Shown here: positions 1 to 64,000 of the stretch, one piece after another
Position numbering within the stretch: the first letter of the stretch is position 1
How the letters are laid out: each line of letters opens with the position of its first letter
Assembly (NCBI RefSeq): GCF_000143415.4
Contig: NW_003314360.1
Location: 13,328 to 77,327 of the forward strand
Length of the DNA stretch: 64,000 bases
DNA from: Selaginella moellendorffii
Taxonomy: Eukaryota > Plantae > Lycopodiophyta
Direction: 5' to 3'
Made by a program: the position numbers and the translations under genes
The notes under the pieces: generated by a model
What the model was told of the DNA's origin: nothing
The model's input: the letters and a program-made list of their open reading frames with translations, nothing else
Databases searched by the model: none

Positions 1-1099
1 AGTCCCTTTAATTCAATAACATGGTTATCAACCATCATAAGATTTAGTAGCTTATAGGGACAATATTTCAAATTATTAATGATAATCATTAATATAGAGC
101 TTGGATAAAGTGTATTAACATTTATTTTTGTGATGAACCTATCTACCATATTAACATTCCAATTAGCCATGTCTATATAAGGGTACCAATGTCAACAAAT
201 TTATCTTGGCTTACCAAAAGATTAATGCATAATTTTACTAAAATTTCACCTCTACCTCTACTTTAACTTGCTTTGTTATGGTTGAATGCAGACTTGAGTA
301 ATTTTTTGTCCAAAAGCAAAACTTTATTTATGACATTAAGCAATTTTGTTTTTGGGAGACTTGAGTAAGGATGACATTTGACAATATTATGGTGATGATC
401 TCACAACACTTATTTAGTACTCATGCACTCGGAATGACAGTATGATATAATTTAACAATTTAATCAATTTTATGTGTGCAATGTGGTGCAAAGTATGTCT
501 TTCCTTCACTTTATAAGGGCTTATTTTTATTGGTTTAGTTTATAGCCTTTAGTGAAGGTAAAGCAAAATGTATATAAACTTGTGCATCCGGAAAGAGTCA
601 GAAAGATGTTTTAGCTAAGCTTTTATAAATTGAGCATAATGTAAAGTCTTCAAAGTTGAAAAAAATATATATATTATAAATAATTGCAGACCAAAAGAGT
701 GACTAGAGACTATAGCCGAAATTTTTACTCACGAATGTAAGTTTCTTATCATAGGCTTCATTTTTCTCAATTATACATATATTACTTTTGTAGTGAATAA
801 AACTTAAAATGATGTAGATTCAAGAGGCTCTCTTTGCATGGAGCACAACTAGATGATATTGATCAGGCTCTATGTCAACAACACACTAATCATTATGGAG
901 AACATGGTTATTTCACTTGCTGTTAAGGAGTAGTTGTCTTCAAGATTTACTATGGTCAATATTGGACCAATCAAGTAATGCCTTGGCAGCCAAATTTGTC
1001 ATTGCAATGATGTCATGGACCTGTCTTAAGCTCATTATGTTTTTGATCTTTTGAATTATTTTCAAATGTAAAACACAAAGCTAATACTAACACCAACAA

Positions 1100-1665
1100 C
1101 TTCTAGCTACATCCTTGTAGCTCAACACATCAGAGGACCACCATGCTATGATGACTGGTGTTCCATACCAATAAGCCATTGGCAGCCTACTATACTTAAT
1201 AGTGTGCACACATCAAGATATCACATTCTTTGTGAGAATTGTCTCCTAGTTCATAGAGAATCCAAGTTGGGAACACTAGGTTGCTGTGAAAGGATTTTCC
1301 ACTACCTTATTAATATTGTCAACTATGGCTTTGTTTATGAAGTTCTAGAGGTAGAGTTCGATTGGAGCAGATATGTTGATGCTAACTTTGCTGGAGATCT
1401 AGATTTTTGCAAATCCACATTAGATTATTGTTTTAACTTGGGCTTTGCATTGATCATATGGTCCAATAAGAAACAGCACATCACCATACTAAAGTAGAGT
1501 GTGTGGTGCTGATAGCAATGACACAGGATGCTCTTTGGCTACACAAAAATCTCTTGTGAGAGATTATACCAATCTTCTGTGACAATGAGAGTGTTATTGC
1601 TCTCACAAAGGACATATGACATCACGGAAAGACAAAACTAGATAACATATTTGTAAGGGAACTTT
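1100..1665 (+). pseudogene. Ty1/Copia RT-RNase H remnant
   Basis: ORF 1204-1497 contains YVDANFAGDLDFCKSTLDYCFNLGFALIIWSNKKQ, matching the Copia RNase H motif YxDADWAGDxxxRRSTxGYxFxLGxxxISWxSKKQ. Downstream FCDNESVIAL motif is in a broken frame. Boundaries approximate. Confidence 0.8.
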
Positions 1666-1674
1666 TAATGTTTA

Positions 1675-3788
1675 TATTAGGCTTCAGCTTTGACCATGTG
1701 GTCAATGTTGGTCAAAGGAGGCTCAAGGGTATATTAAGGCATGTTAGGGTAAGGAACTAACAATGGAACTTTTGAGGTAGCTCAGGGGTGGTTGGGTGGT
1801 GAGGAACCTCAAAAGGAGGTGTAGTGTAGTCTATGAAGACTAGATTTTTGTCTTTTCGTGCCAGATCATAACATTGGTATCAGAGGGAAGTTGGTTACGA
1901 TGGCCAACCAAGCTGAACGCTGGAATCCTATTGTTAATGGTGGTGACGGAGCTATAAAGGTTTGGACCATTCAAGATGTTGTTCATGAGCTGTAAGCCCT
2001 TAACTGAAATCAACAAGAGATGCAAGATGAGATGCATGGCATGATGGATACCATGTGTGAGTGTGTTGAATCACTCGAGGCTGAACGTGGTAGCGTTCCA
2101 AGTAAGCCTTCTTTGGTAGATCAACTCAAGATTCCAACTTTTTCCAGTGATGGTGGTGTGAACGAGTGTCTCGCTTGGCTAGCCAATGTGAAAAAGTTCT
2201 TGGCTGCTAGAGGAACTCTAGATGCAAAGGTTTTAGTGGCTATTCCAATGGTTTTGTGTGATGCAGGTATTTGGTGGTGGAATTGGCTTAAAAATCCTAT
2301 GTTGCGGATAAAAAACCACCAAATGAGTTTGAGGTTGCTTTTCATCTATGTTTTGCCCCTTATTATGACATGAAGAATGCTCATATAGAACTTCAACATT
2401 TTCAGCAAGGAAAAATGACGCCCGAGAACTATATTAAGAAGTTTATTCACTTGATTAGTCATGTTTCCACAAAGGATCTAGATCAAAGCAAGTCCTACTT
2501 CATTAATGGCCTTCATAGTGAGAGTATGTGGCAACACTTATATCATTCTTAGTCTACAAAGAATTTGGAGGAGCTCTTTGATACAGCTCATCAACTTTAC
2601 AATGACAAGCACAAATCTTGCAAGCATTCGAGGAGTTCTTCTGTCAAGAATCGTCATGATGATTATCATGGACACAAGGATGGAAACAAGCATCACAAGC
2701 TAAAGTTTTTGGTGGTTACTTTGGATGCAAAGGGGTCAAAGAAGCAGAAGTTCTTTGTGAAGAATTATAAACAGGGTTGTCATTATTGTGGTGAGCTCAG
2801 ACATTACAAGGCTGATTATCCACAGTTGAAAAACAAGCAACAGAGCAAGAAGAATGGTCAATCTTCTACTGACGGTAAGTTAGATATTAAAAAGTTGCAA
2901 ACTTTGCAATATAAAGATAATGGGGATGATCATTTTAGTCGAAGGAAGAGGCTTTCGATCATTGCTCATCAACTCAATTGTGTTTGGAACAGGATGGAGC
3001 CCGAGGACACTCGTGAATCAATTTTAATGCTGAGTGGCTGTCAAGTGTGGATTTTACTAGATAGCAGGAGCGATGACAACTTTGTTTCGACAAAGTTTGT
3101 TGCAGAGCATGGCTTGGTGACACAAAGAGTTCTTCCATATACAGTGGAAGGTGTAGCTACCTTTGCTCAGCATTTCAATGCTTGTGTAGTGGGGCTGGAA
3201 ATGTTGGTTGGCAAAACCACACTTCTGGAGACTTTTTATCTTGCGGATATTATTATCAATAAAAATATATTAAGTTTAATAAAAGTTTGTATATGTTTTT
3301 ATCAATTTTTACCACTTTCAAAATATTTCTACCACTATTTATAACATTCTTGATATTTGTTGTAAAAGTTAGAACAATTGACATATTGGAAAGCTCTTTA
3401 TAAAGACAACCACTAATTAAGATAGAAATTTTATAGAGTCAAATATCCAAAGCTTTTTTTGGGGATTTTTGGGATGCCATGGTTGGTGAAGGTGGATCTG
3501 GAGGTAAAGTGGAGTATTAAACGTGTCTTGCTGGAGTACAGTGGTGTTAAAGATGTGTGGTTTGGAGAGGGAATTTAACCTCCAGTTATTATGCTCTCTA
3601 CTACATCTTTAGAGTGGGTTTGTCATAATGGAAAACCACTTTCGAATTACTTATTATTTGTTCGTGACTTGGGGGACCAAGGCACGTGTGGGTGAGAAGC
3701 AACAATATGGAATATACTTGACGAGTTTATTGATGTTTTTCCATCCTCATGGGTTGCCTCCATTATGAGGTGTGGAACATGGGATTAC
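1675..3788 (+). mobile_element. Truncated Ty3/Gypsy element (short-LTR family Y): 5' LTR 1675-1873, PBS, degenerate gag and protease, start of RT
   Basis: LTR ends in ATAACA followed by tRNA-iMet PBS TGGTATCAGAG (1875-1885). Same LTR at 15009-15241 and 52206-52438. ORFs 2020-3344 carry a decayed zinc knuckle (CHYCGELRHYKAD) and a protease motif (ILLDSRSDDNFVS). Confidence 0.85.
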
Positions 3789-5863
3789 ATTCGTTTGGTT
3801 AAACCTCTCAACCACACCATTCTGCTGTGGTGTATAAACAACTATGTACTGATGAGAAATTCCTGCCTCAGCTAGGAATTGGAGAAATCCTTGTGCAATG
3901 TATTCTCCTCCTCCATCTGTGCGTAGCACATGGATTTTTCTTCCTGTAAAATTTTCTGCCCAGCTTTTGAAAATTTTAAAGTTTTCAAAAACTTCGGATT
4001 TGTTTCCTACCAAACACACCACTGTGTATCGTGAGTGATCATCTATGAATGAAACAAAATACCTCTTTCCACTTAGGAAATTTACAGGAAGATAGCAAAC
4101 ATCTCTGTGAATAAAATCAAGCACTACTGTGGCCTGGTTTTCCAAGGGTCGGGGAGGAAAAGGATGGCGTGCATGTTTGCCAAATTGGCAAGTATTGCAA
4201 AGTCCCAGATGTCCAGATGGAAATGCGATGCCATCAGCTAGCTTGCTGTGAGCAAGGTTCTGGAGATCCTTCTCATTTACATGCCCGAGACGAGCATGCC
4301 AAAGATGAATTGTCTCTTGGCCTTGAAGTGCTAGCATGTATGTCCCTGGATAAACAAGCTCTGCGTTGAGGCGATAGAGTGTATCGTACCTCACTCCAGT
4401 TGCCACAGTGGTGCCATCTGCTCCAAAAACAGTACATCCTTCTGCAAAGAATGTGATTGAGAACCCTTGATCGGAGGCGACGCCAACCGAAAGGACAGTC
4501 TGGCCTGCACCGGGCACATAGTGCATGTTATGGATTTCCTTGAGAGATCCATTGGGCAACTTCACTTGCACCATGCCACGGCCTTCAACGTCGAGAAGCC
4601 GCTTGTCTCCAACAAAGACTTGGTTTGGGGAAAGCAATTCGTGGAAAGTGTGGAATGCTGTACGAAGAGGAGTCATGTGGTAAGAAGCACCACTGTCCAA
4701 CCAGAGGACGTCTAAACCAGACACCGGTGACGAGGCCACGGCCATCATCAGCAACGAGTCTGTTTGAGTTAGCATCCGTTGGGTGTTTGCTTTCTTAGCT
4801 CGACATTCTTGCTCTATGTGCCCCATCTTCCCGCAGTAGGTACACGGCCCCTTCTTTTTCTTGTTTCCATTTGTGGTGGAGCCAGGTGTTGGTGTCGCAG
4901 GAGCACTGGCAAATCCGCGAGAATTCCCACGCTTCTTGGCATTTCCATTTCCTGACTTCTTGCTGATGAACAAAGCCTGATCACGAGCAGAATCTGAGGA
5001 GGTCGTGCCTGCTTTTCGCTCCAGAAGCTTGCGCTCTTCTTCCAAGAGATTGGAATAGATCGTCTAGGGTCTTTCCTGGAACGAAGGAGAACATGGAGGA
5101 AGACGGTTGGAGTTCAGAAGAAACCGAATAGAGAAGGAAAGCTTTGGCATAATCGTCCGAGACAGGCGCGCCAGCCTCCTTAAGCTCTTGCATCATCCCC
5201 TTAAGCTTGCCAATGTACGATGCCATCGTGTCTGTTGGCTGCATCCGGAGAGAAAGGAACTTCTGGGTTAAGGACGATCATGGCATTTGCTGCTTTCGCA
5301 GCAAACACCTGCACCAAGGACTACCAATTCTCGTGAGCGGTCTTCGAGAGATCCAGCAGATGGATGAACTCGTCGCCGAGTCCTAAGCCAAGCGGGCTCT
5401 TCTATTCTTGGCTTTCCACACTGGCTGGAGAGCGGGCTCAGCTGGTTCAGCTTCGGTGCCGTCCACGATTGTCCAGCAATCGTTTGCCATCAAGATGAGC
5501 TGGACCTTTGTTCTCCAGGTTGCGAAGTTTTCTCCTGTGAATTTGTGTAGTAGTTTCTCCCAGCTTGGGGTTACAGCAGCGGAAGAAGATGCCATCTAAA
5601 GTTAGCGCTAGAAACAGAAATTTTATTGACGGGAGTGAGACGCGGGGAAAGTGCACACGCGCCTACACTGTGGGCAAAGCTGCTCGTGGCGTTTCGGAGA
5701 AGCATTTAGAACGAGATACCGCTGGGACTGTTATTTGGAACTCCGCTCCAAGTCATGGTCACTCCCGAAGAGGTACTATTAGGCTGATTGATAAACATAA
5801 GTACGGAGATTCCAGCATTGATCCAAAGGTATAATAAGCATGCCTGATGAGTGAGGCGCAACA
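3789..5863 (-). mobile_element. 3'-truncated Ty1/Copia element: probable 135-bp 5' LTR (5729-5863), gag, protease, GAG-pre-integrase, integrase core
   Basis: Gag start KFTGENFATWRTKVQLIL; CTYCGKMGHIEQEC knuckle; WLDSGASYHM protease; LWHARLGH; integrase FIDDHSRY, LRTDGGGEY, TPQQNGVVER. Stops and frameshifts in gag; RT absent. Candidate LTR bounded by TGTT...AACA. Confidence 0.9.
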
Positions 5864-5886
5864 GAAATACGTCTCTACCGTCGTCG

Positions 5887-5986
5887 NNNNNNNNNNNNNN
5901 NNNNNNNNNNNNNNNNNNNNNNNNNNNNNNNNNNNNNNNNNNNNNNNNNNNNNNNNNNNNNNNNNNNNNNNNNNNNNNNNNNNNNN
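5887..5986. other. Assembly gap (100 N)
   Basis: Run of N. Confidence 1.
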
Positions 5987-6171
5987 TCATTGCCACGCTT
6001 TTCCTGGGCCGTTCACTTTACTGGTTTGCCGTCAAAATGGTCCAAACTCAAGAGTAAACTGATGTAGAAGGAAGTTTAGCTTTTCTTTTGAAAAATGTTT
6101 CAAATTGAAAATAAAAGCTCCTCATTCAAAAATAAACGCAGGCCAAAACTTTGAAAGAAAATTAATGTAAC

Positions 6172-7567
6172 TCAAGGATGAGACTTGATAAACTCCTCAC
6201 TAAAAGTCCACAGCTCTGCAGCCAACTTCATGTCCTTGGCATGAGGGGTGCAATCCGCTTCGTTGCAATCCAAGTAGTACTTTCCACTCACGCCCTCCAT
6301 GCAAGGATGGACCGCAAGAAGCATGGTTGTAGCAGCGCCCTGAAAGAAATCACAGCTTTAATCCAGAAACGTAGGCTATGATATGTTTGTACCTGCGGGA
6401 TGGATTTGCAAAGTGGGCTCGCGAGGAAGAGAAGCAGCTCTGCACAGCAGCACAAGTTGATCAATCTCAATTCTTTTCAGATACTGTTTCATGAACTTAC
6501 TAGCTGAAGTCTGATTGAAATCTCTTCCAAGTTTCGTCTTGATAGTTCCAGGATGAAGTGAATTTACAGTCACGTTGGCACCCTTCTCCTGAAATGGAAG
6601 ATCATCAAAATTATGTCTGGGAAAACTCGAGCACAAAAACTTTGAATCTATGGGCACCTTCAAGCGGCTTGCTAACTCCCTGGTATGCAGTATGTTGGCC
6701 AGTTTGGATCTTCCGTAGCTAGTAATCCATTGGAAGCTGCACGACGAGAGTTAAAGAAAGTTCATTGGAAGATTGCAAGGAAAACCGAAATGCTTCCTCC
6801 TAATTGTCAATGAAAAAACTGACCTGTTCTTATCATTCAGCTTGTCAAACTCAATCCCGCCTTTTGGAACATATCTGTGACCTTCAGACGCCACCATGAC
6901 AATCCGACCTTGCACTCCAGTTTGAGATGCAGTCTGGATCATCTTGTCCAACAGCAGCTCAGTGAGCAAAAACGGACCTGGATCATCATCCAAAGAGTGA
7001 AGGTTTTTCTAACAGACAAAACTTGAACACCATACCCATATGGTTTGTCGCGAAATCGAGCTCCAAGCCATCCGGTGAGAGCTGGAAGTTATTGGCCGTC
7101 ATCCCAGCATTGTTTCTGCATTGATCCATGCATTTTGATCAGAAACACTAACAGGAGTGACTCACATGAGGATGTGGAGCGGGAGATTTAGAGCCTTGAA
7201 GTCGTCGACAAATTTCCTGACCGACTTGAGGGAGCTCAGATCCAGCTCAAGGACAGTGACCCTTGCATTAGGGAATTCGCGTTGGATCTTGGACTTGGCT
7301 GCTTCAGCGTTCTGTAGCTTCCTGGCTGGGATAACAACGTGCGCACCGTGCTTGGCGAGAACTCTGGCAGTCTCAAACCCAATTCCGGAGGTAGCCCCTG
7401 TAGCTTGATGATAAGAAATCGAAGCAAACTATCGATGGAATTGGCATACCTGTGACGATTACCACTTTGGATTCCAGAGAAATCCCCTTTGCAACTTTCT
7501 CGGCTGTAGCTCCCGATCCAAAGCCTGTAGCGCCGCGGTATCCTGTGAAGTAGCTTATCACGCCCAT
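6172..7567 (-). CDS. Short-chain dehydrogenase/reductase, TIC32/retinol dehydrogenase-like, multi-exon
   Basis: [26 protein letters not shown]-terminus; Rossmann motif [11 protein letters not shown] split by an intron; NNAG; catalytic YGRSK; [11 protein letters not shown]; ends [14 protein letters not shown]. About 8 exons with short GT-AG introns. Confidence 0.9.
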
Positions 7568-8059
7568 GATTCCTGGATTGCTTGCAAAGACTTGTGACTT
7601 TGATCCCGAGACGGCTGCTTAAATACATTCCTGGCCAGCTTGACCGACGCGCAAATGTGACATCCACGAAAGCGCTTAGAGAAGATTCTGAAACATTCGG
7701 TCAATTTGGAATGGCGGTTGATTACAAGGTATTATCAATCAATAACCATGACGATTCATTGCTCAAACAACACGTCGACTGACGTACATAATGTCCATGC
7801 ATGACCTTTGTTCACCGCGCAAACGCCACTTTGATATCTCAGCGTGTGAAAAGTCGCCTGGGCGCCATTGCTCGAATTTTCAGCCCTCTAAAGAACATGT
7901 CAATGTCAAACCCAGCGAGCGAATGAAAACCGCGGCTTCCAACTGATATATAAATGGTTGCTTGCTGTGCCGAAGTCATTGACAAAGCTACATCTCGAGA
8001 TCGATCAGCAAAAGAAAGCACAGCTCTCTTTCTCTCAGCCCTGTAAAGGTTCTTCAAGG

Positions 8060-9736
8060 ATGATAGCGATACTATCGATATTCTTGGTCGTTCTATTTGC
8101 TCCCGGCCATGTCCACTCCAAGTGTATAGCGGGCGAGCTGTGCTGGCCAGACGCACAGACCTGGGCATCCTTCAATCGCTCCGTGGGAGGGAGAATGATC
8201 AGCGTGGCCCCTCCAGCATCGCCATGCCATGATCCAAACTACGACGAGCGAGCCTGCAACGCCGTGAGGAGCGGCGGGAACAGTCCGTTCTGGAGGACTG
8301 ATCAACCGGGTGCGCTGCAACGGACGAGCTGGGAATCGTTTGGGGAGCAGCGCTGCCTGATCTCCTCCAACAGGACCGCCGCTTGCTTCCAGGGCGCGGT
8401 CCCGGTCTACGCGGTCAACGTTACTCGGGCGGTCCACGTCCAAGAGGCCGTCAAGTTTGCGTCCCGGCACGACTTGCGCATCGTGATACGAAACACGGGG
8501 CATGACTTCCTCGGGCGGAGCACGGCGGTGGGAGCTCTCAGCATTTGGGTGCACCACCTCCAGAAGATCCAGTTCCACGAGAGCTTCAAATGCAGCCGTG
8601 GTAGCGACCGTGGCTACTCGGCAGTGACGGTGGGAGCTGGAATTCAGTGGGAGGAGCTCTATCGGCAAGCGTATCAACGAAAGATGATCCTGGCTGGCGG
8701 GGGATGTTCCTCGGTTGGAGCAGCTGGCGGATACCCTCAAGGTGGCGGCCAAAGTTTCCTTTCCCCGCTAATCGGCTTGAGCGCCGATAACGTTCTCGAG
8801 TACGAGGTGGTGACCGCGGATGGTAGGCTTGTCAAAGCAAATGCATGCCAAAACACGGACTTGTTCTGGGCTCTCCGGGGTGGCGGAGGAGGAACATTCG
8901 GAGTTGTGCTCTCGGTGACGCACAGGACTTTTCCAGCTCTTGACAGCCTCGTCTTCGCTCCTCACAACTTCAACGCCCCCGATACCACCACCTTTCAGGG
9001 GCTGCTCACTCTGTTTACAAGGTTGAATCCCTCTCTGTCCGATGCCGGCTGGTCTGGCTACTTTTTCTCGACGAGCCAGAGCCTGACGCTAACGTTCCTG
9101 CTGCCCAACCGGAACGTCTCGTATGCTTCCACCACCTTGGCCCCGCTGCTATCGTACGCGCGGGAGAACAACATCCGGATCGACGGGAGCTTGGAGACGT
9201 ATGCCTCGTACTGGGACTGGCACTTGCAGTTTCAGTGTGGAGGGCAGGAATCGTGCTTGGGCCTCAACAACTTGGGAGTCTCGGATGTCTTCGCAACGAG
9301 GCTGATCCCGAGATCGCTCTTCAACCACGAACAAGACCTCCTCCCAAAGGCCATGATGCACATCATGACCGAGCTGCAAGTTCCAGCTACGTATGCGATC
9401 CTGGGGGGCGGAAAAGTGCGAGAACCCCAAGACAGCGCTGTGAATCCGGCGTATCGCGACGGACTGTGGCTGCTCGTATCGCCCCTGACTTGGCGGGACA
9501 ATGCGACGGTGGCGGAGATGAGGGCTGCTGCGAATCTAGTGTCGCAGGCGAACAAGCTCTTCATCGATCTCACGCCGGGCTCCGGGACTTACGTGAACGA
9601 GGCCGATTACAACGAGCCCAATTGGCAGCAATCCTTCTTTGGGAAGAACTATCCTCGCCTGTACCACATCAAGCGCAGGGTCGATCCTACCAATCTCTTT
9701 ACGTGCCATCACTGCGTGGGTAGCGAATTCAACTGA
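8060..9736 (+). CDS. Secreted FAD-linked oxidoreductase, berberine bridge enzyme-like (VAO/PCMH fold), fungal-type sequence
   Basis: Intronless 558-aa ORF from ATG 8060 with signal peptide MIAILSIFLVVLFAPGHVHS. RNTGHDFLGRS (flavinylated His), GGCSSVG (Cys), DLFWALRGGGGGTFGVV and C-terminal BBE domain YVNEAD...FFGKNYPRLYHIKRRVDP. Confidence 0.93.
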   Translation: MIAILSIFLVVLFAPGHVHSKCIAGELCWPDAQTWASFNRSVGGRMISVAPPASPCHDPNYDERACNAVRSGGNSPFWRTDQPGALQRTSWESFGEQRCLISSNRTAACFQGAVPVYAVNVTRAVHVQEAVKFASRHDLRIVIRNTGHDFLGRSTAVGALSIWVHHLQKIQFHESFKCSRGSDRGYSAVTVGAGIQWEELYRQAYQRKMILAGGGCSSVGAAGGYPQGGGQSFLSPLIGLSADNVLEYEVVTADGRLVKANACQNTDLFWALRGGGGGTFGVVLSVTHRTFPALDSLVFAPHNFNAPDTTTFQGLLTLFTRLNPSLSDAGWSGYFFSTSQSLTLTFLLPNRNVSYASTTLAPLLSYARENNIRIDGSLETYASYWDWHLQFQCGGQESCLGLNNLGVSDVFATRLIPRSLFNHEQDLLPKAMMHIMTELQVPATYAILGGGKVREPQDSAVNPAYRDGLWLLVSPLTWRDNATVAEMRAAANLVSQANKLFIDLTPGSGTYVNEADYNEPNWQQSFFGKNYPRLYHIKRRVDPTNLFTCHHCVGSEFN

Positions 9737-9829
9737 GAATCCAGTGAAAAACATAGCGATTCCATACAAATGTTGAAATGTTACAGTAGCGATTCATTGA
9801 TTCAAAAATGAAAAGCTAGGGTTCTTGAG

Positions 9830-11370
9830 ATGGGGCTCCTTGGTTTCGTTCTTGGGCTCTGGATTGCCATTCTAGCAGCTGCCAAGACGGTGAAGCGAGA
9901 CGGTGAGTCGATCCTCTCCAGCTGCATTTTCGTCTTGCCAATTCCAGTCAAGGCATTGAACGAGCTCAAGGCAGCTGGAGGATGGAAGGTTATGTACGCT
10001 TGGAATGGGGAGGATCCCTGTGGGGATGGAGACGCGGCATTGTGGCCGGGAATCACTTGTTCCTCCCCAAATGACGATGGCTATCGAGTGGTCACGGAAT
10101 TGTGAGTTTTAATCGTCACTTTCTTCTTTCTTTCCAGGGAGCTCTTTCAAGTGTCGATCATTGGAACGTTCCCGATCGGTGTCACAAATTTGCTGGATCT
10201 CAGGAAACTGTGGGTTGGTCTGTGTTGATTTTCGTTTACTGAGTTCTTGCGTTCTTCTCTGGAAGGGACTTGCATGGCAACAAACTCACCGGACCGATTC
10301 CTCCTCAAATAGGACGGTTGGAGAAGCTTGTAACCCTGTAATGTTATTGCTAGCGGTCTGGCCGAAAAATTCTCGACTTATTTTGCTTTTTTCTTTGCAG
10401 GAACTTGAGATGGAGCAAGCTGCCTGTTGAGATTGGGCAGCTGAAGAAACTACAAAACTTGTGAGTAGAGTTTCGCTTCTGTTCTAAGTTCTTTTTTTCA
10501 TCGTGTCTGTCTGTCAGGTTTTTAAGTTTTAACAGCCTTAGAGGACCTATACCGAAGGACCTCACGTATCTGCAGGAGCTTCGATACGTGCATCTTCACG
10601 AGAACAAGCTTATCGGCCGGATCCCTCCGGAGTTTGGAGAACTTCCTTATCTCTGACAATTATAAGCTTCAGTTTTATCCATACAGACATATTTTCTTAT
10701 ATTATTCTCTCGCAGGGATGTCAGCAACAATCATCTTATGGGAACCATCAGAGAACTGCTAAGAAGCGAACAGAATCGTGCTCAAGAGGCATTTCCATCT
10801 CTACGAAATTTGTAAGCTTTTCTTCTTTTGTGCTTAGATTCTTAAGCTCGACGTCCCCGCAGGTACCTAAACAACAATTACCTCACCGGAGGAATACCAG
10901 CAGAACTTTCGTACTTGTGCAATCTAGAAGTTCGATGCTAGAGTTGTCCTTGCCTGCTGATTCCCTCCGTGGTTATGCAGGTACTTGTCTAACAACAAAC
11001 TTACAGGTCCGGTACCGGACGCACTCGCAAGCATCCCGAAGCTAACCTACCTGACGCCTCCATCAATTTTTCTCATGCAAAAGCTCTTTTTTCTCGTAGA
11101 TACCTGGATCACAATGCTTTGAATGGCCGACTATCGTCAGCCTTCTACAGCCATCCGAGCCTGAAAGAGATGTACGTTGGCTCTTTGGCTTGATCATCTA
11201 TGTAGTAGTATCCAAGCGTTTCTTTTTCCAGGTATATTGAAGGGAGCCAATTCAGCTCTTCCGCCAAACCAGTTGGTATACACAGGACAAGGCATCATCG
11301 TCCCACATGCTACAGTTACTATCGTATACTAGCAACAATGGAAGTATCCGACGCTGACTTCATTTTTTAG
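9830..11370 (+). pseudogene. Extracellular leucine-rich repeat protein gene (signal peptide, LRRNT, plant LRRs), apparently disabled
   Basis: LRRNT WNGEDPCG..WPGITCS; mostly 72-nt LRR exons; C-terminus MEVSDADFIF*. In-frame TGA at 10654-10656, GT>AT donor at 10662, and non-GT donors near 10932 and 11053. Confidence 0.85.
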
Positions 11371-11599
11371 AAGGCAAGAGTTTTATTCATACAATGTCTC
11401 GTCCATGATTAAGCTAGAAGAAATATTTTCAAGCAAAGGAAGCGCGCTTACTCTCAGGAGGCTACTCGCTAAATTAGTGTAAGGTGGATGACTTTACCTA
11501 AGCAAGAATGTCAAGGAATTCATTTTTTTTAAATGAAATTTTTTTAAGTTTTCTAAATTTTCTAAATTTTCAAAGCTAAAAGCATTGAACATGGATCAT

Positions 11600-14400
11600 T
11601 TTTGTGTTTCCTGACCATCTAGAAAAAATACAGTAGGACTCATGTGGCTGCTCTCAATGTAGCCTCTTGTAGAGAAAAGACTGCCTCCTTGACACAGAAT
11701 GTGCTCTGCTTTGGCCGTGAGCCCATTGCTCACATAAAATTTGATCATGTGGTTTCACCAGGTTTTGCTCAAATCATGTGCAACAGATATGGCAGAGGAA
11801 ATCTTAGGAGTTTGATACTTTGATGGCATGCCACAAGGAGACACAAGCCTTTGTAAGTTGGATGTTCTTCATTATTAATGGAAATCACCGGTGGCTAGCA
11901 TTTTGGAGGTGTATTCAAGAGAAGTTCCAGGATGATGATGAGCAATATATTGGTGTTCCAATGACACTTGTGGAGCTAGAGGATCAAAACCAAGTTATAA
12001 GGCTCAACTTGGCATATCACAAGATTAACATATAAGAATCCCTTATTAGTAACTTTTATTCTCACAACTATGTTATAGGCTTAATCAGTTTGCTTTCCAA
12101 GTACATACCTTGGTCCATGATATCAAGCACCTTCGATATGTTGGTATACTTTCTCTCGAGGAAATCTAGATGCTATATAGTCGTGAGATTATGAAAGTAG
12201 TTCAAGCAAAGCTTATAGCACATAAAGGCCAGGAGTTGCTTACTTGGTATCAGGTGCCAATGGATTTTTTGGTTGCGGTCTAGGCAAAAGTATCCTTTTC
12301 TTGCATGAACTTGTGTTTTTTACTCACAAGTTTTCCTTTTAGCCAATTGTCAAGGTGAAGCAAAACTTATATTTGAAGATTATGCAAGTGACGGATGAGG
12401 TGCAAAAGAACCTTGAACTGCGACAAATTAAGCAGCACATTTTGAACTTGAAGAAATCAAAGGTGAAAAAGCTACTTATGATTGCAGACATCCGACGCGA
12501 TAAAGATTGGTTGGATTGCATAGTAGAGATATGCTCTCATGGCAGTAAGCTAGTCCTTTTTATCTTTCTCATTCCACTTTAAAATCCTTGTCCTTGCAGG
12601 AAATGGTAAATCACCTGAAGAATTGATTTATAATATCGCAAAAAGCAAGCTCTCCTTCAATGAACAAACCTTTGCTTGGAGCTCCTCAACACTTGGCATC
12701 ATAACAATGGTAAGATGTTGGAGAGCAAACTTGAGAATGTTATGAAGGAGAAACTTTATATCACTTAGAGTATTGTGGCTGCTAAGGAGTTACTTCAAGC
12801 ATGGGATACGAAGTTCCTTATTAGTGCCTACACCGGCATAACACTTCCAGAATATGTCCGAGCTTCCCTTCAAGAGCTTGGGGATGGATGGCTACTTGAT
12901 GGCAGCTCAAGCTCCATGGATTTCAAGAACCAGCTGGGCCAACCATTTTTCTTGTGCCACATGGCATATAGGTATATTGTAAGAAATTGACTTGCTTATT
13001 TAATCATGGCTCTTTTATAGGTATTTAAATCATTGCCCAAATGCTTTAGTGTACATAGCAAGTGTTTTTCTCAAGCTCTTAATTGGTGGGAAGAAGCTTG
13101 GCATGTATGAGCCAAAGTTCCATTGTCCCACTGTGCAGGAGCGAGAACTTTGTCCATGGTACTTGGAGTTGTGGAGGCAAATGCCATTGTCACCTTTTGA
13201 GCTTGATCTCCATCTCGAGTGTCATCTAAGTTTGATGAGTAAAACTTCCTAGCAATAACTTATGTTTCTACTTTATTGTAGAGGCACTTTTGGAGGGAGT
13301 GGAGATGCCTCAGGACAGGGATGAGATTCATATTGAGTAGACCGAAAAGGAACAAGTGGAGAATCCAACTGAAAACTCTCTTGCCCCATTTCATCTTACA
13401 ACAGTTGCTCATTCCCTAGATTTTACTGCCGTTGCTCATCCAGCCCTGAAGCCGATGAGTAAAACCATTTCCAATGACCTTGCTTATTGTAATTTTGTTG
13501 TAGATTTCGAAGAAACCAGCTAGCACTTTATACACTGATGTACAAATGCATTCTTTCCATCCCTTACCACTGCTATAGAGGATGACCTCCAAGAGTTATT
13601 TTCATCGGCTTCACATAAACAGGTATGAAAAAAAACATGTATTAACTTTAATATTTCCTGGTTTTGAACACTATTCAGGTTCGCCCTCTTTCTCCTACGG
13701 GAAGTGTTGACAACGTGGAAATAGTTATTGGGGATTACTTTCAGCTTTCCAAAAACATGAGCCAAGAGTCTTCTATGTTCCATCGATGGATGCGAGGATT
13801 GGGAATGAACAATACTTTCAGCATCAACCTCACATTCTTCGACTTGCCTGATGGGTTACCACCTTTACAAGGTGACACTCCATCCTGGAACATCCTTCGA
13901 CCAGACCATATTTCTCAAGCAGTGGATGTGGCATCCAAGGTGTTGCAATACGAGGGCATTATGCTAGTCATTCTTCCCTGTTCTTTATTTTGGGGAGGTC
14001 TTCTTGCAATGATGGCGGAGAATGATGACTCTAGATTGGTTGAGTTTCCATCAGGCTGCCTACTCTCAAACATCCCGGTCGAAACAAAAGGAGCTGGTGG
14101 CCGAATCCAAAAGGTTTGCATTTCCTTATTTTTCATATCTTAAATTGATTGCCTCTTTTCATTGTAGGTTTTAGCATGGAACTACCATGCTCTCTGCCGC
14201 TACTCTTGCCGTCATAGTATTACATGAACAATAGGTTTTGGTTCAATGGTGCTAGCGGCTAAAGAGATTGGGCGTGCAGTTTTTGCACTAGAGAAGGAGA
14301 GTGCATTTGAAGGTGTTCTTGGGACATTTCATAAGAGGTGATAATAAAGTATAAATTTCTTATTATAATAATTCCATCATGGTTGTGTATATTAGGTGGA
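11600..14400 (+). pseudogene. Decayed multi-exon gene: ParB/Srx-like N-terminal domain plus beta-class amino-methyltransferase-like C-terminal domain
   Basis: FIINGNHRWLAF (ParB-like GxHR box) near 11870; FFDLPDGL (motif IV-like) at ~13835; ASKVLQYEGIMLVI (motif VI-like); TIGFGSMVLAAKEIGRAVFALEKE (motif I-II like) at ~14228-14300. Several stops and broken splice sites. Boundaries approximate. Confidence 0.55.
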
Positions 14401-14799
14401 TCAATGATGTGGGCTATATTTTGCCATGTTATGCAGAAGCAATGGCACAAGCTCATATAGAACAAGAGCCCATAGTTAGAGAGCATAATACTATACAAAC
14501 TCCTCCTTTTATGGATGTGGATGCTGAGGAAGACTAAGTTTAGTTTTTTTTTAATCAAATTTTTTAGTGGTAATATAGAGTTTCTTCTTTGACTTATGAT
14601 ATTTTTTTTCTTATTGGACTTATATTATTTAGCTTTTTCTTGGACTGAAAATATGTCTTAAGTGTTTAATAGAATTGTTAGTTCATCCCGAACCAATCAT
14701 TTGAATATCAACTTTTGTATTTGGTGGACTATATTGACTTTCAACCCAAAAACTACCCAGCCCCCTAAGAAAGGCTTCCTTGGAGTGCTACTATGTCCA

Positions 14800-15241
14800 G
14801 CCTCAAGTGCCTCAACATACTCATGCATGGTATCCATCATGCCATGCATCTCATCTTGCATATCTTGCTAATTTTGGTTAAGGGCTCATAGCTCATGAAC
14901 AACATCTTGAATGGTCCAAACCTCTGCAACTCCATCGGCACCATCATCGACAATAAGATTCTAGTATTTAGCTTGGTTGACCATCACAACTAACTCTTCT
15001 GATACCAATGTTACCATTCAGCATGAAAAGACAAAGATCTAATCTTCCTAAACTACACTACACCTTCTCTTGAGGTTCTTCACCACCCAACCACCCCTGA
15101 GCTACCTCAAAAGCTCCACCACGCTGCTGCTCCACTGTGAGCCCTAAGGTAGGTTAAGTTCCTTACCCTAAGATGCCTTCATATACCCTTGAACTTCCAT
15201 TTGACTGACGTTGACCACGTGGTCAAAGCTGGCACTTAACA
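14800..15241 (-). mobile_element. Family-Y Gypsy fragment: 5' LTR 15009-15241, PBS and gag start
   Basis: Reverse-complement homolog of 1675-2075; CTGATACCA (PBS) at 14999-15007. Confidence 0.85.
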
Positions 15242-15497
15242 TCTTTGAACCTAACAAAGTGTAAGTCTGAAGGTTAGTTGCTAGGCTTTGATGTCTCATA
15301 GGATGGGATCAAGCCCTAGATAACCAAGGCTCAAGAGATTATGGATCAGTGCCCACCAACCAACTTGAAGTAGCTTTGCGAGTTCCTTGGGCAAACAGGT
15401 TTCTTTTGCCATTTCCTCTACAACTATGCTGCATGTTCACAGCCTCTGATAGCTCTACTACAACACAACATTCCATTTTTATGGGGTGAGAGCTAGC

Positions 15498-18400
15498 TGT
15501 CAGCGACTAATTTTTCCATTCTACTTTAGTCACTTAACCACACCTCCAACCACTTGGAGGAGTCTCATTCACAACCTCCATAAGTCCAACTCAGGACTTG
15601 GGGCTTGCTAGCCCTGAGAATGGCATCCATGCCACCCAACCTTAGCACTTGGTCCAAGTGCTCCATGTGTCCGATCCCATGATCGACACCCCAAGGTACC
15701 ACCGACATATCGGCCCGTTACGCTAAGGCCATGCCCATTTACCTTGGTCACACTGGCGGTCCAACACCACCTATATTCCAATCCCGTCTCTCAAAGACTG
15801 CGTCATCCGTCCATGAGTGATCATCCCAGATCCACTCCTTAACATCCTTAGGATGCCTACAGACATGGGGAATAGCCTTCCCCGATATCTCTGTTCCGGT
15901 CCCCACCAAGTCCCTTTTCGACCATGGCCGTGTTCGCCAACACTGCCACTGGATCGAGGCCCACAGGCCCGACCATTACGTCCCACGGTCCTCTGGGACT
16001 TCCTCACCACACGACTGTGTCCTTGGTCACTACCCCAGAGGACTGCTCCTCTTCCTTTCCACAGTCTGGGCCTTTGGGACAACATTTCGGAACACCATGG
16101 CCTTACGCGAGCCACCTGGGTACTCTCCTCGCCTTTCGCCTTTAGGTGCTCTAGCCATGGGCTTAGAGCGAGGTTCCGTTGAGCCACGACAGGTGTCCAA
16201 GTAGGTAGTGCCACCCACACTTGGACTGGGAGCATCGGCCAGTCGATCTCCCGGGGGAACTAGAGCCGGCTCTTGAACACTTCACCAAGCTACCCCGCTT
16301 GTCGGTCCGTGTTCACTCTAGTCTTGGACTTCCCAGTGGGCAGCTCATCACCCAACACTGGGTCCGGCCTTCCTGGGCCAAACTGGCCTTTCCTGGCCAA
16401 GCTGGCTCCACTGCAGTCCTCCCCCTACTATACTTTTGGAGCTCACCAAACCCCCCAGGGTCTGGGAGACGAACGCTTTGGGCTTTCACCCTCTCAGGCT
16501 TCGAACTCGGACTCGGACTCGGGCTCGGACTCGGACTCGGACTCGGACTCGGATTCGAACTCGGCCTCGGACTCGGCCTCGGCCTCAGTCTCGGTCTCGG
16601 TCCCGATCTCGGTCTCGGTCTCGGTCCCGGTCTTGGTCTTGGTCCCGGTCTCGACTTTGGACTCCATCTCGGGTCCATCTCGGACTCCATCTCGGACTCC
16701 ACCTCGGACTCCATCTCGGGTCCTTCTCGGACTCCATCTCGGACTCCATCTCGGGTCCATCTCGGGTCCATCTCGGACTCCATCTCGGACTCCACTTCGG
16801 ACTCCATATCGGACTCCACTTCGGGTCCATCTCGGACTCCACTTTGGGTCCATCTCGGACTCCAACTCGGGTCCGCCTCGGACTCCATCTCGGACTCCAT
16901 CTCGGGTCCATCTCGGACTCCATCTCGGACTCCACTTCGGACTCCATATCGGACTCCACTTCGGGTCCATCTCGGACTCCACTTCGGGTCCATCTCGGAC
17001 TCCAACTCGGGTCCGCCTCGGACTCCATCTCAGACACTTCCATGTGTCATGTGTTGGTCCTTTTTGGGTCCCTTTTTGAAGCCTCGCTTATTGCTCTCTT
17101 TGTGCTTGTTCCTCGAGCACTTCGTTGGGAGTTCCACTCCCGCTCTCGACCTTTCAAGTCAGAGCTTTTAGTCCAAACGTGTTACGCTCGTTTGGTTTTC
17201 GCTTCGGCCACTACCACGTGGCACCCTTCCAGCTCCACTTTGGGGCCTAGGGATTTTGTGTCTCACAACTCCACCACCCATAGACGAAGTTCGATGTCCT
17301 CATCGAACGGTGAACCATTTTATAAAGTAACACCCGCATGTGTTACCATTTCCATCCTTGGCGCGTAGTCAATATTTGTCAATGGTTTGACATTGAAGGC
17401 TCACCATGCCTTCTCCACATTCGTCAATGGTTGGACATTAAAGGCTCACCATGCCTTTTGCATATTCCTCAATGGTTTGACACCAAAGGCTCACCATGCC
17501 TTGCCTATCCTCTAAGGAGGGTAGTCTCTCCAACTTAGAGACTAATTGGACCACATATAGTGGTTCTCTCCTTTTATTGGTTTAGTTCTAGCTAAACCTC
17601 TTAGCGACCCTTCTCTAAGTCAATCCCACTACTCCTTCTCGAGTAGTCTTAATTTCCATCTATTGAACGTTTGCACCTTGGAACTTTTACTCTTTTGACT
17701 TTTGGAAGTCAATTTCCTAAGTGTCTCCAACACCTTGCATTGCATAGATTGTGTAACTCCACTTCCCCATCCTAGGAAGTTCATTACTTGAGGGCACCAT
17801 CATCCTCTCTTCTATTTTGTGCCACCTTGGGCACTAAGTTCCATTTATCATACTTTGTGCTAGGGCTGTCCATGGCCCTATCATTTGGCTACCTTACCGC
17901 TCCCTCCCTTGGAGCTTCCACTTTCGCCAAATCGGAGCAATTCGGAATCCATCCTTGGAAACACACTTCCTTTCCCGCAATTTGTTAGCGTCCAACACAT
18001 TAGTGTTCTTTGCCTAACTTTGTCACTTGGATTCCTTCCAAGGGATTCCACGGCCCTATCTTGGCCACTCATCTTTTGCTCCTATCCGTTGATTGTTGCA
18101 CCAAGTAACATCGAATCTCTACCTCCCTCCTTGAGGTATTCTTTTGATTCCATAGCAAAGGCTCTGCTTTGCCAAGACTAGGGTGTTCACCCCTAGTAAG
18201 TCTCTTTTAGCATCTTCTGCTGTGGGCTCTATCCACGGCCCAATTTTGTGACCCTCCCATGGGTCTCTTTAGAGACTACTTTCCTTGGACACACTATGCC
18301 ATCGCAATGACATAGCTCATTTCCCTAAGGTGCTTTTCCCACTTGGTCACCTTGACCAAGCCACACCATCATCAATAGTTCAAATCAACACTTTGAACTA

Positions 18401-21400
18401 GGAACCTTATTCCTTAACCCAAACAAGGACCTTGTCCTTATTTAGCCACAAGATCACCTAGTGATCTCACCTCGGCACCTTAACAGGTTTGCCAATAGGT
18501 ACTAGGTCTTCCAGACCTTTAATTTGTTAACTACGACCCCGGGGGCATCCCCCACACTTGGCAGTGCGCCCAAGCCAGCCCTTCCGGCCAAGGGTCCATA
18601 GCAACTGAGATTAGGTGTCCCCATCTCACTCACCACGTCCTTGGTGCCATTTGCACCAAAGCGTTCAAGTTAGATATGCCGAGCTTTCATACTAAGCAAT
18701 CTAACCGTGCATCACGACTCCAAGGCATCCCTCGCTTGGCGGTGTGCCCAAACCAGTCTCCCCATTGAGAGTCCATGACCACCGAAATATGAGTGTCCTC
18801 ATATTCCAAACCATCACCACGCCCTAGTGATTTGGGACTCGAACCCAAGCACTAGAGGGTCGGGACTCGAACCCAACCTCCGTATACGGATGGCATCACC
18901 CAGGATGTCTGGCGTGACTCCGCACGCCGGTGCACCAACTTTTACTCAAAGCGCGCTACAGATCACAGCTTAGGAACCTAGTTCCTCTGCACTGCCAAAT
19001 CCTCTCACTTGACAAGCCTGTGATCATGCATGGACTCCTCCATGCTCGGCCCCATGGGCCACCCCTTTGAATTTGGCTCCTTCAACTAGGGTATTCGTTC
19101 CCCCCGACTTGCCAATCTCACTTAGCAAGTCATCCGGCCACTGTAATATGGTTCATACACAAGCGTGAAAGCCCTTGATCCTCGACTTTCGTTCAAAGCC
19201 TTCTCTTTGAACACTCGGGAACTACTTCCCTAACCTTGATAGCCTTGCCTCATGGCAAGCTTCAAGACCACGCTTCTGCTGCGCCACTCTGATTTCGCGC
19301 GTTCCTTGAACCATTTACGCTTGGCCTTTCTAGGTACTAAGCTACCCAGAATCCTCTTTGGGAACCTTGAAGGAACTCTGTCCCTTAGCTTGCTAAGGCC
19401 CCCCTTTTTGCAAGCTTTCCAATTACCATATAGCCTAACATGGACAATCCCATATTTTAGACTCTCCATGGCATCATGGTTGCTAGCGGCAACACCCTCG
19501 AGCCCCCACTTGATTCTCCACTCCCAGCTGGCATAACCAACCTTGGTTATGCCCTTCGATTCCTATGGTTCGGTTCTATCCTCTTACTTCTTGCTTTTGG
19601 CTTCACACCTTTCCTTCGGTCATTCTCCTCCAGACCCGGAGGATAGCTTTGCACTTTCTATCATGCCTTAGCAAGTATTCTTAGGGATGAACCTACCCGA
19701 TAGCCTAGGGAGTGGTTCCTCAATCCAGGTATGCTCACCCTATAATCCCACACACCGGGATTACGTTGTTGCTTACGGGCCTTTGCATGCCCATCGCTAG
19801 CCTTGCCAAAATTCTATTTTTTGGCTTTGTCCAATTCGAGTAGACAGTCTTCTCCTGTCTCCGCCACCTTGGACATTTGGATAGCACCTACTATCCAACA
19901 TTTGCTAGGGACTTAGTCCCTTGGGCCTTATCTATTGCCCTCGCGACATCAAACACCACCTTCTGGTGTTCTAGAGTGTTCGGGTGTCCTAATGATGGCT
20001 TTCTTGACAATGAGTATTTCCTTTTATGACATTGACTTACTATATCGCAACACAAGCAACTTATCCCCCGTAAGGGTATATCCGACTTCCCTACGCTATT
20101 AAGAAGTCTTGGGTAGCTACCTTCTACCCATTTAACCAGTTATTTTGCACCTCTTGCTCAGTTGCCTCATAGTTGTCAAGTCCTACAACTCATTGCTTGG
20201 TGCTTTCACACCTCCATCATTATCTGGGTCACCACACTCCAATTGCATGCTCTGCAGCTTAGGCTATGCCATTCCCATTTCCATTGGGATTCCTTTGGCA
20301 AGGGGTTCTCATGAACCCACCAACATAGCCTCAAGGTATCACACCTTGGCACATTTGGTGTCTCCACACCATCGGCTCTACGAGCCTACCTCTATGACAC
20401 TTCCCCGTAGTGTCTAAGTCTTTGCCAAGACCAACCATCCGTTAGCACCGCACCATAAAGGTCACACACAACTTTGTGTCAAAGTTGTTTTCTTCTGGGA
20501 ACACCTTTCCCATAACTTTAGCATGGCACATTTTACCATCGATGAGATACCCTCTATTCTCATCCTTGGATCCTATGATCCCCCCCCCCATCCTTCGTGG
20601 GGTACAACACACCTCAGTCCAAATGCTTCCATCAGTCCTTTTAGGACCATTCCTTGACTCTACTTGAGTCTCCAGCAGTTTTGGACTTGGTTAATCCACA
20701 GACCCATAAGGTCCTACTTGTGAGGCACTAGCTCACTGGAATACACTTCTTGCATTCCTGTCCTACTCAAAAGGACTATTTTCACGAGTGTTACTCCGAC
20801 ACTTGATTTTGTTCTCTGGGGGCAACCTTTGCCCCTTAGGACTACTTGTCCATGTGATGAGAATACCAACTCATCCACTTAATACACCCCCAACTCCTTG
20901 GGTTGTTCCAGCATTTATTAGAGGTAGCCCCGGCTACCATTTCGAGGATTCGTATCCTCATCCATACTTGACCTCTCATGGTCATCCATTCCGGTCTCAC
21001 CTTCATGAGCACCAGCCTCAACCACGTGAGGATAAACTTGTGACTCCTTTATTGTTTTTGGAGTCTCTATCTTTCCCGTGATCCCAACTATAGTTGTTTA
21101 CCACAACTATGTTAGCCCGTCTGCTGCGTCAAACGCTCATCTGGATCACATCCTCATTTCTCTGAGGAAACCTTATACTGTTCCCAAGATCCCAAAGTCG
21201 TTCCATTATTGGCCCTTTTCTATCCACCACTTTGTCTACAAGTTCCCACATGAACTGTAATGGAGAGCCATGTCTTCCCGACTTGCTACTCCTCAAGGAT
21301 AGGCCCACTCCTCAGACCTTCCGATGCCAACAACAGTGGTGATATACTTGAGCACCAATAAAAGTCGGACTAAGGAACAGCTCCGATACCAAGTTGTCAG

Positions 21401-23187
21401 CGACTAATTTTTCCATTCTACTTTAGTCACTTAACCACACCTCCAACCACTTGGAGGAGTCTCATTCACAACCTCCATAAGTCCAACTCAGGACTTGGGG
21501 CTTGCTAGCCCTGAGAATGGCATCCATGCCACCCAACCTTAGCACTTGGTCCAAGTGCTCCACGTGTCCGATCCCATGATCGACACCCCAAGGTACCACC
21601 GACGTATCGGCCCGTTACGCTAAGGCCATGCCCATTTACCTTGGTCACACTGGTGGTCCAACACCACCTATATTCCAATCCCGTCTCTCAAAGACTGGGT
21701 CATCCGTCCATGAGTGATCATCCCAGATCCACTCCTTAACATCCTTAGGATGCCTACAGACATGGGGAATAGCCTTCCCAGATATCTCTGTTCCGGTCCC
21801 CACCAAGTCCCTTTTCGACCATGGCCGTGTTCGCCAACACTGCCACTGGATCGAGGCCCACAGGCCCGACCATTACATCCCACGGTCCTCTGGGACTTCC
21901 TCACCACACGACTGTGTCCTTGGTCACTACCCCAGAGGACTGCTCCTCTTCCTTTCCACAGTCTGGGCCTTTGGGACAACATTTCGGAACACCGTGGCCT
22001 TACGCGAGCCACCTGGGTACTCTCCTCGCCTTTCGCCTTTAGGTGCTCTAGCCATGGGCTTAGAGCGAGGTTCCGTTGAGCCACGACAGGTGTCCAAGTA
22101 GGTAGTGCCACCCACACTTGGACTGGGAGCATCGGCCAGTCGATCTCCCGGGGGAACTAGAGCCGGCTCTTGAACACTTCACCAAGCTACCCCGCTTGTC
22201 GGTCCGTGTTCACTCTAGTCTTGGACTTCCCAATGGGCAGCTCATCACCCAACACTGGGTCTGGCCTTCCTGGGCCAAACTGGCCTTTCCTGGCCAAGCT
22301 GGCTCCACTGCAGTCCTCCCCCTACTATACTTTTGGAGCTCACCAAACCCCCCAGGGTCTGGGAGACGAACGCTTTGGGCTTTCACCCTCTCAGGCTTCG
22401 AACTCGGACTCGGACTCGGGCTCGGACTCGGACTCGGACTCGGACTCGGATTCGAACTCGGCCTCGGACTCGGCCTCGGCCTCGGTCTCGGTCTCGGTCC
22501 TGATCTCGGTCTCGGTCTCGGTCCCGGTCTCGGTCTTGGTCCCGGTCTCGACTTCGGACTCCATCTCGGGTCCATCTCGGACTCCATCTCGGACTCCACC
22601 TCGGACTCCATCTCGGGTCCTTCTCGGACTCCATCTCGGACTCCATCTCGGGTCCATCTCGGGTCCATCTCGGACTCCATCTCGGACTCCACTTCGGACT
22701 CCATATCGGACTCCACTTCGGGTCCATCTCGGACTCCACTTTGGGTCCATCTCGGACTCCAACTCGGGTCCGCCTCGGACTCCATCTCGGACTCCATCTC
22801 GGGTCCATCTCGGACTCCATCTCGGACTCCACTTCGGACTCCATATCGGACTCCACTTCGGGTCCATCTCGGACTCCACTTCGGGTCCATCTCGGACTCC
22901 ACTTCGGGTCCATCTCGGACTCCAACTCGGGTCCGCCTCGGACTCCATCTCGGACACTTCCATGTGTCATGTGTTGGTCCTTTTTGGGTCCCTTTTTGAA
23001 GCCTCGCTTATTGCTCTCTTTGTGCTTGTTCCTCGAGCACTTCGTTGGGAGTTCCACTCCCGCTCTCGACCTTTCAAGTCGGAGCTTTTAGTCCAAACGT
23101 GTTACGCTCGTTTAGTTTTCGCTTCGGCCACTACCACGTGGCACCCTTCCAGCTCCACTTTGGGGCCTAGGGATTTTGTGTCTCACA
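15498..23187 (-). mobile_element. Full-length non-autonomous LTR retrotransposon (LARD-like, family X)
   Basis: LTRs 21395-23187 (5') and 15498-17267 (3') with TG...CA ends; TSD CTAGC (15493-15497, 23188-23192); PBS TGGTATCGGAG at 21381-21391 and PPT at 17268-17280, both on minus strand. The 4.1-kb interior has no recognisable long ORF. Confidence 0.95.
16500..17035. repeat. Tandem array in family-X LTR: 6-mer CTCGGW followed by 11/12-mer GGGTCCATCTC/GGACTCCATCTC
   Basis: Directly visible. Equivalent arrays at ~22400-22955, 37105-38360, 45930-46330 and 47820-48310. Confidence 0.95.
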
Positions 23188-25156
23188 CTAGCAACAGCCT
23201 TTGAATCATTGAAGTAGTCACTCTACGCGGCCCCGGTACTCCAACCACTAGAACGACAACTTCCTTCCGAAATTTACATCATGACTAGCATAGAGGCTTT
23301 TGGAGTATGCCTTTGCCAACATTTAGAGCCTAACAAGCCACCACATGCAATATATTATGCCTCACATTCGTTCAAGGAGACTGAGAAGAAGTACGTGGAT
23401 GTGGAAAAAGAAGTAATGGCTATTGTTTACACCTTGGAGCAATTTTGTCACTTTCTCACTGGAGCCCATATCCATTTCCATGTCTATTTTAATGTGTTGA
23501 CCTTTTTTTATAGCAACCGGTTCACAATCCTTATACTTTATCTTGGATTGTGATTATCCAAGAGTTCTAGCCAACTTTTCACATGCGGCGGAAGCGTGTG
23601 ATGGATCCGAGCGAGTTCTTGGTTGCTGAAGCTACCTCCTTCGTGGTCCCAGCAGTGTTATAGGACATTGCAGTGTACCTAGATTCAAGCAAGTTCTTAG
23701 CAGATTCCTCACCAGTGCAACAAAAGGCATTGGAGATCTAAGCACGAGTGTTTTGCCTTCTTGACGGACACCTTCACAAGAGGACTTCTTAGGATGTTTT
23801 GTTGCAGTGTGTGGGTGAACATGGGGTTCTTGAGCTCCTTCGTGCTTTCCACTCTTATGTGGGGCATTTCTCGGGACAGGTCACAACACTACTCCTCTAG
23901 CGCCATAGCTACTTTTGGCCTCAGATTCACCAAGACAGCTTGGATTATGCAAAGGAATGTGAGCAATGCCAACAATGTTCCATGTCTTCCTTTCCAACTT
24001 GTCACTTCTCTGGGTCCCTTTTTCTAGTGGGGACTTGACTCGTTGGCCCGATCAACCCATTGAGCTCAAAAGGATAACGATACATCATCATGGTGATGGA
24101 CTATTTCATGAAATGGGTTGAGGCCATCCCTCTGCGACAAGTAGATCAATAATCTATAGTGAAATTTGTCTACAAGTACATCGTTTGCCAATTGGAGTTC
24201 CTGCAATTTTGATTTCTGATTATGGTAGCGGCTTCCTTGGACAAGTAATGTAGCATCTTCTCCAGCAGCTGCAGGTCAAGCACATGAAGAGCAACAGCTA
24301 CTATCCTGAGTGCAATAGCAATGTAGAGTCCAGCAACAAGATATTAAAAACAATCATCTCAAAGCTTGTGGAGGATCACCCAAGGCGTTGGCACGAGCAT
24401 TTGGTTATGGCATTGTGGGCCTTTCAGACGTCCATCTCTGTGACCCCATTCTCTCTTGTCTATGGGACAGAGGCCGTGCATCCAGTAGAGATCCAAGTGC
24501 CATCTGTCAAGAATCCCCCAATTCTTGCCACATTCCTAACTCTCGCCGGATTCCTGACCTGCAGACCACATTCCTGATTCTCGAGACACTTCCCTATTCC
24601 TGACTCTCGAGACATTCTTGACTCTTGAGACACTTCCCTATTCCTGACTCTCAAGACACTTCCCGATTCCTGAGTCTCGAGCCACATTCCTGATATTGAT
24701 GTGGCGCCTCCTCGACCTCAACTATATTTAGGCCGTCCTCAATCCAAGAGTGGTGGAGCTTCATCAACCTATAATATATATAGGTTAGCCTTGTTCCATT
24801 TCTCCACAATCTGAATCAACACCAGTCTAAGGCTTCTTCTTTGTTTTCACTAGCTTTTTCTCTTTGTCTTTAGCATTTTCCAATCTTGATCTTGTTGGGG
24901 GTCTTGACAGTTTGATTCAGATTGTGGTTTTTGCTTTTCTTTTAGCTCTCTTTGATTATTTGATTGCCTTTGTCTTTTTCCCCCTTTCTTTTCTTTCTTC
25001 TTGCCAATGGAGTCTCCAAGCCATCCTAATTTTTTTGCCGAAGTCCTTGCAAAAATCCAGTCTTAGAATACCGAGTTGAAAGTGACCCTTCTTCGCATGC
25101 AGTAGGAGCTTGCTTCACTTTCGGCTCAAGGATCCAGCAAAGTTCCTGAACCGAAG

Positions 25157-25978
25157 GTGAGTTTTCTGGCGAAATTTTCAGGCAAGCGTTCGGAGCTTCG
25201 TGGATTTTTGAACCAAATGGAGCTGATCTTTGCACTTCAACATTGGCGGTACCCCACTCCCAAGTCTCAAATCGGCACGATTGGGACGTTGCTCGAGGGT
25301 GCAGCTTTGTCATGGTTTTCTCCTCTTCTGGAGAAGAGCATGAAAGGGGTCGTGGTTCCGGAGCTGATGGATCTTCAATTGTTCAAAGAGAAGCTCGAAG
25401 TATGTTTTGGCGAGACGGATCGGGTTCGGGCTGCTACCACAAAGATGAGACGTCTCTCTCAGGGGTCTCGTCCTGCCTCGATCTACGCTGCAGAGTTCCA
25501 ACTCCTTGCCTTGGACACTCAGTGGGATGAGCGGGCCCTGATTGACCAATTTTGTTTCGGCCTCAACAACGGTGTCAAGGATTTGTTGCTCACCATGGAG
25601 GATCCCAAGGACCTGTTGGACGCCATCAACAAAGCTGTTCGATGTGACAATCGTCTCTTTGAACATCGTCAGGAAAGTCGCCGCGCCGCTGTTTTTCTGT
25701 CCCAGACTCAGGAATCCCAGCTTGAGTCTTCGGGGCATAGTCCTGAACCTACTGCTCCGGTCCCAATGGATATTTTTGGTACTCCCCGACTCATTAGAGG
25801 GAAGTTGAGTCCTGCTGAGAAGCAACGTCGAATATCTCATAATCTTTGCCTCTACTGTGCTGATCCTAATCACAAAGCAGCTGTGTGTCCCAAGAAGCCT
25901 CCCCGATTGCTCGAGTTCACTCTGCCTCAAAGTCCACCTCTGTTGCAGTCGGGAAACGACCCTGTCCAAACAGAGTAG
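25157..25978 (+). CDS. Chromovirus Gag (true start probably near ATG 25007, disrupted)
   Basis: Retrotransposon gag domain (LSQGSRPASIYAAEF), PVPMDI and a CCHC knuckle. Confidence 0.85.
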   Translation: MSFLAKFSGKRSELRGFLNQMELIFALQHWRYPTPKSQIGTIGTLLEGAALSWFSPLLEKSMKGVVVPELMDLQLFKEKLEVCFGETDRVRAATTKMRRLSQGSRPASIYAAEFQLLALDTQWDERALIDQFCFGLNNGVKDLLLTMEDPKDLLDAINKAVRCDNRLFEHRQESRRAAVFLSQTQESQLESSGHSPEPTAPVPMDIFGTPRLIRGKLSPAEKQRRISHNLCLYCADPNHKAAVCPKKPPRLLEFTLPQSPPLLQSGNDPVQTE

Positions 25979-26628
25979 GAGCTGTCTGTTTGGACTCCCT
26001 GAATAAAAATCACTTTTCTTCCTTATCAAGCTCCTCACCACCTTTCATCAAAGCCACCACCAATTCCCGCAACTTCTGCGTCCCATGTCTCCTTTCTTTC
26101 ACTGGACAATCAGGACTCAAGGCTTTGGCGCTACTGGACTCGGGTGCAACTTCCTGCTTCATGGACACGGACTTTGCTGCCCGACATCACGTTCCTCTTT
26201 CTCCTACCATACGGGATATGAGGGTTGAAGGCATCGGCGGGTATTTTGTGTCTCCATCTTCTGGACTTAGGGAAACGTTGCCCATTCAAGTACACATTGG
26301 GTCCACCGTCACCGATATCGCCTTCAACATCATCAACAGCAAGTCCTCCTCTGTGGTGCTCGGTCTTCCTTGGTTCCAACTACATCAGCCTCAAATTTGT
26401 TGGAAGGACTTACAACTCATCTCTCCCACATCACCATCTCCCACGGCTTCCCCTGCTGTTCATCAAGTCTGAATCAGGAAAAGTTCCCTAAACTCAAATC
26501 GGGGTTCTGTTCCTGACTCTACGAAGTTTTCACCCTCTTCTTTTTTCTCTCTTCCATCTTACACTGGACAGTATCCTCGTCTCATCATTCCATTTAGTCG
26601 TACACCTCCTCCTATCTCCACAATCACT

Positions 26629-28203
26629 ATGCAAGAACTCCTTCATGAAGAACCTATTTTCCTTTTTGCTTTGCATGTTTTTCCTGTCAGTCTTCCTGAG
26701 AAGTATCATGATTTTGGGGATGTGTTTGACAAGAAAAAAGCTAGTGTACTGCCTGCTCATCGGCCTTATGACTGTCCCATTGATTTACAGGAAGGAGCGT
26801 CGCCTCCGTGGGGGCCTATCTACAGGTTATCCCCGTCCGAGCTTAAGGCCCTCAAAGAGTACGTGGATGAGAACCTTGCCTCAGGGTTCATTCAGCATTC
26901 GCAGTCCCCGGCTGGAGTGCCTGTCTTCTTTATCAAGAAGAAGGATGGGAGTTTGCGGCTAGTCATCGATTACCGAGGTTTGAACAAGGTGACTGTTCGG
27001 AACCGTTATCCGCTGCCCCTGATCTCGGACCTGTTGGAACGCCTCGGCGGTGCCCACTTCTTCACCAAGTTTGACCTCCGTGGCGCATACAACCTGATCC
27101 GGATCCGGCCTGGTGATGAATGGAAGACTGCGTTCCGAACCCGCTATGGCCACTTCGAGTACACTGTCATGCCATTTGGCTTGACAAATGCTCCAGCAGT
27201 TTTCCAACACATGGCGAACAACGTCTTTCGGGAGTTTCTTGATCAGATGGTGATCGTCTACCTCGATGACATCCTCATCTACTCAAGAACTCAGGAGGAG
27301 CACGACGAACATGTACGCAAGGTGTTGACGAAGCTGCGAGAACACGGTCTATACGCGAAGCTTGAGAAATGTTCCTTCGATCAGCAGTCTGTGGAGTTCC
27401 TTGGGTACATTGTCACTCCTGAGGGTATCACGATGGATCCTATCAAAGTCAAGACTATTCTCGAGTGGGAGCCTCCACAATCAATGTCGGACGTTCAGGT
27501 TTTCCTTGGCTTCGCCAACTTCTACCGCAAATTCATTGATCACTACTCTGACATTGTCCTTCCTCTCACGCATCTCACTCGCAAGGATGTTCCCTTTTCT
27601 TGGTCTACTGCTGCCCAGCACGCCTTCGACACTCTCAAGGCAGCCTTCAGTTCTGCTCCCGTTTTGATCCATGCTGATTCCTCACAACCTTTCTTCATCG
27701 AGGCTGACGCCTCCGACTTTGCCATCGGTGCTGTGTTGTCTCAACTCGGAGCGAATCAAGAACTTCATCCGGTCGCTTTCCATTCTCGGAAATTCCAGCC
27801 TGCAGAGATCAATTACGAAATCCATGACAAGGAGCTCCTTGCCATCGTGGATTCCTTTGGAGAGTGGCGCCATTTCTTGGAGGGGGCGGGCCATCAAACA
27901 ACAGTCTGGACGGATCACAAAAATCTCGAGTACTTTGCCACTTCTCGAGTTTTAAGCCGTCGTCAAGCAAGGTGGGCACAATTCTTGAGTCGGTTTGACT
28001 TTGTTATCAAGTACAGACCTGGAAAGCTTCAAGGCCTTCCTGATGCTCTTTCAAGGCGCTCCTATCTCAGTCTCAGGCCTGGTAATCCTGCCTTCGATCA
28101 ACAGGATCAAATTATCCTCGGTCCTGATTGGCTTCAAGTTATGGCAATTTCCCTGGCCCCTCAGGACTCCTCCTTGATGGATGCCATCAGAAACGATCTT
28201 TAA
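26629..28203 (+). CDS. Chromovirus Pol fragment: reverse transcriptase and RNase H
   Basis: KKKDGSLRLVIDYRGLN, MPFGLTNAPAVFQ, VYLDDILIYS, EADASDFAIGAVL, NYEIHDKELLAI. Ends at a premature TAA. Confidence 0.95.
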   Translation: MQELLHEEPIFLFALHVFPVSLPEKYHDFGDVFDKKKASVLPAHRPYDCPIDLQEGASPPWGPIYRLSPSELKALKEYVDENLASGFIQHSQSPAGVPVFFIKKKDGSLRLVIDYRGLNKVTVRNRYPLPLISDLLERLGGAHFFTKFDLRGAYNLIRIRPGDEWKTAFRTRYGHFEYTVMPFGLTNAPAVFQHMANNVFREFLDQMVIVYLDDILIYSRTQEEHDEHVRKVLTKLREHGLYAKLEKCSFDQQSVEFLGYIVTPEGITMDPIKVKTILEWEPPQSMSDVQVFLGFANFYRKFIDHYSDIVLPLTHLTRKDVPFSWSTAAQHAFDTLKAAFSSAPVLIHADSSQPFFIEADASDFAIGAVLSQLGANQELHPVAFHSRKFQPAEINYEIHDKELLAIVDSFGEWRHFLEGAGHQTTVWTDHKNLEYFATSRVLSRRQARWAQFLSRFDFVIKYRPGKLQGLPDALSRRSYLSLRPGNPAFDQQDQIILGPDWLQVMAISLAPQDSSLMDAIRNDL

Positions 28204-29725
28204 TCCGATGATCTTGCCAGCGACATTTTCCCCCATCTTTAGGCTGGACACCCTGTCACTCCCGATTGCCGGCGATTTGACGAGTTCGAGTTCTTAGATG
28301 GCTTATTATACCGTGGGGAGCAGCTTTACGTTCCTGAAGGTGATGCTCGAAGGTTGGTCCTAATGGCGTGCCACGATAGCCCGACTGCTGGTCACTTCGG
28401 CATTGCGAAAACCTATGAGCTAGTTGCACGGGACTTTTGGTGGCCTCACATGGACGACTACATCAAAGCTTTTGTTACCTCCTGTGACACTTGCGCCCGG
28501 AATAAGGTACCTCGCCACCTTCCTTCAGGTTTGCTTCGTTCCCTTCTGGTCCCTTCAGGTCCTTGGGAATCCATCTCCATGGATTTCTTGAGTGATCTTC
28601 CGAGTTCTGGAGGCTTCAACAGCATTTTAGTCATGGTGGATCGCTTCACAAAGATGGCGCACTTCTTGCCATGTACCAAGGAGTTTTCGGGTGAGGACAT
28701 GGCAAAACTGGTATTCAGGGAAATTTTCCGACTTCATGGGATTCCTACAGATGTGGTTTCGGATCGGGGGACCTTAGTTCATCTCTCATTTCTGGTAATG
28801 GTTTTTGCAGCTGCTTGGAGTGAAGGCCAACCTCTCTTCGGCATACCATCCTCAAACTGATGGGCAGTCCGAGCGAACGATTCAGATGTTGGAACAATTC
28901 TTGAGGTGCTTCATCAACTATCATCAGGATAACTGGTTCGATATCCTTCCCCTTGCTGAGTTCTCCTATAACAACTCTGTTCACTCCTCTCTTCGAATTT
29001 CCCCCTTCTTTGCAAACTCTGGCTGAAATCCCCGATTCAATCTCTCACTTCCTTCTCCATCCGAATCCTCTCATTCAAATCCCCGCTCTGAGGCATTTGT
29101 CTCCAACCTCCAAGAAATCCACAACTCCATCTCCTTCCACCTCTATCGTGCTCAGGAATCTCACAAAACATTTGCCAATGTCCATCGTCAGGATTGTCCC
29201 CCTTACAATATCGGGGATAAAGTTTGGCTCCTCAGGCGAAATATCTCCACCACCAGGCCCTGTCCAAAACTTGATTTCAAACGCCTCGGTCCTTTCCCTA
29301 TCACTGCCATCATTAATCCTGTCACTTATCGCCTTGCACTTCCCTCCTCATATCAAATTCACCCTGTTTTTCATTCCTCTCTCCTTGAGCCTTATATTCC
29401 CAGTCCTATTCCCAATCGGGTCATTCCTCCACCTCCACCAGTGCAGCTCGAGGATGGGTCTGAGTACAAGGTTTAGGACATCCTTGATTCCAAGATTTCA
29501 CGGTCTAAACTCTACTATTTGGTCGACTGGAAGGGTTACGGGCCTGAAGAACGCACTTGGGAACCTGCGGACAACCTGATTCATTCTCCTGACCTTGTTC
29601 AGGACTTCCATCGCCGCTATCCTAGTCGTCCCAGTCCTCATTCTTTTTCTCCATCTCCCATCCCTCGCCGCTCATCTCATCCTCCTCGTCGTTCTCATTC
29701 ACATTCTCGTTCCACTCGTTCTTGA
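28204..29725 (+). pseudogene. Chromovirus integrase and chromodomain (frameshifted)
   Basis: HDSPTAGHFG...CDTC zinc finger, SMDFLSDLP, VSDRG, AYHPQTDGQSER, chromodomain, spread over several frames. Confidence 0.9.
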
Positions 29726-32700
29726 GGAGGGGGTGCTGTCAGGAATCCCCCAATTCTTGCCACATTCTTGACTCTCGCCAGATTCCTGACCTGCAGACCA
29801 CATTCCTGATTCTCGAGACACTTCCCTATTCCTGACTCTCGAGACACTTCTCTATTCCTGACTCTCAAGACACTTCCCGATTCCTGAGTCTCGAGCCACA
29901 TTCCTGATATTGATGTGGCGCCTCCTCGACCTCAGCTATATTTAGGCCGTCCTCGATCCAAGAGTGGTGGAGCTTCATCAACCTATAGTATACATAGGTT
30001 AGCCTTGTTCCATTTCTCCACAATCTGAATCAACACTAGTCTAAGGTTTCTTCTTTGTTTTCACTAGCTTTTTTTCTTTGTCTTTAGCATTTTCCAGTCT
30101 TGATCTTGTTGGGGGTCTTGACACTATCACTCTCACTTTTGCTTTGATACACAATAGCAATGCAACTTAGCAATGAGGACAAACTTCATGTGTGTGACTT
30201 GGAGGTTCTTGCCTTAGAAGAACAGCAATGAGCTATGATTGAACATCTCCTTTGAGACAAACAGAAGATCAAGTCAGTCATTAATCACCAGCGATCTACT
30301 GAACCATTCGAGGATGGCGATCTTGTTCTACTGAAGGAGTTCACGCCACCTTTGAAGTTCTCTCCTCACTGGACAAGCCCTTACTTTGTCCAGCAACACA
30401 TTAGAGGTGGAGCATACGTGCTAGTAGATGCAAATAAATGTGAGCTCCCACACACGCTTCATCCGGTGAGGTGTTCCTCTTCTCTTCTTTTTCTTTTGCT
30501 TCCTTTCTTTCACTTTACTTTCATGGCCTCTTTTCTTACTTTCAGAGGGTGTTTCTCCACTAGAACATAGCTCTTGCCTTGGATTTCATGCTCAAGTTGT
30601 GTATGGAAGTTCCTCACTTGGCTTAGTCTATATTCCAAGTTCTTTGGCCCTTCCCTTACCATTACTCTACCCCATACATTCCCCACACCCATTCCATATC
30701 ATCTACATTCACAGATCCATCACCAATCACTCCCAGTAGTGTTGCCCACACTTACCTCTAAATGCTTGTCTTGCATCTTTCATTCTTTCATTATCATCCA
30801 CATCTCTATTTGAGGTCATATTTACACCATACCATGGACATATATACATGCACCAGCAGAAGACACCACCTCATTTAGACGTGCTGTTTTTGAGATATCA
30901 TTATGACTATTTGTCGATGACGTGCTAGCTTTTCTGGAGTGACCTTCTTCTAACCAGGTGAACTTGTTCACTCAAGGCACCTAGGTGGATCTTTAGGCAT
31001 AGAAGCTGAAGCCACTTTCTCCTGCTCTAGCACTCAGTGGACACATGTCACCTCTCTTTACTGGCAATCTAGCGACTATGCCATCCTTTTTAGTTGTGGT
31101 TTTCTTCAATCTGACACATTAGACCATAGGCCTAACACTTTAAGAAATGGCCACCTTCTCAGAGTGCCACCACCATCTCGGTACTCTTTACCTCTCTTTT
31201 ATTCTCGATTTTAGCCAATCCTTGGAGCATACTGAAGTCATCATGTGACTGTATTTGCATATTACACTTTTCTGAGCTAAAATCCAGGTAGGGTTAAGTT
31301 CTTTGGGTACTCACTTTTTTTCCTCTATTTTTCTTCTTTTTTAACACTTTTATGCACTTTTTCTTTTACATTAGGGTCTAGTTACTGGGCTTTCCTCCCT
31401 ATCTTCAAATTTTGCACTTACCTCTTTTCTTTCTTTTTCCACATTGCTTTTTAAAGTTTCTACTATTTCACATAGTTACCAGCACTTGGCATCAGTAGCA
31501 GAGGTACACTCTACACTCTTCAGAGGGTTCTGGCATATCTGAAGTCAGCGTGATCCACCATAGTTGCATGTTAGGGCATGGCCACTTAGAAAGTATGTAT
31601 GAGAGAGAGGGAATATTATGATTATGATCCTTAGAATATTCCCCATCTTCTTTGTATAAAACCCTTGCCCCATAAGGGCAAAATAGGAGGGGGGAACATT
31701 TATGAAGAGCTTTGGAACATTGCTAAGGAAACAACTTTAGAAAAAAGTTCACAGTATTCACAATTTGTGAGAAATGCACCAACTTAAATGAGTTAGAAGC
31801 AACCTCTTTCTCTAACGCAAATGTGCTATCAACTCAAATAACTTTCAGCCATCGTTGATACTAAAGGCTCTCTCATCAAACAATTGCTCATTTTCCAGTT
31901 GGCTTAAGGGGAGAGAGATAAGGTGTGCTACATGTGGTATCGGAGCAAGAAATGACCAACGGAGTTAACCACCCTTGCTACTCTAGGTATTACCTAGCTT
32001 ATAAAAGTGTGATATACCCCTACCCACAGGGATATAGAGAGAAAAGCCAGAGGCCCAACCCTCACGAGCAAAGAAACCAAACCCGTTGGTAAGGTTTAGA
32101 TAGATTATTATAAATAAATAGTTAAAATTATTTACACGGTCACGCCCTTTTAATAAAATAAGGAATATCAAGAGAGAGGCAGGTGATATGACAGTCAATA
32201 GTAACTACCCCATGACTAAAGATTTCACTATGTACACGTAGTGTCAAAGATAGTTTATCTATACTGGCCCAAACAGAAAGATCAAGAGATAAGCTCTATT
32301 TCGTTAAAGTGGGATTTATTCAGTAAAATGGGACTAGGTACAAATTTTCAAGTATTTGAAAATGACGTGAAATTATATGTTTTTTATCTAGGGGCTAGAC
32401 ATATCTGGGTCATGGTGACTAGCGCGGTGACTTTATGTCCAGACTGAGTCCATCTGGTTGTATAATAAATCTCATTGTCAAGGTGAACAAGCCGAATCTG
32501 AAGCTAAAGAAGAGCGATGGCATGCGCGCACACACTATTTGTTTGTTCATTGAGCGTGTGGTGAGCTTTCCAAGATGAACGTCATTCCTATTAGCCAGAC
32601 ATATAACTTAATGGTGAGAACATTTAGATATTATTCAATGTTATCTTTTTCTAACGAATCTAATTGTGAAGGTGTAGCAAGAGGCATTGCTAGTCTAGAG

Positions 32701-33919
32701 AAGTCATTTAACTCATTTGACCCTTGAAATTTTCATGAAACAAAATAATATTCATATTATTAAGGAATTTCTCTAGTACCTTTTTTTTACGACATAGAGG
32801 CTTGCATTTCTTTCAAAGGTGATTTAGTAAAAGGCCTGAGGGCACATGCCATTCTATTTCTCAGACCGGTATTAAGATATACTAGTGCAAAGGGAAAAAG
32901 GTATTTGGTGATCAAGTAAATGGCATGAGGGCACACGCCATTATAAGCCTAAGCGCTAGTGGACACCTCCTTTTTGGTACTCTCAGCGGTACTATCATCC
33001 TTCTCCGGGTCAGTTGTTTTGCTTTGGATTGTTGTCTCTGACGTTACTGGGGCGTTCTCGATAGTTGTTAATGTTGCGGTTTGTTCAGAAAAATGATCAC
33101 ATGGAGTATAGTACGGGGAGTTTGGAAGACTTATATATTCTACATCTTCACCTATCTCCTTCTCCGTCTCCTTTTCTGCCTCACTTACAGATTTTGTGCT
33201 TGCCATGAGAACGCTCTTCACCCTAAAATATGGAGTTCGTTGTGTTATAAAAGGAAACCAACACACACGCTGCAAGGGAATGATGGTACATAAAGCACGT
33301 AAGCCCACAATATGGGTTTATGTGCCATTAATATGGGCCACACGCCATATTATTAGATTTATGCACGTGTGATTGGTAAATGCATATGTCACATCATCTT
33401 TGTTTTACCTCACACACTATATCAGGCCTAATGAACCATATCACATGTGCGCACATGCTATATATATGGAGAAGTATTATGCAAGGATAGAAAAATTCAA
33501 TGCATGATTGTGGAGAGCAATGGCATGAAGCCACATGCTAAATAACATTTTAGAGAAAGAATTAAAATAAAAACATGCAAACAGTACTGAGTGGACCAAG
33601 ACTTAGAAGTGCACAATTGAATGAGGTATTTCTAATAAATATTTCACTCACCTCATATAGGAATGGCTACCACTCTTAAATGGCGTATCGCCTCATGCCA
33701 TCACCTCGCAATTTGTTATAACAATCCGATGAATTCATATTCGGCTTGTTCATCTTGAACTTTAAGTAAGATTTGCTAGAACAACTAAGAATTTATACTT
33801 GTTCTTTGTATCATCTCACCTAGGAATGGCGTAAGGCCACATGCCATCACGCCTCCTCTGATTCAGATTCGGATTGTTCACCTTGAAATAAAATACATTA
33901 GAAACTTAGTAAAGGAATA

Positions 33920-36900
33920 TTAATGAATCTCACCTTGAACCTGGGTTATGAATGCTCTTGCTGCATCTCTTGCATGGTCTGGCAAGGTGATGGTGGCACT
34001 CTGCTTCCGCATCCAACCATGCACAACATTATCCACCGATATGCTCATGCTGGGATCCCTTGGATTCAGCACCCATCTCTTTTCTAGGCAATCCTTCGTA
34101 TATCCGGAACTTGGCTTGAACCACTCCACAGTTACATTGAAGGAGTTAGTTTCCGCGTCCTCCTCTGCATCAGTGATGCAGCGCCCCACCCATATCATTT
34201 GTTTTTTATTACTGGGTCTGACAAGCACGACCATTCCTTTGCAGACCTGTACTGGATTGAATGCTGAATCCGGCTTCTTGTTCCTCGGCCCACAATAGTG
34301 ATCCTCAACATCGTTATCTGTCACTGCATTTCCAAAGGACATTGTTCCGCTACTATCTGGTGCTCTGGGTTCTGGCCGAAAGGACTCTTCCAATTCTTCA
34401 TATACAACTGGCCCATTTTGGATAGCAGATATAATCTTCTCCCAGTATTCGAGCAAAGGCTTGCACCTCTGAAAATAGGATTCTCCACCAAACACCAACG
34501 CCCTCTTCCAAAAGGCAATATGCTGTCTAATCCCGGCCACTATACTTTCCTGGTCTTTGAGTCCATCCGGGTGCATCGGCTGTGGGGAACCCTGAGGAAT
34601 CATAGGTTCCCCAGTTATGGGATCTCTCTTGAAGAGTTCAATGCCGTCCACTAGCAGCCACACTGTGTCCCATTCTCTCATCTTGTACCTCATCACTGGA
34701 GCACCGTCACACATGCTGAAATGAAACTAAAGAGGCTTGGAGTGGCCAATCAGCGTTTCGGATCCGTCCCTGATGTAGCCTCTTACAAACCCCTTAAAGT
34801 CTGGAACCTCTGTCAGAAGTGCAGCTTCAACAGTGCCTTTGATGCAATTTTGGAATTCATCGTAGAGTTGTGGGAGGGTGAGGACATTGGATCGCCGGAG
34901 GGACACTGCCAGGTGACTGAACATGGCATCGACGTCTTCATGAGTGTGCCCAACTATGAGAAAGCCAAGTGTAACCGTTTCAAATATGCCTTTGGCAACA
35001 AGCATCGCCAAGTATGCGAAGACGTACATGTTTTTGTTCTCACTGCCAGCATTGTCTGTTTGGAGCAGAAGATGGGGTGGAAGGCCACATCGGCCGCAAG
35101 AACTTCCTTGAGATTCTGCTTCGTTTGGATGAGGCTGTGCATTCACCGGGCGACCAGCCTCGTCGGAATGGCATGAGGCCTCACGTGATAACCCTACAAT
35201 CTGACGGCCAACATATTCACTGGGATGGCATGGGGCCCCACGCGATACTGCAAGCCTTTGCTCCTCCTCAAGCTGAACCCTGTATGGGGTTCGATCGACA
35301 AGGGCCTTATGCAAGGGTTGGCCGTTCAGCTCAGTCTGCGCACTTTGCAGAGACCTTAAGTGTTTTGCTAGGGACGCAATCATCATGTTTGCACCCCCGC
35401 CACCCCATAGAGGTACAAAGAAGTTCCCATAGTTCTGGGCACCATGCCCATGAGCGATTATGCCAAACAGAGACACAGGCAGCTGCATGGATGAAGAGAT
35501 TGCCTTGGGGGCAGGATTGAGTCGAGGTAAGCACGTCTTTTTCTGGTCCATTTTGTCGTGGATGATGCAGAGGTAAGAGTCAGGTCTCTCCATGGAGAGA
35601 ATCCTGTTATGATAATATGCAGTCCTGCAGCTTCTCTGCTCAATGTTGTGGTCGAGCCGCCTTCTAACCAACGTCTCTCGCTCTTGAGCGCTGCAAGAAT
35701 TCTTCGACAAAGCCATTTTGATAGCAGTGCACTCGTCACACTTTGAAAAGCTGGAGTACTTTCCTATACTCACATCCTGAACCTGTTGCTCCACAATCTA
35801 CTAAATCTAGATTGGCTCAGCTTCCTGTAGCCATTACTCTGGAGTTCCCGATTCACATCTTCCAATATGGCCCCCTTGGTATACATGGAAGGGAGAACTC
35901 GTTAGGTGTCTCGTGTTCCATCTTCCAAGAGGCGGGTTTTATGTGGTTGCTGCTCGCTACATGTCTCGACAAACCTCTTGAAGATTGCCTCTCCATATAC
36001 AACATGACCCCTGGTTTTGTGCGTACTGTCGTTCCCATGGACTGCCTGTTGAACCCTGTAAGCGACTAAATTTTCCATTCTACTTTAGTCACTTAACCAC
36101 ACCTCCGACCACTTGGAGGTGTCTCATTCACAACCTCCATAAGTCCAATCCAGGACTTGGGACTTGCTAGCCCCAAGAATGGCATCCATGCCACTCAACA
36201 TTTGCACTTGGTCCAAGTGCTCCACGTGTCCGATCCCATGACCGACACTCAAAGGTACCACTGACATAGCAGCCCGTTACGCTAAGGCCATGCCCAATCA
36301 CCTTTGCCACACTAGTAGTCCAATACCACTTGCATCACAGTCTTGGCTCTCCAAGACTAGGCAAACCATCCGTGAGTGGTCATCTCAGATCCACTCCTTA
36401 GCATCCTTAGGATGCCCACCGACAAGGGGAATAGCCTTCCCCAATATCCCTCTGTCAGTCCCCACTAAGTCCCTTTCTGCCCTTGGCCGTGTTTGCCAAC
36501 ACTGCCACTGGATCGAGACCCACAGGCCCAACCACTAAGTCCCACGGTCCTCTGGGACTTCCTCACCACACGACTGTGTCCTTGGTCGCTACCCTAGAGG
36601 ACTGCTCCTCTTCCTTTCCACAGTCTAGGCCTTTGGGACAACATTTCGGAACACTGTGGCCTTACGCGAGCCACCTGGGTACTCTCCTCGCCTTCTGCCC
36701 TTGGGTGCTCTAGCCATGGGCTTAGAGCGAAGTTCCGTTGAGCCACGCCTGGTATCCAAGTAGGTAGTGCCACCCACACTTGGACTGGGAGCATCGGCCA
36801 GTCGATCTCCCGGGGGAACTAGAGCCGGCTCTTGAACACTTCACCAAGCTACCCAGCTTGTCGGTCCGTATTCACTCTAGTCTTGGACTTCCCAGTGGTC

Positions 36901-39529
36901 AGTTCATCACCCAACACTGGGTATGGCCTTCTTGGGCCTTCCTGGTCCTTCCTGGGCCAAACTGGCCCTTCCTAGCCAAACTGGCTCCATTGGGCTCCAA
37001 CCCCCACACTCTCCCTACTATACTTTTGGAACCTCTCGCAGCCCCCCCCCCCCCCCTGGGGGACGATCACTTTGGGCTTTCACCCAACTGCCTGTATTAG
37101 TATTCGGACTCGGACTCGGGCTCGAACTCGGACTCGGACTCGGTCTCGGTCTTGGCTTCGGACTCGGTCTCGGTCTCGGTCTCGGGTCCATCTCGGACTC
37201 CATCTCGGACTCCATCTCGGGTCCATCTCGGACTCCATCTCAGGTCCATCTCGGACTCCATCTCGGGTCCATCTCGGACTCCATCTCGGACTCCATCTCG
37301 GGTCCATCTCGGACTCCATCTCAGGTCCATCTCGGACTCCACTTTGGGTCCATCTCGGACTCCATCTCGGACTCCATCTCGGACTCCATATCGGACTCCG
37401 TCTCGGTCCATCTCGGACTCCATCTCGGGTCCATCTCGGACTCCATCTCGGATCCATCTCGGGTCCACCTCGGACAACATCTCAGACTCCATCTCGGGTC
37501 CATCTCGGACTCCATCTCAGACTCCATCTCGGGTCCATCTCGGACTCCATCTCGGACTCCATCTCGGGTCCCTCTCGGACTCCATCTCGGACTCCATCTC
37601 GGGTCCATCTCGGGTCCCATCTCGGGTCCATCTCGGGTCCATCTTAGACTCCATCTCAGACTCCATCTCGGACTCCATCTCAGACTCCATCTCGGACTCC
37701 ATCTCGGGTCCATCTCGGACTCCATCTCGGACTCCATCTCGGGTCCATCTCGGACTCCATCTCGGACTCCATCTCGGACTCCATATCGGACTCCGTCTCG
37801 GTCCATCTCGGACTCCATCTCGGGTCCATCTCGGTCTCCATCTCGGACTCCAACTCGGGTCCATCTTGGACTCCATCTCGAACTCCATCTTGGACTCCAT
37901 CTCGAACTCCATCTTGGACTCCATCTCGGGTCCATCTCGGACTCCATCTCGGGTCCATCTCGGACTCCATCTCGGACTCCATCTCGGGTCCATCTTGGAC
38001 TCCATCTCGGACTCCATCTCGGGTCCATCTCGGGTCCCATCTCGGGTCCATCTCGGGTCCATCTCAGACTCCATCTCAGACTCCATCTCGGACTCCATCT
38101 CAGACTCCATCTCGGACTCCATCTCGGGTCCATCTCAGACTCCATCTCGGACTCCATCTCGGGTCCATCTCGGACTCCATCTCGGACTCCATCTCGGACT
38201 CCATATCGGACTCCGTCTCGGTCCATCTCGGACTCCATCTCAGACTCCACCTCGGACTCGATCTCGGGTCCATCTCGGGTCCACCTCGGACTCCACTTCG
38301 GACTCCAACTCGGACTCCACTTCGGACTCCACCTCGGACTCCATCTCGGGTCCTTCTCGGACACTACCATGTGTCATGTCTTGGTCCTTTTGGGTCCCTT
38401 TTTGGAGCCTTGCTTATTGCTCGTTTCGTGCTCATTCCTCGAGCCGTTCGTTAGGAGTTCCACTCCCGCTCTCGACCTTTCAAGGTGGAGCTTTTGGCCC
38501 AAACGTGTTACACTCGTTTGGCTTTCGCTTCGGCCACTACCACGTGGCACCCTTCCGGCTCCACTTTGGGGCCTAGGGATTTTGTGTCTCACAAACCCTT
38601 TGTTCCTCGAACTCAGTTTTGATTCTATAGAATGTGGTTTGAGGGACTCCATAAATGATTCTCCATGCCTTCATGCAGACCAAACCCCTTTGGAAGACTA
38701 TGCCCCCCACCTGATGTTCTGAAGCATCAACAGATGACTGTAATGCCTCATACACAAAATTGCGAGCTGCCTTCCAGGACAATGTCTTGTATCTTGCTCT
38801 CTCCTCTTCAATAGCATCCCAATCAGCATGTTGACAGCACCTCCTCTTGCAACAAGCAACTGTCGAGACCATTCGAACCTCCATCGCCATTTTCTGCCTT
38901 TTCGGTTCGTTGCTCAGATCCCTTTGGCTGCACTTTAGGAAGGTGTACTTTCTTTTCCCATGAAGAGATGTTCTGTCATCAGTTGTAGTGGTGTTTGATT
39001 GTGAATCCTTCACATTCTTAAACACTAAGTGCCTCAATTTCCACCGCACAATGCTTCCAATAGTCAGACTGTTTTCTTCTGTGTCAACAACCTCTAAAAT
39101 CGCAACTCCAATATCATCCCAGCCCAATTCTTGATTAGCAACCGCATCTCTTGGATCGACAACTGTGGCTAAACCCTCAGCTACCACCTCCCCCTCGGGG
39201 TTGTTTAGAAACACCTTCGTCTGAATCCATGTAGCACGGTTCTTAAGATCCACGGAGGGAACATGCATTGCACTTGCGCTGTCCCCAACATCTGCTTTCT
39301 TCTGAAGATTTTTCAAGGCAACAACAACATTTACCCCGACGACCATCTCTCCTCATTCAATAGCGACCACATTCCCATCGAAGATAGTCTCTACTGATAC
39401 AGCAGCATTGCCTTCCCCAAGCCTTTGACAGTGTATAACAAAGTTCCAATCCATAGACACAAGGGTCCCTTTTGCAACTCTCTTCCCACCATTCAAAATG
39501 TAAACCTTTTCCCCAACCCTGAAGGCCAT
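33920..39529 (-). pseudogene. DUF7869/Sola-like DDD transposase of copy A (~1020 aa when reconstructed)
   Basis: FSKCDEC, LCIIHDKMDQKK, LLLQTDNAGSENKN, FLIVGHTHEDVDAMFS. Disabled by CGA>TGA at 39353, the solo LTR at 36057-38593, a 1-bp deletion near 35776 (relative to copy B) and an in-frame TAG at 34727. Confidence 0.85.
36057..38593 (-). mobile_element. Solo LTR, family X (2537 bp, expanded tandem array)
   Basis: TGTAAG...TCACA with TSD AACCC on both sides. Copy B has the empty site with a single GGGTT near 63223. Confidence 0.95.
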
Positions 39530-40824
39530 TCTGAAAGTGTAGAAAAGAAGTTAACACCATACAAAAAATGATTGGAGAATGGCCTAAATCATAACATACC
39601 AAACAACCTCAATAGCATGAGGCCACATGCCATTATTCAAACATGCTATTAACACCCACGTGAAATTTCGCATTCACAAAATTGGCATGAGGCCTTATGC
39701 CATCTTGATATACACACAGCTGCAGGCAAGTAAAAACATACATGACAATACACTAGCCATGAAATTGCAAGGGCCCAAGATGGCATGTGGCCTCATGCCA
39801 TTTCTAAATGTGGTCCTAAGCCATTCCATGGTGAACATACCAGGAAGCACAAGTGCCGAATATCAAGAGGAAGCGGTAGCCACACCAAAGACAGTGCCGC
39901 TCGCAACACCGCAACTGCTTGTAGCGCCGCTCGCAACACCGCAACTGCTCGTAGCGCCACTCGCACAAATTGCCACTCGCATAAACTGCCGCTCGCAATG
40001 GCGCTCGCAATGCCGCAACCGCTCGTAGATGCATATACCACAGCTCACAACGCCGCTTACACAAGCAGCGCTCACTGCGCTCAGCAGAACCAAGAACACG
40101 GCGCACAAAAATGATAGACCTAGGAATGAGTTCAAGAATTCAAAAATAACACACGCTTGAACGTCATATCAAATCCTCTGACAAACCAGATCTTATGACT
40201 CCTCTGACAAATTTCAAACTGAGTAGCTTCTAGACTTTGGTGTCGGAGGTTGAACTTTGTCACATCATGTCCTTGCCTCGATCCAGCTGTGCCATGTCAA
40301 TGATTCGAACTTTGCCATGCCATGTCAGCGATCCGCGCCAAGATTATTCGCTGTGTAAAGGAATAATTATGCTGTGTGTGTACGTCCATTTATGGCAATA
40401 TAAGGCCACACGCCATTCAAAGAATAATGCTAGTCGAGCATTTTTTGGTGCATTTTTGGGTTCAAAATTGCATGAGCCCACACGCTATAAAGTTTACCTG
40501 TACCAAAAATAGAAACAGCTTTATTTACTTGGGAATTTAAGTGGTTGAGTCATTTTTAAACTTACAAACACATGCCCTACTTACATTCCTTTGGTTGCTT
40601 AAAATTCAAAAATATTATAAACCTTTCTTTTTGCATTTTCAATGTTTTCAATTATGGTTTTTGATTTTCGCAAGACCAGCCTAGTAATCTATTTGCATCC
40701 CGTCATGTTTATAGCTAGCTTTCGTTTGTCCCTTTCGCTAGCCTGAGATACATCTACTCGGCATCTGCCTCTTACAGCATTTGCCCAGAAAGGGCATCTT
40801 TCTTCACGCAGCATTTGCCACATA

Positions 40825-40850
40825 TTTAGGGTTTAGGGTTTAGGGTTTAG
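40825..40850 (+). repeat. Interstitial plant telomeric repeat (TTTAGGG) x3.7 inside transposon copy A
   Basis: Direct reading. Confidence 0.9.
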
Positions 40851-43800
40851 CAATTCAGTAGCTTGATAAACATGCAAATACAGAACTTGATGCAAAATCC
40901 TTTGATATGTCACAATGCCCCTAGGACCATAAACACATTTCAATAGAGAGGGTCCTTTCATTTCATAACTCCTTACGTAGATCTTGGTGAAACCAGAGTT
41001 AGTGAATTATTAAATGATATCCCAATCATGATCTTTCTTTTGGATTTCGCGTGCATGCAGTCCGAGGAATGATGACGTTGCGGATTTCTTTTGGATTTTG
41101 CGTGTTTGCATGCGCACGGCAATCCAGAAATTAATGGTGGCGCCCAAGTCCGAGGAATGATGACGTGGCGGGATTACCAACCGTTGTGACATTTCGCGCG
41201 TGTGAGGTTAGGTTTTGCATTTTGCTTCGTACTCGCGCTCGCGCTCGCATCACACTCGCACTCGTAATCATTACAGGTTACAGGTCCCAGTTACTGGTTA
41301 CTAGTTACTGGCTACTCCAGTGGTTACTCAAGCAGCTAATCCGGTGCTTACTCTATGGGTTGATAGTTATGTGTGCTTGAGGCCTACATCTCCATTTTCA
41401 CCCTTATTCCTTTTCATCACAGGCATTTCGGGCAACTTTGAGCAACTTGAGCACTAGCCTACAGTCTTCTTGCTCCTGTCAACCCAGTTGCCTTGATCGG
41501 GCATTTGTAGTGTTTAGGGTATTTGATGTCGGTCCAAACTAGACGTGCAACAAATTGGCACTCTTTTACCATACCTCCAGGCCCTAAGGTATGGAGTAAA
41601 CTTTCTCACATCCAAATGCAGTTTAGGTACGACACTGCACCTTCTCAGGCCGAGTCCTCTTCATCCTTGATAGAATCTAGTGACTTCGATCTATGAGCTA
41701 TGGTGCAGCCACCTTTAGCTCGACCTCAGCTCCATGTTCTGCAGAAGGGGAGTGATCTGCCAACCTTCTCAGGTGTTGGAATAGTCTCTCCAACATTGCA
41801 TATTAGTCACTTTGATTACTATTGTACCACAAACATGATCGTCAACGATGATTGTATGTGCCGTGACTTCTTGCAGTCTCTTGAAGGCAAAGCAGCAACT
41901 TGGGCAAATTCTCTCCTCCTAGAGGACCAGAAAGACTTCTAGACACTACTTGCTTCTTTCAAACAATGTTTTGTTGAAGAATGTTTCGTTCAGCTACTGG
42001 TTGACCTCTTTTCATTCTGGCAGGGTGCTCACGAGTCTGTTCCTGACTACATCACCCAGTTTTGAGCATACTGGAAGCAATGTTGGGATTTTAGAGTAGT
42101 CCAAGATGAACAATAGGGGATCACGGCATTCACAACGGGTCTGCATGGGAACTTGTAGCAGAAACTTCTCAAAAAGACATTCAAGTCTTGTTGTGAGGTA
42201 TTTTTGTTTGCCACGAAGCTGGAAAGAGAACTTCTTGTCGACTTAGGGATCACTAGAGTTGATTTCAACTAAACCATCACCCCGTCAAAGTCACCTTGTG
42301 CAGCTATTCACCTGTCCACACCAAAGCCCATCGCTATCAAAAACTAAGAACTTCACGAACAAGATGCGGCAATTGAAAGAGATCATTCTTTAGTAGCAAT
42401 CACACCATGACAAACTGCTCCAGTAGCTGGTGGAGTCTAGAAAAGAGGCCGCTACAGCTCGGGAATGTAGATTTAAGTCCCATTGGTGCACTCACTGCAA
42501 GACAAACACACACAACACACAGCACTGCTTCAAGCTTCACCTAGAGCTTCGGCCTCCATCTTCTCAACGTGTCCAACAACATCCCTTCGCTAATAATTCC
42601 ACATCATCTCTGGGTTCAAGGACATATCAGGAGCAGTTGGAGTGAAAAACAATTGAGGCAGCCCCTTCGTCAAGCAAAGGCAAGGCACCAGCCTTATTGG
42701 TCAACACAATTTTGGTAGCCAAGGAACTCTATAGGCAATAGCAGCAAACCGTAGCCATTCGAGCCCAAGTGAAGAAGAAGGTAGCTGCTCAGCTTGCCAT
42801 AGATCCCTTGGCGTCGGTTGAGAGTGAATCTTTGTGGGCACCAGATCTAGTGACACAAAGGGTGGTTTGTAAGCTCCCCTTCAAGTCACTACTCTCTTCT
42901 CCTCCTGAGATCTCACCAACATCTATTCCTATTCTAGAGCCAGTTCTTCAATAGCTAGTTGACACTCCTATCACCTTTTCGCTACAAGATATGTTGTGTC
43001 TTGTCCCGGGATTCGGCCAGCGTTTAGAGGAGTTTGCACGGTCAGGAACACTAGAGAGCACTCTCAAGAGGACTCTTCAAGAGGTGCACATTGTCGACAT
43101 GACAAGATATGGTGGAGATCCTGGTCCATTCTTTTTCCTGGTGCAGATTGGTAGTTCCTCTTGTAGGATGGATGCTTTGGTTGACTCTGGTTCTGGAAGC
43201 AACATTATCTCTCTCAAAGTTACCCTTTCAATACAGCTACAGATTATTGAGAGCTCCCCCATCGTGCTCAAGACCATCACCGACCACACTGTTCCTCTAG
43301 CGGGCATTTGCTGTGGTGTCAAGGTCTTTGTGCAAGGTGTTATTTTTGAGGTGGATTTCCTCATGGTTGACTACCAACATCTTGGAATGTCCTCTTTGAA
43401 GGACTCTATCATCCTTGGCTGCTCATGGCAAGTCACAGCCCATTGCACCATTGACAGTGCACAAGGCAAGATGGAAATTAGTGATGGAACCCATAGCGCC
43501 ACCTTTCTCAACAACCACAACAGAGCTCTTTCTTAGCAAGCCCATCAAGCTCAGACTAAGATGGCCTTCACACCACACTTCCCTCTTGAGCTCATAGAGG
43601 TTTTTCCTGAGTTGGCGGTGGAGTCAACTATCTATATGATGGATGCTTCTCATGCAATGCAATTGACATGGTTGAAGTTGAGTCAGATAGCTCGAGACAT
43701 CTCTCAGCTTCACTCTCTTTATTTGAGAGTAAGGCCGAGCCCTCTTTATTTGATGGTGGGGCTTATAGGGTATGGGCTCCCATATCCAGCTTTTCGGAGT

Positions 43801-44944
43801 GTTTCTTGATAGAGGAAGGGCTTCTTGATTCATTTATTGCATGGGACCAACTCTCTCTTATGGAGCTTGATGACACAATCACTTCAGACCAAGTCCATCT
43901 TTCATAGGACACAGCCAAACTCAATCCTCCTCAGCAACTATCTGAGGTGTCACACAGCCAGCATGTTCCTACTAAAATTACAATAGCTGACAACTCCGAG
44001 TGTATTTTGTCATGCCATTTTCTGGATACAAAGGATGACATCTGGACCCACAACAAGTAGAAAGAATCAAGCCAATCGGACGTGCCACATGCAAGTTATA
44101 GCTCTTTGAGTTCAAAATTTCCTACCATGGAGCCCCCAGTACTCCAACCACTACAACGACAACTTCCTTTCGACATTTACATCACAACAGGTACAGAGGC
44201 TTTTAGAGTATGCCTTTGCCAACGTTCACAGCCTGGCAAGCCAGCACATGCAATGTACTATGCCTCACATTCATTCAAGGAGACTAAGAAGAAGTACGTG
44301 AATGCGGGAAAAGAAGTAGTGGCTGTTGTTTATACCTTGGAGTGATTTCATCACTTTCTCACTAGAGCCTGTATCCATTTCCATATCTATTTTAATGTGC
44401 TAACCTTTTTTTTACAGCGACCAGTTCACAATCCTCGTACTTTATTTTGGATTTTGACCATCCAAGAGTTCCAACCAACGTTTCACATGCAGCAGAAGTG
44501 TGTGATGGATCTGAGGCGCTGGCACGAGCACTTGGTTATGGCGTTGTGGGCCTTTCAGATGTCCTTCAAGACATCCATCTCCACAACCAGATTCTCCCTT
44601 GTCTATGGGACAGAGACCATGCTTCTAGTGGAGATCCAAGTGCCATCACTCTCACTTTCACTTCGATACGCAGCAGCGATGCAATTTAGTGATGAGGACA
44701 AGCTTCATGTACGTGACTTGAAGGTTCTTGCCTTGGAAGAATAGCGACAATCCATAACTGAATGCTCCACCATATCACTCCATCTTTCATCATTTCTACA
44801 CTTACCACCCTTGGGCAATGCATCCCCTCTTCTACCTCTCTTTCTTTCTAAAATTCAGCAAATCCTTGGAGCATACCTGAAGCCATCATGAGGCTGCATT
44901 TGCATATTACACTTCCCTGAGCTGAAATCTAGTTACAGGTTAAG

Positions 44945-46559
44945 TGTAAGCGACTAATTTTTCCATTTTACTTTAGTCACTTAACCGCACCTTTGACCAC
45001 TTGGAGGAGTCTCATTCACAACCTCCATAAGTCCCAGTTAGGACTTGGGGCTTGCTAGCCCCGAGAATGGCATCCATACCACTCCACCTTTGCACTTGGT
45101 CCAAGTGCTCCACGTGTCCGATCCCATGACCGGCACTCCAAGGTACCACCAACATACCAGCCCGTTACGCTAGGCCATGCCCTTTCACCTTAGTCACATC
45201 GGTGGTCCAACACCACCTACATTGTTCTCCAAAACTGGGCCATCTATCCATGAGTGGTCATCCCAGATCCACTCCTTAGCATCCTTAGGATGCCCGCAGA
45301 CATGGGGAATAGCCTTCCCTAATATCCCCTTTCAGTCCTCACAAAGTCCCTTTCTGTCTATGGCCGTGTTCGCCAACACTGCCACTAGATCAAGGCCCGC
45401 AAGCCCAACCTCTAAGTCCCTCTATCCTTTGGGACTTCCTCACCATGTGACCGTATCCTTGGTCACTGCACTAGAGGACTGCTCCTCTTCCCTTTCACCG
45501 TTTGGGACTTTGGGACAACATTTCGGAACATCGTGGCCTTACGCAAGCCTCATGGGTACTCCCCCCACCTCTCGCCTTTTGGTGCTCTAGGCATGGGCTT
45601 AGAGCGAGGTTCCATTGAGCCACACCAGGTATCCAAATAGGTAGTACCACCCACGCTTGGACTGGGAGCATCGGCCAGTTGATCTCCCGAGGGAACTAGA
45701 GCTGGCTCTTGAACACTTCACCAAGCTACCCCATTTGTCGGCCTGTGTTCACTCTAGTCATGGACTTCCCAGTGGGCAGCTCATCACCCAACACTGGGTA
45801 CAACCTTCCTGGGCCAAAGTGGCCTTTCCTGGCCAAACTGGCTCCACTGCAGTCCTCCCCCTACTATACTTTTGGAGCTCACCAAACCCCCCAGGGTCTG
45901 GGAGACGAACGCTTTGGGCTTTCACCCTCTCAGACTCGAACTCGGACTCGGACTCGGGCTTGGGCTCGGTCTCGGCCTCGGCCTTGGTCTCGGTCTTGGT
46001 CCCGGTCTCAGACTCCATCTTGGGTCCATCTCGGACTCCATGTCGGACTCCATCTCGGGTCCATCTCGGGTCCACCTCAGACTCCATCTCGGACTCCATC
46101 TCGGGTCCATCTCGGAATCCATCTCGGGTCCGTCTCGGACTCAATCTCGGATCCATCTCGGACTCCATCTCGGGTCCACCTCGGACTCCACCTCGGACTC
46201 CATCTCGGGGTCCTTCTCGGACTCCACTTCGGACTCCATCTCGGGGTCCTTCTCAGACTCCACTTCGGACTCCAACTCAGGTCCATCTCAGACTCCACTT
46301 CGGACTCCAACTCGGGTCCATCTCGGACACTTCCATGTGTCATATGTTGGTCTTTTTGGGTCCCTTTTTGGAGCCTCGCTTATTGCTCGCTTCGTGCTCG
46401 TTCCTCGAGCACTTTGTTGGGAGTTCCACTCCCGCTCTCGACCTTTTAAGTTGGGGCTTTTAGTCCAAACGTGTTATGCTCGTTTGGTTTTCGCTTTGGC
46501 CACCACCACATGGCACCCTTCCGGCTCCACTTTGGGGCCTAGAGATTTTGTGTCTCACA
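44945..46559 (-). mobile_element. Solo LTR, family X
   Basis: TG...CA ends, TSD TTAAG; empty paralogous site at ~31294. Confidence 0.95.
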
Positions 46560-47588
46560 TTAAGTTCTTTGGGTACTCATTTTTTTTTCCTCTATTTTTC
46601 TCCTCTTTTCACACTTTCTTCTACACTTTTCTTTAACTTCAGAGTCTAATTTGACTATAGGGTTTCCCACCAGGTTTTCTGACTTGTCTTCAAACGGGTT
46701 CTCACACATTTGGAGCCAGTGCGATCCACTGTGGTCGCATGTTAGGGTGTGGTCATGGAGAGAGTGTGAGAGAGAGAGGGAATGTTCTGGTCCTTAGAAT
46801 ATTCCCTATCTTCCTTGTATAAAACCCTTGCCCCTCAAGGGCAAGGGGGGAATTTTGTGGTGAGTATTGAAACATTTCTCATGTTTGAGCGAGCGTTAGA
46901 GGAGGTCCCCCAACAATGGTAGCAATGTCTCCAAGATTAATGCCTATGCTTAGTGGCAAACTCTACAACTCTTTGTTCTGCGTTTATGATGTGAAGCTTC
47001 TCAACTACTTTGTTTGGTAAAAGCTCAATTAGCATATGGGGTGATTTGTGCATTCCAAACGTATGCAAAAATTGAGCTATAACTTTTATTAGAGTAGTTG
47101 TGTAATTTTACTTATGTAGAAAATATTCATTAGGTGGAAATTTTTTCCTGTGAAGAGATACATACACTTATGGATCATGTATCACAAAGGGTGGTTCATG
47201 CCTTGCAAAGGGTGTTTCACACTTAGAGTAGTAAATATTTCCCTTAGCAATAGTGTCGCTCAACTAATTTGAAGAACAAATTTTCACATTTATTCACTTG
47301 CATATTTGCTCTTTGTCTAAGCTTTACTTTAGGGGATATAGAGTGCATTTTATGTGATTGCCTTTGATTCCTCCTTATAGGGTTAGATGTGATGTGAGTG
47401 CTCTCAAAATCTATAGAAGAGTGACACCTTTCACACTTAGCAGTGTTTATAATTTCTTTATATATAATATATGAGTCTTAATTAATTCACCTAAGTGTAC
47501 TAGGTGTAGAGTGGTTTGAATGATTAGAGTGGTTTATGATAATTGCTTCCGAATTTTCAACTTCTGAGTTTTGTTCAAGTCTCATAGG

Positions 47589-49265
47589 TGTGGGGTATAA
47601 AATCCCTAGGCCCCAAAGTAGAGCCAGAAGAGTGATATGTAGTAGTGGCTGAAACGAAAACCAAATGAGCGTAACACGTTTAGACTAAAAGCTCCAACTT
47701 GAAAGGTCGAAAGCGGGAGTGGAACTCCCAACGAAGTGCTCGAGGAACAAGCATGAAGTGAGAGATAAGTGAGTCTCTAGAAAAGGGACACAAGAGGACC
47801 GACACATGACAAGTGGAAGTGTCTGAGATGGACCCGAGATGGAGTCCGAGATGGACCCAAGATGGAGTCTGAGATGGACCGAGACAGAGTCTAAGATGGA
47901 GTCCGAGATGGAGTCCGAGATGGACCCGAGATGGAGTCCAAGATGGAGTTCGAGATGGAGTCCAAGATGGAGTTCGAGATGGAGTCCAAGATGGACCCGA
48001 GTTGGAGTCCGAGATGGAGTCCGAGATGGACCGAGATAGAGTCCGAGATGGACCCGAGATGGAATCCGAGATGGAGTCCAAGAAGGACCCGAGATGGAGT
48101 CTGAGGTCGAGACCGAGACTAGGACCAAGACCGAGACCGAGACCGAGACCGAGACCAAGACCAAGACCGGGACCGAGACCGAGACCGAGACTGAGGCCGA
48201 GGCTGAGACCGAGCCCGAGCCGGAGCCAGAGCCCCAGCCGGAGTCCGAGTCCGAGTCTGAGTCCGAGTCTAAGTCCGAGTCCGAGTCCGAGTCCGAGTTC
48301 GAGTCTGAGAGGGTGAAAGCCCAAAGCGTTCGTCTCCCAGACCCTGGGGGTTTGGTGAGCTCCAAAAGTATAATGAGGGGGAGGACTGCAGAAAGGCTGT
48401 ACCCAGCGTTGGGTGATGAGTTGCCCACTGGGAAGTCCAAGACTAGAGTGATCACAAACCGACAAGCGGGGTAGCTTGGTGAAGTGTTCAAGAGCTGGCT
48501 CTAGTTCCCCCGGGAGATCGACTAGCTGATGCTCCCAGTCCAAGTGTGGGTGGCACTACCTACTTGGATACCTGGTGTGGCTCAACGGAACCTCGCTCTA
48601 AGCCCATAGCTAGAGCATCCAAAGGCAGTAGGCGAGGAGAGTACCCACGAGGCCCGCATAGGGCCACGGTGTTCCGAAATGTTGCCCCAAAGTCCCAGAC
48701 TGTGGAAAGGAAGAGGAGTAGCCCTCTGGCGTGGTGACAAAGGAGACAGTCACATAGTGAGGAAGTCCCAGAGGACAGTTGGACTTAGTGGTTGGGCCAA
48801 TGGGCCTTGATCAAGTGATAGTGTTGGCGAACACGGCCATGGACAGGAAGGGACCTGGTGGGGACCAAAAAGGAGACATGGGGGAAGGCTATTCCCCATG
48901 TCTGCAGGCATCCTGAGGATGCTATGGAGTGGATTTGGGATAGCCACTCATGGATGGATGGCCTAGTCTTTGAGAGACGGGATTGTAATGCAGATGATGT
49001 TCGACCACCGATGTGACCAAGGTGAATGGGCATGGCCTAGCATGACAGGCGGGTATGTCTGTGGTACCTTGGGGTGTTGGTCTTGGGATCGGACACGTTT
49101 TGCACTTGGACCAAGTGCAAAAGCTGAGTGGCGTGGATGCCATTCTCGGGGCTAGCAAGCCCCAAGCTCTGAATGGGACTTATGGAGGTTGTGAATGAGG
49201 CTCTTCCAAGTGGTCAGAAGTGTGGTTAAGTGACTAAAGTAGAATGGAAAAATTAGTCGCTTACA
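47589..49265 (+). mobile_element. Solo LTR, family X (opposite orientation)
   Basis: TG...CA ends, TSD ATAGG (47584-47588, 49266-49270). Confidence 0.95.
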
Positions 49266-50444
49266 ATAGGCTCTTGAAATATGCATAGGAGACTTGAACT
49301 CGGGATAAATCTACTCTCAAACTCTATCTGAGTAGTTGTCTAAGCTAAAGAACCTTGGATAAAAATCTTGAGATAACACAATATTTTAATTGTGGTTCTA
49401 CCTTTGTCAAAGCCTCATAAGATTTGAGTGAATAATTCTTCAATTTATTTTTCATTAAGGCTGGATCTAGGTCTCTTTAAGCTAAAGACAAGAGTTACAA
49501 GTGCCCAATTTTCTTGCTTGTGTATGCCGAGAAAAATTGTGACACGCTGCTAAAAATGTGTCCTCTAAAAACACAAATGAGAACTTGCTTAGAAAGAAAA
49601 AATTCTAGAGTAGTTAATTGTGTTTTTCACATCAAACAAACTCCATTCCTTCTTCTTTTGGATTTTTGTCAAAAAATTGCTGGTGAAATAATTTGAACTT
49701 GAGTTTTTTGGCAATGTATGCCAAATTCCAATTTCAAACTTATTCCATGCTCTGTGGCTTAAGTGACGATTGAAAAACTAATTTTCTTGCATTGTCTGGG
49801 CACTAAACCATTGCAATCACAAAAAAAGTTCCTTCGTTTAGTGTTATTTGGGTTCAAAGCCTTTACAATCATTGAAGAGATATGTTTGTGATTCCTAGTG
49901 TTAGACATGTTTGGAATTCACTAGCAATTTTTTCTGAGCTATTTTTCAAACCATAGAGTGACAGCTTATTCCACCGTAGTCGCCAAAAGTGAGTAAGGCA
50001 TTTTTTGCCTGTACTCGTGTTCTTACCCTTACCTAAAAAATAGTGACAAAAAAACAAAAACAAAAATGTAGAGAAGAGAAGAAGAAAAGAAGAATAGAAA
50101 AGAGCTCAACCTCGAACCCCAAAGGTGTGAGTAAGGATAAATATATGTCATTCTCTTAACTCTACTTTGCACAAATAGTCATAAGTGGGAGAAAAAAGGT
50201 TAATTCAATGTAAATGCATACAACAGTGAGTGGGGTTTGTTTTCTAATACGTTTAAGTGTTACTTATATACTATATGATTTTATAACCATTCCTAACTGC
50301 TTTATGGTTGTCTATAATGAGCATTGTCTAAGTTGGGTTTTTCTTCTTTGAATATCTAAACTTAGGCATAACTCCATTTTGCTTAAGTTTTTTTGTTTTG
50401 TTCTGCTTGGGAAGATACATAAGATAAAACATTTACCTCTTCAT

Positions 50445-51617
50445 CAGCAATAGGAATGTTAGTGTCAAGTTCTGGCTTGTCAAGAAGAAATACCTAGACC
50501 AGTCTGCATCGGACAAAGAAGGATTCAACCTCATGAACAGAGTAAGCAGCCCCTGAAAGGTGGTGATATCAAGGGTGCTGAATTTGTGAGGAGCAAAGAT
50601 GTCAAAAGCTGGAAATGTCCTGTGTTTTGCCAAGAGCACAACTCCAAATTTTCCTCTGCTGTCACCCTGGAGAACCCAGAAAAAGTCCATGCTTTGGCAT
50701 ACATTCTAGCATCCGTGGTCACCACCTTGTACTCGAGAATGTTAGTGGGAAAAGGAAACTTTGGTCGTCACCTTGAGGGTATCTGCCAACTACTCCAACT
50801 GAGGAACATCCACCAGCCAGGATCATCTTTCATTGATGCGCTTGCCTGTAGAGCTCCTCCCACTGAATTCCAGCTCCCACCGTCACTGTCAAGTAGCCAC
50901 GGTCGCTATGAAGCTCTCATGGAACTGGATCTTTTGGATGTGATGTACCCAAATGCTGAGAGCTCCCATCACTGTGCTCCACCTAAGGAAGTCATGCCCA
51001 TGTTTTGGATCATGATGCACAAGTCGTGCTGGGACACAAACTTGACAGCCTCTTGGGCGTGAGTCGCCTGAGTAACATTGACTGCATAGACCAGGACTGT
51101 GCCATGGAAGCAAGTGGTGGTCCTGTTGGCAGCGCTGCTCCCCAAAAGATTCCCAATTCATCCGTTGCAGCACACCTGGTTGATCGGTCCTCCAGAATGG
51201 ACTGTTCCAGCTGCTTCTCTGCTCATTGTAGTTTGAATCACGGCATGGCAAGCCACACTGATCATTCTCCCTCCCACAGAGCACTTGAAGGATGCCCAGG
51301 TCTGTGAGTCTTGCCAGCACAGCTCCCCCACTATACACTTGGAGTGGACATGGCTGGGAGCAAATAGAGCGACCAAGAATATTGATAGTATTGCTATCAT
51401 CCTTGAAGAACCTTTACAGCCCATAATTGATAATTGAACTTGCTAGATTGAGGGCTGAGAAAGAGAGGTATGCTTTCTTTTGCTGATAGATCTCGGGATG
51501 TAGCTTTTTCAATGACTTTGGTACTGCAAGCAACCATTTATATACCACTTGGTCATTCGCTCTCTGGACATTGATATGTTCTTTAGAGGGCTGAAAATTT
51601 GAGCAATGGCGCCCAGG
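50445..51617 (-). pseudogene. Inverted, 3'-truncated, frameshifted duplicate of the BBE-like gene including its promoter
   Basis: Reverse complement aligns with ~7858-9103 (MIAILSIFLVALFAPSHVHSKC..., GHDFLRWSTVMGALSIWVHH); many small deletions. Confidence 0.92.
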
Positions 51618-51619
51618 TG

Positions 51620-52205
51620 TGATATATCAAGGTTTGCTATGGAATGAGGTGGTTGTTGTATGATTTCCCTGCAGTTGGCTGCGTGTGCCTTGAGCAGACA
51701 CATTTAATCCTAGCAGATGGCCTTTGGTGACCCGAACTTGCACTTTGCCAGGTTGAGTGAGAAACGGTACTGTCAGCGCCGACTAAAGACTTGTTCCAGA
51801 TGTTTGAGATGATCCTGGAACGTCTGGAAAGCCCAGCATAAATCATCCATGTACACACATAGAGCTCCTCCCAAGAGATCATGGAAAGCATGTGTCATGA
51901 ATTATTGAAATGTTGCCCCTGTGTTCCACAAACTGAAAGGGAGCACATTATAGGCAAAAAGTCCCTAGGGTGTGCAAAAAATGCAATCAGAAGGATGAAT
52001 TTGGAGCTGATTATAGCCCAAGAATCCATCTATAAAAGAATAAAACCGGTGACTAGCCATTTCTTCCACAATCTCATTAAGGAATCGCATAGGAAAATGG
52101 TCACAGGCCACGACCTGGTTGAGCGCTCTGAAATCTACACAAAGGCAGAGCTTGCCATTCACTTTGAGTGCTGGGACAATGTTGAAGATCCATTGAGAGT
52201 GTTCT
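51620..52205 (-). pseudogene. Gypsy (Athila/Tat-like) RT fragment
   Basis: LCVDFRALNQVVACDHFPM...YSFIDGFLGYNQ. Confidence 0.75.
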
Positions 52206-53719
52206 TGTTATGATACGGCGCAAAAAGAAAGAGAACTAGTCGCCCTAGACTATGCTACGCCACCTCTTGAGGTTCCTCACCACCCAACCACCCCCAAGCT
52301 ACCTCAAAAGCTCCACTGCGCCGTCGCTCCACTGTGAGCCCTAGGGTAGGTTAAGTCCCTTACCCTAACATGGCTTAATATACCCTTGAGCCTCCCTTTG
52401 ACTAATGCTGACCACGTAGTCAAAGCTGGCGCCTAACAATTCTTCCCCCCTAACAAAGTCCTTGTCCCAAGGACGAGTTGTACCGGTGATCACCCTTTCT
52501 GGGGAAACCCTGCTCAAGCTCCTAGTCCATTGTCCACAGCCGTATACATCAAGGAGGCATTGGGCCCGTCACTCCGAGATAGTACACCTTTCAACTGGCT
52601 AACATAAAATACCGGATGAATTTTCACCCCAGCTGGCAGCCGCACCCTATAAGCCACTTTACCAATGCGCTCCAGCACTTCATATGGACCAGCATATCGA
52701 TAGGAGATTTTATCACTCTTCCCTGTCCATAAAGGCACCAAGGTGTTCCGCCGCTCACTTGACAGAAAGATCACGCACACAAAGACGAGATCACCCACCT
52801 TATATTCCCGGAATTGGCGATGCTTATTGGCAAACTTCTCCGCTCTATCCTGAGCTGCTTGCAAATTCCATTTGCACACCACCAAGATCTCATCAAGTTC
52901 TGTAGCCAGATAAGTTGCCTCGGAATCAAGCTTATCTTGAACGTCCTTACTCAAATGCAATGCCAACTCCATTGCTGTTCGAGGATGCCTTCCAAACATG
53001 GCAAAGTAAGGACTTAGCTTGGTTCCACTGTGTTGGCTATTTTTGTAAGCAAATTGCACCAACAGAAGATATAAATCCCACTGTCCTTGCCTTTGACCAA
53101 TGCTACAACGTAGCATATCCTCCACCATCTGATTCACACACTCGGTTTGCCCATCCATCTGAGGATGATCTCCACTCGAGAGTTTCAAAGTCACTTGCAT
53201 AGCCTTTGCAAAGCTTTTCCAAAATTCACTAGTGAACTTTGAATCTTGATCACTAATGATGTCCTCCGGCAAACCAAAATCAGGAAAAACCTTCTCCAAG
53301 TAAACCGCAGCCAAGTCTGAGGCAGTGACAGTCTTCCGAAGAGCCAACAACCGCACATACTTCATCAACCGATCCACTATGACCCATACCTGCTCCTTTT
53401 GCCTCTGTGTTCGTGGCAAACAAGTGATGAAGTCCATAGAGATACTACACCAATGGCTCTGAGGAATACGTAAAGGTTGCAAAATTCCCCTCGGCTTCTC
53501 CCGTGGCACCTTAACCCGCCGACAAAGCTCACATGATTTACAATACTTGAGGATATCAGCCTTCATATTCCTCCAATAAAAGTTGCGCTTAATCAACTCA
53601 TACGTCTTCTTCCCCCCAAAATGACCGGCCTCTGGACGATCATGATAGTGGAATAAAACTTGAGTAATTAACGCATCCACCCATGGCAAATATACACGGC
53701 CATTGTATACACAATGGAA
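52206..53719 (-). mobile_element. Family-Y Gypsy 3' part: integrase, PPT and 3' LTR (52206-52438)
   Basis: YHDRPEAGHFG, SMDFITCLP, ISDQDSKF, HPQMDGQTE, GPY module; PPT GGGGGAAGAAT next to the LTR. Confidence 0.9.
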
Positions 53720-53891
53720 GGTGTAGCTACCTCTACTCAGCATTTTGATGCTTATGTCTAGGGGCTGGAAGTGTTGTTGGCAAAACCACACTTGTGGAGA
53801 CTTTTTATCTCGCGGATATCCATCGTGTGGATTTCATTCTTGGGATGCTATGGTTAGTGAAGGTGGATCCAGAGATAAAGTGGAGTATTAA
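53720..53891 (+). mobile_element. Family-Y Gypsy protease fragment in opposite orientation
   Basis: Matches 3150-3250 plus 3465-3520 on the same strand. Confidence 0.8.
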
Positions 53892-54323
53892 GAAGCTCTA
53901 TTTCGTTAAAGTGGGAATTGTCATTATCCCACTTGTAAAATAAGGTTTCCAAACCTTTATATAGTATATAAATATAACAAAATTCAACTGCATTGAGGCA
54001 CATGCCATTTTATTTTAAACAAGGAAATGTCTACTCAATCACTTCTCACTGCTTCACCTCTCTCTTCTCCTTGTCATCGTCGTCCAATTTCTTTCCATCC
54101 TTTTAATATTGGCTCAGTTGCTCCGAGTCTAGGTGGAGCCCAAGTCCCCATTCAATCTTTACTTTCCCCTTATTAATAAAACAACTTCGTAGACTTCCAA
54201 TAACATGCTGTAACACTTCTAGTATAATGCAAATCCTCTCAAAGAATTGTCTTTTAATATTAATACAATGGCATGGAACCCCATGCCATAATAAGTTACA
54301 TTTTTAAATAAATACATGCCATC

Positions 54324-57300
54324 TCAGACTGTTATTTTTTGCCTCCAACGCCTATACAATAATCTTGGAATTTCATCACTCTCCACACTATCAGGATTTA
54401 AACCCAATAGTAATGCCATCTCTTCTCTAATACGTCCACGCTCATGTTCAGTGGTCGAAGAACCCATCCGGTTGAGCAGATTATGGAGATGCGGATAGTG
54501 CTTGGCTAGACAATATACATGCCATAAATGATGACTGGTGTCTGTCCGATCAAATGGCTTCTGATATACCGTTCCATCTGCCATTTGGTTGATTTCTGCA
54601 GCCACCTCCTGGACTGGCCGGTTCTCTATCACCATCGCTTCAAGCCGTTTTGCAAGGTCCCCCAGAACATACGGTTTCTTCTCCCTAGTTTCCATACTGC
54701 AAGAGATGGGGTGCACTGCATATGTGTGCGTGTTCGCTGCAGTTTTAATCGGCGAGTCATCGATGATGAGGATTTCACTTGACCTAGCAGTCCGGTTCAT
54801 CACTACAGCCTCTGCCTTGACGAAGATGGGCTTGCTACCCCTCACATGGACCATAGTCAAGCAATCCTCCTGCGTTAGGAGAAAGTCAAATGGTAATATT
54901 ACTCGCGTCTGATCGTGCATCATCTGTAGCAACGTTAATGCATTGTGGCGCATCATGGATGTCCAAACTCCCAATTGCAAATTGAACCCGGCCCTCTGTT
55001 TTAAGTGTCGCATGGTCATTATTAGATCCCGCAGTTTCTCCCGTGTGATTAATGTGAATCTGTCTCTTTTGACCAACTTGCGACCGCAGGCTTTGGAGGG
55101 TGCAGTGACATTCGAGGACGAGCCACGCTCATGGGAGAAAAGGACACCGTTCAGATCAAAAACGATACAGTACTTTCGCCGTGACTCTGAAATGAAATGC
55201 GTTAGCATAAAAAATGGTACAAGTCAATTTTACCATCTACAATATTAGCGAATGGTGCTCCCAATGGTCGTTCAGAGGGTTTTGGTCGAGGAAACGTGAA
55301 GGGCGGAAATACTCTCCTCTGCAATGTGGGGTCAATCGCATCCGATGGCGTGTGGGCACATGCCATTTCAGCTGTAGACTCTGGTACAACTGGCTCAACA
55401 GTGGCATGGGGTGGTTCCGATGGCGTGTGATCACACGCCATTTCAGCTGGTGCCTCCGTTGGCAAAGTGGACATGACCGAACAGGCAGCAGGGGCGGTGT
55501 AGGGAGGTTCCAACGGCGCGTAGTCAGACGATTGGGCACACGTTGGAAATGAGGATACGACCGGCTCGGCGGCTGGGGCGGCCTCATGCGGGTCCAATGG
55601 CGCCTGGTCACCGTCAGTTGGATACGTGGACAAGATTGACTCAGTGGTATGGGCAGCATCAAGTGGAGCGTGGTCAGCTTGCTTGGCGTTGATATGGATA
55701 GTAGCCTCCACCAGCTCTGATGACTCTTGCAGGCAAGTAGAGTCCACTGGCGGATCCATATGCATGTCCAAATATCTCCCTTCGATTGAGATGGTATCCT
55801 CCCGTGCTACTAAAAACAAACTCATTAGCACATTGAATCGACTATACTGTATTTACCATCAACTGCTATTGAGGAACTAGGACCGATATCACTTGGGCGC
55901 ACTGCTGATTCTGAAGGATTGGACATACGTTTCGACCCTTGCTTGGCACTATCCTTCCTCGACACTAAAGGCTAGAGTTTGTATCTTAATTCAACTGAAT
56001 AATCTCTACTTACCATTTCTTCTGCGACCTACATGGACAATGTTAGAAATGGTAAAAGGTTAGGAATGGATGTACTATTATTTACCTGATGGTTTGTCTT
56101 GTATGACCTTCCTCCGCTGCTCTTTGGCCACCTCAGGCTGGCCATCATCGTCATCATCGTCATCGTCGTTATTGTGATCGTCACCATTGTGAGGACCATC
56201 CAAGTCCTCTTCGTCCTCCTCTTCTTCGTCCTCCTCTTCTTCGTCCTCCTCTTCGTCCTTCTGCTCTTCCTGCTCATTATCTTTCTCTGGCTCCTCATCC
56301 CCCTCTTGCATTTCTTCCATAGGCTGCTCAGGTTGGATTGCTTGTTTTTCCAGGACCATCTTGGAAAAATCATCTGGCCGAGTCTCCATCTCAAAATACA
56401 AGACATCCATAGCCTGTTTTAGTGCGTGACCTAGGACCGTATCCTCACCCGACTGTCTTAACATGGTTTCTGCACGTTCTTGCACCCTTCGAAGACGACG
56501 AGATGAGAAAAACGTGGCCCTAACTTGAAAAGCATCCCTCATCCATTGTACCTCTCCATTGAGATTGGGGAAGGGGAGTCCGCCATAGGAATCTGAGTCA
56601 GAAGGTGGTGACTGGCTCCTTTCACTCAGCCCTTGATCTGCAATGAATGGCATGAGCACACACGCCATAACCGCGAGGCATTACCTATCATCTTTTCGTT
56701 GCCCTTCTTCCTTTTCGAATCAAACGCCTCTGATCCCGACGACTGTCCAACGTGCTTTCGCTTTTTATGACCACTGTCAGTTTGAGCTTGGCTGGTGCTT
56801 GCCTGTTTTGCCTTTGAAGAAGTGTCTCCTGCAAGGAATGGCATGAGACCACACGCCATTGCAAATATAATTTGTACCTCCTTTTTTCCTATTGCTTGTC
56901 TGTTTGTCCTTCTTCGACGCGCCACCAGTGCGCTTTTCAGTCCTCGTGTCTGAATATTCACAACGATCTATAATCAAAATGGCGTGAGGCCTCACGTGAC
57001 CTTACCTTGTGCAGGTTGAGACTTCGGCCTAACATCAGTAGCTGTTAACGCCGTTTCAGCATCTGGGGGTGGCCACGCTACTGCATACAGAGCTTGTGAG
57101 ATAACATTTAAACTTAAAGTGCGTACTCACCAGGTTCGTAGAGAAGATACTGTTTTTCTTTGGCAACTGTAATTATATGCTCCATTGAAGTCACCTCTTC
57201 AATGGAGTTTGTCACCGCAACACACGGAACACCCTTGAGTAGTGCGGCTCGAAAGAATAGTCCGCCGCAGTTGTACTCGACAACGCATTTGCCCTTGGAG

Positions 57301-58609
57301 TCACCCGCTATTGCGTTGAAGACCCAGCTGAGCATTTCCCATGCTGCACCTGGAGCTTTCTTTGGATTCGAAAGCTCCATAGCCGTCTTCAGTTCCTCAG
57401 GCACGGGTAAATTGACCTCCCTCAGATCAATTCGATCGGCTTTGTTGAACGAAGCTGGGAAGTCACTCCAGTCCCACTCTGCTGCAGGACCAATAACAAG
57501 GGCGACTGTGAAGATGCGGACATTCGTCGGTATCTTCTTCTTAGCCATTATCCCATGGATCTCCCGCATCTCCTTGCCTTTCAACCGAGCCTTCACCTCG
57601 TTCAAGGCCTTCCAGAACTTGTGATAGGATTCGGAGTCGTAGATCATATAGTGGACTGAAGATTCCACCTCCGCAAGTCCCACCATTAAGTCAATGATGG
57701 AGCTGACTTCGTCTGCATGAGTGATCTCCTCGTTTGTGAAGTCCATCACACAAAAGATGTTCTTGACCTGCTCATCTCCGCGGGAAACGATGCTCCTCCA
57801 CCTTTGATCCTCATCCGAATTCACGTATACCCGGTAAGGTTCTCGATAGGCCTCTGCTGCGGGGTCGAGCTGTTTCTGAAGCCGGCGGTCGACATCCCTC
57901 TTAATGAAATTTGGATACTGATCCAACTTCTCAGCTTTACTTTTCGTGGCATCCCGCAGCAGATCGATGAACTTGGTGGCCCCCTTCACGTACTCGTCGA
58001 TGTCTTCATTTGACAAGTCCAGCTCTTCCATCATCTCTTGCGTGGTGTCGATGCTCACCCTCGCCACGGCCACTTGCTCGAAGATCCAATCCTTCAATAG
58101 CGCACGAGCTCTCAGAGTCGTGCACAAGTCCTCGTATGTCACAATATGGCCGGGAGTCATTTTGGTCTTGTTGAAGACTACCTCACCAAGTAGAAGAGCA
58201 TTAGCCACTGTCAGAAGGTCGTCGTCGTCTAGAGACCGCGAGAAACGCAAGGCGTTGAGCTTCAAATCATTGGGCTTCCGGCCGTCCTCCACACCCATTG
58301 AGTTTAGCAACTCCCCGTCATGGTACCTCCTTAGCACATCTACCCATTTGTCAAAAACAACTTTTGTCGCGAGTAGAATGTTATGGATGCTGAGTGTGTC
58401 ATTGACCCCCAGTGTTTTCGAGAGAAGACTCGAGAATTCCTGCAATGGAAATGGCGTGAGGCCACATGCTATGCCACATGCAACGAGGCTTACCTGCCAG
58501 GCGCTAGTTGCTAGTGCACGTCCTTGTCCTGGTTTTTGTGGCTTCTTCAGTTGAACCCAGAGCTTCCGTGTTCGTGCCAATGTCTCGTGCAGACCCGATT
58601 TGTAGCACG
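54324..58609 (-). CDS. Transposon cargo gene, >1280 aa: helical region, amino-MTase-like domain, acidic/Pro-rich linker, FCP1/NIF-type HAD phosphatase-like domain (5' end in the gap)
   Basis: Open spliced model with GT-AG introns: exons 58609-58494, 58439-57131, 57080-57006, 56967-56878, 56828-56685, 56637-56086, 56028-56014, 55964-55857, 55809-55234, 55186-54324. The last eight introns are all phase 1. HAD motifs IVFDLNGVL, GVWTSM, K and LIIDDSPIK. MTase-like segment CVVEYNCGGLFFRAALLKGVPCVAV is weak. Confidence 0.75.
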
Positions 58610-59461
58610 NNNNNNNNNNNNNNNNNNNNNNNNNNNNNNNNNNNNNNNNNNNNNNNNNNNNNNNNNNNNNNNNNNNNNNNNNNNNNNNNNNNNNNNNNNN
58701 NNNNNNNNNNNNNNNNNNNNNNNNNNNNNNNNNNNNNNNNNNNNNNNNNNNNNNNNNNNNNNNNNNNNNNNNNNNNNNNNNNNNNNNNNNNNNNNNNNNN
58801 NNNNNNNNNNNNNNNNNNNNNNNNNNNNNNNNNNNNNNNNNNNNNNNNNNNNNNNNNNNNNNNNNNNNNNNNNNNNNNNNNNNNNNNNNNNNNNNNNNNN
58901 NNNNNNNNNNNNNNNNNNNNNNNNNNNNNNNNNNNNNNNNNNNNNNNNNNNNNNNNNNNNNNNNNNNNNNNNNNNNNNNNNNNNNNNNNNNNNNNNNNNN
59001 NNNNNNNNNNNNNNNNNNNNNNNNNNNNNNNNNNNNNNNNNNNNNNNNNNNNNNNNNNNNNNNNNNNNNNNNNNNNNNNNNNNNNNNNNNNNNNNNNNNN
59101 NNNNNNNNNNNNNNNNNNNNNNNNNNNNNNNNNNNNNNNNNNNNNNNNNNNNNNNNNNNNNNNNNNNNNNNNNNNNNNNNNNNNNNNNNNNNNNNNNNNN
59201 NNNNNNNNNNNNNNNNNNNNNNNNNNNNNNNNNNNNNNNNNNNNNNNNNNNNNNNNNNNNNNNNNNNNNNNNNNNNNNNNNNNNNNNNNNNNNNNNNNNN
59301 NNNNNNNNNNNNNNNNNNNNNNNNNNNNNNNNNNNNNNNNNNNNNNNNNNNNNNNNNNNNNNNNNNNNNNNNNNNNNNNNNNNNNNNNNNNNNNNNNNNN
59401 NNNNNNNNNNNNNNNNNNNNNNNNNNNNNNNNNNNNNNNNNNNNNNNNNNNNNNNNNNNNN
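58610..59461. other. Assembly gap (852 N) covering the 5' part of the cargo gene
   Basis: Run of N. Confidence 1.
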
Positions 59462-61027
59462 CCCGGACTCGCTGGCGAATGTGCACTGTGTGTGCACCGG
59501 ATCGTAGCAGCAAGGCTACTCTGCCACTTACAGTTGGAGAGTGGTGCTGAAATCTCCCGGGACGCCAAGTGGGCTGCGTGTGGCTGGTGGAGTGGGCGGC
59601 GGAGTTGGCGGCGAAGTTACAAACTGGGTGTGTCTTGAAGTGGATGCCGATGCACACGAGCGCGATGCGAGCGCGAGTGTGATGCAAGCGCGAGTGGACG
59701 CCGATGCACACGAGAAACCTGTAGAGAAGTGAGCGTGATCGCGAGTGGGAGCGCGATGCGAGCGGGAGCGCGAGTGTGATGCGAGCGCGAGCGCGAGTGT
59801 GCGAGCGCGAGTACAAAGCAAAATGCAAAACCTAACCTCACACGCGCGAAATGTCACAACGGTTGGTAATCCCGCCACGTCATCATTCCTCGGACTTGGG
59901 CGCCACCATTAATTTCTGGATTGCCGCGCGCATGCAAGCACGCAAAATCCAAAAGAAATCCGCAACGTCATCATTCCTCGGACTGCATGCACGCGAAATC
60001 CAAAAGAAAGATCATGATTGGGATATCATTTAATACCCTCGCTATATTTATACCATGCATGATTGGATATTCCAAAGCATCTTGTATTTCCAAAAATGGC
60101 AGATGTTCAGCTAAATAAAGAAATTCTATCTGTTTCTATTTTTCTCTCAAATCAATATTATAGCGTGTGGGCTCATGCAATTTTGAACCAAAGAAACCCA
60201 AAAAACGTTGGACCCAAAATATTTTGAAAAAACCCAAAAAACCCTAAACATTTTAAACCCAAAAATCCAGGCGTCCTGTGGCGTTATTCCTTGAATGGCA
60301 TGTGGGCGCATGCCATTTTCAGGGCCAAATGCTGAATGGAGAAAAATTCCCTTTCAGTGCAAATGCTGCAAGAGGCAGATGCCGAGTACAAAGGACTGTA
60401 ACTACCTCACATGACACAGATAAACTTTTCTCTATTTGGCAAAGATAAACTTTATAGCGTGTGGGCTCATGCAATTTTGAACCCAAAAAATGCACCAAAA
60501 AATTCTCGGCGTCATCTGGCATTATCTCTTGAATGGCGTGGGGCCGCATGCCATTTTCAGGGGCACATAGGAGTATATTCCTAGGATATTCTGACACGCG
60601 CGAGATTTTTTTGAGTTTTCTGGAGATCCAACCGTTAGATCGCAACTAGATTTTACAGAATGGTATACAATGTCTTTCTTGATGACCCTGCAAAGAAGCA
60701 TCTCAATCGGACACCACATGAGACCACACGAGCCTTACAATGTTTCAGGGGCATTTGCCATAGATCCGACCGTTATTTTGCTCCAAGATTTCACAGTTTG
60801 GTGTGCATTGACCTTTCCATCGAAATTGCAAAGGGACATCACAATCAGATGCGGGATCACAAGAAACTAACTTCACTAACTCTGGTTTCACCAAGATCTA
60901 CGTAAGGAGTTATGAAATGAAAGGACCCTCTCTATTGAAATGTGTTTATGGTCCTAGGGGCATTGTGACATATCAAAGGATTTTGCATCAAGTTCTGTAT
61001 TTGCATGTTTATCAAGCTACTGAATTG

Positions 61028-61060
61028 CTAAACCCTAAACCCTAAACCCTAAACCCTAAA
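61028..61060 (-). repeat. Interstitial telomeric repeat (CCCTAAA) x4.7 inside transposon copy B
   Basis: Direct reading; one unit longer than in copy A. Confidence 0.9.
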
Positions 61061-62082
61061 CATGTGGTAAATGCTGCGTGAAGAAAGATGCCCTTTCTGG
61101 GCAAATGCTGTAAGAGGCAGATGCCGAGCAGATGTATCTCAGGCTAGCGAAGGGGACGAACGAAAGCTAGCTATAAACATGACGGGATGCAAATAGATTA
61201 CTAGGCTGGTCCTACGAAAATCAAAAACCATAATTGAAAACATTGAAAATGCAAAAAGAAAGGTTTATAATATTTTTGAATTTTAGGCAACCAAAGGAAT
61301 GTAAGTAGGGCATGTGTTTGTAAGTTTACAAATGCCTCAACCACTTAAATTCCCAAGTAAATAAAGTTGTTTCTATTTTTGGTACAGTAAACTTTATAGC
61401 GTGTGGGCTCAAGCAATTTTGAACCCAAAAATGCACCAAAAAATGCTCGACTAACATTATTCTTTGAATGGCGTGTGGCCTTATATTGCCATAAATGGAC
61501 GTACACACACAGCATAATTATTCCTTTATACGGCGAATAATCTTGGCGCGGATCGCTGACATGGCATGGCAAAGTTCGAATCACTAACATGGCACAGCTG
61601 GATCGAGGCAAGGACATGATGTGACAAAGTTCAACCTCCGACAGCAAAGTCTAGAAGCTACTCAGTTTGAAATTTGTCAGAGGAATCATAATATCTGGTT
61701 TGTCAGAGGATTTGATGTGACGTTCAAGCGTGTGTTATTTTTGAATTCTCGAACTCATTCCTAGGTCTATCATTTTTGTGCGCCGTGTTCTTGGTTCCGC
61801 TGAGCGCAGTGAGCGCTGCTTGTGTAAGCGGCGTTGTGGGCTGTGGTTTATGCGTCTACGAGCGGTTGCGGCATTGCGAGCGCCATTGCGAGCGGCAGTT
61901 TATGCGAGTGGCAGTTTGTGCGAGCGGCGCTACGAGCAGTTGCGGTGTTGCGAGCGGCGCTACGAGTAGTTGCGGTATTGCGAGCGGCACTGTCTTTGGT
62001 GTGGCTACCGCTTCCTCTTGATATTCGGCACTTGTGCTTCCTGGTATGTTCACCATGGAATGGCTTAGGACCACATTTAGAA

Positions 62083-62104
62083 ATGGCATGAGGCCTCATG
62101 CCAT
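62083..62104. repeat. Perfect copy of the 22-bp dispersed palindrome ATGGCATGAGGCCTCATGCCAT
   Basis: Representative of ~30 degenerate copies confined to the two DNA transposon copies. Confidence 0.95.
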
Positions 62105-62292
62105 TAGTGGTACCACTAATGGCATGAGGGCTCATGCCAATTTTGTGAATGCGAAATTTCACGTGGGTGTCAATAGCATGTTTGAATAATGGCATGTGGC
62201 CTCATGCTATTGAGGTTGTTTGGTATGTTATGATTTAGGCCATTCTCCAATCATTTTTTGTATGGTCTTAACTTCTTTTCTGCACTTTCAGA

Positions 62293-64000
62293 ATGGCCTT
62301 CAGGGTTGGGGAAAAGGTTTACATTTTGAATGGTGGGAAGAGAGTTGCAAAAGGGACCCTTGTGTCTATGGATCGGAACTTTGTTATACACTGTGAAAGG
62401 CTTGGGGAAGGCAATGCTGCTGTATCAGTAGAGACTGTCTTCGATGGGAATGTGGTCGCTATTGAACGAGGAGAGATGGTCGTCGGGGTAAATGTTGTTG
62501 TTGCCTTGAAAAATCTTCAGAAGAAAGCAGATGTTGGGGACAGCGCAAGTGCGACGCATGTTCCCTCCGTGGATCTTAAGAACCGTGCTACATGGATTCA
62601 GGCAAAAGTGTTTCTAAACAACCCCGAGGGGGAGGTGGTAGCTGAGGGCTTAGCCACAGTTGTCGATCCAAGAGATGCGGTTGCTAATCAAGAATTGGGC
62701 TGGGATGATATTGGAGTTGCGATTTTAGAGGTTGTTGACACAGAAGAAAACAGTCTGACTATTGGAAGCATTGTGCGGTGGAAATTGAGGCACTTAGTGT
62801 TTGAGAATGTGAAGGATTCACAATCAAACACCACTACAACTGATGACAGAACATCTCTTCATGGGAAAAGAAAGTACACCTTCCTAAAGCGCAGCCAAAG
62901 GGATCTGAGCAACGAACCGAAAAGGCAGAAAATGGCGATGGAGGTTCGAATGGTCTCGACAGTTGCTTGTTGCAAGAGGAGGTGCTGTCAACATGCTGAT
63001 TGGGATGCTATTGAAGAGGAGAGAGCAAGATACAAGACATTGTCCTGGAAGGCAGCTCGCAATTTTGTGTATGAGGCATTACGGTCATCTGTTGATGCTT
63101 CAGAACATCAGGTGGGGGGCATGGTCTTCCAGAGGGGTTTGGTCTGCATGAAGGCATGGAGAATCATTTATGGAGTCCCTCGAAGCACATTCTACAGAAT
63201 CAAAACTGAGTTCGAGGAACAAAGGGTTCAACAGGCAGTCCATGGGAACGACGGTACGCACAAAACCAGGGGTCATGTTGTATATGGAGAGGCAATCTTC
63301 AAGAGGTTTGTCGAGACATGTAGCGAGCAGCAACCACATAAAACCCGCCTCTTGGAAGATGGAACACGAGACACCCAACGAGTTCTCCCTTCCATGTATA
63401 CCAAGGGGGCCATATTGGAAGATGTGAATCGGGAACTCCAGAGTAATGGCTACAGGAAGCTGAGCCAATCTAGATTTAGTAGATTGTGGAGCAACAGGTT
63501 CAGGGATGTGAGTATAGGAAAGTACTCCAGCTTTTCAAAGTGTGACGAGTGCACTGCTATCAAAATGGCTTTGTCGAAGAATTCTTGCAGCGCTCAAGAG
63601 CGAGAGACGTTGGTTAGAAGGCGGCTCGACCACAACATCGAGCAGAGAAGCTGCAGGACTGCATATTATCATAACAGGATTCTCTCCATGGAGAGACCTG
63701 ACTCTTACCTCTGCATCATCCACGACAAAATGGACCAGAAAAAGACGTGCTTACCTCGACTCAATCCTGCCCCCAAGGCAATCTCTTCATCCATGCAGCT
63801 GCCTGTGTCTCTGTTTGGCATAATCGCTCATGGGCATGGTGCCCAGAACTATGGGAACTTCTTTGTACCTCTATGGGGTGGCGGGGGTGCAAACATGATG
63901 ATTGCGTCCCTAGCAAAACACTTAAGGTCTCTGCAAAGTGCGCAGACTGAGCTGAACGGCCAACCCTTGCATAAGGCCCTTGTCGATCGAACCCCATACA
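62293..64000 (+). CDS. DUF7869/Sola-like DDD transposase of copy B, open to the window edge (absent from the ORF track because it has no stop)
   Basis: MAFRVGEKVYILNGGKRVAKGTLV... reads through CCKRRCC, LWSNRFRDVSIGKYSSFSKCDEC and LCIIHDKMDQKK without the lesions seen in copy A. Confidence 0.88.
   Translation, partial: MAFRVGEKVYILNGGKRVAKGTLVSMDRNFVIHCERLGEGNAAVSVETVFDGNVVAIERGEMVVGVNVVVALKNLQKKADVGDSASATHVPSVDLKNRATWIQAKVFLNNPEGEVVAEGLATVVDPRDAVANQELGWDDIGVAILEVVDTEENSLTIGSIVRWKLRHLVFENVKDSQSNTTTTDDRTSLHGKRKYTFLKRSQRDLSNEPKRQKMAMEVRMVSTVACCKRRCCQHADWDAIEEERARYKTLSWKAARNFVYEALRSSVDASEHQVGGMVFQRGLVCMKAWRIIYGVPRSTFYRIKTEFEEQRVQQAVHGNDGTHKTRGHVVYGEAIFKRFVETCSEQQPHKTRLLEDGTRDTQRVLPSMYTKGAILEDVNRELQSNGYRKLSQSRFSRLWSNRFRDVSIGKYSSFSKCDECTAIKMALSKNSCSAQERETLVRRRLDHNIEQRSCRTAYYHNRILSMERPDSYLCIIHDKMDQKKTCLPRLNPAPKAISSSMQLPVSLFGIIAHGHGAQNYGNFFVPLWGGGGANMMIASLAKHLRSLQSAQTELNGQPLHKALVDRTPY

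Follow-up and report, generated by a model that had tools for sequence, protein, structure and literature searches.

Sola elements and transposons with more than one gene

The Sola superfamily of DNA transposons, including its Sola1 group, was reportedly described by Bao and colleagues in 2009. Insertion of Sola elements generates target site duplications (TSDs) of 4 bp. Several plant transposons with terminal inverted repeats (TIRs), such as CACTA/En-Spm and other two-gene elements, have two or more genes inside the TIRs together with repeated internal transposase-binding motifs, and Pack-MULEs capture fragments of host genes by transduplication. Sola1 corresponds to clade E.10 of the RNase H-like proteins (Majorek et al. 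2014, PMC3985635), and in bivalves the Sola1 elements belong to the longest transposons with a mean length of 5.4 kb (PMC10294476). For Sola2 a TSD of 4 bp has been reported, and dictyostelids contain two-gene chimeras of Sola2 and Fanzor1 (Bao & Jurka 2013, PMC3627910). Sola elements are rare in plants and have been little characterised there; they have been annotated in ferns, and a survey of 1007 plant genomes listed rare active Sola clusters (nine active Ginger plus Sola clusters). The survey capped the element length at 12 kb and would therefore have missed an element of 13 kb.

Such an element is present in two partial copies, A and B, in the window, which is the whole stretch of 64,000 nucleotides analysed here. 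The best explanation for it, which we consider probable, is a young family of cut-and-paste DNA transposons of the Sola1 group. The element resembles Sola1 in the homologous transposase core, the DDD triad, the TIRs, the large size, and the wide and patchy host range, which includes plants. It differs by its length of about 13 kb, more than double the 5.4-kb mean, and by additional ORFs in opposite orientation, and perhaps also by more than 20 dispersed palindromes of 22 bp. The Sola2-Fanzor1 chimeras also belong to the Sola superfamily and, at 7 kb or more, likewise have short TIRs that enclose an additional gene for an unrelated protein. However, they represent a different Sola group, whose fragments do not match the family found here, and their passenger is a TnpB-like Fanzor whereas the ORFs of the present element are NIF-like or orphan. 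With CACTA/En-Spm and Pack-MULEs the element shares only the organisation, the transposase families being unrelated. An earlier sequence-only reading of the window did not recognise a described plant family. Given the Sola elements known from ferns and from the plant survey, and the published two-gene Sola2-Fanzor elements, this view has to be revised: the element is an added member of the known Sola1 group that is unusual in its size and its extra ORFs.

Copies and layout of the element

The two copies are inverted with respect to each other. Positions 59766-64000 of copy B align in reverse orientation to 41263-35281 of copy A at 96.8-99.5% identity, and the divergence between A and B is 1.82%. 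A third copy is present in the public contig L001, and a fourth was seen as the public protein P0154. The alignment of A and B reproduces the equivalence of B 64000 and A 35281, at which the sequence-only reading had joined the copies. The join point therefore stands, while the resulting length of about 13.1 kb has to be read as including an assembly gap of 852 N of estimated length and a stretch of about 830 bp (60036-60867) that copy A lacks. The layout was found as that reading had laid it out, with a TIR, cargo pointing leftward, a spacer of about 2.8 kb with telomeric repeats, a transposase pointing rightward, and the second TIR. The spacer measures 2831 bp (59462-62292), with GC-rich (GAGCGC)n repeats at 59664-59811 and (CCCTAAA)x4 at 61033-61060; it also contains eight of the 22-bp palindromes and the stretch specific to copy B.

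Copy B sits within a Gypsy pol gene. Its transposase ORF (62293-64000, plus strand) comprises the first 569 codons and is open to the end of the window. All 569 visible codons are open, in agreement with the earlier impression of a copy without visible lesion, and the protein is 98% identical to the independent P0154. Copy B may be autonomous.

Copy A is dead: it is truncated, a solo LTR has inserted into it, and it carries three stops and one frameshift. Its degenerate transposase gene, which has about 1020 codons when complete, spans 33920-39469 on the minus strand with the DUF7869 core at 34727-35794 and the C-terminal part at 33920-34714. Codons 59 and 362 are stops, 1 bp is deleted, and a further stop lies at 34727-34729, where P0154 and the relatives encode a glutamine. 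The solo LTR at 36053-38593 is foreign to the element and has TG...CA ends and a 5-bp TSD (AACCC); the same LTR is also found as a pair, at 15495-17267 and at 21392-23187. On the 3' side of the gene, the non-coding region (32315-33919, minus strand) contains five palindromes and an unsupported ORF of 119 residues. On the other side, the spacer (39470-41263) breaks off within the GC-rich repeat at about 41264, where unrelated retroelement sequence takes over. It could have been possible that copy A resumes past the retroelement, but this was rejected as there is no other match in the window to B 53917-59765. Copy L001 lacks 243 bp. An intron was also considered here and rejected, because the boundaries are AG..GC and do not allow any sliding; the 243 bp are therefore absent by deletion.

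The element-specific palindrome has the form ATGGCRTG-N6-CAYGCCAT. At E<0.01 we found 27 sites, 12 in copy A and 15 in copy B, and none in the other ~45 kb of the window. The palindromes flank the transposase gene in the non-coding DNA on both sides, and relatives of the element have recurrent palindromes of their own.

The transposase

The sequence-only reading had suggested a DDD transposase with a DUF7869 domain that is similar to Sola. This is supported by the Pfam match to DUF7869 (PF25273; E 3.6e-39, 134.8 bits at a gathering cut-off of 26) and by an invariant triad of aspartates, and the assignment can now be sharpened to the Sola1 group. The protein contains the motifs CDEC, DKMDQ, QTDNAGSENKN, and GHTHEDVD. 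Across 38 sequences the residues C19, C22, H49, D80, D247, N255, G282, H283, H285, and D289 are invariant, and the N-terminal and C-terminal parts outside the core are both conserved in relatives. The AlphaFold model (pLDDT 81.6) has the order b1(D80)-b2-b3-a1-b4(D247)-a2-b5-a3(D289), with D80 on b1, D247 at the end of b4, and D289 on the next helix, and this order fits an RNase-H-like fold. In this confident model the DDD triad of D80, D247, and D289 occupies RNase-H-type positions. A Foldseek search of the PDB gave a best E-value of 0.039 and no match below 0.001, the weak list being enriched in enzymes of the RNase H fold such as RuvC, PIWI, integrases, Mos1, Sleeping Beauty, and RAG1; a solved structure of a Sola transposase was not among the PDB matches.

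The comparison with the three Sola groups separates Sola1 from the others. The published Sola1 cores Sola1-1_AP and XP_003249065 match DUF7869 as their only family (E 0.0056 and 0.00068), with Pfam scores below the 26-bit gathering cut-off, these references being fragments of about 125 residues (PMC3985635 supplement). Against a family profile built from the window protein and 37 relatives, the two cores score 24.3 and 29.8 bits, respectively, while 200 shuffled sequences reach at most 2.9 bits and the Sola2 and Sola3 fragments only about 3 and 2 bits. As judged from the ~125-residue reference fragments, the transposase would thus belong to the Sola1 group of the Sola superfamily. Matches to Transposase_21 or MULE transposases were not obtained in the family searches. 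The family has 4323 relatives at E<=1e-3 among representatives of clusters at 50% identity, including sequences from a liverwort, a nemertean, and a sea urchin. We know of no transposition assay for any Sola transposase.

The cargo ORFs of copy B

The cargo side is known from one witness, copy B, and all its ORFs are on the minus strand. Simulations (1000 runs) gave a maximum stop-free length of 272 codons, which is exceeded by two stretches of 497 and 299 codons. The cargo side carries at least two real ORFs. The ORF next to the left TIR (54324-55208), which lies in the 299-codon stretch, encodes 294 residues with a NIF/FCP-like phosphatase domain of the HAD type at residues 13-161 (Pfam NIF, PF03031; E 4.8e-6, 26.8 bits at a gathering cut-off of 21.8). 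The largest ORF (57114-58609) has at least 497 codons, runs into the assembly gap, and belongs to no recognisable family. It had no match in 5.8 billion proteins, the PDB, Pfam, and NCBIfam, and its single-sequence AlphaFold model (pLDDT 33.7) is unusable. Searches with the cargo against PDB sequences and NCBIfam gave nothing. In between are a proline-rich ORF (55202-55831) and an ORF with an acidic low-complexity tract (56078-56668), possibly exons or degraded coding sequence. The sequence-only reading had proposed a chromatin-type cargo. This proposal is not borne out, because the only family match, alongside the acidic tract, is to a degenerate NIF/FCP-like phosphatase, and the 497-codon ORF is without detectable relatives.

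Concerning the origin of these ORFs, it could well be that they are decaying fragments of host genes, picked up by transduplication as in Pack-MULEs and without any role in transposition. We regard this as a serious alternative, a little short of an even chance. The NIF-like domain starts with FDLNGV instead of DxDxT, which, as placed by eye, retains the first Asp but neither the second one nor the Thr, and the single, weak relative of this ORF is a cellular gene on a gene-dense contig without a transposase nearby. The two middle ORFs contain palindromes of the element, and their lengths (200-216 codons) reach only about the 95th percentile of chance. In addition, a homologue of the cargo was found beside none of the related transposases (85 loci). 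However, the stretches of 497 and 299 codons are longer than in any of the 1000 simulations, and the respective ORFs must therefore be intact or have been intact until very recently. Moreover, other members of the family have large companion genes in divergent orientation, and a second gene may thus be a habit of the family. In the metagenome contigs L029/L028, L035, L036, and L085 a large ORF also adjoins the DUF7869 transposase, in divergent orientation in L029, L035, and L085 and on the same strand in L036. The companions in those contigs form a related set with N6_N4 DNA methylase, SET, or OTU domains, whereas the cargo in the window shows no significant similarity to them: comparison of the 497-residue protein with the methyltransferase-type companions (L035/L036/L029) gave a best E-value of 6.3 in BLASTP, a probability of 0.1% in hhalign, and no matches in tblastn. 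By eye, there is a co-linear, non-significant resemblance between the two around a motif-I-like stretch.

Proposed connection of cargo and transposase

Cargo and transposase of copy B are separated by the assembly gap (58610-59461; 852 N, estimated length). A seemingly continuous ORF of 904 residues across the gap is an artefact, the 852 N being translated into 284 X. As the gap is spanned by neither of the other copies (the match to copy A stops at B 59766, 305 bp to the right of the gap, and L001 begins at B 62098), a wrong or incomplete scaffold join could mimic a two-gene unit of 13 kb. In that case, 53893-58609 would be the left end of another, possibly non-autonomous, relative with the same TIR and palindromes, and the transposase half at 59462-64000 would belong to a different copy. 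The single witness for the cargo side and the draft status of the assembly with its estimated gaps leave room for such an error. Nevertheless, we think it unlikely, because the orientation of the TIR, the orientation of the transposase, and the presence of the palindrome on either side of the gap are exactly as one contiguous element predicts. Within the window, the palindrome is restricted to copies A and B, which ties the cargo indirectly to the transposase. Cargo and transposase would form one mobile unit across the gap. Even with a misjoin, the cargo ORFs would be located directly inside the left TIR of the element family.

Ends of the element

The two copies share an identical 24-mer, for which the window has exactly two matches, both on the plus strand and starting at 32291 and 53893. 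Because A and B are inverted, these occurrences mark opposite ends of the element. The 24-mers are therefore TIRs, the left TIR of copy B at 53893-53916 (plus strand) and the right TIR of the inverted copy A at 32291-32314 (plus strand), as the sequence-only reading had concluded. It is very improbable that the 24-mer recurs by chance or belongs to some other repeat, such as the edge of an LTR, rather than being a terminus: although only 24 bp are common and the sequences of A and B diverge immediately inside, no occurrence is expected by chance (100 shuffles), the homology to a Gypsy paralogue (3465-3520) is lost at 53891, with 1-2 bp left to the 24-mer of copy B, and the third copy, on the independent contig L001, has the reverse-complement 24-mer as its terminus (2193-2216), with unrelated LINE sequence following. 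Each of A, B, and L001 shows one end only, and the bases flanking the termini are ..TAAG in B, ATCT.. in A, and AAAG.. in L001. The right end of copy B is predicted to read TCCCACTTTAACGAAATAGAGCTT about 3.0 kb past 64000 (near 66,990), outside the window. A metagenome scan with the TIR gave no match, and an exact look-up of the ORFs of the window in public assemblies had none on record. An automated search for TIRs with TSDs in the 85 related loci yielded one clean candidate, the distant relative L067. It has perfect 22-bp TIRs with AAAA on both sides, which is weak as a TSD because it is of low complexity.

Possible mechanism and implications

A complete element of this probable Sola1-group family is bounded by the 24-bp TIRs and encodes a transposase of about 1020 residues with an N-terminal Cys-rich region, the DUF7869 RNase-H-like core with D80/D247/D289, and a conserved C-terminal domain. 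How the element transposes and what the palindromes do is inferred, as is any function that the cargo may have. Multimers of the transposase would bind to the TIRs and probably also to the palindromes, which have two-fold symmetry. They would then cut the element out and integrate it again, leaving a short TSD, for which 4 bp are expected in Sola. The divergence of less than 2% and one apparently intact transposase make the family a candidate for a functional Sola1 system, which would allow testing the palindromes as binding sites and the relevance of the extra ORFs. In addition, the link between DUF7869 and Sola1 is useful for annotation, because thousands of eukaryotic proteins termed uncharacterised have this domain.

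It is conceivable, but we would put it forward only tentatively, that the DUF7869/Sola1 family is more complex than annotated. Many lineages might have two genes, with a large and often divergent companion beside the transposase and both embedded in lineage-specific arrays of palindromes as putative transposase-binding sites, and the window element would be a recently active example from plants. The types of companion would then differ, which we propose with similar reserve: methylase, SET, or OTU proteins in microbial eukaryotes, and an orphan together with a dead phosphatase here. In contig L085 one and the same palindrome flanks both the transposase and the companion gene.

Ends and copies of the element

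The element is a large, young, new member of the known Sola1 group and not a new kind of transposon. Two partial copies are present in the window: copy A, which is inverted (32291-41263), and copy B, which extends from its left TIR at 53893 to the window end at 64000. The 24-mer AAGCTCTATTTCGTTAAAGTGGGA occurs exactly twice in the window, at 32291 and 53893 and both times on the plus strand, with none expected (100 shuffles). A self-comparison of the window aligns 41263-35281 of copy A as the reverse match of 59766-64000 of copy B, in four blocks of 96.8-99.5% identity. Position 35281 of copy A is equivalent to 64000 of copy B, the join claimed in the sequence-only reading. Because the 24-mer is direct while the element interiors are inverted, it marks opposite ends of the element, and the earlier argument for a TIR from two opposed copies is sound. 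Two independent sequence checks agree with the 24-mer as TIR. The Gypsy sequence to the left of copy B is paralogous to 3137-3520 up to position 53891, where the homology stops 1-2 bp short of the 24-mer. A third copy on the Logan contig L001 (run ERR10900155), 97-99% identical and with two internal deletions, is closed by the reverse-complement 24-mer (2193-2216), beyond which LINE reverse transcriptase-coding sequence is found. The deletions in this copy (L001:196-2088) comprise 243 bp (B 62302-62543) and 2.4 kb (A 34856-32424), and the right terminus is kept. It is an internally deleted derivative, perhaps still mobilisable in trans. A fourth copy is represented by the public protein P0154 (764 aa, 98% identical to copy B). 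Directly left of copy B lies a Ty3/Gypsy integrase ORF (52514-53791, minus strand; Integrase_H2C2, rve, SH3_Tf2-1), and copy B has therefore been inserted in a Gypsy pol gene.

The transposase and its superfamily

The transposase ORF of copy B is open throughout, from the ATG at 62293 to 64000 on the plus strand (569 codons). The remainder of the protein is read from the minus strand of copy A, which contains the core (34727-35794) and the C-terminal part (33920-34714), and the complete transposase would thus comprise about 1020 aa. The nearest relatives conserve all three parts (N-terminal, core, and C-terminal) in one continuous ORF. The core matches Pfam DUF7869 (E 3.6e-39), and an exhaustive search resulted in 4323 cluster representatives at E<=1e-3. 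DUF7869-type relatives include proteins of the liverwort Riccia sorocarpa, a nemertean, and a sea urchin. Across 38 aligned sequences C19, C22, H49, R57, D80, D247, N255, L265, G282, H283, H285, and D289 are invariant. In the AlphaFold model based on this alignment (mean pLDDT 81.6, pTM 0.76) the predicted order b1(D80)-b2-b3-a1-b4(D247)-a2-b5-a3(D289) is an RNase-H-like arrangement. A Foldseek search against the PDB gave no significant hit (best E 0.039), and the weak list consists mostly of RNase-H-fold nucleases, integrases, and transposases. Residues 195-230 form a disordered loop in the model and belong to an insertion restricted to the closest clade.

The Sola-like character proposed earlier is not only borne out but narrowed by reference cores, namely Sola1-1_AP, a second Sola1 protein, Sola2-1_HM, and Sola3-1_HM (supplement of Majorek et al. 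2014, PMC3985635). Both Sola1 fragments match DUF7869 as their only family (E 0.0056 and 0.00068) and do so in the part of the profile that the window protein also matches, whereas the Sola2 and Sola3 core fragments do not match DUF7869. Against the profile from the 38-sequence alignment the two Sola1 cores reach 24.3 and 29.8 bits (maximum of 200 shuffles 2.9 bits), the Sola2 and Sola3 fragments 3.3 and 2.1 bits. This links DUF7869 to Sola1 and identifies the window transposase, on sequence grounds, as a Sola1-group enzyme. The 24-bp TIRs would be the binding sites of the DDD transposase, and the element would be excised and then reinserted by the chemistry usual for RNase-H-fold enzymes. A distant relative on contig L067 has perfect 22-bp TIRs with AAAA on either side, a weak observation. 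These flanks are compatible, if weakly, with the 4-bp TSD that Bao et al. are said to have described in 2009 for the whole Sola superfamily. For Sola2, a TSD of 4 bp is documented (PMC3627910). Copies A and B and the copy on L001 each display a single terminus.

Sola elements have been annotated in fern genomes, and recently active Sola clusters were rare in a survey of 1007 plant genomes, in which element length was capped at 12 kb. In bivalves, Sola1 elements rank with the longest DNA transposons and have a mean length of 5.4 kb (PMC10294476). Sola2 elements with a second gene, Fanzor1, besides the transposase are already published (PMC3627910). The window element is possibly an active plant Sola1 element.

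A palindrome confined to the element

The element contains a 22-bp palindrome, ATGGCRTG-N6-CAYGCCAT. Allowing at most one mismatch per arm, 19 sites are found in the window, seven in copy A, 12 in copy B, and none elsewhere. A profile search (E<0.01) gives 27 sites, 12 in copy A, 15 in copy B, and none in the remaining ~45 kb, of which only ~10 additional sites are independent evidence because the profile was trained on 17 of the 27. Their two-fold symmetry and their restriction to the element make the palindromes the obvious candidates for additional binding sites, which a dimeric DNA-binding domain would occupy. The palindrome is free of stop codons in every frame on both strands and can therefore sit in coding sequence. 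Two degenerate palindromes are located within the transposase ORF (35167-35243, residues ~195-230).

The window contains two runs of N (5887-5986 and 58610-59461), the second of which separates the cargo side of copy B from its transposase. The match to copy A ends at B 59766, 305 bp right of this gap, within a (GAGCGC)n-like repeat that is followed by unrelated retroelement sequence. The match to the third copy begins at B 62098, also right of the gap, so that the gap is spanned by neither. Of the 15 profile sites (E<0.01) in copy B, seven are on the cargo side, left of the gap, and the other eight are to its right, which is indirect support for continuity of cargo and transposase. A 904-aa "ORF" over the gap is an artefact, as 852 N correspond to 284 X codons. 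About 830 bp of copy B (60036-60867) are missing from copy A at the 41008/41009 junction. Parts of this stretch are similar to A 40404-40817, a likeness suggesting that spacer sequence, with its palindromes, was duplicated within the element.

Cargo ORFs

On the minus strand of the cargo side (53917-58609) there are stop-free stretches of 497, 299, 216, and 200 codons. The longest stretch in first-order Markov simulations of the region (1000 runs) had a median of 142 codons, a 95th percentile of 197, and a maximum of 272. The two longest exceed this maximum and are thus genuine coding sequence, or were until very recently. In the 294-aa ORF, Pfam NIF (FCP1/SCP-like HAD phosphatases) is recognised above the gathering cut-off (E 4.8e-6), with DLNGV, placed by eye, instead of the family's DxDxT. 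Its sole detectable relative, the public protein P0153 (E 7e-5), is a cellular gene on a gene-dense contig without a transposase. For the 497-aa ORF no relative was found among 5.8 billion proteins of 0.55-1.75x its length, nor in PDB, Pfam, or NCBIfam, and its structure model from the single sequence is too poor to use (pLDDT 33.7). The matches of the acidic ORF to BUD22 and DUF4820 are of low complexity and below cut-off, and a "chromatin-type cargo" is therefore unsupported for this element. Overall, the observation of the sequence-only reading is confirmed, and its interpretation is supported in part, for the TIR logic and the Sola-like transposase but not for a chromatin type of cargo.

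Companion genes and palindromes in related loci

A metagenome scan revealed 80 loci with related transposases, mostly on short contigs, and the cargo ORFs have no homologue in any of them. In several longer contigs a large ORF adjoins the transposase, divergently in L029, L035, and L085, and on the same strand in L036. The L035 companion (1095-4922, minus strand; 1276 aa) contains an N6_N4 DNA methylase domain (E 1.7e-18), that of L036 (2465-5743, plus strand; 1093 aa) a methylase and a SET domain, and that of L029/L028 (L029:711-4208, minus strand; 1166 aa) an OTU domain. The L085 companion (1744-3981, minus strand; 746 aa) matches no family. The L035, L036, and L029 proteins are mutually related, and the window cargo has no detectable relationship to them. 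At least ten related loci, among them L003 (13400-14700, 16388, 17297), L016, L049/L050, L064, L081, and L085, each have a short palindrome of their own (18-42 bp) that recurs around the transposase gene; in L085 it flanks the companion ORF on both sides. The Riccia sorocarpa locus, also one of the ten or more, has more than ten copies of CTGGCGGAAAAGTAAGGACATGTGTCCTTACTTTTCCGCCAG between two DUF7869 genes. A large second gene, like the scattered palindromes, may thus be a recurrent trait of the family, and together they hint at a possible two-gene, palindrome-rich organisation across DUF7869/Sola1 elements.

State and age of the copies

Judged from its lesions, copy A is dead. It carries a 2.5-kb solo LTR (36053-38593) with TG...CA ends and a 5-bp TSD (AACCC), stops at codons 59 (CGA>TGA) and 362 (CAA>TAA), a one-base deletion at the position of B 63503, and a stop codon at 34727-34729 where P0154 and relatives have Gln, and it is truncated at about 41264. 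Copy B, described earlier as lesion-free, is so in its visible part; ~3 kb of it lie beyond the window. Over 3351 aligned bases the copies diverge by 1.82%, through 50 transitions and 11 transversions. With copy B as reference, 38 changes are C>T or G>A in copy A versus 12 in reverse. If these changes arose in copy A, the strong bias could be explained by deamination of this copy in a methylated, silenced state. Between A 35281-41242 and B 59801-64000, 19 of the 61 differences are in CpG context.

Beyond the truncation point of copy A there are Gag-like and aspartic-protease ORFs (41700-43536, plus strand). The LTR inserted in copy A recurs as a pair at 15495-17267 and 21392-23187. These 1.8-kb direct repeats are 97.6% identical, have TG...CA ends, and appear to be the two LTRs of a single retrotransposon. 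Copies related to them, with long internal tandem arrays of ~12-bp units, are located at 36053-38593 (the solo LTR in copy A), 44945-46559, and 47599-49265 (inverted).
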